Source: an uncultured Solirubrobacteraceae bacterium (GTDB lineage Bacteria; Actinomycetota; Thermoleophilia; Solirubrobacterales; Solirubrobacteraceae). Taken from it: DNA of 64,000 bases. Below are positions 1 to 64,000 of this stretch, in pieces. Position 1 is the stretch's first letter, and each line of letters begins with the position of its first letter. The notes beneath the pieces were generated by a model. It ran no database searches, was not told the DNA's origin, and saw only the letters and a list, made by a program, of their open reading frames with translations. Location: assembly GCA_964588985.1 (NCBI GenBank), contig CAZPQW010000005.1:102681-166680 (forward strand), given 5' to 3'. A program made the translations under genes and the position numbers.

Positions 1-1460
1 TCCTCCGCCGGCCGATCCGCCAGCTCGTGCCCGCGACCCTCGTGCGCGCGCGCCTGCACCAGCTCCCACCCCGGGCTTTCGCGTGTGTCCAGCAGCTTGC
101 CGGGATGGAAGTCCACGCGCGGGGTCACCGGGCGCGGCACGAAGTAGCCCAACGCCACCTGACCCGCGATCCGCTCCGCCGAGCCGAGCCGGCGCACGAC
201 GTCCTGCCCGCGCGGGTCCTGCTCGATCTGCTCCTGCAGCCGCTCGATCAGGTCGTCGATCAGCAGCGCCCCCTCCTCGCTCGAGGCGACCGCGCGCTTC
301 TGGTGGGAGACCATCCCGTGGAAGATGTCGCCGGTCGGATGCATGCCTTCGCCGCCGGTGCTCATCAGGCGCGCCATCAGCTGGCGTCTGCAGGTGACGT
401 GTGCGACCCACTCCGCACCGCACACCTGTACCGAGGTCATGCCCTCCAGGCCCGGCGCCGCCATCCAGTACGCGAGCGCGCGCATGTGCTGGGTGGGCAG
501 ATCGTCGCCGCGCACGAGCGGGAATTCGTCGAAGTCCTCGCGCTCGGTTGGGTAGATCACCACGCCGTCCTCGCGCCGGCGCAGCAGCCCTTCGCGCAGG
601 CCGCACGCGGTCAGCTCGGCCGCCTCGGAGAGGAAGTCCGACTCGAAGAACACGCGGTCGAAGGCGATTCCCAGCCGCTGCAGCGTCTTGCGCTGCCCCG
701 CGATCACCCACGCGCGCGTCTTGTACCAGAGCTCCAGCGCCTCGCGGTCCCCGGAGAGCACTCGCCGCAGCAGCTGGTCGGCGTCGTCGTCGCGCATCGT
801 CAGCTCGCGCGTGAGGGAGTCCTCGGGCTGCTCGGTGGAGCCACCGTTGAAGGATCGGCCCGCCGCGACGTACTCGGCGTAGCAGCAGCCCACGAAGTGG
901 TCGCTCTTCTCGTTGCGGTCCGGCCACGCCTGCGCGTGGCGGCCGCTCTTCATCACCCCGGCCATCGCCTCGCCCATGCTGCGCCCGGCGTCTGAGATCA
1001 GCGCGCGGCGCTCGACCTGGCCGCCGGCCTGGGTCAGGGCCGCGGCGAGCGCGTTGCCGATCGCGAGGTTGCGCAGGTGCCCGACGTGCAGCGCCTTGGT
1101 CGCGTTGGCGTCCCAGAACTGCACCGAGAAGCGTCGCCCGCGCGCGAGGTCGGAGAGCCGCTCCTCGCCGCTGTCGCCTTCCCGCAGCGCGGTCCCCTGA
1201 GTTTCGATCCAGTCGTCTGACAGCCGCAGCTCCACGCCCGCGTCGGTGCGCGTCGCGCGCTCTACCCACGGCTCGCGTTCGATCCGCTCGAGCGCGTCGA
1301 GCGATGCCGCGTCATCGCGCCAGACGGGTGAACGTGGGACGAGCTTGACGTCGAAGCGGGCGTTCGGACGCAGCGGCGTGCGGGCAGCCCACAGTCCGCC
1401 CGTCTCGCCCTGCTCGGGCAGTTCCTCGAAGTAGTCGAAAAGGTTGGTGGCCGTCAGCAT
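1..1460 (-). CDS. Divergent arginyl-tRNA synthetase paralog (class I aaRS), 3' end runs off the window
   Basis: Manual translation from ATG at 1460 is open to the window edge (486 codons; absent from the ORF track). MLTATNLF...SVQFWDANATKALHVGHLRNLAIG (HIGH motif), NEKSDHFVGCCY, LGIAFDRVFFESD, RGDDLPTQHMRALAYW, QVCGAEWVAH and FHGMVSHQKRAVASSEEG are collinear with ArgRS motifs. Confidence 0.9.
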   Translation of the reverse strand, partial: MLTATNLFDYFEELPEQGETGGLWAARTPLRPNARFDVKLVPRSPVWRDDAASLDALERIEREPWVERATRTDAGVELRLSDDWIETQGTALREGDSGEERLSDLARGRRFSVQFWDANATKALHVGHLRNLAIGNALAAALTQAGGQVERRALISDAGRSMGEAMAGVMKSGRHAQAWPDRNEKSDHFVGCCYAEYVAAGRSFNGGSTEQPEDSLTRELTMRDDDADQLLRRVLSGDREALELWYKTRAWVIAGQRKTLQRLGIAFDRVFFESDFLSEAAELTACGLREGLLRRREDGVVIYPTEREDFDEFPLVRGDDLPTQHMRALAYWMAAPGLEGMTSVQVCGAEWVAHVTCRRQLMARLMSTGGEGMHPTGDIFHGMVSHQKRAVASSEEGALLIDDLIERLQEQIEQDPRGQDVVRRLGSAERIAGQVALGYFVPRPVTPRVDFHPGKLLDTRESPGWELVQARAHEGRGHELADRPAE

Positions 1461-1468
1461 CTTGGTGA

Positions 1469-1488
1469 GGTCGGCGGTGGAGCCGACC
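1469..1488 (-). other. GC-rich hairpin between the tRNA 3' end and the aaRS start codon
   Basis: Minus strand GGTCGGC-tccacc-GCCGACC, 7-bp perfect stem. Confidence 0.6.
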
Positions 1489-1490
1489 GA

Positions 1491-1563
1491 TGCACCAGCC
1501 GGGGCTCGAACCCGGATCGACGGCGTTTAAGGCCGCTCCCTTAACCGATTAGGGCACTGGTGC
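1491..1563 (-). tRNA. Atypical tRNA, anticodon UAA (reads UUA), short variable loop, CCA not encoded
   Basis: Minus strand folds as a full cloverleaf: GCACCAG TG CCCT AATCGGTTA AGGG A GCGGC CT-TAA-AC GCCGT CGAT CCGGG TTCGAGC CCCGG CTGGTGC A (73 nt). U8, A14, G18G19, U33, purine 37 and TTCGA are all present. Confidence 0.93.
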
Positions 1564-1733
1564 TCAAAACCCGACAGCAACCAGCCGAGCTTCCGGTTTG
1601 GTTTGCGTAGTCGGGCTGCGGGGAGCACCATAAGGCTCGTCGTGGAGAACCGCACACTTCGAAAAACACCGGTAGGACAAGCCTCCAATACACAGGCAGG
1701 AAGGCCATTTTGAGCATGCACGAGGAGCAGCAC

Positions 1734-3137
1734 ATGTCTCTGTCTCTCCCCCCTGGCCCACGCATGCCGAGCGCGCTTCAGGCGCTCGGCTGGGCGCTGC
1801 GACCGCTGCCGTTCATGGAGCGCTGCAACAACCATTACGGTGAAATCTTCACCCTGCGCGTTCGTCGCGGTCGTCCCTGGGTTGTCCTCACGGATCCGGC
1901 GGATGTCAAGCTGCTGTTCACGACCGACGCGAGCGCGGTGCGCGCGGGAGCGGTCGCGGCCAGCCCGGTACTCGAGCCGCTGCTGGGCTCACGGTCGGTG
2001 ATGCTGCTCGACGAGCCCGAGCACATGACACACCGCAAGCTGATGCTGCCCGCGTTCCGCATCACGCGCATGAGCGCCTATGACAACCTGATCACCCGCG
2101 TGGCCCGTCGAGAGATCTCGAAGTGGCCGATCGGCGAGCCGTTCGCGCTGTGGCCGCGCATGCAGGCGATCACCACAGAGGTGATCCTCCGCGCCGTGTT
2201 CGGCCCTCTGGAGGAGCCCCGGTTGGAGCATCTGAGCGGCCTGCTGAGACAGATGACCGCGCAGCTGAACGATCCGCGCCGCCTGGCGATCCTGACCGCC
2301 GTGGGCCCGGGGCGACTCTCTCACAGCGAGCGACTTCGCTCGGTGATGCGCCCGGTGGAGAGCGCGGTGCTCGAGGAGGTGCGCCGACGGCGTGCTTCAC
2401 CCAACGGCGCAGCCTCGCAGGACATCCTCGCGATGCTCGAGCGCGCACACGACCAGGGTGGCTCGCCGATGGACGAGAAGCAGGTGCGCGACGAAGTCCT
2501 CACACTGCTCTCCGACGGTCCGACCGCCACCTCGCTCGCGTGGGCATTCGAGTGCCTCATGCGCCATCCCGAGAAGCTCGCCCGACTGCGCAAGGAGGCC
2601 CTCGCGGGTCGCGAGTACAGCTATGCGGACGCGGTCGCCAAGGAGACGCTGCGCCTGTGCCCGGTGGTGCCCCTGGTGATGCGCGAGCTGACCCAGCCGA
2701 TGCGCATCCGCGGCTACACGCTGCCCGCGGGAGTCATCGTCGCCGCGGGCGTTTACCTGATTCACCGTCGCGAGGACATCTATCCGCAATCGCGCACTTT
2801 CCTACCTGAGCGCTTCCTCGACCAGAACGCCCCCACCTACGCGTGGATTCCCTTCGGCGGAGGAGTGAGACGCTGCCTCGCGGCCAACTTCGCCCAGCTC
2901 ACGATCAGGCGAGTGATGCAGACCGTGCTCACCGAGGTGGACCTGCAGGCGGTCTCCACATCCGGATCCGAGCACGCGGCGAGAAGCTCAGTCGCGTTCG
3001 TCCCCAACGAGCAGGCGATGGCGATCGTCACTCGACGGATCGGATCTCCCACCGACGAGCGGCTCGAGGATCCGGTCGGCGACGAGACCGAGCGAGCCGA
3101 GGGTCGAGAATCCGGGGCCCTGGCCGAGGCCGGCTAG
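1734..3137 (+). CDS. Cytochrome P450 with atypical I-helix
   Basis: LPPGP N-terminus, ExxR (ETLR), PERF, heme motif FGGGVRRCLA. RBS GAGGAG precedes ATG 1734. Confidence 0.93.
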   Translation: MSLSLPPGPRMPSALQALGWALRPLPFMERCNNHYGEIFTLRVRRGRPWVVLTDPADVKLLFTTDASAVRAGAVAASPVLEPLLGSRSVMLLDEPEHMTHRKLMLPAFRITRMSAYDNLITRVARREISKWPIGEPFALWPRMQAITTEVILRAVFGPLEEPRLEHLSGLLRQMTAQLNDPRRLAILTAVGPGRLSHSERLRSVMRPVESAVLEEVRRRRASPNGAASQDILAMLERAHDQGGSPMDEKQVRDEVLTLLSDGPTATSLAWAFECLMRHPEKLARLRKEALAGREYSYADAVAKETLRLCPVVPLVMRELTQPMRIRGYTLPAGVIVAAGVYLIHRREDIYPQSRTFLPERFLDQNAPTYAWIPFGGGVRRCLAANFAQLTIRRVMQTVLTEVDLQAVSTSGSEHAARSSVAFVPNEQAMAIVTRRIGSPTDERLEDPVGDETERAEGRESGALAEAG

Positions 3138-4334
3138 CCCGGGCACCTGCAGCAGCGGGCGCACGCCGCTGAGCTCCAGGAATCGAGCCATGTTCACTTC
3201 TTCGCGTTTGTCGCCTTCCCAAAGCGGCCCGGTCACCCGTTCGATCTCGCGCCGCGCCGGATCGGACAGCAGACTGCGCAGCTGCTCGAGCAGATCGAAG
3301 CCGGTCGAGTTGATCACGTAGTCGTGGCGCGCCGTCTCGGCGCCCGCGACCGACTCGTAGTTGACGCACACCCCCTCGCCGTTCGGAGCGGACGCGATGC
3401 GCTCGACGCGCCCGAGCACGAAGCGACAGCGCTCGTCCCACGCGAAGCGCGCGAGACGCTCCGGCCCGAATACTCCGCGATCGGTGTGATTGATGAAGTC
3501 GCGACGCGTATCGACGCTGAGCGTCTCCCAGGCGACATTGTCGGGATTGGAGAAGACGCGATTCTCCAAGAAGCTCTCCAGCCGACTCAGAGGCAGATTG
3601 GAGGTGTACACCGATATGTACGCGTCGGGACGCAGGTTGCGCACGAATTCGATGCAGCTGAGCGCGCTCTCCCCGCCACCCACGATCGCGATGTCGGAGC
3701 TCTGCTCGACCGGCGCGTGCGCGATCGCGATGCGCCCGCTGTCGCAGTCGAGCACGCGCTGCGCGATCTGGGGATCATGGGGGATGCCGCGATTGACCCC
3801 GGGGCCGGTCAGCGCGAACGCCCCGCACGCGTACTGGGACGCGGCGGGCGCACCGGCGACGTCCACGATCCAGCGTTCGCCGTCGTCGCTCAGCGACAGT
3901 CGTGCGACACGCCCGTTGACGAGCGTCACTCCCTCGGTGGCGCGAGTGAGCACCCACGCAAGGTATGCGCCGTATTCGCGGCGCTGCACGGACGGTTCGC
4001 CGGCGTCCACCCAGCGTGAGTAGTCGCCTTTCTCGATCAGGTAGCGATGCCAGGAGAACGCCATCGACGCGATGTCCACTTCCGCTCCGGCGGAGCCGAA
4101 CGCGCATGCGCTCTGGTACGGGTAGCCGACGTCTTTGGAGGGGGTGATCGCGAGCACCTCCCTGCTCGTGGTGATGCCGTTTCCGTCGACCCACGCGGCC
4201 GCCGGCCCGGTCGCCTCGACGAGCGTCATCCTGATCGGACCCAGGCCGAGACTGTTGAGCACGTGCACCTTCATCGCGATCGCGGTGCCCTTGGCTCCGG
4301 CGCCGACGACGAGCAGGTCGGTGTTGTTCACCAC
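2988..4334 (-). CDS. Flavin-dependent lysine/ornithine N-monooxygenase (MbtG/IucD/SidA family)
   Basis: VVGAGAKG FAD motif, TPSKDVGYPY, IVGGGESA NADPH motif, TDRGVF and GQGPGF, collinear with mycobacterial MbtG. GTG start at 4334 or 4331 inferred. Confidence 0.88.
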   Translation of the reverse strand: MVNNTDLLVVGAGAKGTAIAMKVHVLNSLGLGPIRMTLVEATGPAAAWVDGNGITTSREVLAITPSKDVGYPYQSACAFGSAGAEVDIASMAFSWHRYLIEKGDYSRWVDAGEPSVQRREYGAYLAWVLTRATEGVTLVNGRVARLSLSDDGERWIVDVAGAPAASQYACGAFALTGPGVNRGIPHDPQIAQRVLDCDSGRIAIAHAPVEQSSDIAIVGGGESALSCIEFVRNLRPDAYISVYTSNLPLSRLESFLENRVFSNPDNVAWETLSVDTRRDFINHTDRGVFGPERLARFAWDERCRFVLGRVERIASAPNGEGVCVNYESVAGAETARHDYVINSTGFDLLEQLRSLLSDPARREIERVTGPLWEGDKREEVNMARFLELSGVRPLLQVPGLAGLGQGPGFSTLGSLGLVADRILEPLVGGRSDPSSDDRHRLLVGDERD

Positions 4335-4413
4335 GTCGCAGATCCTCCGGTCGAAGCTTGTCGTGCTCTCGTGCAAACGGCACGCCGAGTTATAGGGAGA
4401 AGGGCGACGTGGC

Positions 4414-4992
4414 TCAATGTGAGACCGGAACGCTCCCCCCGCAGGTCGGGCAAACCACCGTGTTCGCGTCGGCATCCGGCGTGGACGGATCGCTCCCGTC
4501 GTTTCCATCACCGGCTTTGAGCGCACGGCGGCGGCCGCGCAGTTCCGCGCGGAGGTCCGCGACCGACAGTTTGTCGGCGCTCGCTCGCGCCAGCCAGTGG
4601 TCCTGGATCGCGACATCCAGCGCCGCGACCGTCGCGTGGTGACTCCAGGAGAGATTCTCCCTACGTCGGGAGATGTCGAAGCGCGACGCGACGTACACCA
4701 TGTTCATCAGGGATTGGACGTCGTATCCGGTGAGCTTCACCGCTCTCGTGTAGCGCTCGCCGAAGCGCGCGTTGCCGTAGTTGATCCAGTCGCCCAGCCA
4801 CCATTGGCTGCAGCGACCGATCTCGCCGAAGCGACGCCCCAACGCCGACCACTCGGCCAGGCCGACCTCGCCGCCGGGAACCCAGCCCACCTGTGTCAGC
4901 TCTGGAGTAGTCCGCGCCGGCCTCACATGAGGTCGTTCACGCGCAGTCGCTTGCCCGGCACCGTCTGTCGTCTGTGACAAGGCGGAAGTCAC
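4414..4992 (-). CDS. LmbU-family transcriptional regulator
   Basis: WWLGDWINYG..RFGERY..A...TGYDVQSLMN..YVASRF..SRRRENLSWSHHA.VAAL signature. Strong RBS GAGGAGG before GTG. Confidence 0.85.
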   Translation of the reverse strand: MTSALSQTTDGAGQATARERPHVRPARTTPELTQVGWVPGGEVGLAEWSALGRRFGEIGRCSQWWLGDWINYGNARFGERYTRAVKLTGYDVQSLMNMVYVASRFDISRRRENLSWSHHATVAALDVAIQDHWLARASADKLSVADLRAELRGRRRALKAGDGNDGSDPSTPDADANTVVCPTCGGSVPVSH

Positions 4993-5184
4993 TAAGGGGT
5001 CCCCCTCCTCGTTGGACCCCGAACTTCGCAGCGGCCGCGGGCTTTGTCAATCAGCCTCGCGAGCGACCTCGGACGAGCGTCACGCCGACGCCGTGTTTTC
5101 CCTACAAATCAAGGGAATTCGGCACATGAGAGGCAGGATGCAATCGGAGACATGGGTGCGGATGTGAAGAGAGAGACATTTGAG

Positions 5185-6486
5185 TCAGTCGTTCGCGGTG
5201 ACGGTCTCGAGCAGCTCCGCGAAGCGCTCACGCGAGCGCGCGCGGCGCGTCGGCAGGTGTTCGCTCGGCACACCGTCCGCGGGTGGCGCGTAGCCGTTGA
5301 GGATGTGGCGCGCGACGGACTGGCGGTGCACCTCGTCGGGACCGTCGTAGATGCGCGCGGCGCGCGCGAAACGATACATCTGCTCGAGCGGCAGGTCGGT
5401 GGAGTAGCCGAGCGAGCCGTGCAACTGCAGCGCCCGATCGACCACGTCGTGGAGCACCTTCGCGCCGTAGAACTTGATCAGCGCGACGTCGGTGCGCGCG
5501 GCGCTCGCGCCCTGTGTGTCCATCACCCACGCGGCGTGCAGCGTCATCAGGCGTGCGGCCTGCATCTCGGCGGCGCTGTCGGCGATCCAGTTCTGCACGG
5601 TCTGCTTCTGCGCGAGCAGCGAGCCGTGGGCTTCTCTATATGTGGCGCGCTCGCACATCATGTCGAACGCGCGGCGCGCGACCCCGAGCCAGCGCATGCA
5701 GTGGTGGATGCGCCCGGGCCCGAGGCGGTGCTGGGCGAGCACGAAGCCCTCGCCCTCGCCGCCGAGCAGCGCCTCCGGGCCGACGCGCACGTCGCTGTAG
5801 AGGATTTCCGAGTGCCCGCCGTAGCCGCCGAAGTGCTCCGCGGGGTGCTCCATCGTGGGGACGTCGCGCACGATGTCGACGCCCGGCATGTCACTCGGGA
5901 CGATGAACATGGACGCGCGCTGCGACGGTCGCGCGTCGGGGTTGGTGACGGCCATCACGATCAGGAAGTCGGCGATCGAGCCGTTGGAGGAGAACCACTT
6001 CTTGCCGTCGAGCACCCAGCCGTCGCCGTCGCGCACCGCGCGCGTCTTCAGCTGCGTGGGGTCGGAGCCCGGCGTGTGCGGCTCGGTCATCGAGAACGCG
6101 CTGCGCAGGTCGCCCGCGAGCAGCGGGTGCAGCCAGCGGTCCTTCTGCTCGGGCGTGCCCGCCATAGCGAGGATCTCCGAGTTGCCGGAGTCCGGCGCGG
6201 CGTTGCCGAACGCGAGCGGCGCGATCGGCGAGGTGCCGAGGATCTCGTGCATCAGCCCGAGCTTCACCTGCCCCATCCCCTGGCCGCCGAGCTCGGGCGG
6301 CAGATGCGTCGCCCACAGCCCGCGCGCCTTGACCTGCTCCTGCAGCGGCGCGATCGCACGGCTGAGGCCATCGAGACCCAGCTCCGGCCAGATCGCCTCC
6401 AGCGGCCAGATCTCGGTGCGCACGAACTCCGCCATCCAGTCGAGCTGCTCCTGGTAGTCGGCGTCGGTGGAGAAGTCCCAGCTCAT
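5185..6486 (-). CDS. Acyl-CoA dehydrogenase
   Basis: FSMTEP..GSD, GKKWFSSNG, RLGPGRIHHCMR, RIYDGPDEVH. Start MSWDFST. Confidence 0.93.
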   Translation of the reverse strand: MSWDFSTDADYQEQLDWMAEFVRTEIWPLEAIWPELGLDGLSRAIAPLQEQVKARGLWATHLPPELGGQGMGQVKLGLMHEILGTSPIAPLAFGNAAPDSGNSEILAMAGTPEQKDRWLHPLLAGDLRSAFSMTEPHTPGSDPTQLKTRAVRDGDGWVLDGKKWFSSNGSIADFLIVMAVTNPDARPSQRASMFIVPSDMPGVDIVRDVPTMEHPAEHFGGYGGHSEILYSDVRVGPEALLGGEGEGFVLAQHRLGPGRIHHCMRWLGVARRAFDMMCERATYREAHGSLLAQKQTVQNWIADSAAEMQAARLMTLHAAWVMDTQGASAARTDVALIKFYGAKVLHDVVDRALQLHGSLGYSTDLPLEQMYRFARAARIYDGPDEVHRQSVARHILNGYAPPADGVPSEHLPTRRARSRERFAELLETVTAND

Positions 6487-6592
6487 GGCGTGGCGTCCTT
6501 TCGTTCGGGGCCTGGCGGTGCTGTGCCTGCAAGCGTACGTGCTATCAACCCAAGCGCAACGCTTTCCACCATCTCGAACAAGGAGCCGCCAC

Positions 6593-6988
6593 ATGAGCAC
6601 CACCGAGCAGCTGGTCACGGGCGTCGACTTCGTCTCTGTACCCACCGGCGATCTCGCCGCCTCCGTCGAGTTCTACGGCGACACGTTGGGCCTGCGCCGC
6701 TCGGTGTACATGCCCGACCGCAACTTCGCGGAGTTCGAGACCGGCAACCTCACACTGAGTGTCGTTCACGCGGAGAAGATGGGGATCCCGCACTGCGTGA
6801 ACCAGAACGCGATCGCGCTGCACGTCGACGACGTCGAAGCGACCCGCGCGACGCTCGAAGCACGCGGCGTGAGCTTCCAGGGAGACACGTTCGACACGAG
6901 CGTCTGCCACATGGCGTTCTTCACCGACCCCTACGGCAACGCGCTGATGCTCCACCACCGCTACGCACCGCGCAACCCCGAGTCCTAG
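6593..6988 (+). CDS. VOC/glyoxalase family protein
   Basis: DLAASVEFYGDTLGL, ALHVDDVEA, FFTDPYGNALMLH. Confidence 0.88.
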   Translation: MSTTEQLVTGVDFVSVPTGDLAASVEFYGDTLGLRRSVYMPDRNFAEFETGNLTLSVVHAEKMGIPHCVNQNAIALHVDDVEATRATLEARGVSFQGDTFDTSVCHMAFFTDPYGNALMLHHRYAPRNPES

Positions 6989-7052
6989 ACGCACCTACAC
7001 GTCGCCACCGCGCCCTTATATTGAGCGGATGGCTGGGCCCGGACCATTGGAG

Positions 7053-7868
7053 ATGTCGCTCCTGCCGGGAGCGCGCGAGCTGCTCGACGCGCACGCCGCG
7101 GCGCTGCCCCAGCGCGACGATCTTTGCGGCGCGTTCTGCGGCGCGCTGGCGCTGAGCGCGGCGGGGTTCCGCGAGCGCGGCGGGGAGCCCGTAGATCAGG
7201 ACGCGGTGGGGCTGGCCGCGGGGAGCATCGTGTCGACAGCCGGCGCGCGCGATCCGGGCACGCTCCCGCACGGCGAACCGGGCCGGCGCGACTACCGCCT
7301 GGCGATCCCCGAGATCGAGGACGCCGACGTGTCCGGCACGACGTGCTCGGGTGTGATCGACGCGATCGCGGAGCTCTCCGACGGCGCGCTGGAGGCGATC
7401 CCTTTCAGCGGCCCGTGGACGGCGGAGACGCTCGGCGGCCTCTACGACGTGGCCGCCGAGCTGAAGCGCCCGGTGACGTTGATCGCGAACTTCGCCACCC
7501 ACCACCTGTGGGGCGGGTCCGCTCGGTTCGACCAGCTGCTGGGCTATCTGCTCGACGGCGAGCGAGCAGGGCCTGAGCCGGACTGGCGCGTGGGCCACTT
7601 CGCGTGCGTGTTCGGACGCGTGCGCGGGCCGCGCGGGAACCTTTACGGCGTCGCCGACACCTACCCCGCGCTCGGCGACCATGGCGTGCACATGCAGCCG
7701 CAGGAGCGTCTCGCGGCGGCGCTCGAGCGGCGCGACATGCCGGCGGGCGGGATGATCGTGGTGGCGTTTGCCGACGACGCGGGCGCGATCCGCGCGGGCG
7801 CGGGCGCCGTGGGACTGAGCGAGGGCCTGTGGGACAACGGGACCGTGACGCAGGCGACGCTCGGGTGA
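7053..7868 (+). CDS. Hypothetical protein, possible papain-like (Cys-His-Asp) enzyme
   Basis: PQRDDLCGAF...VGHF...VADTYP spacing resembles C39/phytochelatin-synthase-like catalytic motifs. Its stop overlaps the next start (GTGA). Confidence 0.6.
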   Translation: MSLLPGARELLDAHAAALPQRDDLCGAFCGALALSAAGFRERGGEPVDQDAVGLAAGSIVSTAGARDPGTLPHGEPGRRDYRLAIPEIEDADVSGTTCSGVIDAIAELSDGALEAIPFSGPWTAETLGGLYDVAAELKRPVTLIANFATHHLWGGSARFDQLLGYLLDGERAGPEPDWRVGHFACVFGRVRGPRGNLYGVADTYPALGDHGVHMQPQERLAAALERRDMPAGGMIVVAFADDAGAIRAGAGAVGLSEGLWDNGTVTQATLG

Positions 7869-9178
7869 GCGAGCGGGAGCTCGTATCGCTCGTCTGCTGC
7901 GACCTCGGCGCGATCGTGCGAGGACGCTCGCTGTTCTCGTCCGAGCTGACCGAGGCCGAAGCGTCGGGCATCGGCTGGGTGCCGGCGAACCACGCGCTCA
8001 CGCCGCTCGGCCCGGTGGCGGAGACCAACCCGTATGGGTCGACCGGGGATCTGCGCCTGCTGCCCGACCCCGCCACCCGGGTGCGTGTGGAGGAGGGCCC
8101 CGGCGGTGGCGCGCTGGAGCTACTGCTGTGCGACATCGTGGAGACCGACGGGCGTCCTTGGGAGTGCTGCCCGCGGCAGTTCCTACGCGAGGCGCTGCGC
8201 GAGCTGGAGAGCGAGATCGGCGGCCGGCTCGTGGCGAGCTTCGAGCACGAGTTTCAACTTCTAGAGGACTCGTCCGCTGCGCTCCCGTTCTCACTCGAGG
8301 CGCAGCGACGTGGCGAGCCGTTTGCCACGCGCGCGATGGGCGCGCTCACACAGGCGGGCGTGGAACCGGAGCGGATATTCCCCGAGTACGCGCCGCACCA
8401 GTTCGAGATTCCGGTGGCGCCGGCGGAGGGCGTCGCGAGCGCGGATCGTTCGGTGGTGCTGAGGGAGGTGGTGCGCGAGGTCGCGCGCCGTGAGGGGAAA
8501 CGCGCGAGCTTCGCGCCGCTGCTCGACGTGGCGCAGGCGGGCAACGGCGTGCACATCCACCTGAGCGTGATCGACCGCGATGGCGCGCCGTTGTTCTACG
8601 ACCCCGTGCGTCGCGCGCACCTGAGCGAGACGGGCGAGCGCTTCGCGGCGGGCATCCTCGCGCACGCGCACGCGTTGACCGCGCTCACGGCGCCGAGTCC
8701 GGTGTCCGCCACGCGCCTCCAGCCGCACCGCTGGAGCGCGGGCGCGATGTGCCTGGCGGTGCAGAACCGCGAAGCGCTGCTGCGAATCCCTCCGCTCGTG
8801 GAGCTGGCGGGCGCGGACCCCGCTCGCCAGCTGCGCCTGGAGTACCGCGGCGCGGACGCGGCGGCGAACCCCTACCTGGCGCTCGGCGCGCTCGTGCGTG
8901 CAGGGCTCGACGGGGTGCGCTCGCAGATGCCCGCGCCGCCGATCCTCGACTGCGACCCGGCGGAGCTGGAAGGACCCGAGGTGGAGCGCTTCGGTGTGGG
9001 CTCGCTGCCGGACTCGCTGGAGGAGTCGATGCGGGCGCTCACCGAGAACGCGACCGCGCGCTCGTGGATGGGGTCGCTGCTGTACGAGGCGTACGTGAGC
9101 GTCAAGCAGGCCGAGATCGAGGCGGCGCGCGATGTCGACCTGAAGGAGCTGTGCGCGCGCTATGCCGCGATCTACTGA
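7865..9178 (+). CDS. Glutamine synthetase-like gamma-glutamyl ligase
   Basis: SFEHEF, EYAPHQFEI, GNGVHIHLS, NREALLRIP, LEYRGADAAANPY. Confidence 0.9.
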   Translation: MSERELVSLVCCDLGAIVRGRSLFSSELTEAEASGIGWVPANHALTPLGPVAETNPYGSTGDLRLLPDPATRVRVEEGPGGGALELLLCDIVETDGRPWECCPRQFLREALRELESEIGGRLVASFEHEFQLLEDSSAALPFSLEAQRRGEPFATRAMGALTQAGVEPERIFPEYAPHQFEIPVAPAEGVASADRSVVLREVVREVARREGKRASFAPLLDVAQAGNGVHIHLSVIDRDGAPLFYDPVRRAHLSETGERFAAGILAHAHALTALTAPSPVSATRLQPHRWSAGAMCLAVQNREALLRIPPLVELAGADPARQLRLEYRGADAAANPYLALGALVRAGLDGVRSQMPAPPILDCDPAELEGPEVERFGVGSLPDSLEESMRALTENATARSWMGSLLYEAYVSVKQAEIEAARDVDLKELCARYAAIY

Positions 9179-10352
9179 CGTCGTGCTCGAGCGGCTGCTC
9201 GAGGGGATCGAGCGAGAGAGTCCGCGCGCCGTGGAGCTGCGCCACCGGCTGCACTCAGGGCCCGAGTTGGCGGGCGCCGAGAAGCGGACCGCGGCGATGG
9301 TCGCGGCGGAGCTGCCGGTGGCGAGCGAGACGGCGGCGGCAACAGGGCTGCTCGCCCGGGTGGGACCGGCCGATGGCACGCCGATCGCGGTGCGCGCGGA
9401 GCTGGACGGGCTGCCGGTGCGCGAGCGCACGGGCGCGGCGTTCAGCGCGAGCGGCGAGACGATGCACGCGTGCGGGCACGATGTGCACATGGCAGCGCTT
9501 GTGGCGCTCGCCCGCGCCGCATACTCAATTGAGGAGGATCTACCCGCCCCGCTGCTCGCGGTGTTCCAGCCGAGCGAGGAGGTGCACCCCTCCGGTGCGA
9601 AAGCGCTCGTCGAGGGCGCGCTCGCGGACGCGGCGCCGAAGGCGGTCCTCGCCGCGCACGTCCATCCGGAACTGCCGTGGGGCGAGGTGGCGCTCGACCC
9701 TGGGGCTGTGAACGCGTCGTTCGACGGGTTCGAGATCGTCGTCGAGGGCGAGCCCTCACACGGCGCCTACCCGCACCTGGGACGCGACCCGATCCTCGCG
9801 CTCGCGCAGGTGGTGGTCGCGCTGCACGCGCAGGTCGCGCGGCGGATGGACCCGATGCATCCGACGGTGCTGACGGTGGGCGTGGTGGAGGGCGGGAGCA
9901 CGGAGAACGTGATCCCCGAGCGCGCGAGCGCGCGGGGCGCGCTGCGGTCGCTGCGGGCGGAGGACCGCCTGGCGTTGCGTGAGCTGGTTGAGGAGGTCGT
10001 GACGGGTGTGACAGCCGCGCACGGCTGCCGCGGCGGCGTGTCGTTCGTGGCGGGGGAGCCGGTGTTGGAGAACGACCCGCGCATCGTGGCGGAGGCGTGC
10101 GGGCTGCTCGCCAGTGCCGGCCTTGCACCAGCCCCCGAGTGGCGCTCGTGCGGGTCGGACGACTTCGCCTTCTTCGGCGCGCTCGCGCCGGTGGCGATGG
10201 CCTTCGTGGGGCTCGACGGCGCGGCGGGCTTTCGGTCGCGGCCGCTTCACCACCCGGAGCTGCTCCCGCCCGACGAGGCGGTTGATGCGATCGCGCGCGT
10301 GCAGGCTGTGCTGTATGTGGCGGCGGCGCACTCCTTGCGGCAAGCCGACTGA
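9162..10352 (+). CDS. M20 family amidohydrolase
   Basis: RAELDGLP, MHACGHDVH, FQPSEE, SHGAYPH, GSDDF. Confidence 0.92.
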   Translation: MPRSTDVVLERLLEGIERESPRAVELRHRLHSGPELAGAEKRTAAMVAAELPVASETAAATGLLARVGPADGTPIAVRAELDGLPVRERTGAAFSASGETMHACGHDVHMAALVALARAAYSIEEDLPAPLLAVFQPSEEVHPSGAKALVEGALADAAPKAVLAAHVHPELPWGEVALDPGAVNASFDGFEIVVEGEPSHGAYPHLGRDPILALAQVVVALHAQVARRMDPMHPTVLTVGVVEGGSTENVIPERASARGALRSLRAEDRLALRELVEEVVTGVTAAHGCRGGVSFVAGEPVLENDPRIVAEACGLLASAGLAPAPEWRSCGSDDFAFFGALAPVAMAFVGLDGAAGFRSRPLHHPELLPPDEAVDAIARVQAVLYVAAAHSLRQAD

Positions 10353-10377
10353 GCGCACCGCTGGCTACGATGAGGCG

Positions 10378-10926
10378 GTGCCCGATCGCCTGTACTTCAC
10401 GGACTCCGACGAGGCCAACGCGCTGATTGCGAGCGACCCGATGGCGCTGCTGATCGGCTTTAGCCTCGATCAACAGGTTTCGGTGCAGAAGGCGTTCGCC
10501 GGCCCGCTGACGATCCGCGAGCGCCTCGGCTCGATCGACCCGAAGGACCTGGCGGCAGCCGACCTCGAGCCGGTGTTCCGCGAGAAACCGGCTGTCCACC
10601 GCTTCCCGGGGGCGATGGCCAAGCGCGTGCACGACCTGGCGGTGCATGTGGTGGAGCGGTACGACGGGGACGCGGCGCGTGTGTGGGGCGACGCGAAGAA
10701 CGCGAGCGCGCTGCGCGCCAACCTCGAGGCGCTGCCCGGGTTCGGCGAGATGAAGGTGAAGGCGCTCGGGTCGGTGCTCGCCAAGCGCTACAAACTGGCG
10801 AAGGCCAAGAGCCTCGTCCCACCGCACCCCACCCTCGGCGACGTGGACTCGCCGCAGGCGCTGCTCGACTACCAGGCCGAAAAGCGCGCCCACAAGGCGG
10901 AGTGGTCGAAGCTCAAAGCGCAGTAG
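10378..10926 (+). CDS. HhH-GPD-type base excision repair protein
   Basis: DPMALLIGFSLDQQV, HRFPGAMAKRV, LPGFGEMK. GTG start inferred. Confidence 0.82.
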   Translation: MPDRLYFTDSDEANALIASDPMALLIGFSLDQQVSVQKAFAGPLTIRERLGSIDPKDLAAADLEPVFREKPAVHRFPGAMAKRVHDLAVHVVERYDGDAARVWGDAKNASALRANLEALPGFGEMKVKALGSVLAKRYKLAKAKSLVPPHPTLGDVDSPQALLDYQAEKRAHKAEWSKLKAQ

Positions 10927-12098
10927 CCATCGCGGCTCCTGACGCACCCGTCGACGCCCCCACGGGCATCGGAGCGTCGACGGGCCTGTTCATCGCTGCG
11001 CTGTTCGCGTTCATCGCGACCGGCGCGGCGCTGCCGGTGCTGCCCACGTACGTGCACGGCCCGCTGCACTCGGGGGACATCGCGGTGGGGATCGTGGTGG
11101 GCTCGTTCGCCGTCACCTCGGTGGTGTGCCGGCCGATCGCGGGGCGCCAGGCGGACAGGCGCGGACGGCGCGCGGTGCTCGTCGCGGGCTCGCTCGCGCT
11201 CGCGCTCGGCGGGCTGCTGTACATCTTCTCCAGCAGCGTGATCACACTGGTGCTCGCGCGGCTGATGGTCGGCGCGGGCGAGGGATCGGTGTACACCGCG
11301 GGCGCCACCTGGGTGGTGGACCTCGCGCCCGTCAACCGCCGCGGGCTCGCGCTCGGCATGTTCGGCCTCGCGGTGTGGGGCGGGCTGTCGCTGGGGCCGG
11401 TCGCGGGCGAGCTGCTGCGATCGAGCTCCGGCTATGACGCGGTGTGGATCCTGACCGCCGCCCTGCCACTCGCCGGGGCGGCGATCGCGGTGCGCCTGCC
11501 CGAACCGTCGCGTCCGCCGCAGTCCGGGCGGCCGATACCGCTGCTGCACTTCCCGCGATCGGCCCGCCGCCCGGCGTTCGCGCTGGCGCTCGCCAACATC
11601 GGCTACGCGGCGCTCGCGGGGTTCATCGTGCTCGACCTGCGCAAGCAGGGGATCGGCGGCGGCGCGACGGTGTTCACCGCGTTCGCGGTGTCGGTGTTCG
11701 CGAGCCGGCTGATCTTCGGGCGCGTTCCGGACCGTTTCGGAGCGCGTGTCACAGCCACCGGCGCCGGGCTCGTCGAGGCGCTCGGGCTGATCGTGATCGC
11801 GCTCGCGCACTCGCTGCCCGTGGCGCTGCTCGGAGCGATAGTCGTCGGCGCGGGCTTCTCGATGATGTTCCCCTCGCTCGCGCTGATGGTGGTAGACGAC
11901 GTCCACGACGAGCACCGCGGCTCGGCGATGGGCACTTTCACCGCGTTCTTCGACATCGGCGTAGGCGCGGGAGGTCCGCTGTCGGGGGCGACCGCGTCGC
12001 TCGCCGGCTACCCCGCGGTGTTCGTGCTCGCATCCGTCGCAGCGCTCGGCACCGCCGGACTCGCCGCCATGACGCCGCGCCGCCCTCCCGAGCAGTAA
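10902..12098 (+). CDS. MFS transporter
   Basis: Multiple hydrophobic helices, motif [11 protein letters not shown] and [10 protein letters not shown]. Start uncertain (GTG 10902 or a non-canonical start near 10929). Confidence 0.85.
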
Positions 12099-12132
12099 TT
12101 GCACATACAACTACCAGCGCTATGCTTCGCGC

Positions 12133-13182
12133 ATGGAACTGGGCCTCGCGACGTTCGCCGATCTCGCCAGCGGCGTGAGCCCGCGGCAGCGGATGCGCGA
12201 CCTGATGGAGGAGGTCGAGCTCGCCGACCAGCTCGGGCTCGACGTGTTCGCGATCGGCGAGCACCACCGCCCCGACTTCCTCGTCTCCTCTCCCGCTGTG
12301 GTGCTCGGCGCGGCCGCGGTGAAGACCGAGCGCATCCGCCTGTCGAGCGCCGTGACGGTGCTCAGCTCGGACGACCCGGTGCGCGTGTTCCAGGACTTCG
12401 CCGAGGTCGACCTGCTGTCGGGCGGGCGCGCGGAGATCATGGCGGGGCGCGGCTCGTTCACCGAGTCCTTCCCCCTGTTCGGCTACGACCTCGACGACTA
12501 CGACGACCTGTATGCGGAGAAGCTCGAGCTGCTGCTGGCGATCCGCGAGCAGACACACGTCACGTGGTCGGGACGCCTGCGCCCCGCGCTGGAGAACGCG
12601 GGCGTGTGGCCGCGGCCGGTGCAGGAGCCACTGCCGGTGTGGGTCGCGGTGGGCGGCTCGCCGCCGTCGGTGATCCGCGCCGGCTCGCTCGGCCTGCCGC
12701 TCACGATCGCGATCATCGGCGGGCAGCCGGCGCAGTTCGGTCCGCTCGTGGACCTCTACCGTGAGGCCGCGCGAGCGTCCGGCCACAACGCAAACCGGAC
12801 GCGCGTCGCGATAAACACCCACGCGTTCGTCGCCGACAGCAGCGCGCGGGCGGACAGCGCGTTCGCCTCCTCTTATCTATCGATGATGAATCGGATAGGC
12901 CGCGAGAGGGGTTGGCCGCCATCCGGCCGGCGGGAGTACGAAGCCCTGAGGTCTCCGACAGGGGCGCTCGCCGTCGGGTCGCCGGAGCAGGTGGCGGAGA
13001 AGATCCTCTACGAGCACGAGCTGTTCGGCCACGACCGCTACATCGCGCAGATGTCCGTCGGCGCGGTGGCGCACTCCGACGTGCTGCGCTCGATGGAGCT
13101 GTACGGCACGAAGGTCGCGCCGCTCGTGCGCGAGGAGATCGCCCGCCGCGGCGCCCATCCGGAAAAACCCGCGCTTACTTGA
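12133..13182 (+). CDS. LLM-class flavin-dependent oxidoreductase
   Basis: [41 protein letters not shown]. Confidence 0.92.
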
Positions 13183-13196
13183 TAAGAAGAGAGGGC

Positions 13197-14417
13197 ATGG
13201 CACTGATCCGCGCTGCCAGCCCTCTCAGCCGCGAGCTCCGGCGAGTGCTGCCCGAGCGGCCGTTTCACGTGCGCTTCTGGGACGGCAGCGCGGTCGAGGC
13301 GACGGAGCCCGACGCCCCGACGTTCTTCGTCCGGCGGCCCTCCGCGCTCGCGCACTTCCTCCGCGCGCCCGGATCGCTGGGGCTCGGCCGCGCGTACGTG
13401 GAGGACTCGATCGCGGTGGACGACCTCGACGCGGCGTTCCTCGTGGTGGACGAGTGGGAGCCGCCCGCGATCGGCAACGGCGACCGGCTGCGCCTCGGCC
13501 TCGCGATCGCCGCCGCGGCAGCGCCCGGCGGCATCCCGCGCCGCCCGAGCCTCGAGCTGATCCTGCGCGGCGGGCTGCACTCGATCGAGCGCGACAGGGA
13601 GGCGGTGCGCTACCACTACGACGTAGGCAACGACTTCTTCGCGCTGTTCCTCGACGAGTCGATGACCTACAGCTGCGGCATCTTTTCGCGCGGCGCCACC
13701 ACGCTCCAGGAGGCCCAGCGGGCGAAACTGGAGCTGATCGCGGGCAAGCTGAAGCTCGAGCCGGGGATGCGCCTGCTCGACGTGGGCTGCGGCTGGGGGA
13801 GCTTCGCGATCCACGCCGCCCGCGAGCACGGCGTGATCGTGACCGGCGTCACCATCTCGCCCTCACAGGCCGAGCTCGCACGCGAGCGAGTCGAGGAGGC
13901 AGGGGTCGCCGACCGCGTGGACATCCGCCTGTCGGACTACCGCGAGCTGCCCGGCGGCTCGTTCGACGCGATCTCCTCGATCGGCATGACGGAGCACGTC
14001 GGCGACAGCCAGATCGACCTGTACGCGAAGTCGCTGTTCAAGCTCCTGACGCCCGGCGGCCTGCTGCTCAACCACGCGATCGCCGCCCTCGACCCCGACC
14101 ACAACCCGCTCGAGGATCTGTTCTCGATGCGCTACGTGTTCCCCGACGGCGAGCCACTGCCGCTGTCGCGGATCCAGCTCGCGATGGAACGCGCGGGCTT
14201 CCGCACCCAGCACGTGGAGGGCTTCAGGGAAGACTACGCAACCACCCTGCGCCACTGGAGCGAGCGGCTGGACGAGCACCTGCCCGAGGCCGAGCGGCTC
14301 GCCGGAGCTGAGCGCACGCGCATCTGGCGGCTATATCTTCGCGCCGCGCGGCACGGGTTCGAAACGGCGCACACTGGCGTGTATCAGGTGTGTGTGAGGC
14401 GGCCGACCGCCGGCTGA
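13197..14417 (+). CDS. Cyclopropane-fatty-acyl-phospholipid synthase family SAM methyltransferase
   Basis: YHYDVGNDFF..FLDESMTYSC, LLDVGCGWG, ISSIGMTEHVG. Confidence 0.92.
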   Translation: MALIRAASPLSRELRRVLPERPFHVRFWDGSAVEATEPDAPTFFVRRPSALAHFLRAPGSLGLGRAYVEDSIAVDDLDAAFLVVDEWEPPAIGNGDRLRLGLAIAAAAAPGGIPRRPSLELILRGGLHSIERDREAVRYHYDVGNDFFALFLDESMTYSCGIFSRGATTLQEAQRAKLELIAGKLKLEPGMRLLDVGCGWGSFAIHAAREHGVIVTGVTISPSQAELARERVEEAGVADRVDIRLSDYRELPGGSFDAISSIGMTEHVGDSQIDLYAKSLFKLLTPGGLLLNHAIAALDPDHNPLEDLFSMRYVFPDGEPLPLSRIQLAMERAGFRTQHVEGFREDYATTLRHWSERLDEHLPEAERLAGAERTRIWRLYLRAARHGFETAHTGVYQVCVRRPTAG

Positions 14418-14459
14418 GCCCCCCGCCCGAACTCGCGCGCCGAACGTCGCACGGCGCTC

Positions 14460-15320
14460 AGTGCAGCTTCTTCGTTCCCTTTCTTCGCGTTGTGCTTGGG
14501 GCATCCGAACGGCGATCTTCGTGGTCTGTTTGATCACCGCCCCGTTTTGCCCGGTCAGTTCCGTCGGCATCTTCAACGGGGTCGCGTAGATGCTTCCGTT
14601 GGCGGCCGGCACCGGGTGGGGCCTTGCGGGCAACACGAGGTCGAAACTCGTGATCGGAGCGTCGGTGACGCTTCTGAAAATGCTCGATGTGATCCCGTTC
14701 TTTATGTGCGTCTACCCGACGCGCATCAGCGTGATCCCTTCGCCTTGGAGGACGATCTCCAGGTCAGGGAATGCCGCCCCCGCGCTCGAGACGAAGTAGG
14801 CCGGTCCTCGCAGCACGCTCTTCAGCACAGGCGTGATGGCCGTGCCCGTGCCGACCACCGAGGCCGCAGGACACGATGCCGGGTTACTCGCGAACACAGC
14901 TGCAAGACATGCTTTCTGCAACGTCGCCAATCGAGACGGCAGCTGCAGAGGCAGATCCACCTTGACTTTGCCGATGTTCGCCTGACCCGCCCCCGAGGTC
15001 ACCTTGACGTGGAGCGACGCCCCACGCGCTTTGCTCGTCTTAGCCCTCGTCTCTTCCGAGAACGTCGGCTTGAACGGAAGGTGCGAGCAGTTGGCGACCG
15101 CGAACGGAGCCGAGGACGACCACGGGTGCGCCTTCACCGCTGGAAAGCGTGCCGGTGATCGCCAGCTCGTTGCAGCTCGTGGGGTTGAAGATGAAGTTCG
15201 GCCGGTTGATCTCGACGTCCACCGTCTGATCTGCAACGGAACGCCGTCCAAGATGCTCGGCAGCGGGTCGCTCGCCACCGTGATCTGCGCCGTTCTCGGA
15301 TCGACACGCACCTCCATTCC
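14460..15320 (-). pseudogene. Degraded C-terminal fragment of a large secreted/surface protein
   Basis: One coherent sequence (SDPLPSILDGVPL / INRPNFIFNPTSC / FKPTF...LPSRLATLQKAC...FPDLEIVLQGEGIT / DAPITSFDL...TGQNGAVIKQTTKIAV) is split across frames, with an in-frame TAG at 14712 and no 5' part. Confidence 0.7.
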
Positions 15321-15357
15321 GGACCGGATCCGCCCGCGGGCCCGAAGGACTCGTTGG

Positions 15358-16548
15358 TCACTCCTCGTCAAACGTCCCCAGCGGATGGTTCTCGCTCACG
15401 AACTCAGCGAACAGCGGCACGGTGAAGTCAAGCTGGCCTCGACGCGGCGCCCAGATCAAACCCTTGTTGATGAGGGCGTCCCGGTGGATCGAGACCCCGC
15501 GCTGGTCCTTCGCTCCGTAGGCGTGGGCGATGTCTGCCGAGCGATACGGCGGACCCTCGACGGACGCCATCGCGGCGAGGTAGCGCTGCTCGGCGTCGGT
15601 TGCCAGCTGGAAGCGAGTGCCGAAGAAGTTGCGGGCCAGCGATTCCGAGACGATCTCGCGGACGGTGTCGACGTCGGCGGTGGTGATCGGAGAGGTCTCA
15701 GCATGGTTCCACAGCTCGAGGCCGTATTCCTGGATGAAGTACGGATAGCCGGCGGCTTCCTCCACGACCTGCAGAGCGGCGGGCTCCTCGTAGCTGACGC
15801 CGCGCGTGGCCGCCGGCGCGATCAGGGCGGAGCGGGCGGCGGGAGGGCTGAGACGACCGAGCTCGTGGTACTGGAATAGGCGATCGGCGTAGGGCTTGGC
15901 GGACATCAACCGAGTCTGCAGGTCCGGCAGGCCCGCAGCGACCATCGCCACGGGGAGCGAATTGCGGCTGACGGCCTGAAATGCGATGCACAGCGCGGCG
16001 AGTGAGGCGGAGTCGAGATTGTGCATCTCGTCAATCAGGAAGAGAGCGCCGGCGCCTGTCGTCTGGGCGACCTCACCGATCTCCTTGATCAGATCCGTGA
16101 GGTCCTGCTCCGGATCGCCCGAGTCGGCGATCCCGGTTGCGGCCTGGACGTCGAGCTTGAGCTGCACGCCCGCTGGCGCCACGATGCTGAACGCCTTGAC
16201 CACACCCAGTGCGCGATCTACACGGCTCTTGATCCGATGCTTGCGGCTCATCTCGCGCAGCAGGCGTGCGGCCATCCGCGCGAACGTGACACGGAAGTCG
16301 GGTTGGGATCCGACCTCTTGGACATCGGTAGTCGCCCACCCAGCCTCTGTTGCGAGCACATCCAGCTCCATCAGCAGCACCGTCTTGCCCACTCCACGCA
16401 GGCCCGAGTAGATCAGGCTACGCTCGTAGCGTTTGTCGGCGAGACGTTCGAGCAGAGATTGGAAGTTCTCCAGCTCGTCGCCGCGACCGCTGAGAGTCGG
16501 CGGCTTGCGCCCGGCTCCGGGGGTATAGGGGTTCTCGCGCTTCTGCAT
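15358..16548 (-). CDS. AAA-type ATP-binding protein with probable C-terminal winged helix
   Basis: NPYTPGAG..P..LSGR, Walker A GLRGVGKT, Walker B FLIDEMH, GYPYFIQEYG, C-terminal RDALINKGLIWAPRRG. Confidence 0.85.
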   Translation of the reverse strand: MQKRENPYTPGAGRKPPTLSGRGDELENFQSLLERLADKRYERSLIYSGLRGVGKTVLLMELDVLATEAGWATTDVQEVGSQPDFRVTFARMAARLLREMSRKHRIKSRVDRALGVVKAFSIVAPAGVQLKLDVQAATGIADSGDPEQDLTDLIKEIGEVAQTTGAGALFLIDEMHNLDSASLAALCIAFQAVSRNSLPVAMVAAGLPDLQTRLMSAKPYADRLFQYHELGRLSPPAARSALIAPAATRGVSYEEPAALQVVEEAAGYPYFIQEYGLELWNHAETSPITTADVDTVREIVSESLARNFFGTRFQLATDAEQRYLAAMASVEGPPYRSADIAHAYGAKDQRGVSIHRDALINKGLIWAPRRGQLDFTVPLFAEFVSENHPLGTFDEE

Positions 16549-16566
16549 TGGAGGCCACTTTCTGCA

Positions 16567-16672
16567 GCTTTCTATGGACCGATGATTACTCGCTAGAAAG
16601 CTATAGGGATTCGTCTGGCCGCTCAAGTCATGCAGCTGCCGAGGCTAGCCCCTATCAGGCTTTCTATGGACC
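16567..16672. repeat. 14-bp direct repeat pair with a partial inverted copy, upstream of the ATPase gene
   Basis: GCTTTCTATGGACC at 16567-16580 and 16659-16672. TAGAAAGC (inverted copy of the first 8 nt) at 16594-16601. Confidence 0.7.
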
Positions 16673-17059
16673 CTTCTTTACTTTAGAGAAAGACATAGAC
16701 TGCCCCCTGCTTCCCCGCATGCGCGCCGTGGCGGCGCACTGATCGTCGCTCGCGACCCGGTGCATTCGCACTGGTTCTCCACCGGCGGCGTCCTCGCGTA
16801 GGCTCCGCCCCAGCCCATGATTCGGCTCTAGGTCAACGGGAGCGCTCTCGAAGGACAAGCGCCCAAGCCAGACAGCCACGCTTGCAGCCAACAAGAGTAG
16901 TGTCGTCTCGGGGGTTGCCGGCGACTTGAACGCAAGCGCTACCACGGGCGGCAGTACACAGAATCCGACGCGCCCCGGTAGAAGTCGCCGATCTTCAACT
17001 CGATCGAGCAACTCCGTCTTGCGTGTCACTATCTTCGCTAGAAGAGTCGACACCCACAT
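16664..17059 (-). CDS. Hypothetical small membrane protein
   Basis: RBS GGAGG before ATG 17059 and two hydrophobic stretches. No recognisable family. Confidence 0.35.
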   Translation of the reverse strand: MWVSTLLAKIVTRKTELLDRVEDRRLLPGRVGFCVLPPVVALAFKSPATPETTLLLLAASVAVWLGRLSFESAPVDLEPNHGLGRSLREDAAGGEPVRMHRVASDDQCAATARMRGSRGQSMSFSKVKKGP

Positions 17060-17361
17060 GGCCAGCCCCCTCCAACAGATAAGCCTTCTGTAGATTTGTG
17101 GAAAAGAGAACGCTTCGACATACACGACCACCCTACTCAGCGCACCGATCATGGCGCACGCGAACCCCGCCTGCCGGCGAGTCGGAAGCGCACAGTGCGA
17201 TGCACGCCCCTCAACCCGTTGATCAGCAAGCTTAGGTGATTGTCGTAGCAGCATATTGCACTCAGATGAGTTTTGGTCGGACGACTTCTCGCGCAACCAG
17301 TTCTTGGTTTGCTTCAGGTTAGTTAATTAGGCCACTAACTAGCCACGGGCGGCCCTGCTAT

Positions 17362-17566
17362 CTAGTTAAGTGAAGCTAACTAACTAGTCATGCTTGTTTT
17401 AGTGTTAACCGGTTGTACTATTACTAGTTAAGTGAAGCTAACTAACTAGTCTTAGTCTTGCTTGTTTTGGTGTTAACCGGTTGTACTATTACTAGTTAAG
17501 TGAAGCTAACTAACTAGTCTTAGTCTTGCTTGTTTTGGTGTTAACCGGTTGTACTATTACTAGTTA
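17362..17566. repeat. AT-rich tandem repeat, 3 copies (62, 68, 68 bp) plus a partial fourth, internally palindromic
   Basis: Unit CTAGTTAAGTGAAGCTAACTAACTAGTCTTAGTCTTGCTTGTTTTGGTGTTAACCGGTTGTACTATTA starts at 17362 (shorter variant), 17424, 17492 and 17560 (partial). 24/68 GC. Confidence 0.95.
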
Positions 17567-18191
17567 GATACCAACTAGTCTCATTAAGACTCTTGTTGGC
17601 TTACAGTTAGACTCAAGATACTCTCGCAAACAACCGCGGGGGCCTCAGCGAGGGACGCTAAAGCTATTCCGCGACTTCCGTCAGCGTCGTCATCGCTAAG
17701 TGCGCCTTTTGATGCAATAGTGCCCCATGATTTCTACTATACGTATGCTACCCGCTCCGCGCAAGTCGAGTTTCTGACTTTCAAGGCCCGTCGCTAACGC
17801 AACCCCGGCCCCTACGCCTCAGCACTGGCCGTGCGTCCACTTTCGAAGCGGTGCCATGTCTCGTCCCGCCTCGGATCACCCCGCACGTTTCCGAGCGTGG
17901 CATGAACCCCCGCAAAGTCGATCTTGAGCTAATCCGCGCAAGAGGCGCGGTCATCAGCGGAGGAGCTGCTGCCAGCAGTTACGCACCGAGCAGCCGCGGT
18001 GGTATCTGGACTTGTTCTGCCTGGCGCGGTAGGGTCGAGTGCGACTGGGCCTCTTGAGTGCCGAGACTACTCGGCCCTATGTCCGCCGCGCTGCACATAC
18101 CCGGATAAGCGATGGGAAGGAACTTCGGATGCCCTTCACGCTCGAGCTGCACCCCCATGGGCCATCGCGCGCACCAGCTCCTCTCGCCTCG

Positions 18192-20099
18192 ATGCACACC
18201 CTCCTAGCCGCGGCGCTCGCCGTGCTCGCCTGCCTGCTGCTGCCCGCGTCGGCGACCGCGATTGCGCCCCCCGCGTTTGTAACCGAATGGGGCTCGCTGG
18301 GATCTGGTGAAGGGCAGTTCAATTTGCCCACCTTCATCGCGCTTGCGCCGAACGGAAGCGTATACGTCACGGACACAGACAACTACCGAGTCGAGGAGTT
18401 CGACCCTGACGGACACTTCGTCACCGCATGGGGAACGCGCGGGGAAGGACCCGGGCAATTCACCTACCCAGCGGGAATAGCCATAGGCCCTTCGGGTGAT
18501 GTGTACGTGGGCGACATCGACACCTCTCGGATCGAGAGGTTTAGTCACAACGGAGCATTCATTAGCGAGTGGGGCGAATACGGAGAAGGCCCAGGCCAGT
18601 TTGAGGGAGTTCTTGGGCTCGCTGCGGGCCCATCCGGCGACATCTACGCCGCCGACAAAGGAGACAACCGTGTGGAGAAGTTCAGTGCCAACGGAGTGTA
18701 CCTTGGCGAGTGGGGGCAGAAAGGCGAAGCTGCGGGAGACCTCAGTAGTCCAGTGTCGGTCGCGACTGACGCCCAAGAAAACGTGTATGTCACGAGCTAC
18801 GCCACATTTGGGATCCAGAAGTTCACCTCGACTGGACATTACCTGAGCCGCTGGGATCCCGCCAAAGGCGGCATCACGTTCGCAAACGGCCTCGCAGTGA
18901 GCGCGAGCGGGCAAAGCTATGTCGATACTCCCAACGACGTGATCGAGGAGTTCGGCACGACGGGGACCCCGCTCACAGAATGGGGCGAATACGGCGCTCA
19001 CCAAGGCCAGTTCGCCAACTCGCTCGGCCTGGCGGTCGACCCGGCGGCAGACGTATATGTGGTCGACCAGGGCAACAACCGAGTGGAGAAGTTCCGTTTT
19101 GATACCACGCCGAGCGTACTCACCGGCACGGGTGTGGCAAGCTCGACGACTACGGCGATGATCTCGGCGACTGTCAACCCGAACGGCGTTGAAGTAACGT
19201 CCTGCGAATTCGAATACGGTACGAGCACCAGCTACGGGTCGCGGATTCCGTGCGCTACGGCACCTGGGTCGGGTGAATCCCCCCTTCCAGTGAGTGCCGA
19301 GATCACGAGCCTCGCGCCGAACACCACGTACCACTTTAGGGTCGTGGCGAGCAACAGCGCAGGCTCGGGCGAAGGACTCGATGCCCGACTCACCACGCTA
19401 GGGCCCCCGGACTTCGGGCGCTGCGTCGCGGTGGTGGCAGAAAAGATCGGTGCCAAAACCGTTTACCACGGCGAGTTTACGACGCCCAAATGCACTGTGA
19501 CGAGCGTGAAGAAGGCTGGCAAGTACGAATGGGAAGCCGGCGTCGTGAACTCAGCCTTCATCCTCAAAGCTGGCGCGCTTGCGCTCTCCACACCATCCGG
19601 GCGCTCGGTCACGTGCGCCACCGAGAGCGGTGGCGGCGACTACCTCGGCAGCAAGGAAGTGGCCGACGTAACGCTGCGGTTCACGAAGTGCGCATCGCAG
19701 GGACAAAACTGCTCGACCGTTGGGTTCGTGGAAGGCGACGTGGAAAGCTCCCCGCTGGAAGGCAGCCTGGGATGGATCTCGCGCGCGGCGAAGACTGTGG
19801 CACTCGACCTCTATCCAGCCGGGAACAAAGGCACCATCCTCGAATACCGCTGCGGAGCGGAAGCAACGGTCATCGTGAGCGGCTCGGTGCTGGTAGGGCT
19901 GAAGACGGGCAAGATGCAGGTGTCGGAAACCCTCAAATACAAAGCCTCCCACGGCGTGCAGGGCATCCGACAGCTCGAAGGCGAGCCCGAAGACGTGCTG
20001 ATCGCGTCGACCGCAGGCCCCGCACCGGAAACAACCGGCCTGTCTGCGAACACGATCATGGTCGACGAAGAAGAAGTGGAGCTCAACCCAGACGCGTAA
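18192..20099 (+). CDS. Secreted NHL-repeat beta-propeller protein with Ig/FN3-like domain
   Basis: Signal peptide (LLAAALAVLACLLLPASATA), repeated WG..GEGPGQF..P.GIA....G.VYV.D..N.RVEKF, then LAPNTTYHFRVVASN. Alternative start 18129. Confidence 0.85.
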   Translation: MHTLLAAALAVLACLLLPASATAIAPPAFVTEWGSLGSGEGQFNLPTFIALAPNGSVYVTDTDNYRVEEFDPDGHFVTAWGTRGEGPGQFTYPAGIAIGPSGDVYVGDIDTSRIERFSHNGAFISEWGEYGEGPGQFEGVLGLAAGPSGDIYAADKGDNRVEKFSANGVYLGEWGQKGEAAGDLSSPVSVATDAQENVYVTSYATFGIQKFTSTGHYLSRWDPAKGGITFANGLAVSASGQSYVDTPNDVIEEFGTTGTPLTEWGEYGAHQGQFANSLGLAVDPAADVYVVDQGNNRVEKFRFDTTPSVLTGTGVASSTTTAMISATVNPNGVEVTSCEFEYGTSTSYGSRIPCATAPGSGESPLPVSAEITSLAPNTTYHFRVVASNSAGSGEGLDARLTTLGPPDFGRCVAVVAEKIGAKTVYHGEFTTPKCTVTSVKKAGKYEWEAGVVNSAFILKAGALALSTPSGRSVTCATESGGGDYLGSKEVADVTLRFTKCASQGQNCSTVGFVEGDVESSPLEGSLGWISRAAKTVALDLYPAGNKGTILEYRCGAEATVIVSGSVLVGLKTGKMQVSETLKYKASHGVQGIRQLEGEPEDVLIASTAGPAPETTGLSANTIMVDEEEVELNPDA

Positions 20100-20253
20100 C
20101 CCAGCGGCGAGGAGCTAAGCGTTCCCGGCGTGGATTCAGCCCAGCGCGATGGAAATCAGCCGCAATTGGGTCGCAAGATCAGGGTTCCGTGCCCAATGCG
20201 AGTTCCAGCTAGCAGGTGCTCTCTAAGAAGATGCCGACTTGCAGCGACTTCAG

Positions 20254-20300
20254 ATGGCGAGACCGGGACTCGAACCCGGGACACCACGATTTTCAGTCGT
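20254..20300 (-). repeat. att site: 47-bp duplication of the tRNA-Phe 3' half
   Basis: ATGGCGAGACCGGGACTCGAACCCGGGACACCACGATTTTCAGTCGT is identical to 27705-27751. Confidence 0.95.
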
Positions 20301-20385
20301 ACCGGAACTAGCCCTGAAAACTGTATATTTGCAGGGTGTTTGTGAATGTCAACACAAGCCAGTTGCCGCTTGGTTCCGGTGGTTT

Positions 20386-20423
20386 ACCGGGGGTTTTGGA
20401 CCACGGATGAGGGTCGTGGTCCA
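20386..20423. repeat. Putative integrase arm-type sites (left end)
   Basis: ACCGGGGGTTTTGGACCACG at 20386-20405 and inverted CGTGGTCCA at 20415-20423. Confidence 0.65.
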
Positions 20424-20607
20424 TAACCTTGGATGGCCCTGTCGGAGAACAGCCCATCAAGGCCTATGGCTGGACTCGCGGAGGTATACAGAGTTATACG
20501 AGGTTTATCGTGATCGCGTAAACCTCTAACTCGCAGAGCAGGCGTCGTGGAATCTACCCGGACCACGCCCGGATGCGTGGCGAGTGCTCTTTCTGGGTTG
20601 CCATGCC

Positions 20608-21789
20608 TCAGAAGGCGACAATGTATCTGGGGGTGAAGGGACGGTTGGTGGGACGTGCGGCGGCAACGCGGTCGATCCGGTAAGTGCGAGTTTCGCCCTG
20701 GCCGTTGACGGCGAGCAGCACGAGGTTGCCAGCGCGAGTGCGCCGGAGTTCATAGGGCTCGACTAGGCGGCGTCCTGGGTATCCCTCGGCGGGGCGGTAG
20801 TCGATCTCTACCTTCAGGCGGTTGGTGCCGGCATAGCGGATCAGCTCCAGGGGTGCGCCCTGTCGCCAGGAGGCGATCGCGTGTGGAGGGCGCCACGTAT
20901 CGAGTTGGTCTCTGGAGGGCGCGCGGCGAAGCCTGCGACGCGTCTGCGTGCCTGCGAGCCAGGCGAACACTTCCTCCAGCGCCTCCCAGAACATCTCGAA
21001 TGGGGGGAGCGGCCGCGGTAGCTGGTGGCCGAGCATGTTCTCCCACTCGCGCTCGATCTCCTGGGCGTAGGGCGAGGTGCGGATCGAGTCGGCGTCGGGG
21101 ACATTCACGCCGGCGTGGGCACACTTGGCAGCGAGGACCGTGCGTACGCGCTCGGCTCGGCCGATCAGGTCGGGGTGGCGGTGCATGTGTACGACGTCGT
21201 AGAGATCGCGCGGGCGACAGCGAGTAGCGAGCGCGCGCGTCTTCTCAGCTAGCAACTCCGTCGGTGAGTAGCACAGGACGCCGACGCCGGGGAGTGGCTG
21301 GTCGCTGTATGAGTGCACAATTATGCGGCGGTGCGGCCGTTCGATGAGCACCTCATCGCTGGTCAGATCGAACTTAAGCTTTGGGAGAGTCCCACGCGGG
21401 GCGTTCGGTCCGCGGTAGGCGATCCGCGCCTGTGTGGTGGGCTGGCCGCGTAGGTTGCGTCGCCGCGCGAATGTGCGCTGGTCGATCTCCAACTCGATGC
21501 CCGTTTCGCGCACGAGCCAGTCCGAGACTCTCTTGAAGATCTCGATCATCTCGTCGAGCTCCTCCGGGCCGCCGTCGACGACGGTGAAGTCGAGATCCTC
21601 AGAGAATCGGTAGGTCTCGTAGTAGCACTTGCGCAGGCAGGTACCGCCCTTGAAGATCCAGGTGTCGGCGAGCGCGGACTCTGCAGAGATCGCAGCAAGC
21701 ACCCAGCCGAGCACGTAGTCCTTCTCGATCACGCCGATGTCGAGTTGCCACTCGCCACGGAGTCGCATCAGCTCCTGCTTGGCGATCAC
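20608..21789 (-). CDS. AbiEii-family nucleotidyltransferase toxin with C-terminal WYL domain
   Basis: IEKDYVLGW, FKGGTCLRKCY...RFSEDLDF, ELLAEK, RPRDLYD. C-terminal EIDY...RRLVEPYEL...RTYRIDRV. GTGA overlap with the antitoxin. Confidence 0.85.
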   Translation of the reverse strand: MIAKQELMRLRGEWQLDIGVIEKDYVLGWVLAAISAESALADTWIFKGGTCLRKCYYETYRFSEDLDFTVVDGGPEELDEMIEIFKRVSDWLVRETGIELEIDQRTFARRRNLRGQPTTQARIAYRGPNAPRGTLPKLKFDLTSDEVLIERPHRRIIVHSYSDQPLPGVGVLCYSPTELLAEKTRALATRCRPRDLYDVVHMHRHPDLIGRAERVRTVLAAKCAHAGVNVPDADSIRTSPYAQEIEREWENMLGHQLPRPLPPFEMFWEALEEVFAWLAGTQTRRRLRRAPSRDQLDTWRPPHAIASWRQGAPLELIRYAGTNRLKVEIDYRPAEGYPGRRLVEPYELRRTRAGNLVLLAVNGQGETRTYRIDRVAAARPTNRPFTPRYIVAF

Positions 21790-22595
21790 GACGGCTCCTG
21801 CGGCTCGAGCACCACGTTGGCGCGCAGCCGCCATGCAGGCACGCGCGGCCCCATACGGGGCCCGTCGGGGTCAAGCAGCGAGATGCCGCTGGAGAGCTCC
21901 GCACGGCACGCCGCGATCAGCTCGGGGGCGCCCCAGCCCTGCGACTCCAGCAGGAAACCCAGGCGCTTAAGCACCGCGCGGTTGCCGAGCCGCAGCGCGT
22001 ACTCCACCAGGCGCTCACCCTCGTGCTCATCCAGATACGCCCGCAAGATCTCTGCGGCGTGGCGGATACCACCGCCGATTCGCGGTGCGTCGAGGATCTC
22101 CACTACCGTCCGTGCGGGGTCGGCGAACAGCATCCGCACCTCCTCCTGCCACGCTGTCTCCAAGCCCCACTCGAGCGTGTCCTCTGCTACGTGCATTAGT
22201 AGGTACTCGGCGTCCAGCAGGCTCGCCGTCGCGGCGCGCACACGCTGTGCGGTCTTCACGACCGTGGTGCGGAACACCTGCTCGGTCAGACCCCAGTGGC
22301 GCGCTGCCGTGAACCCGCTGAAGTAGCACGGCGACCACACCGCGCTCGCCAACACCAACGTGTCCTGTGACCAGCTTCGCGGAGGAGCCTCGACTGGCAC
22401 GGCGATATACAGGCCCCGCCGCACCCTACGCAGCCACCCCTGTTCCGCCCAATGCGCGAGCTTTCGCGCCGCGACCCTCGCGTCCACACCTAGCACGCGT
22501 GCGGCGATCTCTGGAGAGACAAACCTGCGATCGACAAGCACCGCCGACAATTCGGCACGTCCAGCGCCTGAGATTCCACGACCATCTTGCGTCAT
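21786..22595 (-). CDS. AbiEi-family (type IV TA) antitoxin / transcriptional regulator
   Basis: wHTH GWLRRVRRGLY, YFSGFTAARHWGLTEQV, ADPARTVVEILD, AVLKRLGFLLE. Confidence 0.88.
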   Translation of the reverse strand: MTQDGRGISGAGRAELSAVLVDRRFVSPEIAARVLGVDARVAARKLAHWAEQGWLRRVRRGLYIAVPVEAPPRSWSQDTLVLASAVWSPCYFSGFTAARHWGLTEQVFRTTVVKTAQRVRAATASLLDAEYLLMHVAEDTLEWGLETAWQEEVRMLFADPARTVVEILDAPRIGGGIRHAAEILRAYLDEHEGERLVEYALRLGNRAVLKRLGFLLESQGWGAPELIAACRAELSSGISLLDPDGPRMGPRVPAWRLRANVVLEPQEPS

Positions 22596-22738
22596 CAGAA
22601 AGCCAATAGTTCATTCGACATCGGATCTAGCGGCTACATGATAACCGACGACCGATACCATTGCACCAGAAACTTCATCTTGAAGGAAACTACCGGCCCA
22701 CCACTCCCGACAGCACGGTCTGTCCCTCAGCGATCCAC

Positions 22739-23878
22739 TTAGGTCACAAGTGGTCCCACCTCTACATAGCGGTCGAACCAGTCGAGGTAGTCAGCTACAC
22801 ACGCCGCGACATCCTCAGAGCGGGCCCAGAAATGCGTCGGAAGCTTGTCGCTGTCGAAGATCAGCTTCGTGCCCTCCTGCGCGGAGATCACCACTCGGCG
22901 TGGGCGGCCGAGAGCGTAGCCGAGCTCCATTGTGCAGTTGGGGCGCATGCCAGTGAGGTCGACGAGAACCACGCCGGCGCGATGCAGCCGCCGGAAGATC
23001 TCGACGTTCATGAACATGCTCTCTGGCGTGCCTAGACCCATCTGCACCGGCGCGTAGCCGCGCTCGGAGATAGCTGGGGTCACGACCTCCGAGAAGAACC
23101 ACTCGACCGCAGCGTGGTCGTGATTGCTCGGGTCGAGCAGTCGGACGTAAAACGCGCTCGGCGGCATCAGGTCTTCGAGCATCCGCACGGTCGCTTCGGC
23201 GAGCGAACTCGGGTCCGACTCGGCTTCTAGCCGGAGAGCCTGTAGACGAGCAGTGTCGCCACCGGCGCCTGGCGCCAGCCTGAATAGTGCGCCCGGATCG
23301 CCTAGAGCCTTCTCATGTAGCGCTCGGCTACCTCCAGAGCCATCGTCGTTGAAGGCGCCCAGCTGCGCCCACACGGGAACCACCGGCTTGCCGTCGCGCC
23401 AGTAGAGCTCGGCGAGATGCTCCACGCCAGCCCCGCCGCCGAGCACGACCAGGATGTCGCCATGGGAGAGCTGGCGCTCGCGGATGATGCCCGCCATACG
23501 CCACCCCGGCGGAGTCGTGACGAGCTCGAAGTCGCTCCGCGCACAACAACCCTCCCAGAGCTCGCGCCGGCCTGCAGGGATCCTGTCGAGCCCGCGCTGG
23601 CTGGCGACGCCGACGAACCGACGCGGTCGACGTGGCGGCCACCCTTCGGCTGGGTCGGGCAGCGCCGCGACACTCGCGAGCGCAGTCCAGTCGAATGTGG
23701 CCGGCAAGCCGGACTCGGAAAGCGGCTCGCCGCCGGCACCCAGCACGAGACCAGCTCCCCGGGCGGCGAGTCCGGTGGCGAGGCTGCTGACGAACGCGTG
23801 CGCCCGTGTGAGAAGCGCGGCATCGCATGTCGCCGCTGCGCTGCCCGTGAGGTGCACGCGTCGTCCGGCGAGGCTCAC
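22739..23878 (-). CDS. CBASS effector: SLOG-like domain fused to nucleoside 2-deoxyribosyltransferase-like domain
   Basis: N-terminal HLTGS...DILVVLGGGAGVEH...GKPVVPV. C-terminal VLVDLTGMRPNCTMELGYALG. Last gene of the CBASS operon, with GTGA overlap. Confidence 0.72.
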   Translation of the reverse strand: MSLAGRRVHLTGSAAATCDAALLTRAHAFVSSLATGLAARGAGLVLGAGGEPLSESGLPATFDWTALASVAALPDPAEGWPPRRPRRFVGVASQRGLDRIPAGRRELWEGCCARSDFELVTTPPGWRMAGIIRERQLSHGDILVVLGGGAGVEHLAELYWRDGKPVVPVWAQLGAFNDDGSGGSRALHEKALGDPGALFRLAPGAGGDTARLQALRLEAESDPSSLAEATVRMLEDLMPPSAFYVRLLDPSNHDHAAVEWFFSEVVTPAISERGYAPVQMGLGTPESMFMNVEIFRRLHRAGVVLVDLTGMRPNCTMELGYALGRPRRVVISAQEGTKLIFDSDKLPTHFWARSEDVAACVADYLDWFDRYVEVGPLVT

Positions 23879-24783
23879 GCTTTGCCTTCGTCCATCGCCG
23901 GCGAGGGCTCGAGTTCCGCGCACGCCGCGAGCAGATCCTCCGCAGTCAGCGCTCGCTCGGCGAATGCCCGGGCTACTGCCGCCGGGACAAGGCGTGTCTG
24001 GACGTCGGAATACGTGTAGCCGGGCCGCCCGTCGCGTGGACCCGTCGCCGCAACGAGGTCGTCGAGCGCATGATCGGCTATGTCGACGCCCCGCAGGGTG
24101 GCACGAAACAGTTCGCGGCGCTCCTGCTCAGACGGGCGATCGAACTCCTCGATCAAGGCCGCGCGCCGGATGACCGCAGGGTCGAGCGCTCCGAATCGGT
24201 TCGTGCAGAGCACGATCAGTAGACGCCCATTCAGTCGGCGGGCGTCGTCGATCTTCTGGATCACAGTGTTGACGCCGACACGGTCCTCGTGGTGAGCCCG
24301 CTCCGCGCCGCGGTTGAACGCGAGCGCATCGCCCTCGTCAATGATCAGCGTGACGAACCGGGTTCGGCCCGCCAGCTCAACCGCCTCGGCGAAGGCGTCG
24401 CCGATCAGCGTGCTCATCTCGCCCACATGACCGACGCCGCGAACGCGCGTCGAGAGCTTCAGTAGGAAACCATCGGAACCGAGCATTCGGGCAAGACCGT
24501 CCGCTGCTGCTTCAGCGCTCGCGGTCTTACCAGTGCCAACGTCACCGTGAAAAATCGCGAGGGGATAGCGGTCGGCGATCGCACCGAGCAGCCCAGGAGC
24601 TCCATCGTGGTAACGCCGAGCCCACGCCCGCAGCCCATCTGCGTCGGCGAGCAAGCGAAGCTGGGCGCCGAGACGACGAAAGCGAGCGTCGAAGCCAACG
24701 AGCCGGCCGGCGCGGTCGGCAAGAGTCTCGTCCGGTATCTCGAGTTTCAACTCAAGCGCGCCCTGCCCCTCTCCTGGACTCAT
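23875..24783 (-). CDS. cap6: TRIP13/Pch2-like AAA+ ATPase (CBASS Cap6)
   Basis: FHGDVGTGKT, KLSTRVRGVGHVGEM, IIDEGDALA, HHEDRVGVN, CTNRFGALDPAVIRRAA. Confidence 0.9.
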   Translation of the reverse strand: MSPGEGQGALELKLEIPDETLADRAGRLVGFDARFRRLGAQLRLLADADGLRAWARRYHDGAPGLLGAIADRYPLAIFHGDVGTGKTASAEAAADGLARMLGSDGFLLKLSTRVRGVGHVGEMSTLIGDAFAEAVELAGRTRFVTLIIDEGDALAFNRGAERAHHEDRVGVNTVIQKIDDARRLNGRLLIVLCTNRFGALDPAVIRRAALIEEFDRPSEQERRELFRATLRGVDIADHALDDLVAATGPRDGRPGYTYSDVQTRLVPAAVARAFAERALTAEDLLAACAELEPSPAMDEGKA

Positions 24784-25277
24784 TGGTAGCTCGTCCGCTC
24801 GAGGCCGTAGGCACGGCTAGGGTACCGACGGTCAATGGACCCGTTGAGAGCGCCGTAGCCCTCGAAGTTGCGATGGCCCCACCCCTTGAGGTGATCTTCC
24901 TCGAACTTCGTCTGCGTGGTAGTCGACAGCTGATCCCAACGCGCGTTGTATTCGACGTAGAGCTTCAGTACGTCGCCGTCCTCGTGGTCCCAATACATGT
25001 CTCCGGGCCGATCGGCGGACCATGCTCCCGCGCTCGTAGAAACGCGGTACACGGCTGCTTTCTTCACCTTACCCAGCGCGGATGCAAGCTGAATGTGCAC
25101 GGCGCCGAGGTACTCCTGCTCGGCGATGACTTTGACCTGCGCCGCCGTTTCCTCCACGTCCTGCCCAGTCCGCAGCCCGGTCCACTCACTCACGATTCTG
25201 AAATCCGCAACCCAGGAAGCGAACACGCGCTGAATATCTTCGCGGTTGTAGGTATGGGTGTTGCTGTCCGTCGCCAT
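24780..25277 (-). CDS. Bacterial HORMA domain protein (CBASS Cap7-like)
   Basis: About 165 aa between CD-NTase and TRIP13. Thr/Ser-rich N-terminus, EYLGAV, DRPG and C-terminal DRRYPSRAYGLERTSY resemble E. coli HORMA. Alternative GTG start 25289. Confidence 0.82.
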   Translation of the reverse strand: MATDSNTHTYNREDIQRVFASWVADFRIVSEWTGLRTGQDVEETAAQVKVIAEQEYLGAVHIQLASALGKVKKAAVYRVSTSAGAWSADRPGDMYWDHEDGDVLKLYVEYNARWDQLSTTTQTKFEEDHLKGWGHRNFEGYGALNGSIDRRYPSRAYGLERTSYQ

Positions 25278-25285
25278 CGCTCCGG

Positions 25286-26230
25286 TCACTCGATCGCGAA
25301 GCCCGGACCGAAGAGCTCCTTCCAGAGCTTCTCGGTCTCCCCTTTGAACTGAAGCCCCTGAGCGAGAGTCAGCGTCTCGTAGCCGGTGCGCGCAGCCGCG
25401 ACGAGCGCATCAAGCTCCCGCCTCGTGATGCGCGCGGCAACATTGTTCTCGGCGTTCGCGGGGTCGAGGATCACCACCGGGTCGTCGAAGGCCTCTAGAT
25501 TGCCCTCTCCCCAGGTCACTCCATTGGTGAGATCGCGCACAATGAACAGAAGCAGGCGGCGAAGTCCCTCTTCGAGTCCGCTTGCCGCGCCGTCGCGGTC
25601 GATCAGGTAGCTGCAAAGCAGCTCAAGATGAAACGACTGGACGCCAGCGAGCTCCTTCCAGTGGCGCCAACGCTTAGCCATGCGCAGGGTTGGAGCTAGG
25701 AATACGTCCTTTGCGGAGTGGCTGCGGAAGTGCTCGAGATGGACCTTGACGCTGGTCTTCACGCGGTCGCCGGTGCGAGAGTATTGGTAGCCGTAGTTCG
25801 CGTCGTCGTCGAGTGAGACGATCGGGACTAGATCGACCTCTAGACCGGTGCCCTTGAAGACGACCTCGAAGATGCGGTCGCCGGAGTCGTCGAAGTCGTC
25901 GGGGCTCTTCTGGGGATACGCGGCTTCGAGGAGCTGCTTGATCAGTTTCTGGAGGTCCGCGACGTCGAAGTTCTCGGGATCGTCGACCTCGAAGTAGACG
26001 CCGACGTCTCCGTCAACGGGTTTGCCCGCGCGCGGGCGGTTGCTTGTGCCCTTCTCCAGCGATCCGGCACGGCGGAACTTCTTGATTCTGTAAGCGCCGT
26101 CCTCGTGTACCTTCGCTTCGAGCTTCTCTAGCAGCCGTCCAATCTGCTTGCGGAGCTCGTTGCGCTGATCGCCTGGGAGGGCGAGCTTGCCGGCTACGTA
26201 GTCGCCCAGTTGTTTGTCCGTTAGCTTGAT
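25286..26230 (-). CDS. CBASS oligonucleotide cyclase (CD-NTase, CdnC-like), apparent ATC start
   Basis: The frame stays open 156 codons upstream of the ORF-track call: IKLTDKQLGDY...RAGSLEKGT...DGDVGVY...LEVDLVPI...SFHLELL...ILDPANAENNVA...WKELFG (314 aa). Confidence 0.9.
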   Translation of the reverse strand: MKLTDKQLGDYVAGKLALPGDQRNELRKQIGRLLEKLEAKVHEDGAYRIKKFRRAGSLEKGTSNRPRAGKPVDGDVGVYFEVDDPENFDVADLQKLIKQLLEAAYPQKSPDDFDDSGDRIFEVVFKGTGLEVDLVPIVSLDDDANYGYQYSRTGDRVKTSVKVHLEHFRSHSAKDVFLAPTLRMAKRWRHWKELAGVQSFHLELLCSYLIDRDGAASGLEEGLRRLLLFIVRDLTNGVTWGEGNLEAFDDPVVILDPANAENNVAARITRRELDALVAAARTGYETLTLAQGLQFKGETEKLWKELFGPGFAIE

Positions 26231-26820
26231 TGCTGATCACCACCGGGCCACTGCCACAGTCGGTTGAAGATTTCGGCCTGCTCGATTGCATCGTCGAGCG
26301 CGTTGTGGGTGTGCGGATGCGAAGCCTGCAACTCAGCGGGCAGGTCGTTGCGCCCGGCGTCGTCCATGATCACGTGCGCCTTCTGGTGGTACATCGTCTT
26401 GATGTCCAGCGCGCCTGAGAAGCCAAACGGCGACTCTCCTACGAACCGTACGAAGTACCAGTGCAGAAACATCCAGTCGAACACCACTGGGTAGCCGACG
26501 AGGACCGGCCGTGCACCCCCCGCCCGCTCGGCCTGGGCAGTGACCCAGTCGACTGCGTCACGCATTGCGGCTTCGGGCTCGGCTCCGTCTCGTGCAAGCG
26601 CCGCGCGATCGAGGCGTGCCGCCTTCAGCGCCGCCGGCTCGAAACGTGCGGCAATCGGCTTCAGCTCTCGATAGAGGGTCTGTTTGCTCGGAGCATGGCT
26701 CGTGAACGCCTCTCCGTCGAAGGTGGCGGCAACCGCTAGTCCGAAGGCGAGCATCGAGAATTCTCCCGGGATCGGGCCGTCGGCCTCAATATCAGCGGAT
26801 ATGTAAATGTCGGGCACCAT
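26221..26820 (-). CDS. DEDDh 3'-5' exonuclease (Cap18-like)
   Basis: SADIEADGPIPGEFSML, FDWMFL, LDIKTM, HTHNALDDA. First gene of the CBASS operon. Confidence 0.85.
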   Translation of the reverse strand: MVPDIYISADIEADGPIPGEFSMLAFGLAVAATFDGEAFTSHAPSKQTLYRELKPIAARFEPAALKAARLDRAALARDGAEPEAAMRDAVDWVTAQAERAGGARPVLVGYPVVFDWMFLHWYFVRFVGESPFGFSGALDIKTMYHQKAHVIMDDAGRNDLPAELQASHPHTHNALDDAIEQAEIFNRLWQWPGGDQQSS

Positions 26821-26964
26821 CGAGGGACCCTCTCTGGCGGCGAGCCTTTATAGGTCACGTAGCTGCGTATATACAGCGTTGCAGGGCGCTCGGACAGACG
26901 TTTCGCAAAGAGCGGGGTTGGGTGCGTAGCGGTCCCTTAAGCGTGTCCGGGACTCGCTGTAGGT

Positions 26965-27423
26965 TTGCCACGCGTGGACCCTGATCTTCAGCTCGCTGAT
27001 CCTGCCGAGATTGCCGTTGCCCAGGAGTACCTAAGCCTGAAGGAACGGATCGAGGAGGCCCGCACAAGAGCCGATCGACTGCGAACGCTCGCCGAGCATC
27101 TGGACGAGCAGGTCAGTCGGGACGAGCACATGCTCCACGACCTCGAAGGCACTCTCGGGCTAGCAGCACAGCTGCAGATCGAACAGCTAGATCGTGAGCT
27201 GGGGGGAAAGCGGCTACAAGAGATCGCGATCGCCGTTCTCGAGCGCGAGATACAACCGGGTCAAGCAGTCCACTACCGCGACTGGTATGCGCTGCTTTGC
27301 GCCGCTGGCTACCGCGCCCGTGGGAAGGACCCGCTGGCCAGCTTCCTGGCTCAGATCAACCGCGCCGAGCAAGTCGAGCCCATCGGTGGACGTTCAGGCC
27401 GCTACCGCCTTCGTGCGGCCTAG
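26965..27423 (+). CDS. Coiled-coil plus winged-helix protein, divergent from CBASS
   Basis: Heptad-rich N-terminal half. C-terminal AVLERE...VHYRDWY...GKDPLASFLAQINR...GRYRL resembles a HARE-HTH-like wHTH. Confidence 0.6.
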   Translation: MPRVDPDLQLADPAEIAVAQEYLSLKERIEEARTRADRLRTLAEHLDEQVSRDEHMLHDLEGTLGLAAQLQIEQLDRELGGKRLQEIAIAVLEREIQPGQAVHYRDWYALLCAAGYRARGKDPLASFLAQINRAEQVEPIGGRSGRYRLRAA

Positions 27424-27589
27424 CCTTGTCAACGCGCAATCACAATCGAACTGGGAACACCACGATTCGCGGACATGTTTCCTTTACGCCCAATCGAAGG
27501 GCATGTGCGCAGAAACCGCACAACCAAGCCAATTCCAAGCCTCGCAGCTGCATCCCTCCACGCAAAACAGAGCGCTCATTGGACCTTGA

Positions 27590-27621
27590 ACCGGGGGTTT
27601 TGGACCACGAATTGGACCACG
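27590..27621. repeat. Putative integrase arm-type sites (right end)
   Basis: ACCGGGGGTTTTGGACCACG at 27590-27609 and a tandem TGGACCACG at 27613-27621. Confidence 0.65.
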
Positions 27622-27705
27622 GGCACGAAAATGGCCCCAAAACGCGCCCGATAGGCTGACCGTAAGCACAACAAAAACCTAACTGTTAGCAGGCAAAACA
27701 GGAAA

Positions 27706-27778
27706 TGGCGAGACCGGGACTCGAACCCGGGACACCACGATTTTCAGTCGTGTGCTCTACCAGCTGAGCTATCTCGCC
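27706..27778 (-). tRNA. tRNA-Phe(GAA)
   Basis: GGCGAGATAGCTCAGCTGGTAGAGCACACGACTGAAAATCGTGGTGTCCCGGGTTCGAGTCCCGGTCTCGCCA, a canonical cloverleaf. Confidence 0.97.
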
Positions 27779-27819
27779 GCAGACCCGATCCTACCGGCTG
27801 AGCCGCGATCGGCCGAGCC

Positions 27820-28818
27820 TCAGCCGCGTTCCCAGGCTTCGAGATACGGCAGTGGATCGATCGGGTGCCCGCCGGCCGCCTGCCAGCCCCCGACCCAGAT
27901 CTCGAAGTGCAGGTGCGGTGCGGTCGCGTCGCCCGTCTGACCGACCTTGCACAGCGCCTGCCCGGCCGATACGGCCTGTTCGGCGCTCACCGCGAACGAT
28001 GAGGCCTCGCAATGGGCGAACATGAAGTCGAAGCCGACGGTCGTGTGCTCGACGATGTAGTAGCCGGCGCCACCGGCCTGATAGCTCGTGGAGAAGATCG
28101 TCCCTGCCATGGGCGCCACATCGGGCGTGCCTTCCGCCGCGAGCACGTCCTGCCCCTGGTGGATGTGCCCTTCACGCGGCGCGCCGAAGCGGTTTTCCGG
28201 CCCGCCAAAGCTGTGGATGCCCGCAACCGGGAACACGGCGCCGTCTGCGACCGTCTGGGCCGGGGTGAGCACGCCTGCTTCGATAGGAGCGGGCGTGGGG
28301 ACAGGTGCTGGTGGCGGAGCGGGTGCCGAGACCGTGAGGCTCGCCACGCCCGAGCTGTGCGCCTTGCGAAGCAGCGTCCCTCCGTGATGGTCGTGCGCTA
28401 TGACGCTCACCTGATAGCTCCCCGGCGAGAGGGTCGCGCCCGCCGGCCACCTCACGCTGAGCGTGCGGCCCGTGTGAGACCAGGCCAGCGTCGCCGTCGT
28501 CGCGACCGCATGCGTGGCGAGGTTCGTGACGAGCACCTGCACGTACACGGTCCCCACGCCCTTCTCGTCGATGCGGAGCAGCACCCTAGGAGGACGCCCG
28601 GAGATGGCGGTCTTCGGGACCACGAGTTTGCTCACGACCGGCCGCACAGACTGCACGAGCGGCACGCCGTACTCGCTGCCCCCTGCCAGCGGTGCGGACG
28701 GCGTAGGCGGCGCCTGTGCGCCGCCGGGCACGCCGCTCAGCGCAAGCGCAGGCGCCGTGCCACAGCACGCGGCGAGGGTCGTCAGGGCCACAAGCGCAGC
28801 CGAGCGGAGGAAGCTCAT
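27820..28818 (-). CDS. Secreted M23 family metallopeptidase
   Basis: Signal peptide, HQGQD (HxxxD), PHLHFE (HxH). Confidence 0.9.
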   Translation of the reverse strand: MSFLRSAALVALTTLAACCGTAPALALSGVPGGAQAPPTPSAPLAGGSEYGVPLVQSVRPVVSKLVVPKTAISGRPPRVLLRIDEKGVGTVYVQVLVTNLATHAVATTATLAWSHTGRTLSVRWPAGATLSPGSYQVSVIAHDHHGGTLLRKAHSSGVASLTVSAPAPPPAPVPTPAPIEAGVLTPAQTVADGAVFPVAGIHSFGGPENRFGAPREGHIHQGQDVLAAEGTPDVAPMAGTIFSTSYQAGGAGYYIVEHTTVGFDFMFAHCEASSFAVSAEQAVSAGQALCKVGQTGDATAPHLHFEIWVGGWQAAGGHPIDPLPYLEAWERG

Positions 28819-28918
28819 AGTGCGTCTCTCGGCGCACCGCGCCTACTTCAAGAGGGCTGTGAGACGAATTGCAAGGTTTGTCCAGCGCTGCGTAGGTTCG
28901 CGCGGGCGCGCGTCGCGG

Positions 28919-29848
28919 CTACCGCGCTTCGAATTCGGCGACGAGCGACTCGTACGTCAGTCGCAGGCCCTCCGCGATCGGCACCTGCGGGCGCCAGCCG
29001 AGCTCGCGTTCCGCGAGGCTCGCGTCGAGGCAGCTGTGCTCCAGCTCGCCGGGGCGCAGGTCCGCCAGATGCGGCTCGATCTGCTTGCCCGCGGCGCTGC
29101 TCAGGTCCGCCCAGATGCTCGCCACGTCGGTCTCCACGCCGGTCGCGACGTTGTACGTGCCCGCCTTGCCCGACGCGGCGAGCAGAGCACTGACGACATC
29201 GCCGACGTACACGTAGTCGCGCGTGGGCTTGCCGTGGCCGTAGAGCTTGGGGGTCTGGCCGGTGTGCAGGTGGTGGGCGAAGATCGCCACCACGCCGGCC
29301 TCGCCGTGGGGGCTCTGGCGTGGTCCGTACACGTTCCCCAGCCGGCACACCGCGTGCGGGATCCCGGACGACAGCGACCACGTGTTCACGTACGCCTCGG
29401 CGGCCCACTTCGACGCGCCGTAAGGGGACAGCGGCGCGGGGATGCGCTGCTCGTTGGTGGGCATCGGCGCGTCGTCTCCGTAGAGGGCACCGCCGGTGGA
29501 GGTGAAAACGACCGACGCCCCCACCTTGTTCGCCGACTCGACGACGTTGAGCGTGCCCCTCACATTGACATCGCAGTCGCGTCCTGGGTCCTCCACGGAG
29601 GCGACCACGCTCGCCTGCGCCGCGAGGTGGTAGATCGCGCTCGGGCGGACCTCCGCGATGAGCGCGTCGAGCGCCTGGAAGTCGACGATGTCGAGCTCGC
29701 GCAGGTGCGCCTCGGAGGCCACGCGCTCGGCTTTGCCGGAGGAGAGGTCATCGACGACGGTCACCGCGTAGCCGTCCGCGAGCAGCGCGTCGACGACGTG
29801 CGAGCCTATGAAGCCGGCCCCGCCGGTCACGATCGCGCTTGCTGTCAT
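28919..29848 (-). CDS. NAD-dependent epimerase/dehydratase (UDP-glucose 4-epimerase-like)
   Basis: TGGAGFIGSH, YGASK, GNVYGPRQ, RDYVYVGD. Confidence 0.92.
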   Translation of the reverse strand: MTASAIVTGGAGFIGSHVVDALLADGYAVTVVDDLSSGKAERVASEAHLRELDIVDFQALDALIAEVRPSAIYHLAAQASVVASVEDPGRDCDVNVRGTLNVVESANKVGASVVFTSTGGALYGDDAPMPTNEQRIPAPLSPYGASKWAAEAYVNTWSLSSGIPHAVCRLGNVYGPRQSPHGEAGVVAIFAHHLHTGQTPKLYGHGKPTRDYVYVGDVVSALLAASGKAGTYNVATGVETDVASIWADLSSAAGKQIEPHLADLRPGELEHSCLDASLAERELGWRPQVPIAEGLRLTYESLVAEFEAR

Positions 29849-29858
29849 GCGCGGAAAT

Positions 29859-31532
29859 CTATACGGACGCGGTCTGCGCGGCTGTGGTGAGGAGCCCTTC
29901 CACAGCCTGCACCGACTCGTCGATGCGCTCGAGCACGAGCATGCCGTCGCGCTCACGCGGCAGGTTGCCGCCCACGGCGGGGCCGCTCAGCACGACCGGG
30001 ATGTCCGGGTGGCTGGAGCGCAGGTCGCGCAGGGCGATCTCAACCGACTCGTCCTCGTCCGCCACGGTCGCACCGAGCACGACCAGATCGGGAGAGCGGC
30101 TCTCGATCATCGCGAGCAGGCGCTCGGCGGACAGCTCGGTGTCGAAAACGGTCTGGAATCCGGCCGCCGCGAGCTGGTCGTGGACCATCTGCAGCCCCAG
30201 CGTGTGGCGGTCGCCCTCGACGCCCGCGAGCAGCACGCGCTGGCGGGTCGGCTCGGTCCCGCCGGTCATGTAGCGGTAGAGCGTCGCGAGCACGCGGCGC
30301 GCGATCGTGCTCGCGCGGTGCTCGCGCTCGGCGTCGAAGTCGCCTGCTTCGGAGAGCACGCCGATGCGCCGCAGCGCCGGCCCGATCACCTCCGCGTGAA
30401 GCGTCGTCGGCGAGATGCCGTCCTCGATCGCGGTCGCGATCGCGCCCTCGGCCATCTCCGCGTCGCCGCGTTCGAGGGCCGTCGCAAACGTCTCCAGCGT
30501 GCTCTCGACGAGCGCCGCGGGGTCGGAGCGCAGCTGTGCGCGTGCGTCCGGTCCGGTGCGGCCGAGCACTTCCATGAACGCGTCGAGGAGCACCGGGTCG
30601 AAGTGGCGCCCGCGCTGTTCGCGCATCATCTGCACCGCGTCCTCCACGGGAAAGGCCTTGCGGTAGACGCGGTCGCTGGTGAGCGCGTCGAACACGTCCG
30701 CCACGGCCACGATCCGTCCCTCGATCGGGATCGCCTCGCCCTTGAGGCCTCGCGGATAACCGGTGCCGTCCCACTTCTCCTGGTGGCTCAGCGCGATCGT
30801 CGCGGCCATGTCGAGGATCGAGGATGACGAGCCGCGTACGAGCCTGTGGCCCTCCTCCGCGTGGGTCTCCACGATCGCGCGCTCCTCCGGCGTGAGCGGC
30901 CCGGGCTTCAGGAGGATCGCGTCGGGGATCGCCACCTTGCCGACGTCGTGCAGAGGCGCGGCGTGGCGCAGGCGCTCGCAGAAGTCCGCGTCCATGCCGA
31001 TGTGCTCGGCCAGCAGCACCGAGAAGCGTCCGATCCGCTCGATGTGCGCGCCCGTGTCCTCGTCGCGGAACTCGACCGCCATCGACAGCCGCTGCACGGT
31101 CTCCGCCTGCGCGATCTCGAGCTCCGAGAGAGCGCGTTTGAGCTCGCTCGTGCGCGTGTCGATCTCCTGCTCGAGCGCCTCGCGGCTGCCTTCGCCGAAG
31201 CGCCAGCCGATCCCCAGCGCGGAGCATGCAAGGGCGGCCAGGCAGCCGACGATGAGCGCGGAAGCGCCCGCGACGATCGCGCCCGCGATCGCTGCGACAC
31301 CCAGCAGCGCCCAGAACGTCAGCCAGAGCGCGGAGCGCCTGGGCTGCTTCGGAGGTGCTCCGTTGCCGTTGCCCGGGGAGTCGCCGTTCAGCTCCTCGAC
31401 CTCGTCGACGCTACGCATGAGCGCACCGAGACTCGTGGGCCAGCGAGCCGCGACGCGGTCCCGCGTGCGGGATCGCCTGGGCGCCCCCCGGTCGGCGGGG
31501 TGCTGAAGCAAGCTGGCTTGGATTGCGCTCAC
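29859..31532 (-). CDS. Membrane-anchored HD-GYP phosphodiesterase with C-terminal cobalamin-binding domain
   Basis: Two TM helices, LHDVGK, HQEKWDGTGYP, DVFDALTSDRVY, then cap helices ending EREH and a Rossmann domain with EGDRHTLG. Start uncertain. Confidence 0.85.
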   Translation of the reverse strand: MSAIQASLLQHPADRGAPRRSRTRDRVAARWPTSLGALMRSVDEVEELNGDSPGNGNGAPPKQPRRSALWLTFWALLGVAAIAGAIVAGASALIVGCLAALACSALGIGWRFGEGSREALEQEIDTRTSELKRALSELEIAQAETVQRLSMAVEFRDEDTGAHIERIGRFSVLLAEHIGMDADFCERLRHAAPLHDVGKVAIPDAILLKPGPLTPEERAIVETHAEEGHRLVRGSSSSILDMAATIALSHQEKWDGTGYPRGLKGEAIPIEGRIVAVADVFDALTSDRVYRKAFPVEDAVQMMREQRGRHFDPVLLDAFMEVLGRTGPDARAQLRSDPAALVESTLETFATALERGDAEMAEGAIATAIEDGISPTTLHAEVIGPALRRIGVLSEAGDFDAEREHRASTIARRVLATLYRYMTGGTEPTRQRVLLAGVEGDRHTLGLQMVHDQLAAAGFQTVFDTELSAERLLAMIESRSPDLVVLGATVADEDESVEIALRDLRSSHPDIPVVLSGPAVGGNLPRERDGMLVLERIDESVQAVEGLLTTAAQTASV

Positions 31533-31653
31533 CGAGAACTCTCGCGTCCTTGTCTGGTCCTTGGGTCATCTTGCGCTGCCCACTCCCATTCGACGTCACT
31601 ACCCGCAGTGTTGACGGGATCTCGGTGGAGGTAGACATATGTCCGAGCGAGAG

Positions 31654-32361
31654 CTAGTGGCCGCTCTGCAGCTGGTTGATGTTGACGGAGGTGGCCGGCG
31701 CCTTGATCGTCACCGGCTTGTTCCATCGGTCGAACACGATCTTGCCGCCGTCCGCGCCGGTCTTGACGAGCTCGATCGGGTAAGCCGCGCCGGTGGTCGC
31801 CACGTACAGGGTTCCACCCTTGGCGGAGTCGGTCACGCCCACGACCTTCTGGCCGTTGACCGTCGTTGTCCCCGCGCTCTTGAGCGTGCCGTGGGCCGCG
31901 AGCGTCGAGCCGATCAGCTTGCCGAGGTCGGTGAGCTGGGAGAAGGACGCGAAGTTGGCGTTATTGGCGGGCGCCTTCAGCCATTTTCCCTGCAGCAGCG
32001 TGGCCGCGGCCGAGCCGGCGAGGTGGGTGTAGAAGGCAGTGCTGCCGTTGATGTAGACGGCCTTGTCGACCTCGATCAGCTGCACGCTGAGACCTTCGAC
32101 GGCGATGTGCCCCTTGCCGCCCTTGCCCGCGACGAGTTCCATGTCGAGTGATATCGGCTTGCCGCCGCTGACAATTGAGCCCGCCACGTGCGCGCTCACG
32201 GCCGCCGCGGACGCCTTTTTCGCCGCTTCGACGATCTGCGTAGGCGTCTTCGAGGCGATGCCGTTGCCGGAGGAGGAGGATCCGCAGCCGGCGAGCAGCG
32301 GAGCTGCGATGGCAAGGAACGGCAGTAGTGCCCGGAGGGGCTTGAGTTGGAAACGATTCAT
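31654..32361 (-). CDS. Lipoprotein
   Basis: Lipobox LLAGC followed by a Ser-rich linker. Confidence 0.8.
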   Translation of the reverse strand: MNRFQLKPLRALLPFLAIAAPLLAGCGSSSSGNGIASKTPTQIVEAAKKASAAAVSAHVAGSIVSGGKPISLDMELVAGKGGKGHIAVEGLSVQLIEVDKAVYINGSTAFYTHLAGSAAATLLQGKWLKAPANNANFASFSQLTDLGKLIGSTLAAHGTLKSAGTTTVNGQKVVGVTDSAKGGTLYVATTGAAYPIELVKTGADGGKIVFDRWNKPVTIKAPATSVNINQLQSGH

Positions 32362-32465
32362 GGCGCGGACTCTAGCCACCCGGCCAGTCGTCTCCTGCAA
32401 CACGGCTTACAAGCCCGGTCTAAATGACAAGTGCATCGAGCCCCGTGCTACAGACGCGGCAGCGA

Positions 32466-33173
32466 CTATTCGTTGAGCCAGACCGCCACGCCACCGTGGT
32501 GGGAGCATGTCCCGCTACGCGATTCGCTGAAGCTGTAGGTGCCGTCTTCGCACCGTGCGGTAGCTCCCGCGGGCTGGGTCGGGCTTTCGTACGGTTTGCA
32601 GACGACGTTGCCAGCCGAGTTTTCGTAGGTGCCGTTGGGGCATGCGGCCTGCTGCTGAGCCTGTTGGTGTTCCCGCTTTTCGACGGCCTCGCGTTCTTTG
32701 CGTTCGCGCGTTTCGGCTTCGTGTTGACGCTTGGCTTCGGCGCGCGACGCACGTGCACGCGCGAGCGCCTCGAGCTCCGCCGCACTGTGGTGTCGGATGA
32801 CGTGGACGACACGGGTCGCAGGGGAGCGGCCACTCATCGTCGCTTCGACTTCGACCTGGTTGGACCCGATGTGGAGATGCAGCCGGTCGTGCCAGTGTCC
32901 GGAGTGGACCGTCGCTTCGGTGCCGTTGACCGAGATCGAGGCGCCCGTGGATGTGATCCCTGAGATCGTCGCTTCCGACGTAGATACGGAGTAGCTGCCC
33001 TGCGTCAGACGCAACGCAACAGGTACGACCTTCGCCTCGGTCGTGACAGGGCTTGTGCTGCCGATCGAGGTCGCTGTGGTTGTGCCCGTGCCGCTGCTGC
33101 CGCAGCCGGCGAGTGTTACCGCTGCAGCCAGTACGGCGCCGATCAGCGTTACGCGAGCGCGGAACTTCCTCAT
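32466..33173 (-). CDS. Lipoprotein with Ig-like and DUF3761-like domains
   Basis: Lipobox LAGC. C-terminal ATARCEDGTYSFSESRSGTCSHHGGVAVW. Confidence 0.8.
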   Translation of the reverse strand: MRKFRARVTLIGAVLAAAVTLAGCGSSGTGTTTATSIGSTSPVTTEAKVVPVALRLTQGSYSVSTSEATISGITSTGASISVNGTEATVHSGHWHDRLHLHIGSNQVEVEATMSGRSPATRVVHVIRHHSAAELEALARARASRAEAKRQHEAETRERKEREAVEKREHQQAQQQAACPNGTYENSAGNVVCKPYESPTQPAGATARCEDGTYSFSESRSGTCSHHGGVAVWLNE

Positions 33174-33252
33174 GACCTCTCCCCCAAGCGTCGTAGACCG
33201 GAGCAGACTAGCGGATTCCGAATTTTGGAACCCGAGCTTGCCGCCCGCCCCC

Positions 33253-34719
33253 TCAGACAGCCAGCGCGACGTACTTCGTCTCTAGGTACTCGCCGATTCC
33301 CTCGAAGCCGCCCTCGCGGCCGAACCCGGACTGCTTGACGCCGCCGAACGGCGCGGCGGGGTTCGACACGACACCCTGGTTGAGGCCGATCATGCCCGTC
33401 TCGATGCCCTCGCACACGCGGAACGCACGTTCCAGGTCGCGTGTGTACACGTACGCGACGAGCCCGTACTCGGTGCGGTTGGCCGCGGCTATCGCGTGCT
33501 CCTCGGTGGAGAACGTCGCCACGGGCGCCACCGGCCCGAAGATCTCCTCGGCGAACAGACGCGCCTCGCCGGGGACCTCGGAGAGGACGGTGGGCTCGAA
33601 GAAGTAGCCGGGGCCGTCGGCGTGCCCGCCGCCGAGCAGCACGCGCGCGCCGCGCGCGACGGCGTCGTCGACGAGCTCGGTGACCTTGTTGCGCTGCGCT
33701 TCGTCGACGAGCGGACCGATGTCCACGTCGGGCTCGGTGCCGCGCCCCACCTTCAGCTTGCCCATGCGCTCCGCGAGGCGCGTCGAGAACTCCTCCGCGA
33801 CGGACTCGTGCACGTGGAAGCGGTTCGCCGCGGTGCACGCCTCGCCGACGTTGCGCATCTTCGCGAGCATCGCGCCGTCGACCGCCGCGTCGAGGTCGGC
33901 GTCGTCGAACACGACGAACGGCGCGTTGCCGCCGAGCTCCATAGACACGCGCAGCACCTGCTCGGCGGACTGTTCGATCAGCGCGCGCCCCACCTCGGTG
34001 GAGCCGGTGAAAGACAGCTTGCGCGTGCGCGGGTCCTTGAGCAGCGGCGCGATCACAGCGCCGGAGCGCTTGGCTGTGATCACGTTCAGCACGCCGCCCG
34101 GCAGGCCCGCCTCCTCGAGGATCTTCGCGAGCGCGAGCATCGACAGCGGCGTCTGCTGGGCGGGCTTGACGACCATCGTGCAGCCGGCGGCGATCGCGGG
34201 GGCGATCTTGCGGGTACCCATCGCGGTGGGGAAGTTCCACGGCGTGATGAACACGCACGGCCCCACGGGCTGGCGCATGGTGAGGATACGTCCCTTGCCG
34301 GTGGTGTTGACCATGTAGCGGCCGTGTATGCGCACGGCCTCCTCGGAGAACCAGCGGAAGAACTCCGCCGCATAGGCGATCTCCGCACGCGACTCCGCGA
34401 GCGCCTTGCCCATCTCCAGCGTCATCAGCAGCGCGAGGTCGTCGGCCTGCGCGACGATCGCGTCGTACGCGCGGCGCAGGATCTCCCCGCGCTCGCGCGG
34501 CGGATATACGGCCCACTCCTTCTGCGCATCCGCCGCGGCATCCAGGGCGGCCATCGCGTCCTGCTCCTGTGCGTCGGCGACCTCGATCAGCGGCTCGGTC
34601 GTGGATGGGTCCTCGACGGAGAGCGTGCCGCCGCCGCTCGCGGCGCGCCACTCGCCCGCGATGTACAGCTCGGTGGGCACCTGCCCGAGCACCGCCCGCT
34701 CGCGCTCGACGCCAGTCAT
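33253..34719 (-). CDS. gabD: NAD(P)-dependent succinate-semialdehyde dehydrogenase
   Basis: ITPWNFP, FTGSTEVG, MELGGNAP, GEACTAANR, EEIFGP, PFGGVKQSGFGREG. Confidence 0.85.
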   Translation of the reverse strand: MTGVERERAVLGQVPTELYIAGEWRAASGGGTLSVEDPSTTEPLIEVADAQEQDAMAALDAAADAQKEWAVYPPRERGEILRRAYDAIVAQADDLALLMTLEMGKALAESRAEIAYAAEFFRWFSEEAVRIHGRYMVNTTGKGRILTMRQPVGPCVFITPWNFPTAMGTRKIAPAIAAGCTMVVKPAQQTPLSMLALAKILEEAGLPGGVLNVITAKRSGAVIAPLLKDPRTRKLSFTGSTEVGRALIEQSAEQVLRVSMELGGNAPFVVFDDADLDAAVDGAMLAKMRNVGEACTAANRFHVHESVAEEFSTRLAERMGKLKVGRGTEPDVDIGPLVDEAQRNKVTELVDDAVARGARVLLGGGHADGPGYFFEPTVLSEVPGEARLFAEEIFGPVAPVATFSTEEHAIAAANRTEYGLVAYVYTRDLERAFRVCEGIETGMIGLNQGVVSNPAAPFGGVKQSGFGREGGFEGIGEYLETKYVALAV

Positions 34720-34833
34720 CGTGCAGCGCTCAGGCGGTTGACATCACAGCCCGACCGGTACACCATGACCGATGCGCAACTCGAGCGCGACGATGGCCCG
34801 CTGCCCGTGTTGGGGTTTAGACAGGTGCGGCCC

Positions 34834-35910
34834 ATGACCTCAACCTACCACCGCGCGCGAGTTCCCAACCGCGCTGTGAGCACGACCGTCAGGCTGGCAG
34901 TTGGCGCCTTGGCGGCGCTCGCGCTGTGGGCCGCCCCGGCTGGCGCGTCGACGCTCGTGATCGAAGGCGCAGGAGACGGCCACGGCGTGGGCATGAGCCA
35001 GGACGGCGCGCTCGGCTACGCCCAGCACGGCTGGAGCTACCAGGCGATCCTCGCCCACTACTACACCGGCACCACGCTCGGCCAGGCGCCCGCGAAAGCG
35101 GTGATCCGCGTGCTCGTGGGCTCGAAGGTGGTGAAGGTGCCGCTCGAGCGCTACGTGCGTGGCGTGGTGGCGGCGGAGATGCCCTCCAACTGGCCGCTCG
35201 CGGCGCTCGAGGCGCAGGCGATCGCGAGCCGCTCCTACGCGCTCACCTCGCACGCCGGCGGCGCGCGCTTCGACGTGTACTCCGACACCCGCTCGCAGAT
35301 GTACGTGGGCGTGGCGGCGGAAACCGCGAGTACGAACGCCGCCGTGGCCGCAACCGCCGGCCAGATCGTCCTCTACAACGACAAGCCCGCCGCGACGTAC
35401 TTCTTCGCCAGTTCGGGCGGAATGACGGAGAACATCGAGGACTCGTTCCTCGGCGCGCAGGCGGAGCCGTGGCTGGTGGCGGTGCCGGACGCGTACGAAA
35501 CCCACACGTCCACGTGGAAGCACAGCCTGAGCTTCGGCGCCGCGGCTGCGCGTCTGCGCGGGCTCGTGAAGGGCTCGTTCCGCGGGATCGAGGTGCTCAA
35601 GCGCGGCGCCTCGCCGCGGATCGTCTCCGCGGAGGTGCTCGGCACGCGCGGCGTCACGCCGGTGAGCGGCCCCGAACTCGCGGGGCGCCTCGAACTGACG
35701 AGCACGTGGGCGTTCTTTAGCGTCAAACGCGGCGCGCACGTCAAGCGCGAGCCCGACCGCAGCGGGCAAGCCCCCAGCGCCGGGCAGCCAACGGGCAGCG
35801 CGCCTCCACCCCCCGTACAACCGCCGCCGCCCACCTCGCCCCAGGGCGGCGCGCCGGCACCGAGCGCGACGGTGTCCACCGCCGGCACCGGCGGCGCGGC
35901 GGCGGGCTGA
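34834..35910 (+). CDS. SpoIID/LytB domain protein
   Basis: GHGVGMSQDGA, LERYVRGVVAAEMP..WP..ALEAQAIASRSYA. Start uncertain (34765 or 34834). Confidence 0.88.
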   Translation: MTSTYHRARVPNRAVSTTVRLAVGALAALALWAAPAGASTLVIEGAGDGHGVGMSQDGALGYAQHGWSYQAILAHYYTGTTLGQAPAKAVIRVLVGSKVVKVPLERYVRGVVAAEMPSNWPLAALEAQAIASRSYALTSHAGGARFDVYSDTRSQMYVGVAAETASTNAAVAATAGQIVLYNDKPAATYFFASSGGMTENIEDSFLGAQAEPWLVAVPDAYETHTSTWKHSLSFGAAAARLRGLVKGSFRGIEVLKRGASPRIVSAEVLGTRGVTPVSGPELAGRLELTSTWAFFSVKRGAHVKREPDRSGQAPSAGQPTGSAPPPPVQPPPPTSPQGGAPAPSATVSTAGTGGAAAG

Positions 35911-35976
35911 TCGACCATCCGGCTGCGGGCGCGGAGCTATCGTGCGGAAATCCGCCGAGCTGCCGATAACCCGCTC

Positions 35977-36396
35977 ATGAGCGCTCGTCGCATCGCCGTC
36001 GCGCTTGCGTGCGCGGCCTCGCTCCTCGCGCCGGCGAGCTCGCTCGCCGCATCGTCGGTGGGTACGCACGAACAGATCGTGTGGGTTCGCCGTGCGGCGA
36101 CGAGGTTTGTCACCGCCGAGCTCACGCGCAACGGGGCGGAAGCGTGCGCGGTGCTGAACGCGCCGATGCGCGCCGTGAAGCACGGCACCAGCTGCGAACG
36201 GCGTTGGAACGCGAAGCTGACTGCGCTGCTGCGCAAGCACGGCGAGCGTGCGCACCTGCGCGCACAGCTGCACCAGATCGCCTCCGCGGCGGTGATCGTG
36301 CACGGCAACGTGGCGACGCTCGATCTGCCCAGCCCGTTGATCGCCGGCCCGAACCGCTTCCTGTGGACTGAAAACTGCTGGATGCTCGAGGGCTGA
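35977..36396 (+). CDS. Secreted hypothetical protein
   Basis: Signal-peptide-like N-terminus, abuts the next gene. Confidence 0.65.
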   Translation: MSARRIAVALACAASLLAPASSLAASSVGTHEQIVWVRRAATRFVTAELTRNGAEACAVLNAPMRAVKHGTSCERRWNAKLTALLRKHGERAHLRAQLHQIASAAVIVHGNVATLDLPSPLIAGPNRFLWTENCWMLEG

Positions 36397-37278
36397 TTGC
36401 CCTCGCCGCTGCTGATCGCGGACGTTCCGTGGCTGCTTTACCGCTCGTTCTTCGGGCTGCCCAAATCGATCACTGACAGCGAGGGCCGACCGGTGAACGC
36501 GCTGCTCGGCACGGTCAACGCGATCCTGTCGCTACTCGACTCCAAGCTTCCGCGCGCCGTGGTGGCGTGCCTGGGCGATGAGGCGGCGACCTACCGCGTG
36601 GAGCTCTACCCGGCGTATCACGCGCACCGCGACCCGATGCCGGCGGAGCTCGCCGCGCAGTGGGAGAAGGCGCCCGAACTGCTCGCCAGCCTCGGCTGGA
36701 CGGTGGCCGAGAGCCCGGGCCTGGAGGCCGACGACACGATGTTCTCGTTTGCGCTCGCCGAGCAGGAGAGCGGCGGCGAGGCGCTGCTGCTGAGCGGCGA
36801 CCGCGACATGTACGGCGCGGTCAGCGACCGAATCGCGGTGATCGACCTGCGCAAGGGCTCCGAGCAGATGGAGATCGGGCCGGCGGAGGTGCGAGAGCGC
36901 TACGGCGTCGAGCCCGAGCAGGTGCCCGACTTCATCGCCTTGCGTGGAGATCCCTCCGATGGGCTACCCGGCGCTCCGGGCATCGGCGCGAAGACCGCCG
37001 CGGAGCTGCTGCGCGCGCACGGAACGCTCGAGGGCGTGATGGCCGCGGCGAAGGCGCCCGACACGACGATGCGCCCGCGCACGGCCGCCGCCCTGAACGA
37101 GAACGAGGATCTGCTGGGAGTGTTCAAGCGGATCGCGACGCTCCAGCGGGTCGAGGTGCAGCCGCCGGCGGATCGCACCACCGACTTCGCGAACGGCGCA
37201 CGCGTCGCTGGAGAGCTGGGGATGCGGCGACTGGCGGAGCGGCTCGGCGCGCTTGCCGAGAGTCCCTCTACGGCGTGA
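36397..37278 (+). CDS. 5'-3' exonuclease / flap endonuclease family protein
   Basis: EADD, LSGDRD, LRGDPSDGLPGAPGIGAKTA. Confidence 0.9.
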   Translation: MPSPLLIADVPWLLYRSFFGLPKSITDSEGRPVNALLGTVNAILSLLDSKLPRAVVACLGDEAATYRVELYPAYHAHRDPMPAELAAQWEKAPELLASLGWTVAESPGLEADDTMFSFALAEQESGGEALLLSGDRDMYGAVSDRIAVIDLRKGSEQMEIGPAEVRERYGVEPEQVPDFIALRGDPSDGLPGAPGIGAKTAAELLRAHGTLEGVMAAAKAPDTTMRPRTAAALNENEDLLGVFKRIATLQRVEVQPPADRTTDFANGARVAGELGMRRLAERLGALAESPSTA

Positions 37279-38353
37279 ACTTCACGCTGATGACATCCCC
37301 ATCGGCCATCACGTAGTCGCGGCCCTCCAGACGGAGCGTGCCTCTGTCACGGGCGCTCGCGTACCCCCCCGCGTCGACTAGCTCGCGCCAGCCGATGACT
37401 TCAGCGCGCACGAACCCCTTCTGAATGTCCGTGTGGATCTGCCCGGCCGCGTGCCACGCGGTGAGCCCCTGGCGCAGGTGCCACGACTGGGCCGGCTTGG
37501 CCTCCCCGGCGGTGAAGAACGCGATCAGCTCGAGCAGCGCAAACGCCTCGCGCACCACTCGCTGAAGACCAGACTCGCTCACGCCGAGCTCCTCGCGCAT
37601 CGCGCTCGCGTCCTCGTCCTCGAGCTCCGCCAGCTCGGCCTCGATACGCGATGACACCGCCACCGCGCGCGCGCCGTGCGAGGCCGCGTGCTCGGCGATC
37701 TCCGCCGGCACCTCCTCGGAGCCCTCGTCGACGTTCGCCACGAACAGCACCGGCTTGCTCGTCAACGAGCCCAGGTCGCGCGCCGCGTTCGGCGCCTCCT
37801 CCGGCACCGGCACCGAGCGCGCCGGACGGCCGGCCTGCAGCGCCTCGATCACACTGCGCAGCCACGCCTCCTCGGCGATCAGCGCACGGTCTAGGCTGCG
37901 CGCCTGACGCGCCACGCGCTCCACGCGCCTTTCGGCCTGCTCGAGGTCCGCGAGGATCAGCTCCGTCTCGATCGTCTCGATGTCCGCCAGCGGATTCACG
38001 CGGCCCTCCGGGTGGATCACGTTCTCGTCTCCGTGCGCGCGCACCACGTGCACGATCGCGTCCGTCTCGCGGATGTTCGCCAGGAAGCGGTTGCCGAGCC
38101 CTTCGCCTTTGTGCGCCCCCGCCACGAGCCCCGCGATGTCGTGGAAGTCGACCGTGTCCCAAACGATCTCCGAAGCGTCCACCGTGCGCGCCACCTGCTC
38201 CAGGCGCTCGTCGCGCACCGGCACCACCGCCACGTTCGGCTCGATCGTCGTGAACGGGTAGTTCGCCGCCTCAGCGCCAGCTTTCGTCAGCGCATTGAAC
38301 AGCGACGACTTGCCCGCGTTGGGCATGCCGACGATGCCGATTCTGGTGCTCAT
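37268..38353 (-). CDS. ychF: Redox-regulated ATPase YchF
   Basis: GIVGMPNAGKS, ANYPFTTIEPN, DIAGLV.GAHKGEGLGNRFL, IHTDIQKGFVRAE, EGRDYVMADGD. Confidence 0.95.
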   Translation of the reverse strand: MSTRIGIVGMPNAGKSSLFNALTKAGAEAANYPFTTIEPNVAVVPVRDERLEQVARTVDASEIVWDTVDFHDIAGLVAGAHKGEGLGNRFLANIRETDAIVHVVRAHGDENVIHPEGRVNPLADIETIETELILADLEQAERRVERVARQARSLDRALIAEEAWLRSVIEALQAGRPARSVPVPEEAPNAARDLGSLTSKPVLFVANVDEGSEEVPAEIAEHAASHGARAVAVSSRIEAELAELEDEDASAMREELGVSESGLQRVVREAFALLELIAFFTAGEAKPAQSWHLRQGLTAWHAAGQIHTDIQKGFVRAEVIGWRELVDAGGYASARDRGTLRLEGRDYVMADGDVISVKFTP

Positions 38354-38877
38354 GCTGAGCCGCCCGGGCTCACGACGATGCCCTCGTCCACAAGCCATTT
38401 GGTGCAGCTGGCCATGTAGCCGTCGAGCTCTGCAATCAGCGTCCGCACCGCTGCGTGCAGCGCCTTCCAGCCCGCCGGCGGATAGGCATGCGCAAGCGTG
38501 TCACGCAACTCCTTGGCCTCCTGGAGGCGAACGGCCGAGTCCTGAGAGATGACCCCGAGCGCCGCGAGGCGCTCCCACGGGCTCCCACGAGCCTTGTCCA
38601 GCAGTCCGAGCCGCTGGCCCTCGGCAAGAGCGCGGGCCGCAAGCTCGTGCAGCCAGTTGATCAGCACCTCATACCCACGCTCGACCACCGCCACCTTGTT
38701 TCGCTCACGCGCGTCGGGCGAGCGCGCAGCCAGCAGAAACGCCGTCATATCGAAATCGGGATCGAACTCTTCGATGGCGACAAACAGCTGCTCTCGCGCG
38801 AAGGGAACAGCGTCGAGGATGGCGCCAAGCCTGCGCTGTCCTTTGGATAGACCCTCTCTCGAGTTTTCCGCCGACAC
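38350..38877 (-). CDS. HEPN (HepT-like) ribonuclease toxin
   Basis: RDTLAHAY matches Rx4HxY. Lies downstream of the MNT gene. Confidence 0.75.
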   Translation of the reverse strand: MSAENSREGLSKGQRRLGAILDAVPFAREQLFVAIEEFDPDFDMTAFLLAARSPDARERNKVAVVERGYEVLINWLHELAARALAEGQRLGLLDKARGSPWERLAALGVISQDSAVRLQEAKELRDTLAHAYPPAGWKALHAAVRTLIAELDGYMASCTKWLVDEGIVVSPGGSA

Positions 38878-38889
38878 CTGATGGCACGC

Positions 38890-39453
38890 CTAAGCCGCCG
38901 CGATCCGCTCGCGCGCTTCGGTCACGACTGCCCACGTGCGCGCCGCGGTCGCCCGATCTTCGCGCTCTGCAGCCGCGACGATCTCCGAGCGACGCTCCTG
39001 CAGGGATTCCCACAGCCCGTCACGATCGATCAGCACACGGCCCTCGCTCAAGACGTCGGCCAGCAGCGTCGGCATCGTCTCCGCATCCTCCAGCGCCACC
39101 ACGTCGACCGACCTGCCGAGTGCGCGCCGAAGACGCAGCCTCACCCCAGCCAGTACAAGCGGTGCGGGATTGCGATGAACGACCAACAGATCCACATCCG
39201 AGCGGTCGTCGTCCTCGCCGATGGCGGTGGACCCGAACAACACCGCCAAGCGAATCGCAGGCTCCGTGCGCAATGCCACCCGCAACCTGCTCAGCAGATC
39301 CCAGTGGAGGCCCAGATATTCCTCCTCTGCGTAAGAAAGCTCCAGCTGTCGACCCACACGGCGCCCGTGCAGTAGCCCGTCGTTTACATAGCGACGCAGC
39401 GTCCGCTCGCTACATCCCAGCTTCTCCGCCGATCTCGCAAGCGCTTGGCTCAT
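38890..39453 (-). CDS. HTH-fused minimal nucleotidyltransferase (MNT) antitoxin
   Basis: AEKLGCSERTLRRY HTH, LFGSTAIGEDDDRSDVDLLV (GSx10DxD), GRSVDVV. Confidence 0.82.
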   Translation of the reverse strand: MSQALARSAEKLGCSERTLRRYVNDGLLHGRRVGRQLELSYAEEEYLGLHWDLLSRLRVALRTEPAIRLAVLFGSTAIGEDDDRSDVDLLVVHRNPAPLVLAGVRLRLRRALGRSVDVVALEDAETMPTLLADVLSEGRVLIDRDGLWESLQERRSEIVAAAEREDRATAARTWAVVTEARERIAAA

Positions 39454-39526
39454 GCGTCCAGTATACGCATTGGTGTGTCCAGATCTGCAGATGAAGAAGG
39501 TCCCGCGCACGCCCTCGCGACACACC

Positions 39527-40135
39527 TCAGTCAGCCGGCCAAGGCGGGGTGATCTCGTCCATCTCCTCGCCGAGCCTCGCCATCTCCGCGCGATCTCTCG
39601 AATCTGCCGCCAGCCGTTGTGCCTCCTCCCGCAGCGCCACGCGCCCTCGCCGCCCCGCAAAGGCTCCCACCACGGAGCCCAGCACAGCCCCGGCCACCAC
39701 ATCTGAGGGGTAGTGCACCCCCAGATACAGCCGCGAAGCCGCCAGCCCCCCCGCGAGCCCATACAACCCACCCGCCGACACCCCCAGCCGCGAGTACGCG
39801 CAAGCCCCCGCAAACGACGTGGAAGCATGCGCGCTGGGGAAGCTCAGCTGCGTAGGCGTCGAGATCAGCGGCGGCAGGCCCGGAATCTCAGGCCGCCGGC
39901 GCCGGACGACGAGCTTTGTGAGCGTGTTCAGAGCAAACGCGCCCGCAACCGCACCCACCGCGCGACCCCACTCCGGCCGCCTTCGTCGGTCGAGCGCATA
40001 CCCGGCCGCCCCGATCGAGAACCACACCGCGCCGTGCTCCCCAAGCCGCGAGAACCGCGCCACAGCGCGCTCCACGCCCGGGGCGTGGCCGCGCGTGCGA
40101 GCCAGCCGCAGCAGCCGCTCGTCGAGATTGATCAT
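39527..40135 (-). CDS. PAP2 family phosphatase
   Basis: KLVVRRRRP, SFPSAHA, SRLYLGVHYPSDV. Confidence 0.88.
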   Translation of the reverse strand: MINLDERLLRLARTRGHAPGVERAVARFSRLGEHGAVWFSIGAAGYALDRRRRPEWGRAVGAVAGAFALNTLTKLVVRRRRPEIPGLPPLISTPTQLSFPSAHASTSFAGACAYSRLGVSAGGLYGLAGGLAASRLYLGVHYPSDVVAGAVLGSVVGAFAGRRGRVALREEAQRLAADSRDRAEMARLGEEMDEITPPWPAD

Positions 40136-40267
40136 GCCTTTGGTTGCTCCCAGGACGATCGTGGTCAAGCGAGGCAAGGACGCAGGAAGCGTGGCGTGCT
40201 TTGCACACGAGCGACCGCGACCGGGCCGGCGCCGCAGGACGCCGCATCGCGCCGGCCAGCGGTCGTC

Positions 40268-40480
40268 CTAGCCGAAGCCGACGCGGGAGTCGTCCCCCTC
40301 GGCACTGACGTAGACGACCTGCCCGATGTCCACGCGGACCGGCCCGTCCTCGCTCTGGAACTCGTGCCAGCCGCCGCTGCCGAGCTCCTCGTTGAGCTTC
40401 TTCAGGACCGCGTCGGTGAGGCGCATCGCCAGCACCTGGCCGCCCTGGAACCCGATCGTCACGCGTCGCGAGTCTGTCAT
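40268..40480 (-). CDS. Small hypothetical protein
   Basis: 70 aa, start overlaps the mce stop, GC-typical codon use. Confidence 0.7.
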   Translation of the reverse strand: MTDSRRVTIGFQGGQVLAMRLTDAVLKKLNEELGSGGWHEFQSEDGPVRVDIGQVVYVSAEGDDSRVGFG

Positions 40481-40899
40481 CAGTGCGCTCCCACTCCCGC
40501 CGCCGGCTCGACGATCTCGGTCAGCACACCCGCGGTGGCGCGGGGGTGCATGAAGGCCACACGCGAGCCGCGGATGCCGGTGCGCGGCTGCTCGTCGATC
40601 AGTTGCATGCCCGCCCGCTTGAGCGCCTCGAGCGTCGCGTCGATGTCGCTCACCTGGTAGGCCACGTGGTGCAGGCCCGGGCCGTTCTTGGCGAGGAACT
40701 TGCCCACGGGGGTGTCCGCCGACAGCGGCGCGAGCAGCTCCACGTGGTTCTCGCCCACGTCGAGCAGCACAGCCTCAACGCCCTGCTCCTCGACGACCTC
40801 GCGGTGCGCAACCTCGAGCTCGAAGCCGTCGCGGTACAGCTCCAGCGCGGCGTCGATCTCCTCGACCGCGACCCCGATGTGGTCGATGCGACTGAACAT
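40480..40899 (-). CDS. mce: Methylmalonyl-CoA epimerase
   Basis: IDHIGVAV, VELLAP, GPGLHHVAY, FMHPRATAGVLTEIV. Confidence 0.9.
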   Translation of the reverse strand: MFSRIDHIGVAVEEIDAALELYRDGFELEVAHREVVEEQGVEAVLLDVGENHVELLAPLSADTPVGKFLAKNGPGLHHVAYQVSDIDATLEALKRAGMQLIDEQPRTGIRGSRVAFMHPRATAGVLTEIVEPAAGVGAH

Positions 40900-40924
40900 G
40901 CGCCGCAGTCTATAGCCGTTCGCG

Positions 40925-42673
40925 TCAGTCCTCGTCCGAGGTGTCGGGGAGCCGGATCTGGCGGGGTCCCTGCGGCGGGAGCGTCGTGTGCGCGGTGGCG
41001 GCCACCACGCGCAGCCCCACGCCCGGGGCGCGCTCCAGGCGCGGCACGCCGTCCATGATCCGTTCGATCCCCTCGCGCTCCAGCACCTCGTTCTCGAGCA
41101 GCTCTTCCGCGAGCGCCTCCAGCTGCGGGCGGTGGGCGACGATCATCTTCTGCGCCGCGCGGCGGGCCTCCTCGATCAGCTCCTGGCGCTCCTCGTCGCG
41201 GATGCGCAGCGTGGTCTCCGAGAGCCGCACGTCGCCGTCCGGCGAGCGTCCCACACCGCCGGTGCCCATCGCGAAGTCGTGGACCATCGAGTGCGAGATC
41301 TCCGCCACCCGCTTGAGGTCGTCTGAGGCTCCGGTGGTGATCGCGCCGAACACCACCTGCTCCGCGACGCGGCCGCCGAGCAACACCGTCATGTAGTCGA
41401 GCAGCTCCTCGCGCGTCTTCAGGTAACGGTCCTCCGCGGGCAGGTTCAGCGTGTAGCCGAGCGCGCGCCCGCGCGGCACGATCGAGATCTTGTGCACGCG
41501 GTCGACCGACGGCAGCAGCTCGCCGCACAGCGCGTGCCCCGCCTCGTGGTAGGCCACCACGCGCTTCTCGTGAGTGTTCAGCACGCGCTTGGACTGCACG
41601 CCCGCGATCACGCGCTCGAGCGCCGAGTCGAAGTCCTGCATCTCCAACACCTTCGCGCCGCGCCTCGTCGCGAAGATCGCCGCCTCGTTGCAGATGTTCG
41701 CGAGGTCCGCGCCCGTCAGACCGCTCGTGTGCTGGGCCACCACACCGAGGTCCACGTCGCCCATCGGCTTGGTGCGCGTGTGCACCTGCAGCACGCCCAG
41801 CCGGCCTTTCACGTCGGGCGGCACCACGAACACCTGGCGGTCGAAACGGCCCGGGCGCAGCAGCGCCGGGTCGAGCTTCTCCAGCAGGTTCGACGCCGCG
41901 ATCACCACCACCCGCCCGCTGGAGGAGAAGCCGTCCATCTCCACGAGCAGCTGATTGAGCGTCTGGTCCTTCTCGCCGGAGATGTCCATCCCGCGGCGGC
42001 CGCCCACCGCGTCGAGCTCGTCGATGAAGATGATCGCCGGTTCGTGTTTGCGCGCGATCGCGAACAGGCGGCGGATACGCGCCGCGCCGAGGCCCGCGAA
42101 CATCTCCACGAACGACGCCGCCGACTGCGCGAAGAACTGCGCGCCCGACTCGGTCGCCACCGCCTTCGCCAGCAGCGTCTTGCCCGTGCCCGGAGGGCCG
42201 TGCAGCAGGATGCCCTTGGGGACCTTCGCGCCGAGCGCATGGAAGGACTTCGGGTCGCGCAGGAACTCCACGATCTCCTGCAGCTCCGCCTTCGCCTCGT
42301 CCACCCCCGCGATGTCCGCGAACGTGATCGCCTGGCCGGAGGACGGCTTGATCTGCTGCGGCTTGATGCGCGGCATCACCTTCAGCATCCGCCACATCAC
42401 CACTATGATCGCTACGAAGAACAGGATGCCGAACACCGGCTCCCAGTTGAGTGCCCATCCCTGCAGTTCCTGGGTGAAGGACTCCGCCGGCACCGCCGGC
42501 TGCTGCACGATCGAGTGGGTCACGAGCGGGTGTGTCACCGCGTGGCTGGCGACAGTGGCGGCGTGCTTCGCCGCGGCGTCGCTCGCCGCCACGACCGTTT
42601 CGTGCGTGTGTGCGACCGCAGACCCGCCTGCGGAAACCTTTGCTTCCGCCGTTGCTTCCTTGCTCATCCGCAC
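40925..42673 (-). CDS. FtsH-like ATP-dependent zinc metalloprotease (single TM)
   Basis: [34 protein letters not shown]. Confidence 0.92.
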
Positions 42674-42751
42674 ATCCTCTCCGCTGGCACCATCCTTGGC
42701 ATCTGCGCCGATTATGCGTGTTTGGGCCGCGCTTGTCGAGCGGCGACCGTC

Positions 42752-44083
42752 TCAGCCCAGGATTCGCACAGCCAGGTCTTCGAACAGCTTCGTCGCGAAC
42801 GCGAGGTCGCGAACGTCGATCCGCTCGTCCGCGCCGTGGACCAGCGGCGCGCCGTCGAGCAGCGACTGGTGGCGGTGGGGGAAGAACCCATACGCGACGC
42901 ACTCGGGGAACGCGAGGCGGAAGTGGCGCGAGTCGGTGAAGCCCGGGAGCACCACCGGCACGGCGCGCGCGCCGGGGTCCTGCTCGCCGATCCACGTGGA
43001 GATCGTGTCCATCAGCCGCGAGCTCACGGGCGAGCGGTTGCCGACGACCTTCTCCGTGAAGTCGATCCGCCAGTCGGCGCCGTCCTCCTCGCCGAGGACC
43101 TCCGCGATGCCCGCGCGCACCTCCTGCTCCCCCAGACCCGGCGGGACGCGGCAGTCGACTTTCAGCTCCGCGCGGTTGGGGATCACGTTGATCTTCTCCG
43201 ACGCCCTGATCCGGGTGGGGGTGAAGGTCACGCCGAACATCGGCTCGAACATCGTCGCCAGGCGCGGGTCCGCGGCGCGCAGCCGCGCCAGCGAGCCGTC
43301 GAGGTCGTCGGGGTCCTCGCCGAGCCCGCGCAGGAACGCGATCGGCTCGTCCGTCGGGCTGTGGGAGGGCTGGCGGGCGCCCAGGCGCTCGAGCACCGGG
43401 GCCATCTTCAGCAGCGCGTTCTCGCCCATGCTCGGCATCGACGCGTGCCCCGCCACGCCGTCGGTGCTGACGTTGAAGCGAAACACGCCCTTCTCCGCGC
43501 AGCACACGCCGTAGCAGCGCGTGCCTCCGTACTCGAACACCGCGCCGCCGCCCTCGTTCACGAGCAGGTCGCAGCGCACCTTCTCGGGGTGCGTCTCGGT
43601 GATCCACTGCGCGCCGAGCGAGCCGCCCGTCTCCTCGTCCACGACCGCCACGATCAGCAGCTCGCCGTGCGCGGGGCGCCAACCAGAGCGCGCGAGCGAC
43701 GCCGCCGCGGCGATCTCCGCGGCGACCTGCGACTTCATGTCGAGCGCGCCTCTGCCCCACAGGTAGCCGTCGGCGATCTCGCCCGACCACGGGTCGTGCG
43801 TCCAGTCGGCGGGGTCCGCGAGGACCGTGTCGACGTGGCCGAGATAACACAGCGTGGGTCCGTCGGCGCTCTTGCCGCGCAGCCTCGCCACGAGGTTCGG
43901 CCGCTCCGGCACCGCGCCGAGCAGCTCGCACTCGAAGCCCGCCGCGCTCAGGTGGCCGGAGAGGTACTCCTGCGCCGCGAGCTCGTTCCCCGGGGGGTTG
44001 ACCGTGTTGAAGCGGATCAGCTGCGCGAGCAGCTCCTCGGCCTCAGCCGATCGCTCCCCGGCGTCTGACCCGTTCGCGCTCAT
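42752..44083 (-). CDS. M20/M25/M40 family peptidase
   Basis: [32 protein letters not shown]. Confidence 0.9.
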
Positions 44084-45096
44084 GGCGCAGATCGTACGCC
44101 GATCTGAGCGGTCTCCTCGCGCGTGAGCGGGTAGTGGCACGCCGCCCTGGTACCGGACCCCTTGTCCTCGAGCGGCGGCTCCTGGTCGGAGCACAGCGGC
44201 CGGGCCTTCGGGCAGCGGGTGTGGAAGCGGCACGCGCTCGGCGGGTTCGCCGGGCTCGGCACGTCGCCGCTCAGCAGCCTGCGCTGCTCTCCGTGGCGCG
44301 AGGGGTCGACCACCGGGACGGCTGACAGCAGCGCGCCGGTGTAGGGGTGGCGGGGGAAGTCGTAGAGCTCGTCGCCGCCGCCGATCTCCACGATCTTGCC
44401 GAGATACATCACCGCCACGCGGTCGCACATGTGGCGCACCACCGACAGGTCGTGGGCGATGAACACCACCGTGAGGCCGAACTCGCTCTGCAGGTCGCGC
44501 AGGAGGTTCAGCACCTGCGCCTGGATCGACACGTCGAGCGCGGAGACGGGCTCGTCGGCGATCAGCAGCTTCGGCTTCAACGCCAGAGCGCGGGCCACGC
44601 CGATGCGCTGGCGCTGCCCGCCGGAGAACTCGTGCGGGTAGCGGTTGTAGTGCTCGGGGTTCAGCCCCACTGTCTCCATCAGCTCCTGCACCGCTTTGCG
44701 GCGCTCGCCCCTGCCCTCGTTGAGGCCGTGGATCGCGAACGGCTCGCCGATGATCGACCCGATCGTCTTGCGCGGGTTCAGCGACGAGTAGGGGTCCTGG
44801 AAGATCATCTGCATCTCGCGCCTCAGCGCCTTCAGGCGTGCTCCCTTCAGACGCGCGATGTCCTCGCCTTCGAAGCGGATCTCGCCGCTCGTCGCGTCGA
44901 GCAGGCGCATGATCAGCCGCGCGGTGGTGCTCTTGCCGCAGCCGGTCTCGCCGACTATGCCGAGCGTCTCACCGCGGCGCACGTCGAAGCTGACGCCGTC
45001 GACCGCCTGCACGGCGCCGGTCTTGCGCTGGATGATGACGCCACGCCTGATCGGGAAGTGCTTGACGAGGTCGCGCACTTCGACGAGTGCGCTCAC
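44080..45096 (-). CDS. Peptide ABC transporter ATP-binding protein (OppF/DppF-like)
   Basis: [35 protein letters not shown]. Confidence 0.93.
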
Positions 45097-46163
45097 GGCG
45101 TCACCGCCGGCAGACCCACCTCGGAGATCGCCTGCTCCGGCGTCCGTCCCTTGTGGAGCTCACCCCACAGTCGACGACGCACCTCGCTCTCGAGCAGGCA
45201 CGCGACGTGGTGCGTCGGCTCACCCGGAATCGACTGCAGCTCGGGGTCGATCCGCTCGTGGTCCGGCTGCGAGTAGGGGCAGCGCGGGTGGAAGTGACAG
45301 CCCGACGGAGGGTTGATCAGGCTCGGCGGGGTGCCTGGGATCGGCACGAGCTGCTCCTTGCGCGTGCCGCTCAGCGACGGGATCGAGTTGAGCAGGCCCC
45401 ATGTGTACGGGTGCTCGGGGCCGGCGAAAAGGAGTTCTGCCGACGCCGACTCGATGATCCGTCCGGCGTACATGACGGCGATGTCGTCGGCCATCTCGGC
45501 CACGACGCCGAGGTCGTGCGTGATGATCACGATCGCCATCCCGAGCTCGCGCTGCAGGCGCTCGAGCAGCGCGAGGATCTGAGCCTGCACGGTCACGTCG
45601 AGCGCCGTCGTGGGCTCGTCGGCGATCAGCAGCTTCGGCTCGTTGGCGAGCGCCATCGCGATCATCGCGCGCTGGCGCATGCCGCCGGAGAACTCGTGCG
45701 GGTACTCGTCCACGCGCCGCGACGGGTCGGGGATGCCGACGAGCCCTAGCAGCTCGATCGCGCGCGCTCGCGCCTGCGCCTTGGAGACGTCCTGGTGCAC
45801 GCGCACGGCCTCGATCAGCTGCGCGCCGACCTTGAAGAACGGGTGCAGCGAGGACAGTGGGTCCTGGAAGATCATCGCGATGTCGTTGCCCCGGATCGCG
45901 CGCATCTCACCGTCGGAGAGCGTCACGAGGTCCTTGCCCTCGAACACGATCCGCCCGGATACGTGCGCCCCCTGAGCGCGTGTCAGCCCGAGCGTCGTCA
46001 GCGAGGAGACGGTCTTGCCCGAGCCCGACTCGCCGACGATCCCGAGTGTTCGTCCGGCGTGGACCTCGTAGGTCACGCCGTCGACCGCGTGCACGACGCC
46101 GTCCTCGGTCCGGAACTCCACGCGCAGCTCCTCAACGCGCAGCAGCGGCTCGGCATCCGTCAC
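45093..46163 (-). CDS. Peptide ABC transporter ATP-binding protein (OppD/DppD-like)
   Basis: [33 protein letters not shown]. Confidence 0.93.
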
Positions 46164-47122
46164 GAGTACCTCACCCGCGGGTCGAGAAACGCGTAGGCGA
46201 TGTCCACGACGATGTTCGCGACGATCACGAACATCGACGCGAACAGCACCGTGCCCTGGATGATCGGGAAGTCCGCATGTGTGATCGCGATGTAGTTGAG
46301 GCGCCCGATGCCGGGAATGTCGAAGACCGTTTCGACGAGCACCGAGCTGCCGAGCAGGATCGCGATGTCGACTCCGAGCACCGTCACGATCGGGTTGATC
46401 GCCGCGCGCAGGCCGTGGCGCAGGACGACGCTGCGCTCGGACAGCCCCTTCGCGCGCGCCGTGCGAATGTAGTCCTCGCCCATAGTCTCGATCAGGGTGC
46501 CGCGGATCATCCGCGCGTAGACCGCCGCCGTGCCGGCGGCGACGACGAGCCACGGCATGATCAGCGACGTGAACCATTTGCCGGGTTCGGCCGTGAGGCC
46601 TACGTAGCTTCCGGCGCCGGGAAAGACGTGGACTTTGCCGATGTCCGAGGCGAAGAAGAACAGCACCAGCAGGCCAAGCCAGTATTCGGGAGCGGAAACG
46701 AGCACCAGCGATGTGCCCATCGTCGCGCGGTCGAGCTTCGAGCCGGCTCGCCTGGCCGAGATGATGCCGACGCCCAGGCCCGATACCAGCCAGACGACGG
46801 CGGCGCCGAGCACCAGCGAGATCGTCGCCGGCAGGCGGTCGAAGATCAGTTCCTTCACGGGCGCGTCCGAGTAGTAGCTGTAGCCGAGGTCGAAGTGCAG
46901 GAAGATGCCCTTCAGGTAGACCCAGAACTGCGCGGGCAGGGATTTGTCGAGGCCGAGGTCGTGGCGGATCTCGGCGATGATCTTCGGGCTCTGCAACCGC
47001 CCGGCCCTGAGCTTCGCCGGGTCGGCGGTGGGCAGGACGCGGAACATCACGAACAGCAGCGCCAGGACGATGACGAGCAGCACAACCCCCCACAGCAGCC
47101 TGCGAACGATGTAGCGCGTCAT
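46160..47122 (-). CDS. Peptide ABC transporter permease (OppB/DppB-like)
   Basis: YIVRRLL, DYIRTARAKGL, VETVFDIPGIG. Confidence 0.92.
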   Translation of the reverse strand: MTRYIVRRLLWGVVLLVIVLALLFVMFRVLPTADPAKLRAGRLQSPKIIAEIRHDLGLDKSLPAQFWVYLKGIFLHFDLGYSYYSDAPVKELIFDRLPATISLVLGAAVVWLVSGLGVGIISARRAGSKLDRATMGTSLVLVSAPEYWLGLLVLFFFASDIGKVHVFPGAGSYVGLTAEPGKWFTSLIMPWLVVAAGTAAVYARMIRGTLIETMGEDYIRTARAKGLSERSVVLRHGLRAAINPIVTVLGVDIAILLGSSVLVETVFDIPGIGRLNYIAITHADFPIIQGTVLFASMFVIVANIVVDIAYAFLDPRVRYS

Positions 47123-47182
47123 CGTCTGTCCCTCGGCATCGCTGGATTCCTGTTCCGGTTCGTGGGGAGCACGGAGCGGCCC

Positions 47183-47213
47183 CGAGGGGGCGGGCGCATG
47201 ACCCGCCCCCTCG
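47183..47213 (-). terminator. Intra-operon stem-loop after the substrate-binding protein gene
   Basis: CGAGGGGGCGGG-7nt-CCCGCCCCCTCG, 12-bp perfect stem. Confidence 0.6.
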
Positions 47214-47231
47214 CGCGCCGTCGAGCCGCGA

Positions 47232-49037
47232 CTACTTCAACGACGTGAACGAGTAGTCCCAGGTACCAGAGTTCCAGTACTGGTTGACGCCTTCGACGTC
47301 TTTGGACTCGATGTACGGTTCCTTCGCCCACTGGTAGGGGATCACGACGGCTTCTTCGACGAGTTCGCGGTCGATCTTCGCCCACGCTTCGCCGCGCGCC
47401 TTCGTGCCAACGACCTTCGCCGCCGCTTCCATCGCCGCGTTGATTTTCGGATGGTTGACGAGACCCCAGTTGGAGTTGGTGCCGTTCTTGACGATCAGGT
47501 TGCCGTTGAACGGAACGTTCAGCACCGCCTCCGGGTCGCCGAAGTCGGCGATCCAGCCGACGTTCGGGCAGACGTCGATCTTTTCGGTTACGACGCCGCA
47601 GTACTTCGAGTACATGACCGTGTGCTCGACCAGGTTTAGCTTCGTTTTGAAGCCGAGGCTCGTCAGCGTGTGGTTGACCGCTTCGGCGACGTTGTTCGCG
47701 GGGGCCGACGAGTCGCCGACGACCTGCAGCGTTTCCGATCCGGTGTACTTGCCGCTCGGATAGCCGGCGAGCTTCATGTACTTTTCGGCGACCGCCATGT
47801 CGCCGGTCGGGTGTTCGTTGTAGTCGACCTTCGGACCCGGATAACCGCCGGCTTCTTCGAAGCCGGCGATGCCGTTCCAGAGGAAGTGCGTCATCACATC
47901 GGCGACGGTCTTGCCGCCGCGCAGACGGTCGAGCGCTTCACGGTCGGTCGCCGCCCACAGCGCCTTGCGGAGGTTGACGTTCTTGAACGGCCCGGAGCTG
48001 TTGTTGATCGCGATGTAGCGGTCGCCCGCGCCTCCGCCCGCCGAGATCACGAGCTGGCTCGGGAACTGCTGGACGGCGAGCTTCACGATCGGCGCGGCCG
48101 GCGCGTCCGACTGAACCATCGCGCTGCCTTCGAGCACCTGGCGTCCGATCACATTGGTGTCGCCGCCGATCGTGATGTTGATCTGGTTCAGATAGGCCGG
48201 GCGATAGTCCGTGCTCGCCTTCCAGTTGGGGTTGCGTACGAGCGTCGCCGACTTGCCGGGCTGGTAGCCGGTCCCAAGCACCTTGCCCGCGGCGTTGGCC
48301 TTGAGCATGTACGGGCCCGACGCAACCTGGTAGTTGGCGTATTCGCTCGGTTTCTTGGCGTCGAACTTCGCGGCGTATTCCTTCGGCACCGGCGCACTCC
48401 ACGGCAGCACCATCGACGCCACCACGATCGGCGCTTCAGGCGCCGTCAATTTGATCTGGATCGTGTACTTGCCGGTCGCTTTGACGCCGGCGATCGGACC
48501 GCCGCTGGCGGTCTTCATGCCTTCGATCGCGCTCAGGTAGCCGAGGTAGTAAGGGTTGGCGACGTTCGGGTTGGCGATACGTTCGATCGCGTAGACGACG
48601 TCGGCCGCGGTAACTTCGCGGTTGACCGGCGGGCTGAAGTGAACGCCCTTGCGGATGTTGATCGTGATCAGCTTGTCCCCATTGCTGAGCTGCGCCGGGC
48701 CTTCGGCCAGGTCCGGGGTCGATTCCGAGAACGTGTTCGGCTTGTACGAGTAGAGCGAGCGCTGCGTGGCGTTCGTGATCTGGTAGTCGAGCTGGAAGTA
48801 GGCCTGCCCGGGGTCGAGGTGTTCGAAGTCCTCGCTCTGGGCCGAGTTCAGGACTCCACCCTGCTTTCCGCCCGTCAGCGACTCGTCCACCGGGTTTTTC
48901 ACGCCAGCGGGAAGCGAGCCCGAGGGCGTGCTGACACTCGAACTACCGCTGCTGCTGCTCGACGAGCCGCAAGCAGCCAGCGCCACCGCCAGCGTCAGCG
49001 CGACCGCCACCAGCAGAATCGTTCTCAGCGACCTCAT
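47232..49037 (-). CDS. Peptide ABC transporter substrate-binding lipoprotein (family 5)
   Basis: Lipobox LAAC, LDPGQAY, PDLAE, SGPYML, LVRNPNW. Confidence 0.92.
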   Translation of the reverse strand: MRSLRTILLVAVALTLAVALAACGSSSSSSGSSSVSTPSGSLPAGVKNPVDESLTGGKQGGVLNSAQSEDFEHLDPGQAYFQLDYQITNATQRSLYSYKPNTFSESTPDLAEGPAQLSNGDKLITINIRKGVHFSPPVNREVTAADVVYAIERIANPNVANPYYLGYLSAIEGMKTASGGPIAGVKATGKYTIQIKLTAPEAPIVVASMVLPWSAPVPKEYAAKFDAKKPSEYANYQVASGPYMLKANAAGKVLGTGYQPGKSATLVRNPNWKASTDYRPAYLNQINITIGGDTNVIGRQVLEGSAMVQSDAPAAPIVKLAVQQFPSQLVISAGGGAGDRYIAINNSSGPFKNVNLRKALWAATDREALDRLRGGKTVADVMTHFLWNGIAGFEEAGGYPGPKVDYNEHPTGDMAVAEKYMKLAGYPSGKYTGSETLQVVGDSSAPANNVAEAVNHTLTSLGFKTKLNLVEHTVMYSKYCGVVTEKIDVCPNVGWIADFGDPEAVLNVPFNGNLIVKNGTNSNWGLVNHPKINAAMEAAAKVVGTKARGEAWAKIDRELVEEAVVIPYQWAKEPYIESKDVEGVNQYWNSGTWDYSFTSLK

Positions 49038-49081
49038 AGGGGCGCCTCCTTTGTTTGTCGTGTGCAAGTCAGGGTGGGTCA

Positions 49082-50059
49082 CTACGCCCTCCGTGGGTTG
49101 AGCGCGTCGCGCAATCCGTCGCCGAGCAGGTTGAAGGCGAGCACCGTCAAGAGCAGCGCCGCGCCGGGGAAGATCATGTACCACCACGCCGTGTTGAAGG
49201 TCGGCGTCGCCGCCGCGATCATCTGGCCCCAACTCGCCGTCGGCGAGCGCACGCCGACGCCGAGAAACGAGAGCGACGCCTCGATCAGGATGTTCAGCGG
49301 GATCTGCAGTGTCGCGTAGACGATGATCGGTGCAACGAGGTTGGGGAGGATCTCGCGGAACATGATCCGCAGGTCCGACGCGCCGAGCGCGCGCGCCGCA
49401 TCGACGAACTCGCGCTCGCGCAGCGACAGCACGAGCCCGCGCACGATGCGCGCGAAGTACGTCCACGTCGCGAACGCGATCAGGAAGATGATCACGCCGA
49501 CGCCCGGCTGGAGGGCGCCGCCGACGCAGCCACGCACCGAGCAGGCGGCGCCGATGCCGAGACCGAACAGCAGGAGCGGGATCGACAGCGTCACGTCGAT
49601 GAGTAGGCGTGAGATGACCGTGTCGAGCCAGCCGCGGTAGTAGCCGGCGATCAGTCCGAGCGAGACACCGAGGATCATCGCGATCGTCGTCCCGACGACG
49701 CCCACCTCGAGCGACACCCTGGTTCCGTAGATCACGCGCGAGGCGATGTCCTGACCGAGCGGATCGACGCCAAACGGGTGCGCGCCGCTGGGGCCGGCCG
49801 GTTCGCCGAACGGGCCGGTCAGGCTCGGGTTCTGCGTGTACGGGCCGGGAAGGCCCAGCAGTTTGACCACGAGCGGCGCCGCGATCGCGACGATCACGAT
49901 GAACACGATGAACCCGCCGGAGACCATCGCGACCCTGTCTTTGCGCAGCCGGCGCCAGAACAGCTGCAGGGGCGAGCGCGCCGCGATGTCCCCACCGAGG
50001 TCGAGAAATTCGAGCCCGCCTCCTCCGGCGGGCAGGGCCTCAGCCCCGCCGATGCTCAT
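49082..50059 (-). CDS. Peptide ABC transporter permease (OppC/DppC-like)
   Basis: HPFGVDPLGQDI.SR..YG.R.SL, EFVDAARALGAS, ILPNL. Confidence 0.92.
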   Translation of the reverse strand: MSIGGAEALPAGGGGLEFLDLGGDIAARSPLQLFWRRLRKDRVAMVSGGFIVFIVIVAIAAPLVVKLLGLPGPYTQNPSLTGPFGEPAGPSGAHPFGVDPLGQDIASRVIYGTRVSLEVGVVGTTIAMILGVSLGLIAGYYRGWLDTVISRLLIDVTLSIPLLLFGLGIGAACSVRGCVGGALQPGVGVIIFLIAFATWTYFARIVRGLVLSLREREFVDAARALGASDLRIMFREILPNLVAPIIVYATLQIPLNILIEASLSFLGVGVRSPTASWGQMIAAATPTFNTAWWYMIFPGAALLLTVLAFNLLGDGLRDALNPRRA

Positions 50060-50202
50060 CTCGGCGAATCAGCCCGCTCGGGGCAAAGATGGGGGGACTT
50101 GGCAACTTCGTTCACGGGCACTATAGATTCGACAACCCCCGGGTACAACCTCCCCGGGTCGACGGGCGCTGGAGCCCGCCCGTATTGGGCGATACTCAAC
50201 GT

Positions 50203-51546
50203 GTGGATACCCTCTTTGGCGAGGATTCAGGCACCGATTCGATCATCCGAAAGCCGGGCGATGAGCGCGACGCCGAGGGCGCGCGACCGCTGGCGGTGCG
50301 CGTGCGCCCGGGCAGCCTCGAGGGGTTCGTAGGGCAGGCCCACCTGCTGGCCGGCGGATCGGCGCTGCGGACCGCGATCGAGCAGGGCCGCCCGCACTCG
50401 ATGGTGCTCTACGGGCCGCCCGGCTCGGGCAAGACGACGCTCGCGCGGATCGTCGCCGAGCATTCGGGAGCGGCGTTCGAGGAGCTCAGCGCGGTGCAGG
50501 CCGGCCGCGCGGAGGTGCGCGCGGTGATCGAGCGCGCCGCGCACCGCCGGGACACCTCCGGCGCGCAGACGGTGCTGTTCCTCGACGAGATCCACCGCTT
50601 CAACAAGGCCCAGCAGGACGCGCTGCTGCCCGCCGTCGAGGAGGGGCTGCTGACGCTGATCGGCGCCACCACGGAGAACCCCGCGTTCGAGGTCAACGGC
50701 GCGCTGCTCTCGCGCGTGCGCGTGTATGCGCTTCAGGCGCTCACCGCCGCCGACGTGGCGCTGATCCTGCGCCGCGCCGCGGAGGGCGCCTCCGTCGCCG
50801 TCGAGGAGGACGCGGTCGAGTTCCTCGCCGCGCGCAGCGAAGGCGACGCGCGCACCGCGCTCAACGCGCTCGAGCTCGCCGCAGCGACCGCCGCCGGCCA
50901 GCAGGAGCCGCGGGTGACGCTCGCGCGCGTGGAGGACGCGCTGCAGCGACGGGCGATCCTCTACGACAAAGGCGGCGACCGCCACTACGACTACATCTCC
51001 GCCTGGATCAAGGCCACCAGGGGCTCCGATCCAGACGCGTCGCTGTACTACCTCGCGGTGATGCTCGAGGGCGGCGAGGACCCGCGTTTCATCGTGCGGC
51101 GGATGGTGATCCTCGCCTCCGAGGACATCGGCAACGCGGACCCCGGAGCGCTGGAGGTGGCCGTCGCGGCGGCCGCCGCGGTCGAGCACGTCGGCCTGCC
51201 CGAGGCCCGCTACGCGCTCGCGCAGACGGCCATCTACCTAGCGCTCGCCCCCAAGTCCAACGCCGCCGGGGTCGCGCTGTCGGCCGCGCAGCGACACGTG
51301 CGCGAGCATGGCGCGGGAGCCGTGCCGAGCTGGCTGCGCTCTGGGGCACTGTCCGACCTGCGCTCCGTGGGGCAGGAGCGCGGCGACTACGACAACCCGC
51401 ACCGACGCCCCGGACACCTCTCCCCGCAGGAGCTGCTGCCGGATTCGGTCGCCGGCGCGCGCTTCTACGAGCCCGACGACGCCGAGGCGCCTCTCGCCGA
51501 GCGCCTGCGCGAGATCCGCCGGAGACGGGGCGTGGAGAGGCCATAA
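50203..51546 (+). CDS. rarA: Replication-associated recombination protein A
   Basis: [56 protein letters not shown] start inferred. Confidence 0.92.
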
Positions 51547-51556
51547 TCGGTCGCCC

Positions 51557-53161
51557 ATGAGCACCTCCGTCAACGAGCCGCAGGCGCGCGACGAGCTGAT
51601 CGCGCGAGACCCCGCCACGGGCGCGATCCTCGGCAGCGTCACCTCCACGGACCCCGCGCGCGTCGATGAGGTGGTCGCGGCGGTGGCGAAGGTGCAGCCG
51701 CTGTGGGCGCTGCTGCGCGTGCAGGATCGCGCGCGCTACATGCGCCGCATGGCGCAGTGCGTGATCGACGACTTCGACGAGCTGGGTGAGACGCTCGCGC
51801 GCGAAGGCGGCCGGCCGCGCGGAGAGATCGTCACACTCGAGCTGCTCGCCGCGATCGACGCGCTGATCTGGATCGCCGACGACGGCGCCGACGTGCTCGG
51901 CGGCCGGCGCGTGGGGATCAACCGCTCGATGGCGATCGCCAAGCGCGCGCGGATCGCGTACGAGCCCTACGGCGTGGTGGGGGTGATCGGCGCTGGCAGC
52001 GCCCCGTTCGCGCAGCCGCTCGGGCAGATCGCGGGGGCGCTGCTGGCCGGCAACGGCGTCGTCTTCAAGCCCGCCGCGCGCGCGTGCCTAGCGGGCGAGC
52101 GAATCGCGCGCGTGCTGGCTCGTGCCGGACTGCCGGAGGGGTTGGTGCGGATCGCGCACGGCGGAGCCGACGTGGGCGTGGCGCTCGCGCAGTCGCCCGT
52201 CCACAAGGTGCTGTTCACCGGCTCGCCCGCCGTCGGGCGCGTGGTCGCGCGCGCGTGCGTCTCGCGCGAGAAGGAGGTCACCGTCGAGCTCGGTGGCAAG
52301 GACGCGATGATCGTGCTCGCCGACGCGCAGCTGCCGCGCGCCGTCGCCGGAGCGCTGTGGGCGGGCTGCGCCGGAGCCGGCCAGGCGCGCGGCTCGGTCG
52401 AGCGCGTGTACGTGATGCGCGAGGTGTACGAGCGCTTCCTCGCCGAGCTCGTGCATGGCGCGCAGACCCTCACCGTCGGCGACCCCGCCAACCCGCGCGT
52501 GCAGGTCGGCCCGCTCGCCTCCGCGCGCCGGGTCGAGCACGTCGATGAGCTGGTGCGCGAGGCCATCGGGCAGGGCGCCGTGCTGCACTGCGGCGGACCG
52601 ACCGTCCCCGCCGGCTGCGAGGCGGGCGCGTTCTACGCTCCCGCCATCGTCACCGGCGCCACCAACGACATGCGCCTGATGCGCGAGCCGATCGACGGGC
52701 CGGTGCTCGCCGTCGTGCCCGTCGACACCATCGAGGAGGCGATCGCGCTCGCCAACGACAGCGACTACGGCCTCGGCGCGTCGGTGTGGACGGCCGACCG
52801 CTTCCGCGGCGTGCGGATCGCGCGCGAGTTGCACGCGGGGATGGTGTGGCTCAACGACCACCTGCCCGGGCCGACCGTGTCACGCGGACCGTGGGGCGCG
52901 GCCGCCGGCGGGGGGCTCGGGCGAACGCTCGGCCAGGCCGGGCTGCGGGCGTGCGCGCAGGAGAAGCTCATCACATGGGACCCGCCGGCGATGCGGGGCG
53001 TGTGGTGGGGACCGTATGACGGCGCGAGCGTCAGGGCCGCCCGCGCGATCGCGAAGATGCGCTCCGGACGCGACGCCGACCGCGAGCGCGCGTGGCGCGA
53101 AGGAGCCATCGCGCTCTCGCGAATGACCGCGCGCGCATTCGGGCGCGGGCTGCCGAAGTAA
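51557..53161 (+). CDS. Aldehyde dehydrogenase family protein lacking the catalytic Cys
   Basis: FTGS, ELGGKD, ANDSDYGL are present. GQARGSVER replaces GQxC and GAGSAP replaces PWNxP. Confidence 0.82.
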   Translation: MSTSVNEPQARDELIARDPATGAILGSVTSTDPARVDEVVAAVAKVQPLWALLRVQDRARYMRRMAQCVIDDFDELGETLAREGGRPRGEIVTLELLAAIDALIWIADDGADVLGGRRVGINRSMAIAKRARIAYEPYGVVGVIGAGSAPFAQPLGQIAGALLAGNGVVFKPAARACLAGERIARVLARAGLPEGLVRIAHGGADVGVALAQSPVHKVLFTGSPAVGRVVARACVSREKEVTVELGGKDAMIVLADAQLPRAVAGALWAGCAGAGQARGSVERVYVMREVYERFLAELVHGAQTLTVGDPANPRVQVGPLASARRVEHVDELVREAIGQGAVLHCGGPTVPAGCEAGAFYAPAIVTGATNDMRLMREPIDGPVLAVVPVDTIEEAIALANDSDYGLGASVWTADRFRGVRIARELHAGMVWLNDHLPGPTVSRGPWGAAAGGGLGRTLGQAGLRACAQEKLITWDPPAMRGVWWGPYDGASVRAARAIAKMRSGRDADRERAWREGAIALSRMTARAFGRGLPK

Positions 53162-53257
53162 CGCTACGCTTGACGCATGCCAGCCCAGGCCTATGCAGGC
53201 AAGGAGTGCGTCTGTCAGCTACGCAAGGGGATCTGCGACCAGAGCTGCGTGCAGGGG

Positions 53258-53920
53258 ATGCTCGATACCCCCTTCTACATCGCCTGCCTGAAGCTCACCG
53301 GCCGTCGTTGCGTGGTGATCGGCGGCGGGGAGATCGGGCTGGAGAAGGTCGAGGGGCTGCTCGCGTGCGACGGCAGGGTCACGCTGATCGCACCTCAGGC
53401 CGAGCCGGCGCTGGAGGAGTACGCGCGCGAGGGCTCGATCGAGTGGGAGCGGCGCCCGTACGCGGGCGCGAGCGACCTCGAGGGCGCGTTCATGGCGATC
53501 GCCGCCACGAACGACACCGACGTGAACATCGCCGTGTTCGACGACGCCGAGCGGCGGGCGATGCTCGTGAACATCGTCGACGTGCCGCCGCTGTGCAACT
53601 TCATCCTGCCCGCGATCGTGCGCAGCGGACCGCTCGCGATCGCGATCTCCACCGCCGGCGCCTCGCCGGCGCTCGCCAAGCGCATGAAGCGCGAGATCGA
53701 AGGCCAGTTCGGCGAGCCCTACGCGCGTCTCGCGGTGCTGCTCAACGAGGTTCGCGGCTGGGCCAAGGGCACGCTGCCCACCTACCAGGACCGCAAGGAG
53801 TTCTTCGAGGGGATCGTCAACGGCCAGCCCGATCCGGTGGCGCTGCTGCGCGAGGGCGACGATCAGGGCGTGCGCGATCTGATCGCGCGGGCGCAGAGCG
53901 CGCACGCGTTGCAGGTGTAG
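53258..53920 (+). CDS. Precorrin-2 dehydrogenase/sirohydrochlorin ferrochelatase
   Basis: [36 protein letters not shown]. Confidence 0.9.
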
Positions 53921-53933
53921 AGAGCACTCGAGA

Positions 53934-54607
<674 letters not shown>

Positions 54608-54611
<4 letters not shown>

Positions 54612-55300
54612 AGCCCACGGTCACGATGCGCGGCACGGTGGGAGCGCTGCTGCGCAAGGAGCTGCTCGTGGAGCTGCGCACGCTCGAGTCGATCCCCGGC
54701 ATGTCGCTGTTCGCGGTGAGCACGTTCGTGGTCTTCCACTTCGCGCTCAACCGCAACTCGATCGAAGGCGACACCGCCGCGGGGATCCTGTGGGTGACGC
54801 TGCTGTTCGCCGCGATCCTCGGCATCAACCGGCTGTTCGTCGCCGACGCCGAGCAGGGCGGCTTCGACGGCTTCCTGCTCGCACCCGTCGACCGCAGCGC
54901 GATGCTGATCGCCAAGGCGCTCACGCTGCTCGTCTACCTCGTGGTGCTCGAGCTCGTGGCCGTGCCCGCGTTCGCGCTGCTGCTGCTCGCCGCCCCGCTC
55001 GGCCCGGCGCTCCCACACCTGCTCGTGACGCTGCTGCTGGGCGACATCGGGGTGGCGGTGATCGGCACGCTCGTCGCCGCGCTGGCGGTGCAGACCCGCG
55101 CGCGCGACCTGCTCGGCCCGCTGCTCGCGCTGCCGCTGCTCGTGCCGATCGTGATCGGCGGAGCGCGGGCGAGCGCTCCGGCGCTCAACGTCGTGCACGC
55201 CTCCGGCCCGCCGGCGCGCTGGCTGTTGACGTTGGGCCTCTATGATCTGGTCTTCGGGCTGATCGCCTACGCCCTCTTCGATTTCCTCCTGGAGGATTGA
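54608..55300 (+). CDS. ccmB: Heme exporter permease CcmB
   Basis: KELLVELR, GILWVTLLFA, LLALPLLVP. Confidence 0.87.
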
Positions 55301-55309
55301 GTTAAACCC

Positions 55310-56083
55310 ATGTATGGCAAGGGCCTGCGTGCGCTGAGCATCTCCACCGTCGTCGCGATGGCGCTCGCGCTCGCGCTCGTGTTCTTCTACGCGCCGCTGG
55401 AAGCCGAACAGGGCTTCCTGCAGAAGATCTTCTACCTGCACGTGCCGCTCGCGATCGTCGCGCTGTGCGGCTTCGTGCTCGGCGGCCTGCTCGCGATCCA
55501 GCACCTGCGCACGCGCGAGGCGCGCTGGGATATGCGCTCCTACGTGGTCATCCACATGAGCCTGATCTTCGGCGTCGCGACGCTCATCACCGGCTCGATC
55601 TGGGCGAAGGGCTCGTGGGGGCACTGGTGGGTGTGGAGCGAGCCGACGCTCGTGTCGTTCCTGATCGTGTTCCTGCTGTACGCCACGTATCAGCCGCTGC
55701 GCTTCGCGATCGAGGACCCTGAGCGCCAGTCGCGCTACGCGTCCGTGTTCGCGGTCACCGCGGGCGCGTTCGTGCCGATGAACTTCATCGCCGTGCGCCT
55801 ATCCACGGCTTATTTGCACCCACGGGTGCTCGGCAGCAGCTCCAACCTCCCCGGGCCGATGAAACTCACGTTCATGGTCTCGCTGCTGGCGATCGCGCTG
55901 CTGTTCGCGACGCTGTGCAAATACGAGCTGACCGCCAAGCACACCCGCCAGCAGGTGCGTCAGCTGCGCCGGCGTCTGGCGGGCGATGGCGACGCGGCGC
56001 CCAGGCGCGGGCGCAGCGCCGTCCCGAGCCTGCAGGGCGTGACCGCGATGAGCGCACCCTCGAGCGGACGGACGGGCCTGTGA
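55310..56083 (+). CDS. ccmC: Cytochrome c biogenesis protein CcmC
   Basis: IFYLHVP, TGSIWAKGSWGHWWVW (Trp-rich motif), LHP. Confidence 0.88.
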   Translation: MYGKGLRALSISTVVAMALALALVFFYAPLEAEQGFLQKIFYLHVPLAIVALCGFVLGGLLAIQHLRTREARWDMRSYVVIHMSLIFGVATLITGSIWAKGSWGHWWVWSEPTLVSFLIVFLLYATYQPLRFAIEDPERQSRYASVFAVTAGAFVPMNFIAVRLSTAYLHPRVLGSSSNLPGPMKLTFMVSLLAIALLFATLCKYELTAKHTRQQVRQLRRRLAGDGDAAPRRGRSAVPSLQGVTAMSAPSSGRTGL

Positions 56084-56322
56084 TGGTCGCGCTCGTCCTC
56101 GGCGACACGCCCGCGCTACCGCTGCACACCGCGGGCAAGTACGTCGCCGCCGCCTACATCGTCGTGTTCGCGATCGTCCTCATCTACGTCGCCGTGATGG
56201 CGATCCGCCTGAGCCACATCGAGCGCGACCTCGGCGAGCTGCTCGAACTGTCGGAGCGCGACGAGCCGGCGCCCGACGCGGCTGCGATCGCGGCGCCCGA
56301 GCCGGAGTCCGTGCTGCCATGA
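56083..56322 (+). CDS. CcmD-like small membrane protein
   Basis: Single TM (YVAAAYIVVFAIVLIYV) followed by a charged tail, directly after ccmC. Confidence 0.65.
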   Translation: MVALVLGDTPALPLHTAGKYVAAAYIVVFAIVLIYVAVMAIRLSHIERDLGELLELSERDEPAPDAAAIAAPEPESVLP

Positions 56323-57677
56323 GCGAGCTACTGGCACTCGGCATCTCGCACAAGACAGCCCCCGTCGCCTTACGAGAGCGACTGGCGTTCACCGAGGCCG
56401 AGGCGGCGGAGTTCGCGTCCCAGGCCACCGCCACGCCGGAGGTGCGCGAGGCGGTGGTGATCTCGACGTGCAACCGCACGGAGATCTATCTCGTGGTGGG
56501 CGGGGCGGGCGGGCATCTAGTCCAGGCGGAGTCCGACGTGCTCGGGCTGCTCGCGAGCCGCGCCCACATCCGCCCGACGGAGCTCGCGGACGCGATCTAC
56601 TCGCCGCGCAACTGCGACGTCGCGCGCCACCTCTACAGGGTGACCGCCGGCCTCGACTCGATGATCGTCGGCGAGGCCGAGATCCAGGGACAGGTCAAGC
56701 GCTCCCACGAAGCGGCGATGCGCGCGGGCTGCACCGGGCCGCTGTCGAACCGCCTGTTCGCCGCCGCGCTCACGACGGGCAAGCGGGTGCGCTCCGAGAC
56801 GGAGATCGGCTCGAGCCGCGTGAGCGTCCCCTCGGTGGCCGTGGACCTCGCGCTGAGCGTGCTCGGGGGACTGGAGCAGCGCCACGTGGTGATCCTCGGC
56901 GCCGGCGAAACGAGCGAGCTGACCGCCCGCGCGCTCGCCGAGCAGGGGGCGGGCACGATGTTCGTCGCCAACCGCCACGCCGACCGCGCGCTCAGTCTCG
57001 CGCAGCGCTTCGGCGGCTCTGTGGTGGGCTTGGACAAACTCCCCGACCAGCTGCTGCTCGCCGACATCGTGCTGTCCTCCACCTCCTCGCCGCACCCGAT
57101 CGTCGGGCGCGAGGAGCTCGAGGTGGTGATGTCCGAGCGCGAGGGACGGCCGCTGCTCTTGATCGACATCGCGGTGCCGCGCGACATCGACCCCGGGTGC
57201 TCGGAGCTGGAGGGCGTGAGCCTGTATGACATCGACGACCTGCAGGCGGTCGTCGCGCGCAACCTCAACTCGCGCGTCGAGGAGACGCCGCGGGCGGAGG
57301 AGATCGTCGAGGAGGAGATCCACCGCTTCGCGCGCTGGCTCGGACAGCTCGACACGCTGCCCACGGTGAGCGCTCTGCGCGAGCACGGCAACACGATCGT
57401 GGAGCAGGTGCTGGCGGAGAACGCCGGGCGCTGGGAGTCGGCGTCGGCGCGCGACATCGCACGCGTCGAGGCGGTCGCAAGGGCGGTGATGAGCCGGCTG
57501 CTGCACGAGCCGACGATCCGGCTGCGCAGCCTCGGCGGAGACCGCGGCCACGCGAGCCTCGAGCTCGTGCGCGAGCTGTTCGGCCTGCAGGAGGACGTGC
57601 CCGGAGCGGAGGCGCCCGGAGCGGAGCTGGCGGAGGTCCACGACCTGCCAGTGGTGCGCCGCCGCCGCGAGCGTTGA
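56319..57677 (+). CDS. hemA: Glutamyl-tRNA reductase
   Basis: SHKTAPVALRE, STCNRTE, GLDSMIVGEAEIQGQ, GAGE, DIAVPRD. Confidence 0.95.
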   Translation: MSELLALGISHKTAPVALRERLAFTEAEAAEFASQATATPEVREAVVISTCNRTEIYLVVGGAGGHLVQAESDVLGLLASRAHIRPTELADAIYSPRNCDVARHLYRVTAGLDSMIVGEAEIQGQVKRSHEAAMRAGCTGPLSNRLFAAALTTGKRVRSETEIGSSRVSVPSVAVDLALSVLGGLEQRHVVILGAGETSELTARALAEQGAGTMFVANRHADRALSLAQRFGGSVVGLDKLPDQLLLADIVLSSTSSPHPIVGREELEVVMSEREGRPLLLIDIAVPRDIDPGCSELEGVSLYDIDDLQAVVARNLNSRVEETPRAEEIVEEEIHRFARWLGQLDTLPTVSALREHGNTIVEQVLAENAGRWESASARDIARVEAVARAVMSRLLHEPTIRLRSLGGDRGHASLELVRELFGLQEDVPGAEAPGAELAEVHDLPVVRRRRER

Positions 57678-58600
57678 TGCGGATCGGGACCCGGCGCAGC
57701 GCGCTGGCGCTCGCGCAGGCCAAGCTCGTAGCGGAGGAATTGGAAGCCCAAGGGCAGGGCGAGTGCGAGCTCGTCCCTATCGCCACCAGCGGCGACTCCG
57801 ATGCCAGCGTCCCCGCGCCCGACACGGACAAGTCGCGGTGGGTGGTGGAGCTGGAGGACGCACTGTCAGCCGGCAAGATCGACCTCGCTGTGCACTCGGC
57901 CAAGGATCTGCCCGGCGAGCTCGCGGAGGGGCTCGCGCTGCTCGGCTCCCCCGCGCGTGCGTCCGCGGAAGACGTGCTGTGCGGCGTGGCCGCATTGGAG
58001 CAGCTCGCGCAGGGCGCCCGGGTCGGCACGAGCAGCATCCGCCGCGTCGCGCAGCTTCGCGCCGCGCGCGAGGATCTCGACGTGGTCTCGATCCGCGGCA
58101 ACGTCGACACGCGCCTGGGCAAGCTCGCAAACGCGGAGGAAGGACTGGACGCGATCGTGCTCGCACGCGCGGGCCTGCAGCGCCTCGGCCGGGAAACGGA
58201 GATCGGCGGGGTGCTCGACGCCGAGCGCTTCGTGCCCGCGCCCGGCCAGGGGACCCTCGCGTTGGAGGGGCGGGCCGACGACGAGCGCGTCGCGGAAGCG
58301 GTGCTCGCGATCACCGACGAGCATGCGCTCGCGTGCCTGCTGGCCGAGCGCGCGCTCGCGCGAGAGCTCGACGCCAGCTGCCACACACCGCTCGGGGCGC
58401 ACGCCGTGCCCGGCGACGACGGCCGTCTGAAGCTGCGGGCCTGGGTGGGACTGCCGGACGGCTCGGCCTGGGTGGTCGACGAGCTGACCGGAGACGAAGA
58501 CGATCCAGAGGCGCTCGGGCAGAGCGTCGCCGAGCGCATGGAGCTAGCTGGCGCGAGTCAGATGCTCGAACATGCGGAGGAGATGGCAGCCCGGCCGTAA
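57677..58600 (+). CDS. hemC: Hydroxymethylbilane synthase
   Basis: IGTRRSALALAQ, AVHSAKDLP, GTSSIRR, RGNVDTRL, PAPGQG, ASCHTP. Confidence 0.95.
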   Translation: MRIGTRRSALALAQAKLVAEELEAQGQGECELVPIATSGDSDASVPAPDTDKSRWVVELEDALSAGKIDLAVHSAKDLPGELAEGLALLGSPARASAEDVLCGVAALEQLAQGARVGTSSIRRVAQLRAAREDLDVVSIRGNVDTRLGKLANAEEGLDAIVLARAGLQRLGRETEIGGVLDAERFVPAPGQGTLALEGRADDERVAEAVLAITDEHALACLLAERALARELDASCHTPLGAHAVPGDDGRLKLRAWVGLPDGSAWVVDELTGDEDDPEALGQSVAERMELAGASQMLEHAEEMAARP

Positions 58601-58631
58601 GTCCAGGGCGACGATTTCTGTGTGCTAGCCT

Positions 58632-58877
58632 GTGGCCATGCGACTGCACATAAGCCTTGATGACTCGCTCGTGGAACAGCTCGATCAGCGCGTCGGAAAG
58701 CGGCAGCGCAGCACGTTCATCAGCGAGACACTCCGGCGCGCGCTCGAGGACGAGCGGCGCTGGGAGGACATAGAAGCTGGTCTTGGAACTCTCGCGGACA
58801 GCGAGCATGAGTGGGATCGCGATCCTGCTGGCTGGGTGACGGCGCAGCGCAACAGCGACCCAGCCCGCGTCGGCTAG
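58632..58877 (+). CDS. Ribbon-helix-helix antitoxin (VapB-like)
   Basis: MRLHISLDDSLVEQLD...RSTFISETLR, upstream of the PIN gene. Confidence 0.8.
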   Translation: MAMRLHISLDDSLVEQLDQRVGKRQRSTFISETLRRALEDERRWEDIEAGLGTLADSEHEWDRDPAGWVTAQRNSDPARVG

Positions 58878-58880
58878 TAG

Positions 58881-59270
58881 TTGCCTCTGCTGCTCGACAC
58901 GACCGTCCTGATCGATGCACTTCGGGGTCGGCCGGCCGCGGAGCGCCTGCGAGGGCTAAGAAGCGGGGCGAACGTGCCGTGGATATGCGCCGTCAACGTC
59001 GAGGAGGTGCTGCGCGGTGCGCACAGCGACAAGGAAGCGCTGGTGATGCGCCTGTTGAGCGGATTTCACATGGCGCCGCTTGGTCGGAAGGAGGGCGAGC
59101 GCGCCGGACGCTGGCGTCGCGACTACGCCCGTAAAGGGATCACGCTTAGCCAGGGCGACTGCCTGATCGCGGCAGCCGCCGTGAGCATCGGCGCGCCCCT
59201 CGCAACAGGCAACCCCAAGCACTTCCCCATGCCAGAGCTCGAAGTCGAGCATTGGCCGGTCGGGGAATGA
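58881..59270 (+). CDS. PIN domain toxin (VapC-like)
   Basis: LLDTTVLID, DCLIAAAA, LATGNPKHF. Confidence 0.88.
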   Translation: MPLLLDTTVLIDALRGRPAAERLRGLRSGANVPWICAVNVEEVLRGAHSDKEALVMRLLSGFHMAPLGRKEGERAGRWRRDYARKGITLSQGDCLIAAAAVSIGAPLATGNPKHFPMPELEVEHWPVGE

Positions 59271-60745
59271 CCGGGACCGTGTTCCTCGTCGGCGCCGGCC
59301 CCGGCGACCCGGGCCTGCTGACCGCCCGTGCGCTCGAGCTGATCGCGACCGCCGACGTGATCCTCTACGACCGCCTGATCCCCAGCTCGGCGCTCGACGG
59401 CGCGCGCGCCGATGCGGAGCTGCTGTTCGTCGGCAAGGAGGGCGGCGGACCGTCCGTGCCACAGGACGAGACCGAAGAGCTGATGGTCGCGCGTGCGCGC
59501 GAAGGCAGGTCCGTGCTGCGCCTGAAGGGCGGCGACCCGTTCGTGTTCGGCCGCGGCGGAGAGGAGGCCCTCACGCTGCGCGCGGCCGGCATTGCCTTCG
59601 AGGTCGTTCCCGGCATCACCGCGGGCGTGGCCGCGAGCGCCTACGCGGGCATTCCCGTCACTCAGCGCGGAGTCGCGAGCGCGGTGGCACTGATCACAGG
59701 CCATGAGGACCCCGACAAGCCAGAGACCGCGATCGACTGGGATGCGCTCGCCGCGTTCCCGGGCACCCTCGTGCTGTACATGGGCGTGCGTCGCCTGCCG
59801 CACATCGCCGCGTCGCTGATCGCCGCCGGGCGCTCGCCGTCGGAGCCCGTGGCGGTGATCGAAAAAGGCACCCTCCCCGACCAGCGGCTGGTCAGCGCTA
59901 CGCTCGCGACGATCGCCGAGACCGTCCAGCTAGAGGGCATCCGAGCGCCCTCTATCACCGTGGTTGGTCCCGTGGCGGAGCTCGCCGAGGAGATCTCCTG
60001 GCTTGGCCCGCGTCCGCTGCGGGGGCGCACCGTGGCGGTCACCCGTGCACGCGCGCAGGCGAGCGGGCTGGCGCGCCGCCTGGAAGCGCTCGGCGCGAAC
60101 GTGGTGCAGACGCCCGCGATTCGCGTGCGCCCGCTCGACGGGCCGCCGCTCGACCCCTCGCCGTATGACCTGATCTGCCTCACGAGCCCCAACGGCGTGC
60201 ACGCGCTGTTCGACCGCCTCGCCGAGTCTGGGCTCGATGCTCGCTCACTCGCGGGCGCGACCGTCGCCGCGATCGGGCCCGGCACGGCGAGGGCGCTTGC
60301 CGAGCACGGGATCGCCGCCGACGTGGTGCCAGAGCGCTTCGTGGCGGAGGCGCTCGTGGAGGCGCTCGCGGACACGCCGGTCGAGCGCGCGCTAGTGGCG
60401 CGCGCGAGCGAGGCGCGCGACGTGCTGCCCGACGCGCTGCGCGCGCGGGGGGCCGAGGTCGACGTTCTGGCGCTGTACGAGACCGTCGCGGAGCCACTCA
60501 CGCCCGCGGCCCTGCGGGCGGCACGCGAGGCAGACTACGTGACGTTCACGTCCTCCTCGACGGTGCGCTTCTTCCTGCAGGCCGCCGGCGGAGATGCTGG
60601 CTTCTCGTCCGCCACGCGAATCGTCTCGATCGGGCCGGTCACGAGCGAGACACTGCGCGAACACGGCCTCCAGCCTCACGTCGAAGCCGAGCGCCACGAC
60701 ATCGACGGTATGATCGCGGCGCTCCTCATGGATACAACAGTCTGA
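59267..60745 (+). CDS. cobA: Uroporphyrinogen-III C-methyltransferase / uroporphyrinogen-III synthase fusion (CobA-HemD)
   Basis: LVGAGPGDPGLLT, RLKGGDPFVFGRGGEE, then VTRARAQ, TSPNGV, FTSSSTV, SIGPVT. Confidence 0.93.
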   Translation: MTGTVFLVGAGPGDPGLLTARALELIATADVILYDRLIPSSALDGARADAELLFVGKEGGGPSVPQDETEELMVARAREGRSVLRLKGGDPFVFGRGGEEALTLRAAGIAFEVVPGITAGVAASAYAGIPVTQRGVASAVALITGHEDPDKPETAIDWDALAAFPGTLVLYMGVRRLPHIAASLIAAGRSPSEPVAVIEKGTLPDQRLVSATLATIAETVQLEGIRAPSITVVGPVAELAEEISWLGPRPLRGRTVAVTRARAQASGLARRLEALGANVVQTPAIRVRPLDGPPLDPSPYDLICLTSPNGVHALFDRLAESGLDARSLAGATVAAIGPGTARALAEHGIAADVVPERFVAEALVEALADTPVERALVARASEARDVLPDALRARGAEVDVLALYETVAEPLTPAALRAAREADYVTFTSSSTVRFFLQAAGGDAGFSSATRIVSIGPVTSETLREHGLQPHVEAERHDIDGMIAALLMDTTV

Positions 60746-60752
60746 GCTGACG

Positions 60753-61592
60753 ATGGCGCGCGAAGGCACACTGCCACCTGTAATCACGTTCCTGTCCGAC
60801 TACGGTCACGACGACGAGTTCGTCGGCGTATGTCATGGCGTGATCGTGCGGCGCTGCCCCGACGCGCGCGTGATCGACCTCACCCACGTGGTTCCCCGAC
60901 ACGACGTGCGCAGCGGCGCGATCCTGCTTCGCGCCGCGCTGCCCTATCTGCCGCCGCGGGTGCACCTCGCGGTGGTCGACCCGGGCGTGAGCGCCGCGGG
61001 GCCGAGCGGGCGACGCGCCGTGGCGCTGCGCACCGTCGAGGAAGACAGGCTGCTCGTGGGGCCCGACAACGGGCTGTTGATGCCCGCCGCGGAGCGACTG
61101 GGCGGAGTGCTCGAAGCGGTCGACATCGGCGAGTCGCCCGAGTGCCTGCGGCCGGTTTCGCGCACGTTCCACGGCCGGGACATCTTCGCTCCGGTCGCCG
61201 CCGCGCTCGCGGCCGGCGAGCCGCTGACGTCCGTCGGCGAGCCCCTTCCGGTGAGCGCCCTGCGGCGCATGGGGATACCGTCGGCCGATCTCGGCGACGG
61301 CGTGCTCACCGCGCACGTGCTGCGCAGCGACACGTTCGGCAACCTGATCCTCAACGCGTCCAACGAGCAGCTGATCGAGCTGGGCGCCACGCTCGGCGAC
61401 ATGCTCACCGTGCGTCACGAGGGCGCGCGCCACAGGGCGTCCTACGTGGCGACGTTCGCCGACGTCACGCCGGGCGAGCTCCTGATCTACGAGGACGCTC
61501 AGCACATGGTCTCCCTCGCCGTCAACCGCGGCTCGGCCGCCCAGCTACTGGGCGCCGACCAGGACGACGAGCTGCTGATCCTGCCCGCGTGA
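60753..61592 (+). CDS. SAM hydrolase / chlorinase-fluorinase (DUF62) family protein
   Basis: ITFLSDYG, AVVDPGV, GPDNG, TFHGRDIFAP, DTFGNL. Confidence 0.88.
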   Translation: MAREGTLPPVITFLSDYGHDDEFVGVCHGVIVRRCPDARVIDLTHVVPRHDVRSGAILLRAALPYLPPRVHLAVVDPGVSAAGPSGRRAVALRTVEEDRLLVGPDNGLLMPAAERLGGVLEAVDIGESPECLRPVSRTFHGRDIFAPVAAALAAGEPLTSVGEPLPVSALRRMGIPSADLGDGVLTAHVLRSDTFGNLILNASNEQLIELGATLGDMLTVRHEGARHRASYVATFADVTPGELLIYEDAQHMVSLAVNRGSAAQLLGADQDDELLILPA

Positions 61593-62335
61593 GCGCGCTC
61601 GGGCACCCGCGACTGCACCTGCGCAGCACAGACTCGACGAACGAGCGCGCACGCGAGCTCGCGATCGCCGGCGCGCCGCACGGCACTCTCATCACGGCCG
61701 CCGAGCAGAGCGCCGGGCGCGGGCGTCAGGGCCGGCGCTGGTCGGCGCCCGCGGGCAGCTCGATCCTGATGTCGCTGCTGCTGCGCTCCCCGCCGCGGCT
61801 GCTGCCGCTGATGGCGGCCGTGGCGGTGTGCGACGCGGCGGGCGAGCGGGCGGGGATCAAGTGGCCCAACGACGTGGTCGTCGCACTTGAGCACACTGGA
61901 GCCGGCCCGGGCCTCGGCAAGCTCGCCGGCATCCTCGTGGAGGCGCGTCCGCAACAGGGCTGGGCGGTGCTGGGGATCGGCCTGAACGTGGCGGTCCGCC
62001 TGGAGGATTTGCCACCGGAGCTGCACCCCGACCGGATGGGCGCCAACGCGGTGAGCGGCCTGCCCGCAGCGACGATGGGCCTGGAGTCCGCGGATGTGGA
62101 GCCCACGCTCGCGGCGCTGATCGCGTCCCTCGAGCGACGACTGGCCGAGAGCGACGGTGCGATCCTCGAGGCGTGGCGTGCGCGCGACGCGCTCCGCGGG
62201 CGCGAGATCTCATGGAGCGAGGGCCGTGGTCTCGCCGATGGGATCGACGGTGAGGGCCGGCTGGTGGTTGCGCTACCCGGCGGAGGTCACACCGCGCTCG
62301 GCGCCGGTGAGATCCACCTCGAGAGCATCGGCTAG
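61589..62335 (+). CDS. birA: Biotin-protein ligase
   Basis: DSTN, AEQSAGRGRQGRRW, IKWPNDV, KLAGILVE, GIGLN. Confidence 0.92.
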   Translation: MSALGHPRLHLRSTDSTNERARELAIAGAPHGTLITAAEQSAGRGRQGRRWSAPAGSSILMSLLLRSPPRLLPLMAAVAVCDAAGERAGIKWPNDVVVALEHTGAGPGLGKLAGILVEARPQQGWAVLGIGLNVAVRLEDLPPELHPDRMGANAVSGLPAATMGLESADVEPTLAALIASLERRLAESDGAILEAWRARDALRGREISWSEGRGLADGIDGEGRLVVALPGGGHTALGAGEIHLESIG

Positions 62336-62342
62336 ATCAAGG

Positions 62343-64000
62343 CTAGGCCTGCTCGCCCGCGTGGTCGAGGTCGCGGTGCTCGAGCGCGTCCTGGACTTCG
62401 TGGCGGAGATCCTCCTGCGGGTCGGGCCTGGGGTCCTCGGGGCGCCCGCGCGAAAGCGAGGTCTCAAGCGGCGCCTGCGTGGCGGCTCCATTCGCCGCGC
62501 CGGACTGACCCGGCTTGGCGGCGCCTCCCTTACGGCGGCGGCGCGCGTTGCGTGCGCGCCGTTTGGGGAAGTTGCGCAGCAGCTCGCGCGCGAGCGCAGG
62601 GGGCTTGCGAGCCATCCGCGTGCGCGCCCCGCGCAGCGCCTCCTCGGCCTCCGGCGTGTGGGCGAGCGCAGCCGCGAGCAGCGCAGCCGCGAGGCGCCGG
62701 TCCTGCTTGCGCGCCGCGTGGATCAGGCGGCGAGCGTTGCGCGCGTGCGCGCCACCCGCCGAGTTCACGAGCAGGCCGAGCAGCCGCTTGGTCTCCGGCC
62801 AGCGCTGCACCGCGTACTCCTCGTGCACGTCGCGCGTGTACTCCGCGAGGCGCCAGATCCACGCGTTCGCCTGGTCGCGGCGGCCGATGCGGCGCTCGAC
62901 CATCGCGCGCAACATGATCTTGGTTGCCTCCTTGCGCTCCTCGCGCGGCCAGCCGCCGATGATGTCGATCGCCTCGTCGAACGCGTCCGGGTCGCGCAGC
63001 GCGGCGATGTCGGTCAGCGCTCGCAGCCGCAGCTGCGCGCTCTTGTTGCGCTTCACAGCGGTGATCAGGAAGCGGCTCTTGAGCTCGCCGGTGCGGTCGA
63101 AGTGCAGCATCGCGCGCGCCCTGCGCCATCCGTTCGGCGCCACGCGCGCTCCCGCGAGCGCCGCCCACAGGTGCTGCTCGCCGTAGTCGAGGTGCTCCAC
63201 CGCGATGCGCCACAGCTCGCGCTCGAACACCTCGAAGCGCCGCTCCTCCTCCGCGCACACGGGCAGCACGCGCCGCTCGACGCGCATCCTGCGTCCACGT
63301 CCTCGGCGGACGGGTCCCACGACGATCGCCCCTCCTCGATACACGTCGCGATCGAGCAGCGAGTGCAGCGTCACGACCGGGTCGTCGTGCTTGGTCGCGG
63401 GGTGGACGAAGTCGACCACCAGCCCCGCCTCCTTGCCCGGATGGCGGCGAGTCACACGGCCGACGCGCTGCTGGTAGATGCGCTTGGACGCCGTCGGCGC
63501 GAGGTGCACGCACACGGTCGCGCGCGGGCTGTTCCAGCCCTCGGCGAGCAGCTGCGCGTTGATCAGCACGTCGATGTCGCCGCGCTCGTAGCGCGCGAGG
63601 ATCTCCGCGAGCTCGCGCTTGGGGGTCTCGCCGGAGACCGCCTGCGCCTTCATGTTCTCCGCGCGGAACGACTCGGCGAGGTTGTAGGCGTGGCGCACTC
63701 CGGCCGCGTAGACCACGCCGGGCACGCCGTTGAAGCGGGTCTTGTAGAGGTTCGCGACCGCCATGTTGAACGGCTGCTGGTCGAGCAGTTTCGCGAGCTC
63801 GTCCTGGTCGAACTCGGTGTCTACCTCGCCGCGCCTGAGCGGCACCTTCGCGATCGTGCGCACGCCCACGCCGGGGGAGATGCGCACGCAGCGAAGCGGC
63901 GCGATCACGCCGCGCCGCGCCGCCTGCGCGAGATCGAAGCGCGAGGTCTGCGTCGGGAACAGGTCGGTCACGTGGCGTGCGATCAGCGCGCCGGTGGCGG
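62343..64000 (-). CDS. Superfamily II (DEAD/DEAH-box) helicase, 5' part outside the window
   Basis: LINAQLLAEGWNSP (motif V) and QQRVGRVTR (motif VI). The frame is open to the window edge. Confidence 0.82.
   Translation of the reverse strand, partial: ATGALIARHVTDLFPTQTSRFDLAQAARRGVIAPLRCVRISPGVGVRTIAKVPLRRGEVDTEFDQDELAKLLDQQPFNMAVANLYKTRFNGVPGVVYAAGVRHAYNLAESFRAENMKAQAVSGETPKRELAEILARYERGDIDVLINAQLLAEGWNSPRATVCVHLAPTASKRIYQQRVGRVTRRHPGKEAGLVVDFVHPATKHDDPVVTLHSLLDRDVYRGGAIVVGPVRRGRGRRMRVERRVLPVCAEEERRFEVFERELWRIAVEHLDYGEQHLWAALAGARVAPNGWRRARAMLHFDRTGELKSRFLITAVKRNKSAQLRLRALTDIAALRDPDAFDEAIDIIGGWPREERKEATKIMLRAMVERRIGRRDQANAWIWRLAEYTRDVHEEYAVQRWPETKRLLGLLVNSAGGAHARNARRLIHAARKQDRRLAAALLAAALAHTPEAEEALRGARTRMARKPPALARELLRNFPKRRARNARRRRKGGAAKPGQSGAANGAATQAPLETSLSRGRPEDPRPDPQEDLRHEVQDALEHRDLDHAGEQA

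Follow-up and report, generated by a model that had tools for sequence, protein, structure and literature searches.

What the effector of a CBASS operon does to the infected cell depends on the chemistry of its output domain. The minus strand of the window (the whole 64,000-nucleotide stretch of DNA that was analysed) carries such an operon, the last gene of which joins a SLOG-like domain to a domain that could be read either as a TIR or as a member of the NDT/DNPH1/MilB group. The question raised by this locus is which bond this effector would cut, in which nucleotide, and upon which signal.

Organization of the Operon

Positions 22739–26820 of the minus strand are filled exactly by five ORFs, in the order Cap18-like DEDDh exonuclease, CdnC-type CD-NTase, HORMA, TRIP13, and effector. 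All four junctions overlap, by 10 nt between exonuclease and cyclase, and by GTGA, ATGA, and GTGA at the cyclase/HORMA, HORMA/TRIP13, and TRIP13/effector boundaries, respectively. The five genes are translationally coupled, as the sequence-only reading had proposed; its assignment of the operon to type III CBASS, DEDDh exonuclease included, is likewise borne out by family profiles from PADLOC, Pfam, and NCBIfam. Type III CBASS, as Millman and colleagues reportedly described it in 2020, consists of a CD-NTase, HORMA, TRIP13, and an effector. All of these components are present here, including a CD-NTase with its catalytic residues and an effector with a sensor domain, and the operon appears to be an undamaged member of this type, built on CdnC, HORMA, and TRIP13.

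The operon is located, together with AbiE, on a 7.45-kb tRNA-Phe island, in which the only other genes are the AbiE pair and one small ORF of no assigned function. Neither a CapW regulator nor a Cap19 three-TM gene is found in the island, no receptor or effector gene for a second signal lies downstream within the operon, and the ORF at 26965–27423 has no match in PHROGs. A search of 40 relatives for the 554-nt left flank gave no match, so that the empty tRNA-Phe site could not be defined. For the source genome, the operon represents an ordinary, intact defence island.

The Cyclase and Its Start Codon

The CD-NTase, a CdnC-like oligonucleotide cyclase of 314 residues (25286–26230, minus strand), matches the NCBIfam family CBASS_cyclase_a (245.3 bits, cutoff 200) as well as the PADLOC cyclase model PDLC00808. 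It is 33% identical to CdnC of E. coli upec-117 (E = 5e-51), with Asp73 and Asp75 aligned with the catalytic Asp73 and Asp75 that were mutated in the catalytic-dead control of the latter enzyme. Its start codon is ATC (26230–26228), at the edge of the overlap with the end of the exonuclease gene. The mechanical list of ORFs gives the cyclase only 158 residues because it has no ATG, GTG, or TTG start: an in-frame TGA lies three codons 5′ of the ATC, and the next ATG, GTG, or TTG is found 156 codons downstream. A truncated, 158-residue cyclase was dropped as a candidate, since its reading frame stays open over 316 codons and the relatives start at the codon aligned with the ATC, which is ATG in seven loci, GTG in three, and TTG in three. 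Of the 19 loci compared, 6 retain the ATC itself, with effectors that are 53–98% identical to the one in the window.

A purine-rich segment, GGTGGTGA, is present just 5′ of the ATC and, together with the overlap of the start with the end of the exonuclease gene, fits coupled initiation. Such a non-canonical start could lead to weak expression of the cyclase or to none; coupled to translation of the exonuclease, it would probably hold the output of the cyclase low.

HORMA and TRIP13

The Cap7-like HORMA protein (24780–25289, minus strand; 169 residues) is recognised by Pfam bacHORMA_1 (85.3 bits, cutoff 35.6; E = 5.8e-24) and by PADLOC HORMA (E = 1.2e-23), with no match among the NCBIfam families, and is 28% identical to the HORMA protein of upec-117. 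The TRIP13-like AAA+ ATPase that follows (Cap6-like, 302 residues; 23875–24783, minus strand) matches PADLOC PDLC00914 (E = 2.7e-107) and Pfam AAA, is 48% identical to upec-117 Cap6 (E = 6e-94), and contains both Walker A (GDVGTGKT) and Walker B (IIDEGD) motifs.

Structure of the Effector

The effector gene (22739–23878, minus strand) encodes 379 residues plus a stop codon. Its start is most likely the GTG at 23878, placed in the junction with TRIP13, rather than 23923, since the resulting length of 379 residues resembles that of homologues (377–379). The protein matches the PADLOC model PDLC00733, "Effector TIR" (246.6 bits, E = 9.3e-74), with residues 16–374 aligned to profile positions 4–362 of 388, as well as Pfam Cap17-like_N/TPALS (PF18178; E = 3.4e-41). 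No NCBIfam family matches it, and a single-sequence phmmer search of the PDB yielded nothing meaningful, the best hit being a dehalogenase (E = 0.28). The name TPALS and the effector label "TIR" are used here as in database names and in one figure legend.

The AF2 model of the effector (mean pLDDT 89.1, pTM 0.90) consists of two domains. Residues 1–239 (23162–23878, minus strand) form a TPALS (Cap17-like_N) SLOG domain, the presumed sensor of a cyclic oligonucleotide, and residues 240–379 (22742–23161, minus strand) form a domain, NDT/DNPH1/MilB-like (DrHyd) or TIR-like, that is presumed to act as N-glycosidase. The N-terminal half has the Rossmannoid fold and glycine-rich loop of a SLOG domain, and its nearest fold is the SLOG of ThsA. 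It includes an invariant GGGxGxE stretch; the invariant Glu153 has a serine as its counterpart in Cap17. Profiles and fold thus agree with the earlier description, in which a SLOG-like sensor is joined to an NDT/TIR-like domain and the latter carries a conserved glutamate.

The Output Domain: TIR or NDT/DNPH1/MilB

The C-terminal half adopts a TIR/NDT-type fold. The motif DLT..RPN..MELGYA, quoted in the sequence-only reading, is present, and its D, N, and E (Asp307, Asn314, and Glu318) are invariant in alignments of the domain across the effector family. Glu318 (codon 22925–22927, minus strand) is unchanged in 51/51 and 21/21 aligned sequences and is aligned with the glutamate of the YELG motif of Rcl/DNPH1; on these grounds it is the predicted catalytic residue. 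The domain combines a DrHyd fold with a glutamate at the catalytic position. Residue 293 is acidic in 50/51 and 19/21 of the same sequences.

Both in sequence profiles and in Foldseek, DNPH1, MilB, and NDT come out ahead of all TIRs, but the fold search cannot split TIR from NDT, with MilB ahead by ~1 Z and NDT and TIR tied at ~12. Against Pfam Nuc_deoxyrib_tr (PF05014), the effector scores 13.7 bits, below the cutoff of 28.8; of 21 family members, 14 match the same model, the lowest E being 3.4e-5 and the reported bit scores all lying below 28.8. None of the Pfam TIR models PF01582, PF13676, and PF10137 matches the effector at E ≤ 10, and among 21 domain sequences CAP12-PCTIR_TIR (PF10137) is matched weakly by two and TIR/TIR_2 by none. 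Judged by these profiles, the label TIR given to the family by the curators of PADLOC does not appear to be borne out by the Pfam TIR models. DNPH1 and MilB, the closest relatives by sequence that have a solved structure, use mononucleotides and not NAD+, according to the titles of their structures. In PHROGs, the domain matches only phrog_3634, to which no function is assigned.

Distribution of the Effector Family

A search at E ≤ 1e-3 yielded 365 homologues of the effector; PF18178 is present in all 120 of those listed, which are mostly 377–382 residues long. The family comprises 471 clusters at 50% identity and extends over at least eight phyla. Among 35 loci for which the genomic context was compared, the protein stands where a CBASS operon has its effector in 32, with a TRIP13-type context in 24 and a QueC/TGT (type IV) context in eight. 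Since both contexts are found, the effector is a portable CBASS output module of types III and IV. Its type IV relatives also match PDLC00733, and the window effector is a member of that class with no structural difference from it. The TPALS-TIR/NDT architecture is therefore already catalogued in databases, with hundreds of members, and in that respect the earlier description of a little-characterised effector class has to be narrowed. What stands is that the class is among the larger CBASS ones for which no biochemical study was found in the literature outside subscription journals. In a near-identical relative (L002), the effector is broken by a nonsense codon and the cyclase by an insertion, which indicates that the system decays in some lineages.

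Comparison with Known Systems

The Cap17 CBASS of E. coli upec-117/KTE188 (Cap17, Cap6, Cap7, CdnC, and Cap18), for which protection has been shown experimentally, shares with the window operon the cyclase clade, HORMA, TRIP13, and the 3′–5′ exonuclease, with gene-by-gene identities of 28–48%. The N-terminal TPALS sensor is also common to Cap17 and the window effector (28% identity over 198 residues), whereas the output domain is NDT/TIR-like here and PNP_UDP_1 there. BLASTP aligns with Cap17 only residues 8–199, the match to the PADLOC PN-superfamily model is confined to residues 17–251, and PF01048 (PNP_UDP_1) has no match in the effector at E ≤ 10. A Cap17 identity for the effector was dropped since it has no PNP domain; no match to a characterised Cap protein over the full length was found, which would have spoken against a separate effector. 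Unlike the upec-117 system, that of the window has neither CapW nor Cap19 in its island, and its five genes share a strand and overlap at every junction. With the four other genes related to this degree and the sensor in common, the window system is a Cap17-type CBASS in which the PNP output was swapped for an NDT/TIR-like one. The contrast with Cap17 systems that had been drawn from the sequence thus applies to the output only, the SLOG half being the same TPALS (PF18178) that forms the N terminus of Cap17, which makes the two effectors siblings. Cap17 is a TPALS-PNP ATP nucleosidase, which cuts ATP as well as dATP, with its toxic activity mapped to the C-terminal domain, and the pair would amount to a natural domain swap, in which one signal input can be set against two output chemistries.

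In ThsA (SIR2-SLOG, type I Thoeris), the SLOG domain is C-terminal and binds 3′cADPR made by a TIR protein, whereas the window effector (18% identity) has it at the N terminus, is partnered with a CD-NTase, and has an output other than SIR2. In a review, the only CBASS TIR fusions listed are TIR-SAVED (Cap12) and TIR-STING, the sensors of which are SAVED or STING rather than SLOG; for the window output domain, the better scores are those against DNPH1, MilB, and NDT. With these DrHyd proteins (DNPH1/Rcl, MilB, NDT) and with RcaT, the window domain shares 7–18% identity, with Pfam scores below threshold. DNPH1/Rcl, MilB, and the NDTs are stand-alone proteins and RcaT is fused to a DNA-binding domain, but none is gated by SLOG. 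The NDT-like retron effectors RcaT, as described in a preprint, hydrolyse NAD+, auto-ADP-ribosylate, and use an F/E/E triad, and so indicate that an NDT-like fold can be an NAD+-using defence toxin.

Proposed Mechanism and Alternatives

The effector is most likely best read as a cyclic-oligonucleotide-gated N-glycosidase that would deplete NAD+ or another nucleotide. To the specific version, a type III CBASS in which the signal-gated effector acts through Glu318, probably depletes NAD+, and aborts phage replication, we assign a probability of about 0.7. The signal, activation step, substrate, and defence phenotype in this mechanism are modelled on the characterised family. In the uninfected cell, TRIP13 would hold the HORMA–cyclase pair off; upon infection, HORMA would switch on the CdnC-like cyclase, the cyclic oligonucleotide product of which would be bound by the TPALS SLOG. 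Binding of the ligand would turn on the NDT/TIR-like domain, probably through a changed oligomeric state, and the domain would cut an N-glycosidic bond with the help of Glu318 and the acidic residue 293. The most likely substrate is NAD+, with (d)NMP or (d)NTP less likely, and the infected cell, once starved, would no longer support replication of the phage. NAD+ is favoured because CBASS TIR effectors are NADases, as the review states, and because of the hydrolysis of NAD+ by RcaT; since the fold search does not separate TIR from NDT, the substrate may be of another class.

It is possible, at less favourable odds, that the C-domain is instead an N-glycosidase of the DNPH1/MilB/NDT type and depletes dNMPs, NMPs, dNTPs, or ATP in place of NAD+. 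The ranking of DNPH1, MilB, and NDT above all TIRs points in this direction, as do the acidic residue found 25 positions ahead of the glutamate, reminiscent of the D/E pair in Rcl (D69/E93, as judged from mutant chains), the action of the sister effector Cap17 on ATP and dATP behind a common sensor, and a section heading of the Ec86 preprint, which for an NDT-like effector reads "depleting adenine and its derivatives". However, NDT-like retron effectors are reported to use NAD+, the label chosen by the PADLOC curators is TIR, TIR structures lie within ~1 Z, and all matches of the window effector to NDT-family models are below the Pfam threshold. We can only tentatively consider, then, that a DrHyd domain strips bases from the mononucleotide/NTP pool upon a SLOG signal, in place of a TIR NADase. 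Were this true, CBASS would have a nucleotide-depletion chemistry that differs from that of TIR NADases and from that of the PNP-type Cap17, one module would serve types III and IV, and the database label "TIR" would be wrong for this effector class. The identity of the substrate would settle that label in defence-system databases, and would tell whether the boundary between TIR and NDT folds predicts depletion of NAD+ or of nucleotides.

Production of a second signal (of cADPR type), or ADP-ribosylation of a target or of the effector itself, is unlikely to replace simple depletion: certain TIR and DrHyd enzymes turn NAD+ into a cyclic product, according to a review from the Aravind laboratory, and for RcaT, which modifies itself, the preprint states that catalysis alone is insufficient for toxicity, but the operon has no downstream receptor, the rest of the island is accounted for by AbiE and the small ORF, and the protein sits at the effector position in nearly all loci. 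A silent or decaying operon, making no signal after its cyclase start changed from ATG to ATC, is also improbable. The 156 cyclase codons devoid of ATG, GTG, or TTG and the broken effector and cyclase of L002 are in keeping with it; against it stand the position of the ATC at the start codon of the relatives and its retention in related loci, the intact frame and catalytic aspartates of the cyclase, and the purine-rich segment and overlap suited to coupled initiation. Very improbable is a reversal of roles, with the SLOG half acting as the enzyme (a LOG-like N-glycosidase) and the C-domain being regulatory or structural; the GGGxGxE stretch would suit such an enzyme, but Glu153 is not kept in Cap17, the closest match by structure is the SLOG of ThsA, which binds a ligand and is not catalytic, the C-domain has an invariant D/N/E set of its own, and the toxicity of Cap17 resides in its C-terminal domain.

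The Accompanying Exonuclease

The first gene of the operon (26221–26820, minus strand) encodes a Cap18-like DEDDh 3′–5′ exonuclease of 199 residues, which matches PADLOC PDLC00753 Exonuclease (E = 4.3e-44) and Pfam Rv2179c-like (28.7 bits) and is 35% identical to Cap18 of E. coli upec-117 (E = 7e-34). The histidine and aspartate of the HxxxxD motif are kept (His172/Asp177), with Asp177 aligned with Asp165 of Cap18, and the protein is thus a DEDDh homologue of E. coli Cap18 encoded in a CBASS operon. In E. coli, a catalytic-dead Cap18 left defence against phage lambda unchanged. The exonuclease would be accessory here, and no role is assigned to it in the mechanism above.

Such an exonuclease is adjacent to the effector in 24 of 35 effector loci. 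In turn, a TPALS effector lies within 7 kb in only 21 of 80 exonuclease loci, and a specific tie of the exonuclease to TPALS effectors was dropped for that reason. In eight of the 59 remaining exonuclease loci, scanned on the plus strand only and at the strict threshold of E ≤ 1e-12, no cyclase, HORMA, or TRIP13 was found among 50 ORFs. The link between exonuclease and TPALS effector is therefore one-way at best.

Organization of the Operon

The interval 22739–26820 is occupied exactly by five minus-strand ORFs. The exonuclease gene (26221–26820, PADLOC Exonuclease 4.3e-44) is followed by that of the CD-NTase, whose open frame extends from 26236 to 25286 and, taken as a full frame, matches NCBIfam CBASS_cyclase_a with 245 bits (cutoff 200), while a 158-aa piece of it is matched by PADLOC as a cyclase at 4.2e-35. 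Next come the HORMA gene (24780–25289, PADLOC 1.2e-23, Pfam bacHORMA_1), TRIP13 (23875–24783, PADLOC 2.7e-107, Pfam AAA), and the effector, which a mechanical ORF list places at 22739–23923 (PADLOC 9.3e-74, Pfam Cap17-like_N). The start of the cyclase overlaps the end of the exonuclease gene by 10 nt, the stop of the cyclase and the start of HORMA meet in GTGA, the stop of HORMA and the start of TRIP13 in ATGA, and the stop of TRIP13 and the start of the effector, at 23878, again in GTGA. These overlapping junctions, as well as the filling of the whole interval by the five ORFs, bear out the coupled five-gene operon proposed in the sequence-only reading. The operon is intact and coupled, and its cyclase, ATPase, and exonuclease have all kept their catalytic residues. 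Homologues of the effector comprise 377–379 residues, and their first residue aligns with GTG 23878, most likely the correct start of the effector in place of 23923.

In the frame of the cyclase, an in-frame TGA (26239–26237) is followed by 158 codons that include no ATG, GTG, or TTG. The third codon past this TGA is ATC (26230–26228, minus strand), preceded by the stretch GGTGGTGA. Across 19 related loci, the codon aligned to the cyclase start is ATG in seven, ATC in six (L001, L002, L004, L005, L014, and L018), GTG in three, and TTG in three. Since ATC is shared by six of these loci, including operons with effectors only 53–54% identical to the one described here and with intact frames, the alignment identifies it as a predicted conserved initiation codon of the cyclase, not a lesion. 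Such a start may be a device for low, coupled translation of this enzyme.

Predicted Structure and Putative Active Site of the Effector

The AlphaFold check suggested in the sequence-only reading yielded a confident model of the effector (AlphaFold2, 51 sequences, pLDDT 89.1, pTM 0.90), consisting of two domains, with residues 240–379 forming a second Rossmann-like domain (C-domain), which reaches a pLDDT of 93.7 when folded by itself. In a Foldseek search with the C-domain, human DNPH1 ranks first (6.3e-6), followed by MilB (2.7e-5) and nucleoside 2-deoxyribosyltransferases (~1e-4), whereas the first TIR domain, that of SPARTA, is found at rank 21 (1.9e-4) and SARM1 at rank 36. A profile of 21 C-domain sequences compared with PDB sequences places Rcl/DNPH1 at the top (E 0.016), ahead of Cap12 (0.32) and PycTIR (0.49). 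Pfam Nuc_deoxyrib_tr is matched, below threshold, in 14 of the 21 members and CAP12-PCTIR_TIR in two, whereas Pfam TIR and TIR_2 match none of the 21; a lead from a language-model atlas agrees with a placement on the side of DrHyd, the superfamily that includes NDT, DNPH1/Rcl, and MilB. Thus, the C-domain lies on the border between TIR and DrHyd and leans to the latter side (NDT/DNPH1/MilB), so that the earlier label "NDT/TIR-like" was a fair one. The label "TIR" assigned to the effector by PADLOC appears not to be borne out by the TIR models.

Residues Asp307, Asn314, and Glu318 are invariant in all 51 and all 21 aligned sequences, confirming the motif DLT..RPN..MEL that had been recognized from the sequence. 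An acidic residue at position 293 is present in 50 of 51 and 19 of 21 sequences, respectively, and Phe243 is invariant in the close set. In the profile alignment, Glu318 corresponds to the Glu within YELG, a motif of Rcl. The mutated Asp of Rcl is located 24 residues upstream of that Glu and is pinpointed by three chains differing there (A, N, D); we take these two residues to be D69 and E93. The retron NDT-like toxin RcaT is reported to have a triad F28/E85/E107. The conserved residues of the C-domain fit a catalytic N-glycosidase rather than a degenerate scaffold.

Comparison with the Cap17 System and Distribution of the Family

The proteins of the type III CBASS system of E. coli upec-117 are 33% (CdnC), 28% (HORMA), 48% (TRIP13), and 35% (Cap18) identical to their counterparts in the operon, whereas the identity between the effector and Cap17, 28%, is confined to the N-terminal 198 residues. 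The operon is thus a predicted Cap17-type type III CBASS with an exchanged output domain. Assignment of the effector as a Cap17 itself was rejected, since the PNP domain is absent. The E. coli system is reported to guard against phage lambda and to need CdnC and Cap17 for this, whereas catalytic-dead Cap18 had no effect on this protection. Searches of the literature outside subscription journals found no experiments on any TPALS-TIR/NDT effector. The operon is real and was well read from the sequence. It is a further example of an already catalogued architecture rather than a novel type of system, and is of value for the chemistry of its effector and as a natural domain swap relative to Cap17.

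A search with the full-length effector gave 365 clusters at E ≤ 1e-3 among 8000 candidates scored, and PF18178, the TPALS SLOG family, is present in all 120 among the effector matches listed. A search with the C-domain alone gave 471 representatives (clusters at 50% identity), of which 137 match at ≤1e-10; most are proteins of ~380 residues with the domain at ~240–380. Among 26 representatives scanned, 17 carry PF18178, whereas in three (~260–276 aa) the C-domain is placed instead behind a genuine N-terminal TIR_2 and in one behind PrpR_N (proteins P0253, P0258, P0268, and P0262). Its occurrence behind these two domains marks the C-domain as a module separate from canonical TIR that other architectures also employ.

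The 35 loci with effector homologues are distributed among Solirubrobacterales, Gaiellales, Acidimicrobiia, Streptosporangiaceae, Dehalococcoidia, Acidobacteriota, Gemmataceae, Rhodothermales, Longimicrobium, Zoogloea, Roseateles, and Bradyrhizobium. Their neighborhood is of the TRIP13 type in 24 and of the QueC/TGT/cyclase type (type IV CBASS) in eight, the other three being truncated or without context. The type IV loci with a TPALS-NDT-like effector (L016, 6001–9947; L020, L022, L023, L025, and L027–L029) carry QueC/Cap9-like and TGT/Cap10-like proteins and a cyclase of a different clade, and belong to Dehalococcoidia, Thermoanaerobaculia, and Acidobacteriota.

A Cap18-like exonuclease adjoins the effector in 24 of the 35 loci, namely in 21 of 24 of type III and three of eight of type IV (L027–L029). 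The reverse association is weak, with a TPALS-type effector within 7 kb in only 21 of 80 exonuclease loci, and no CBASS genes on the same strand were seen at eight sampled exonuclease loci without a nearby effector. In L004 and L005 (effector 87% identical), unrelated sequence (~2347–3630) stands in place of the exonuclease gene, which is therefore dispensable for retention of the operon; the ATC start of the cyclase is retained there behind the same TGGTGA.

The operon of L002 is a decaying copy, with a premature stop at codon 84 of the effector (6001–7140), a CD-NTase split by a ~1.2-kb insertion (about 3197–4381), and an additional 2.2 kb separating the effector from AbiE. Database proteins P0007 and P0008 (252 aa) share their first residue, an internal Met, with the 252-aa ORF left in L002, and thus probably derive from similarly broken relatives.

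Proposed Mechanism and Substrate

The effector combines a presumed sensor with a presumed enzyme that has conserved active-site-like residues. By analogy with related systems, HORMA and TRIP13 would control the cyclase, as they reportedly do elsewhere, and the cyclase would make a cyclic oligonucleotide signal. This signal would bind to the SLOG domain of the effector, as ThsA binds 3'cADPR according to PDB titles, and its binding would activate the C-terminal N-glycosidase.

A mononucleotide or an NTP as the substrate, although less likely, is a serious rival to NAD+, because the closest solved relatives of the C-domain are DNPH1 and MilB, and because Cap17 shows that a TPALS sensor can drive cleavage of ATP. 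NAD+ is nevertheless put first as the presumed substrate, since the characterized CBASS TIR effectors are all reported to be NADases and retron NDT-like effectors are reported to act on NAD+ as well.

The tRNA-Phe Island and Its Neighbors

Perfect 47-nt direct repeats are present at 20254–20300 and 27705–27751, the latter being the 3' part of tRNA-Phe (27706–27778, minus strand), and the 7.45-kb island is defined by this bracketing. It is shared by the CBASS operon, one small ORF, and an AbiEi/AbiEii-WYL pair (20608–22595). The toxin AbiEii with its C-terminal WYL domain (20608–21834, minus strand, PADLOC 1.9e-132) and the antitoxin AbiEi (21786–22595, minus strand, PADLOC 1.2e-68) lie directly downstream of the effector, which they accompany in close relatives (L001–L006 and L019). 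Locus L001 carries the same island at 96.7% DNA identity, ending at the repeat, with a different distal flank and two changes in the distal copy of the repeat. No integrase was seen inside or beside the island, and a search for the left flank, as a marker of an empty tRNA-Phe site, found it in none of 40 relatives.

The small ORF (26965–27423, plus strand, 152 aa) is located beside tRNA-Phe, divergent from the promoter region of the CBASS operon, and its DNA sequence is conserved in L002–L005. Neither Pfam nor PHROG assigns it to a family, and its sole PADLOC match is weak (C3a168, E 0.0018); its role may be regulatory or that of an accessory in recombination. Farther away, a 68-nt AT-rich unit is present in three tandem copies (17385–17588) near the genes of an AAA_16 ATPase (15358–16626) and an NHL-repeat protein (18039–20099). 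The GC content around these repeats is 52–55%, compared with 60–70% in the surrounding DNA, and this low-GC stretch (~16500–18000) may represent another mobile or variable segment.
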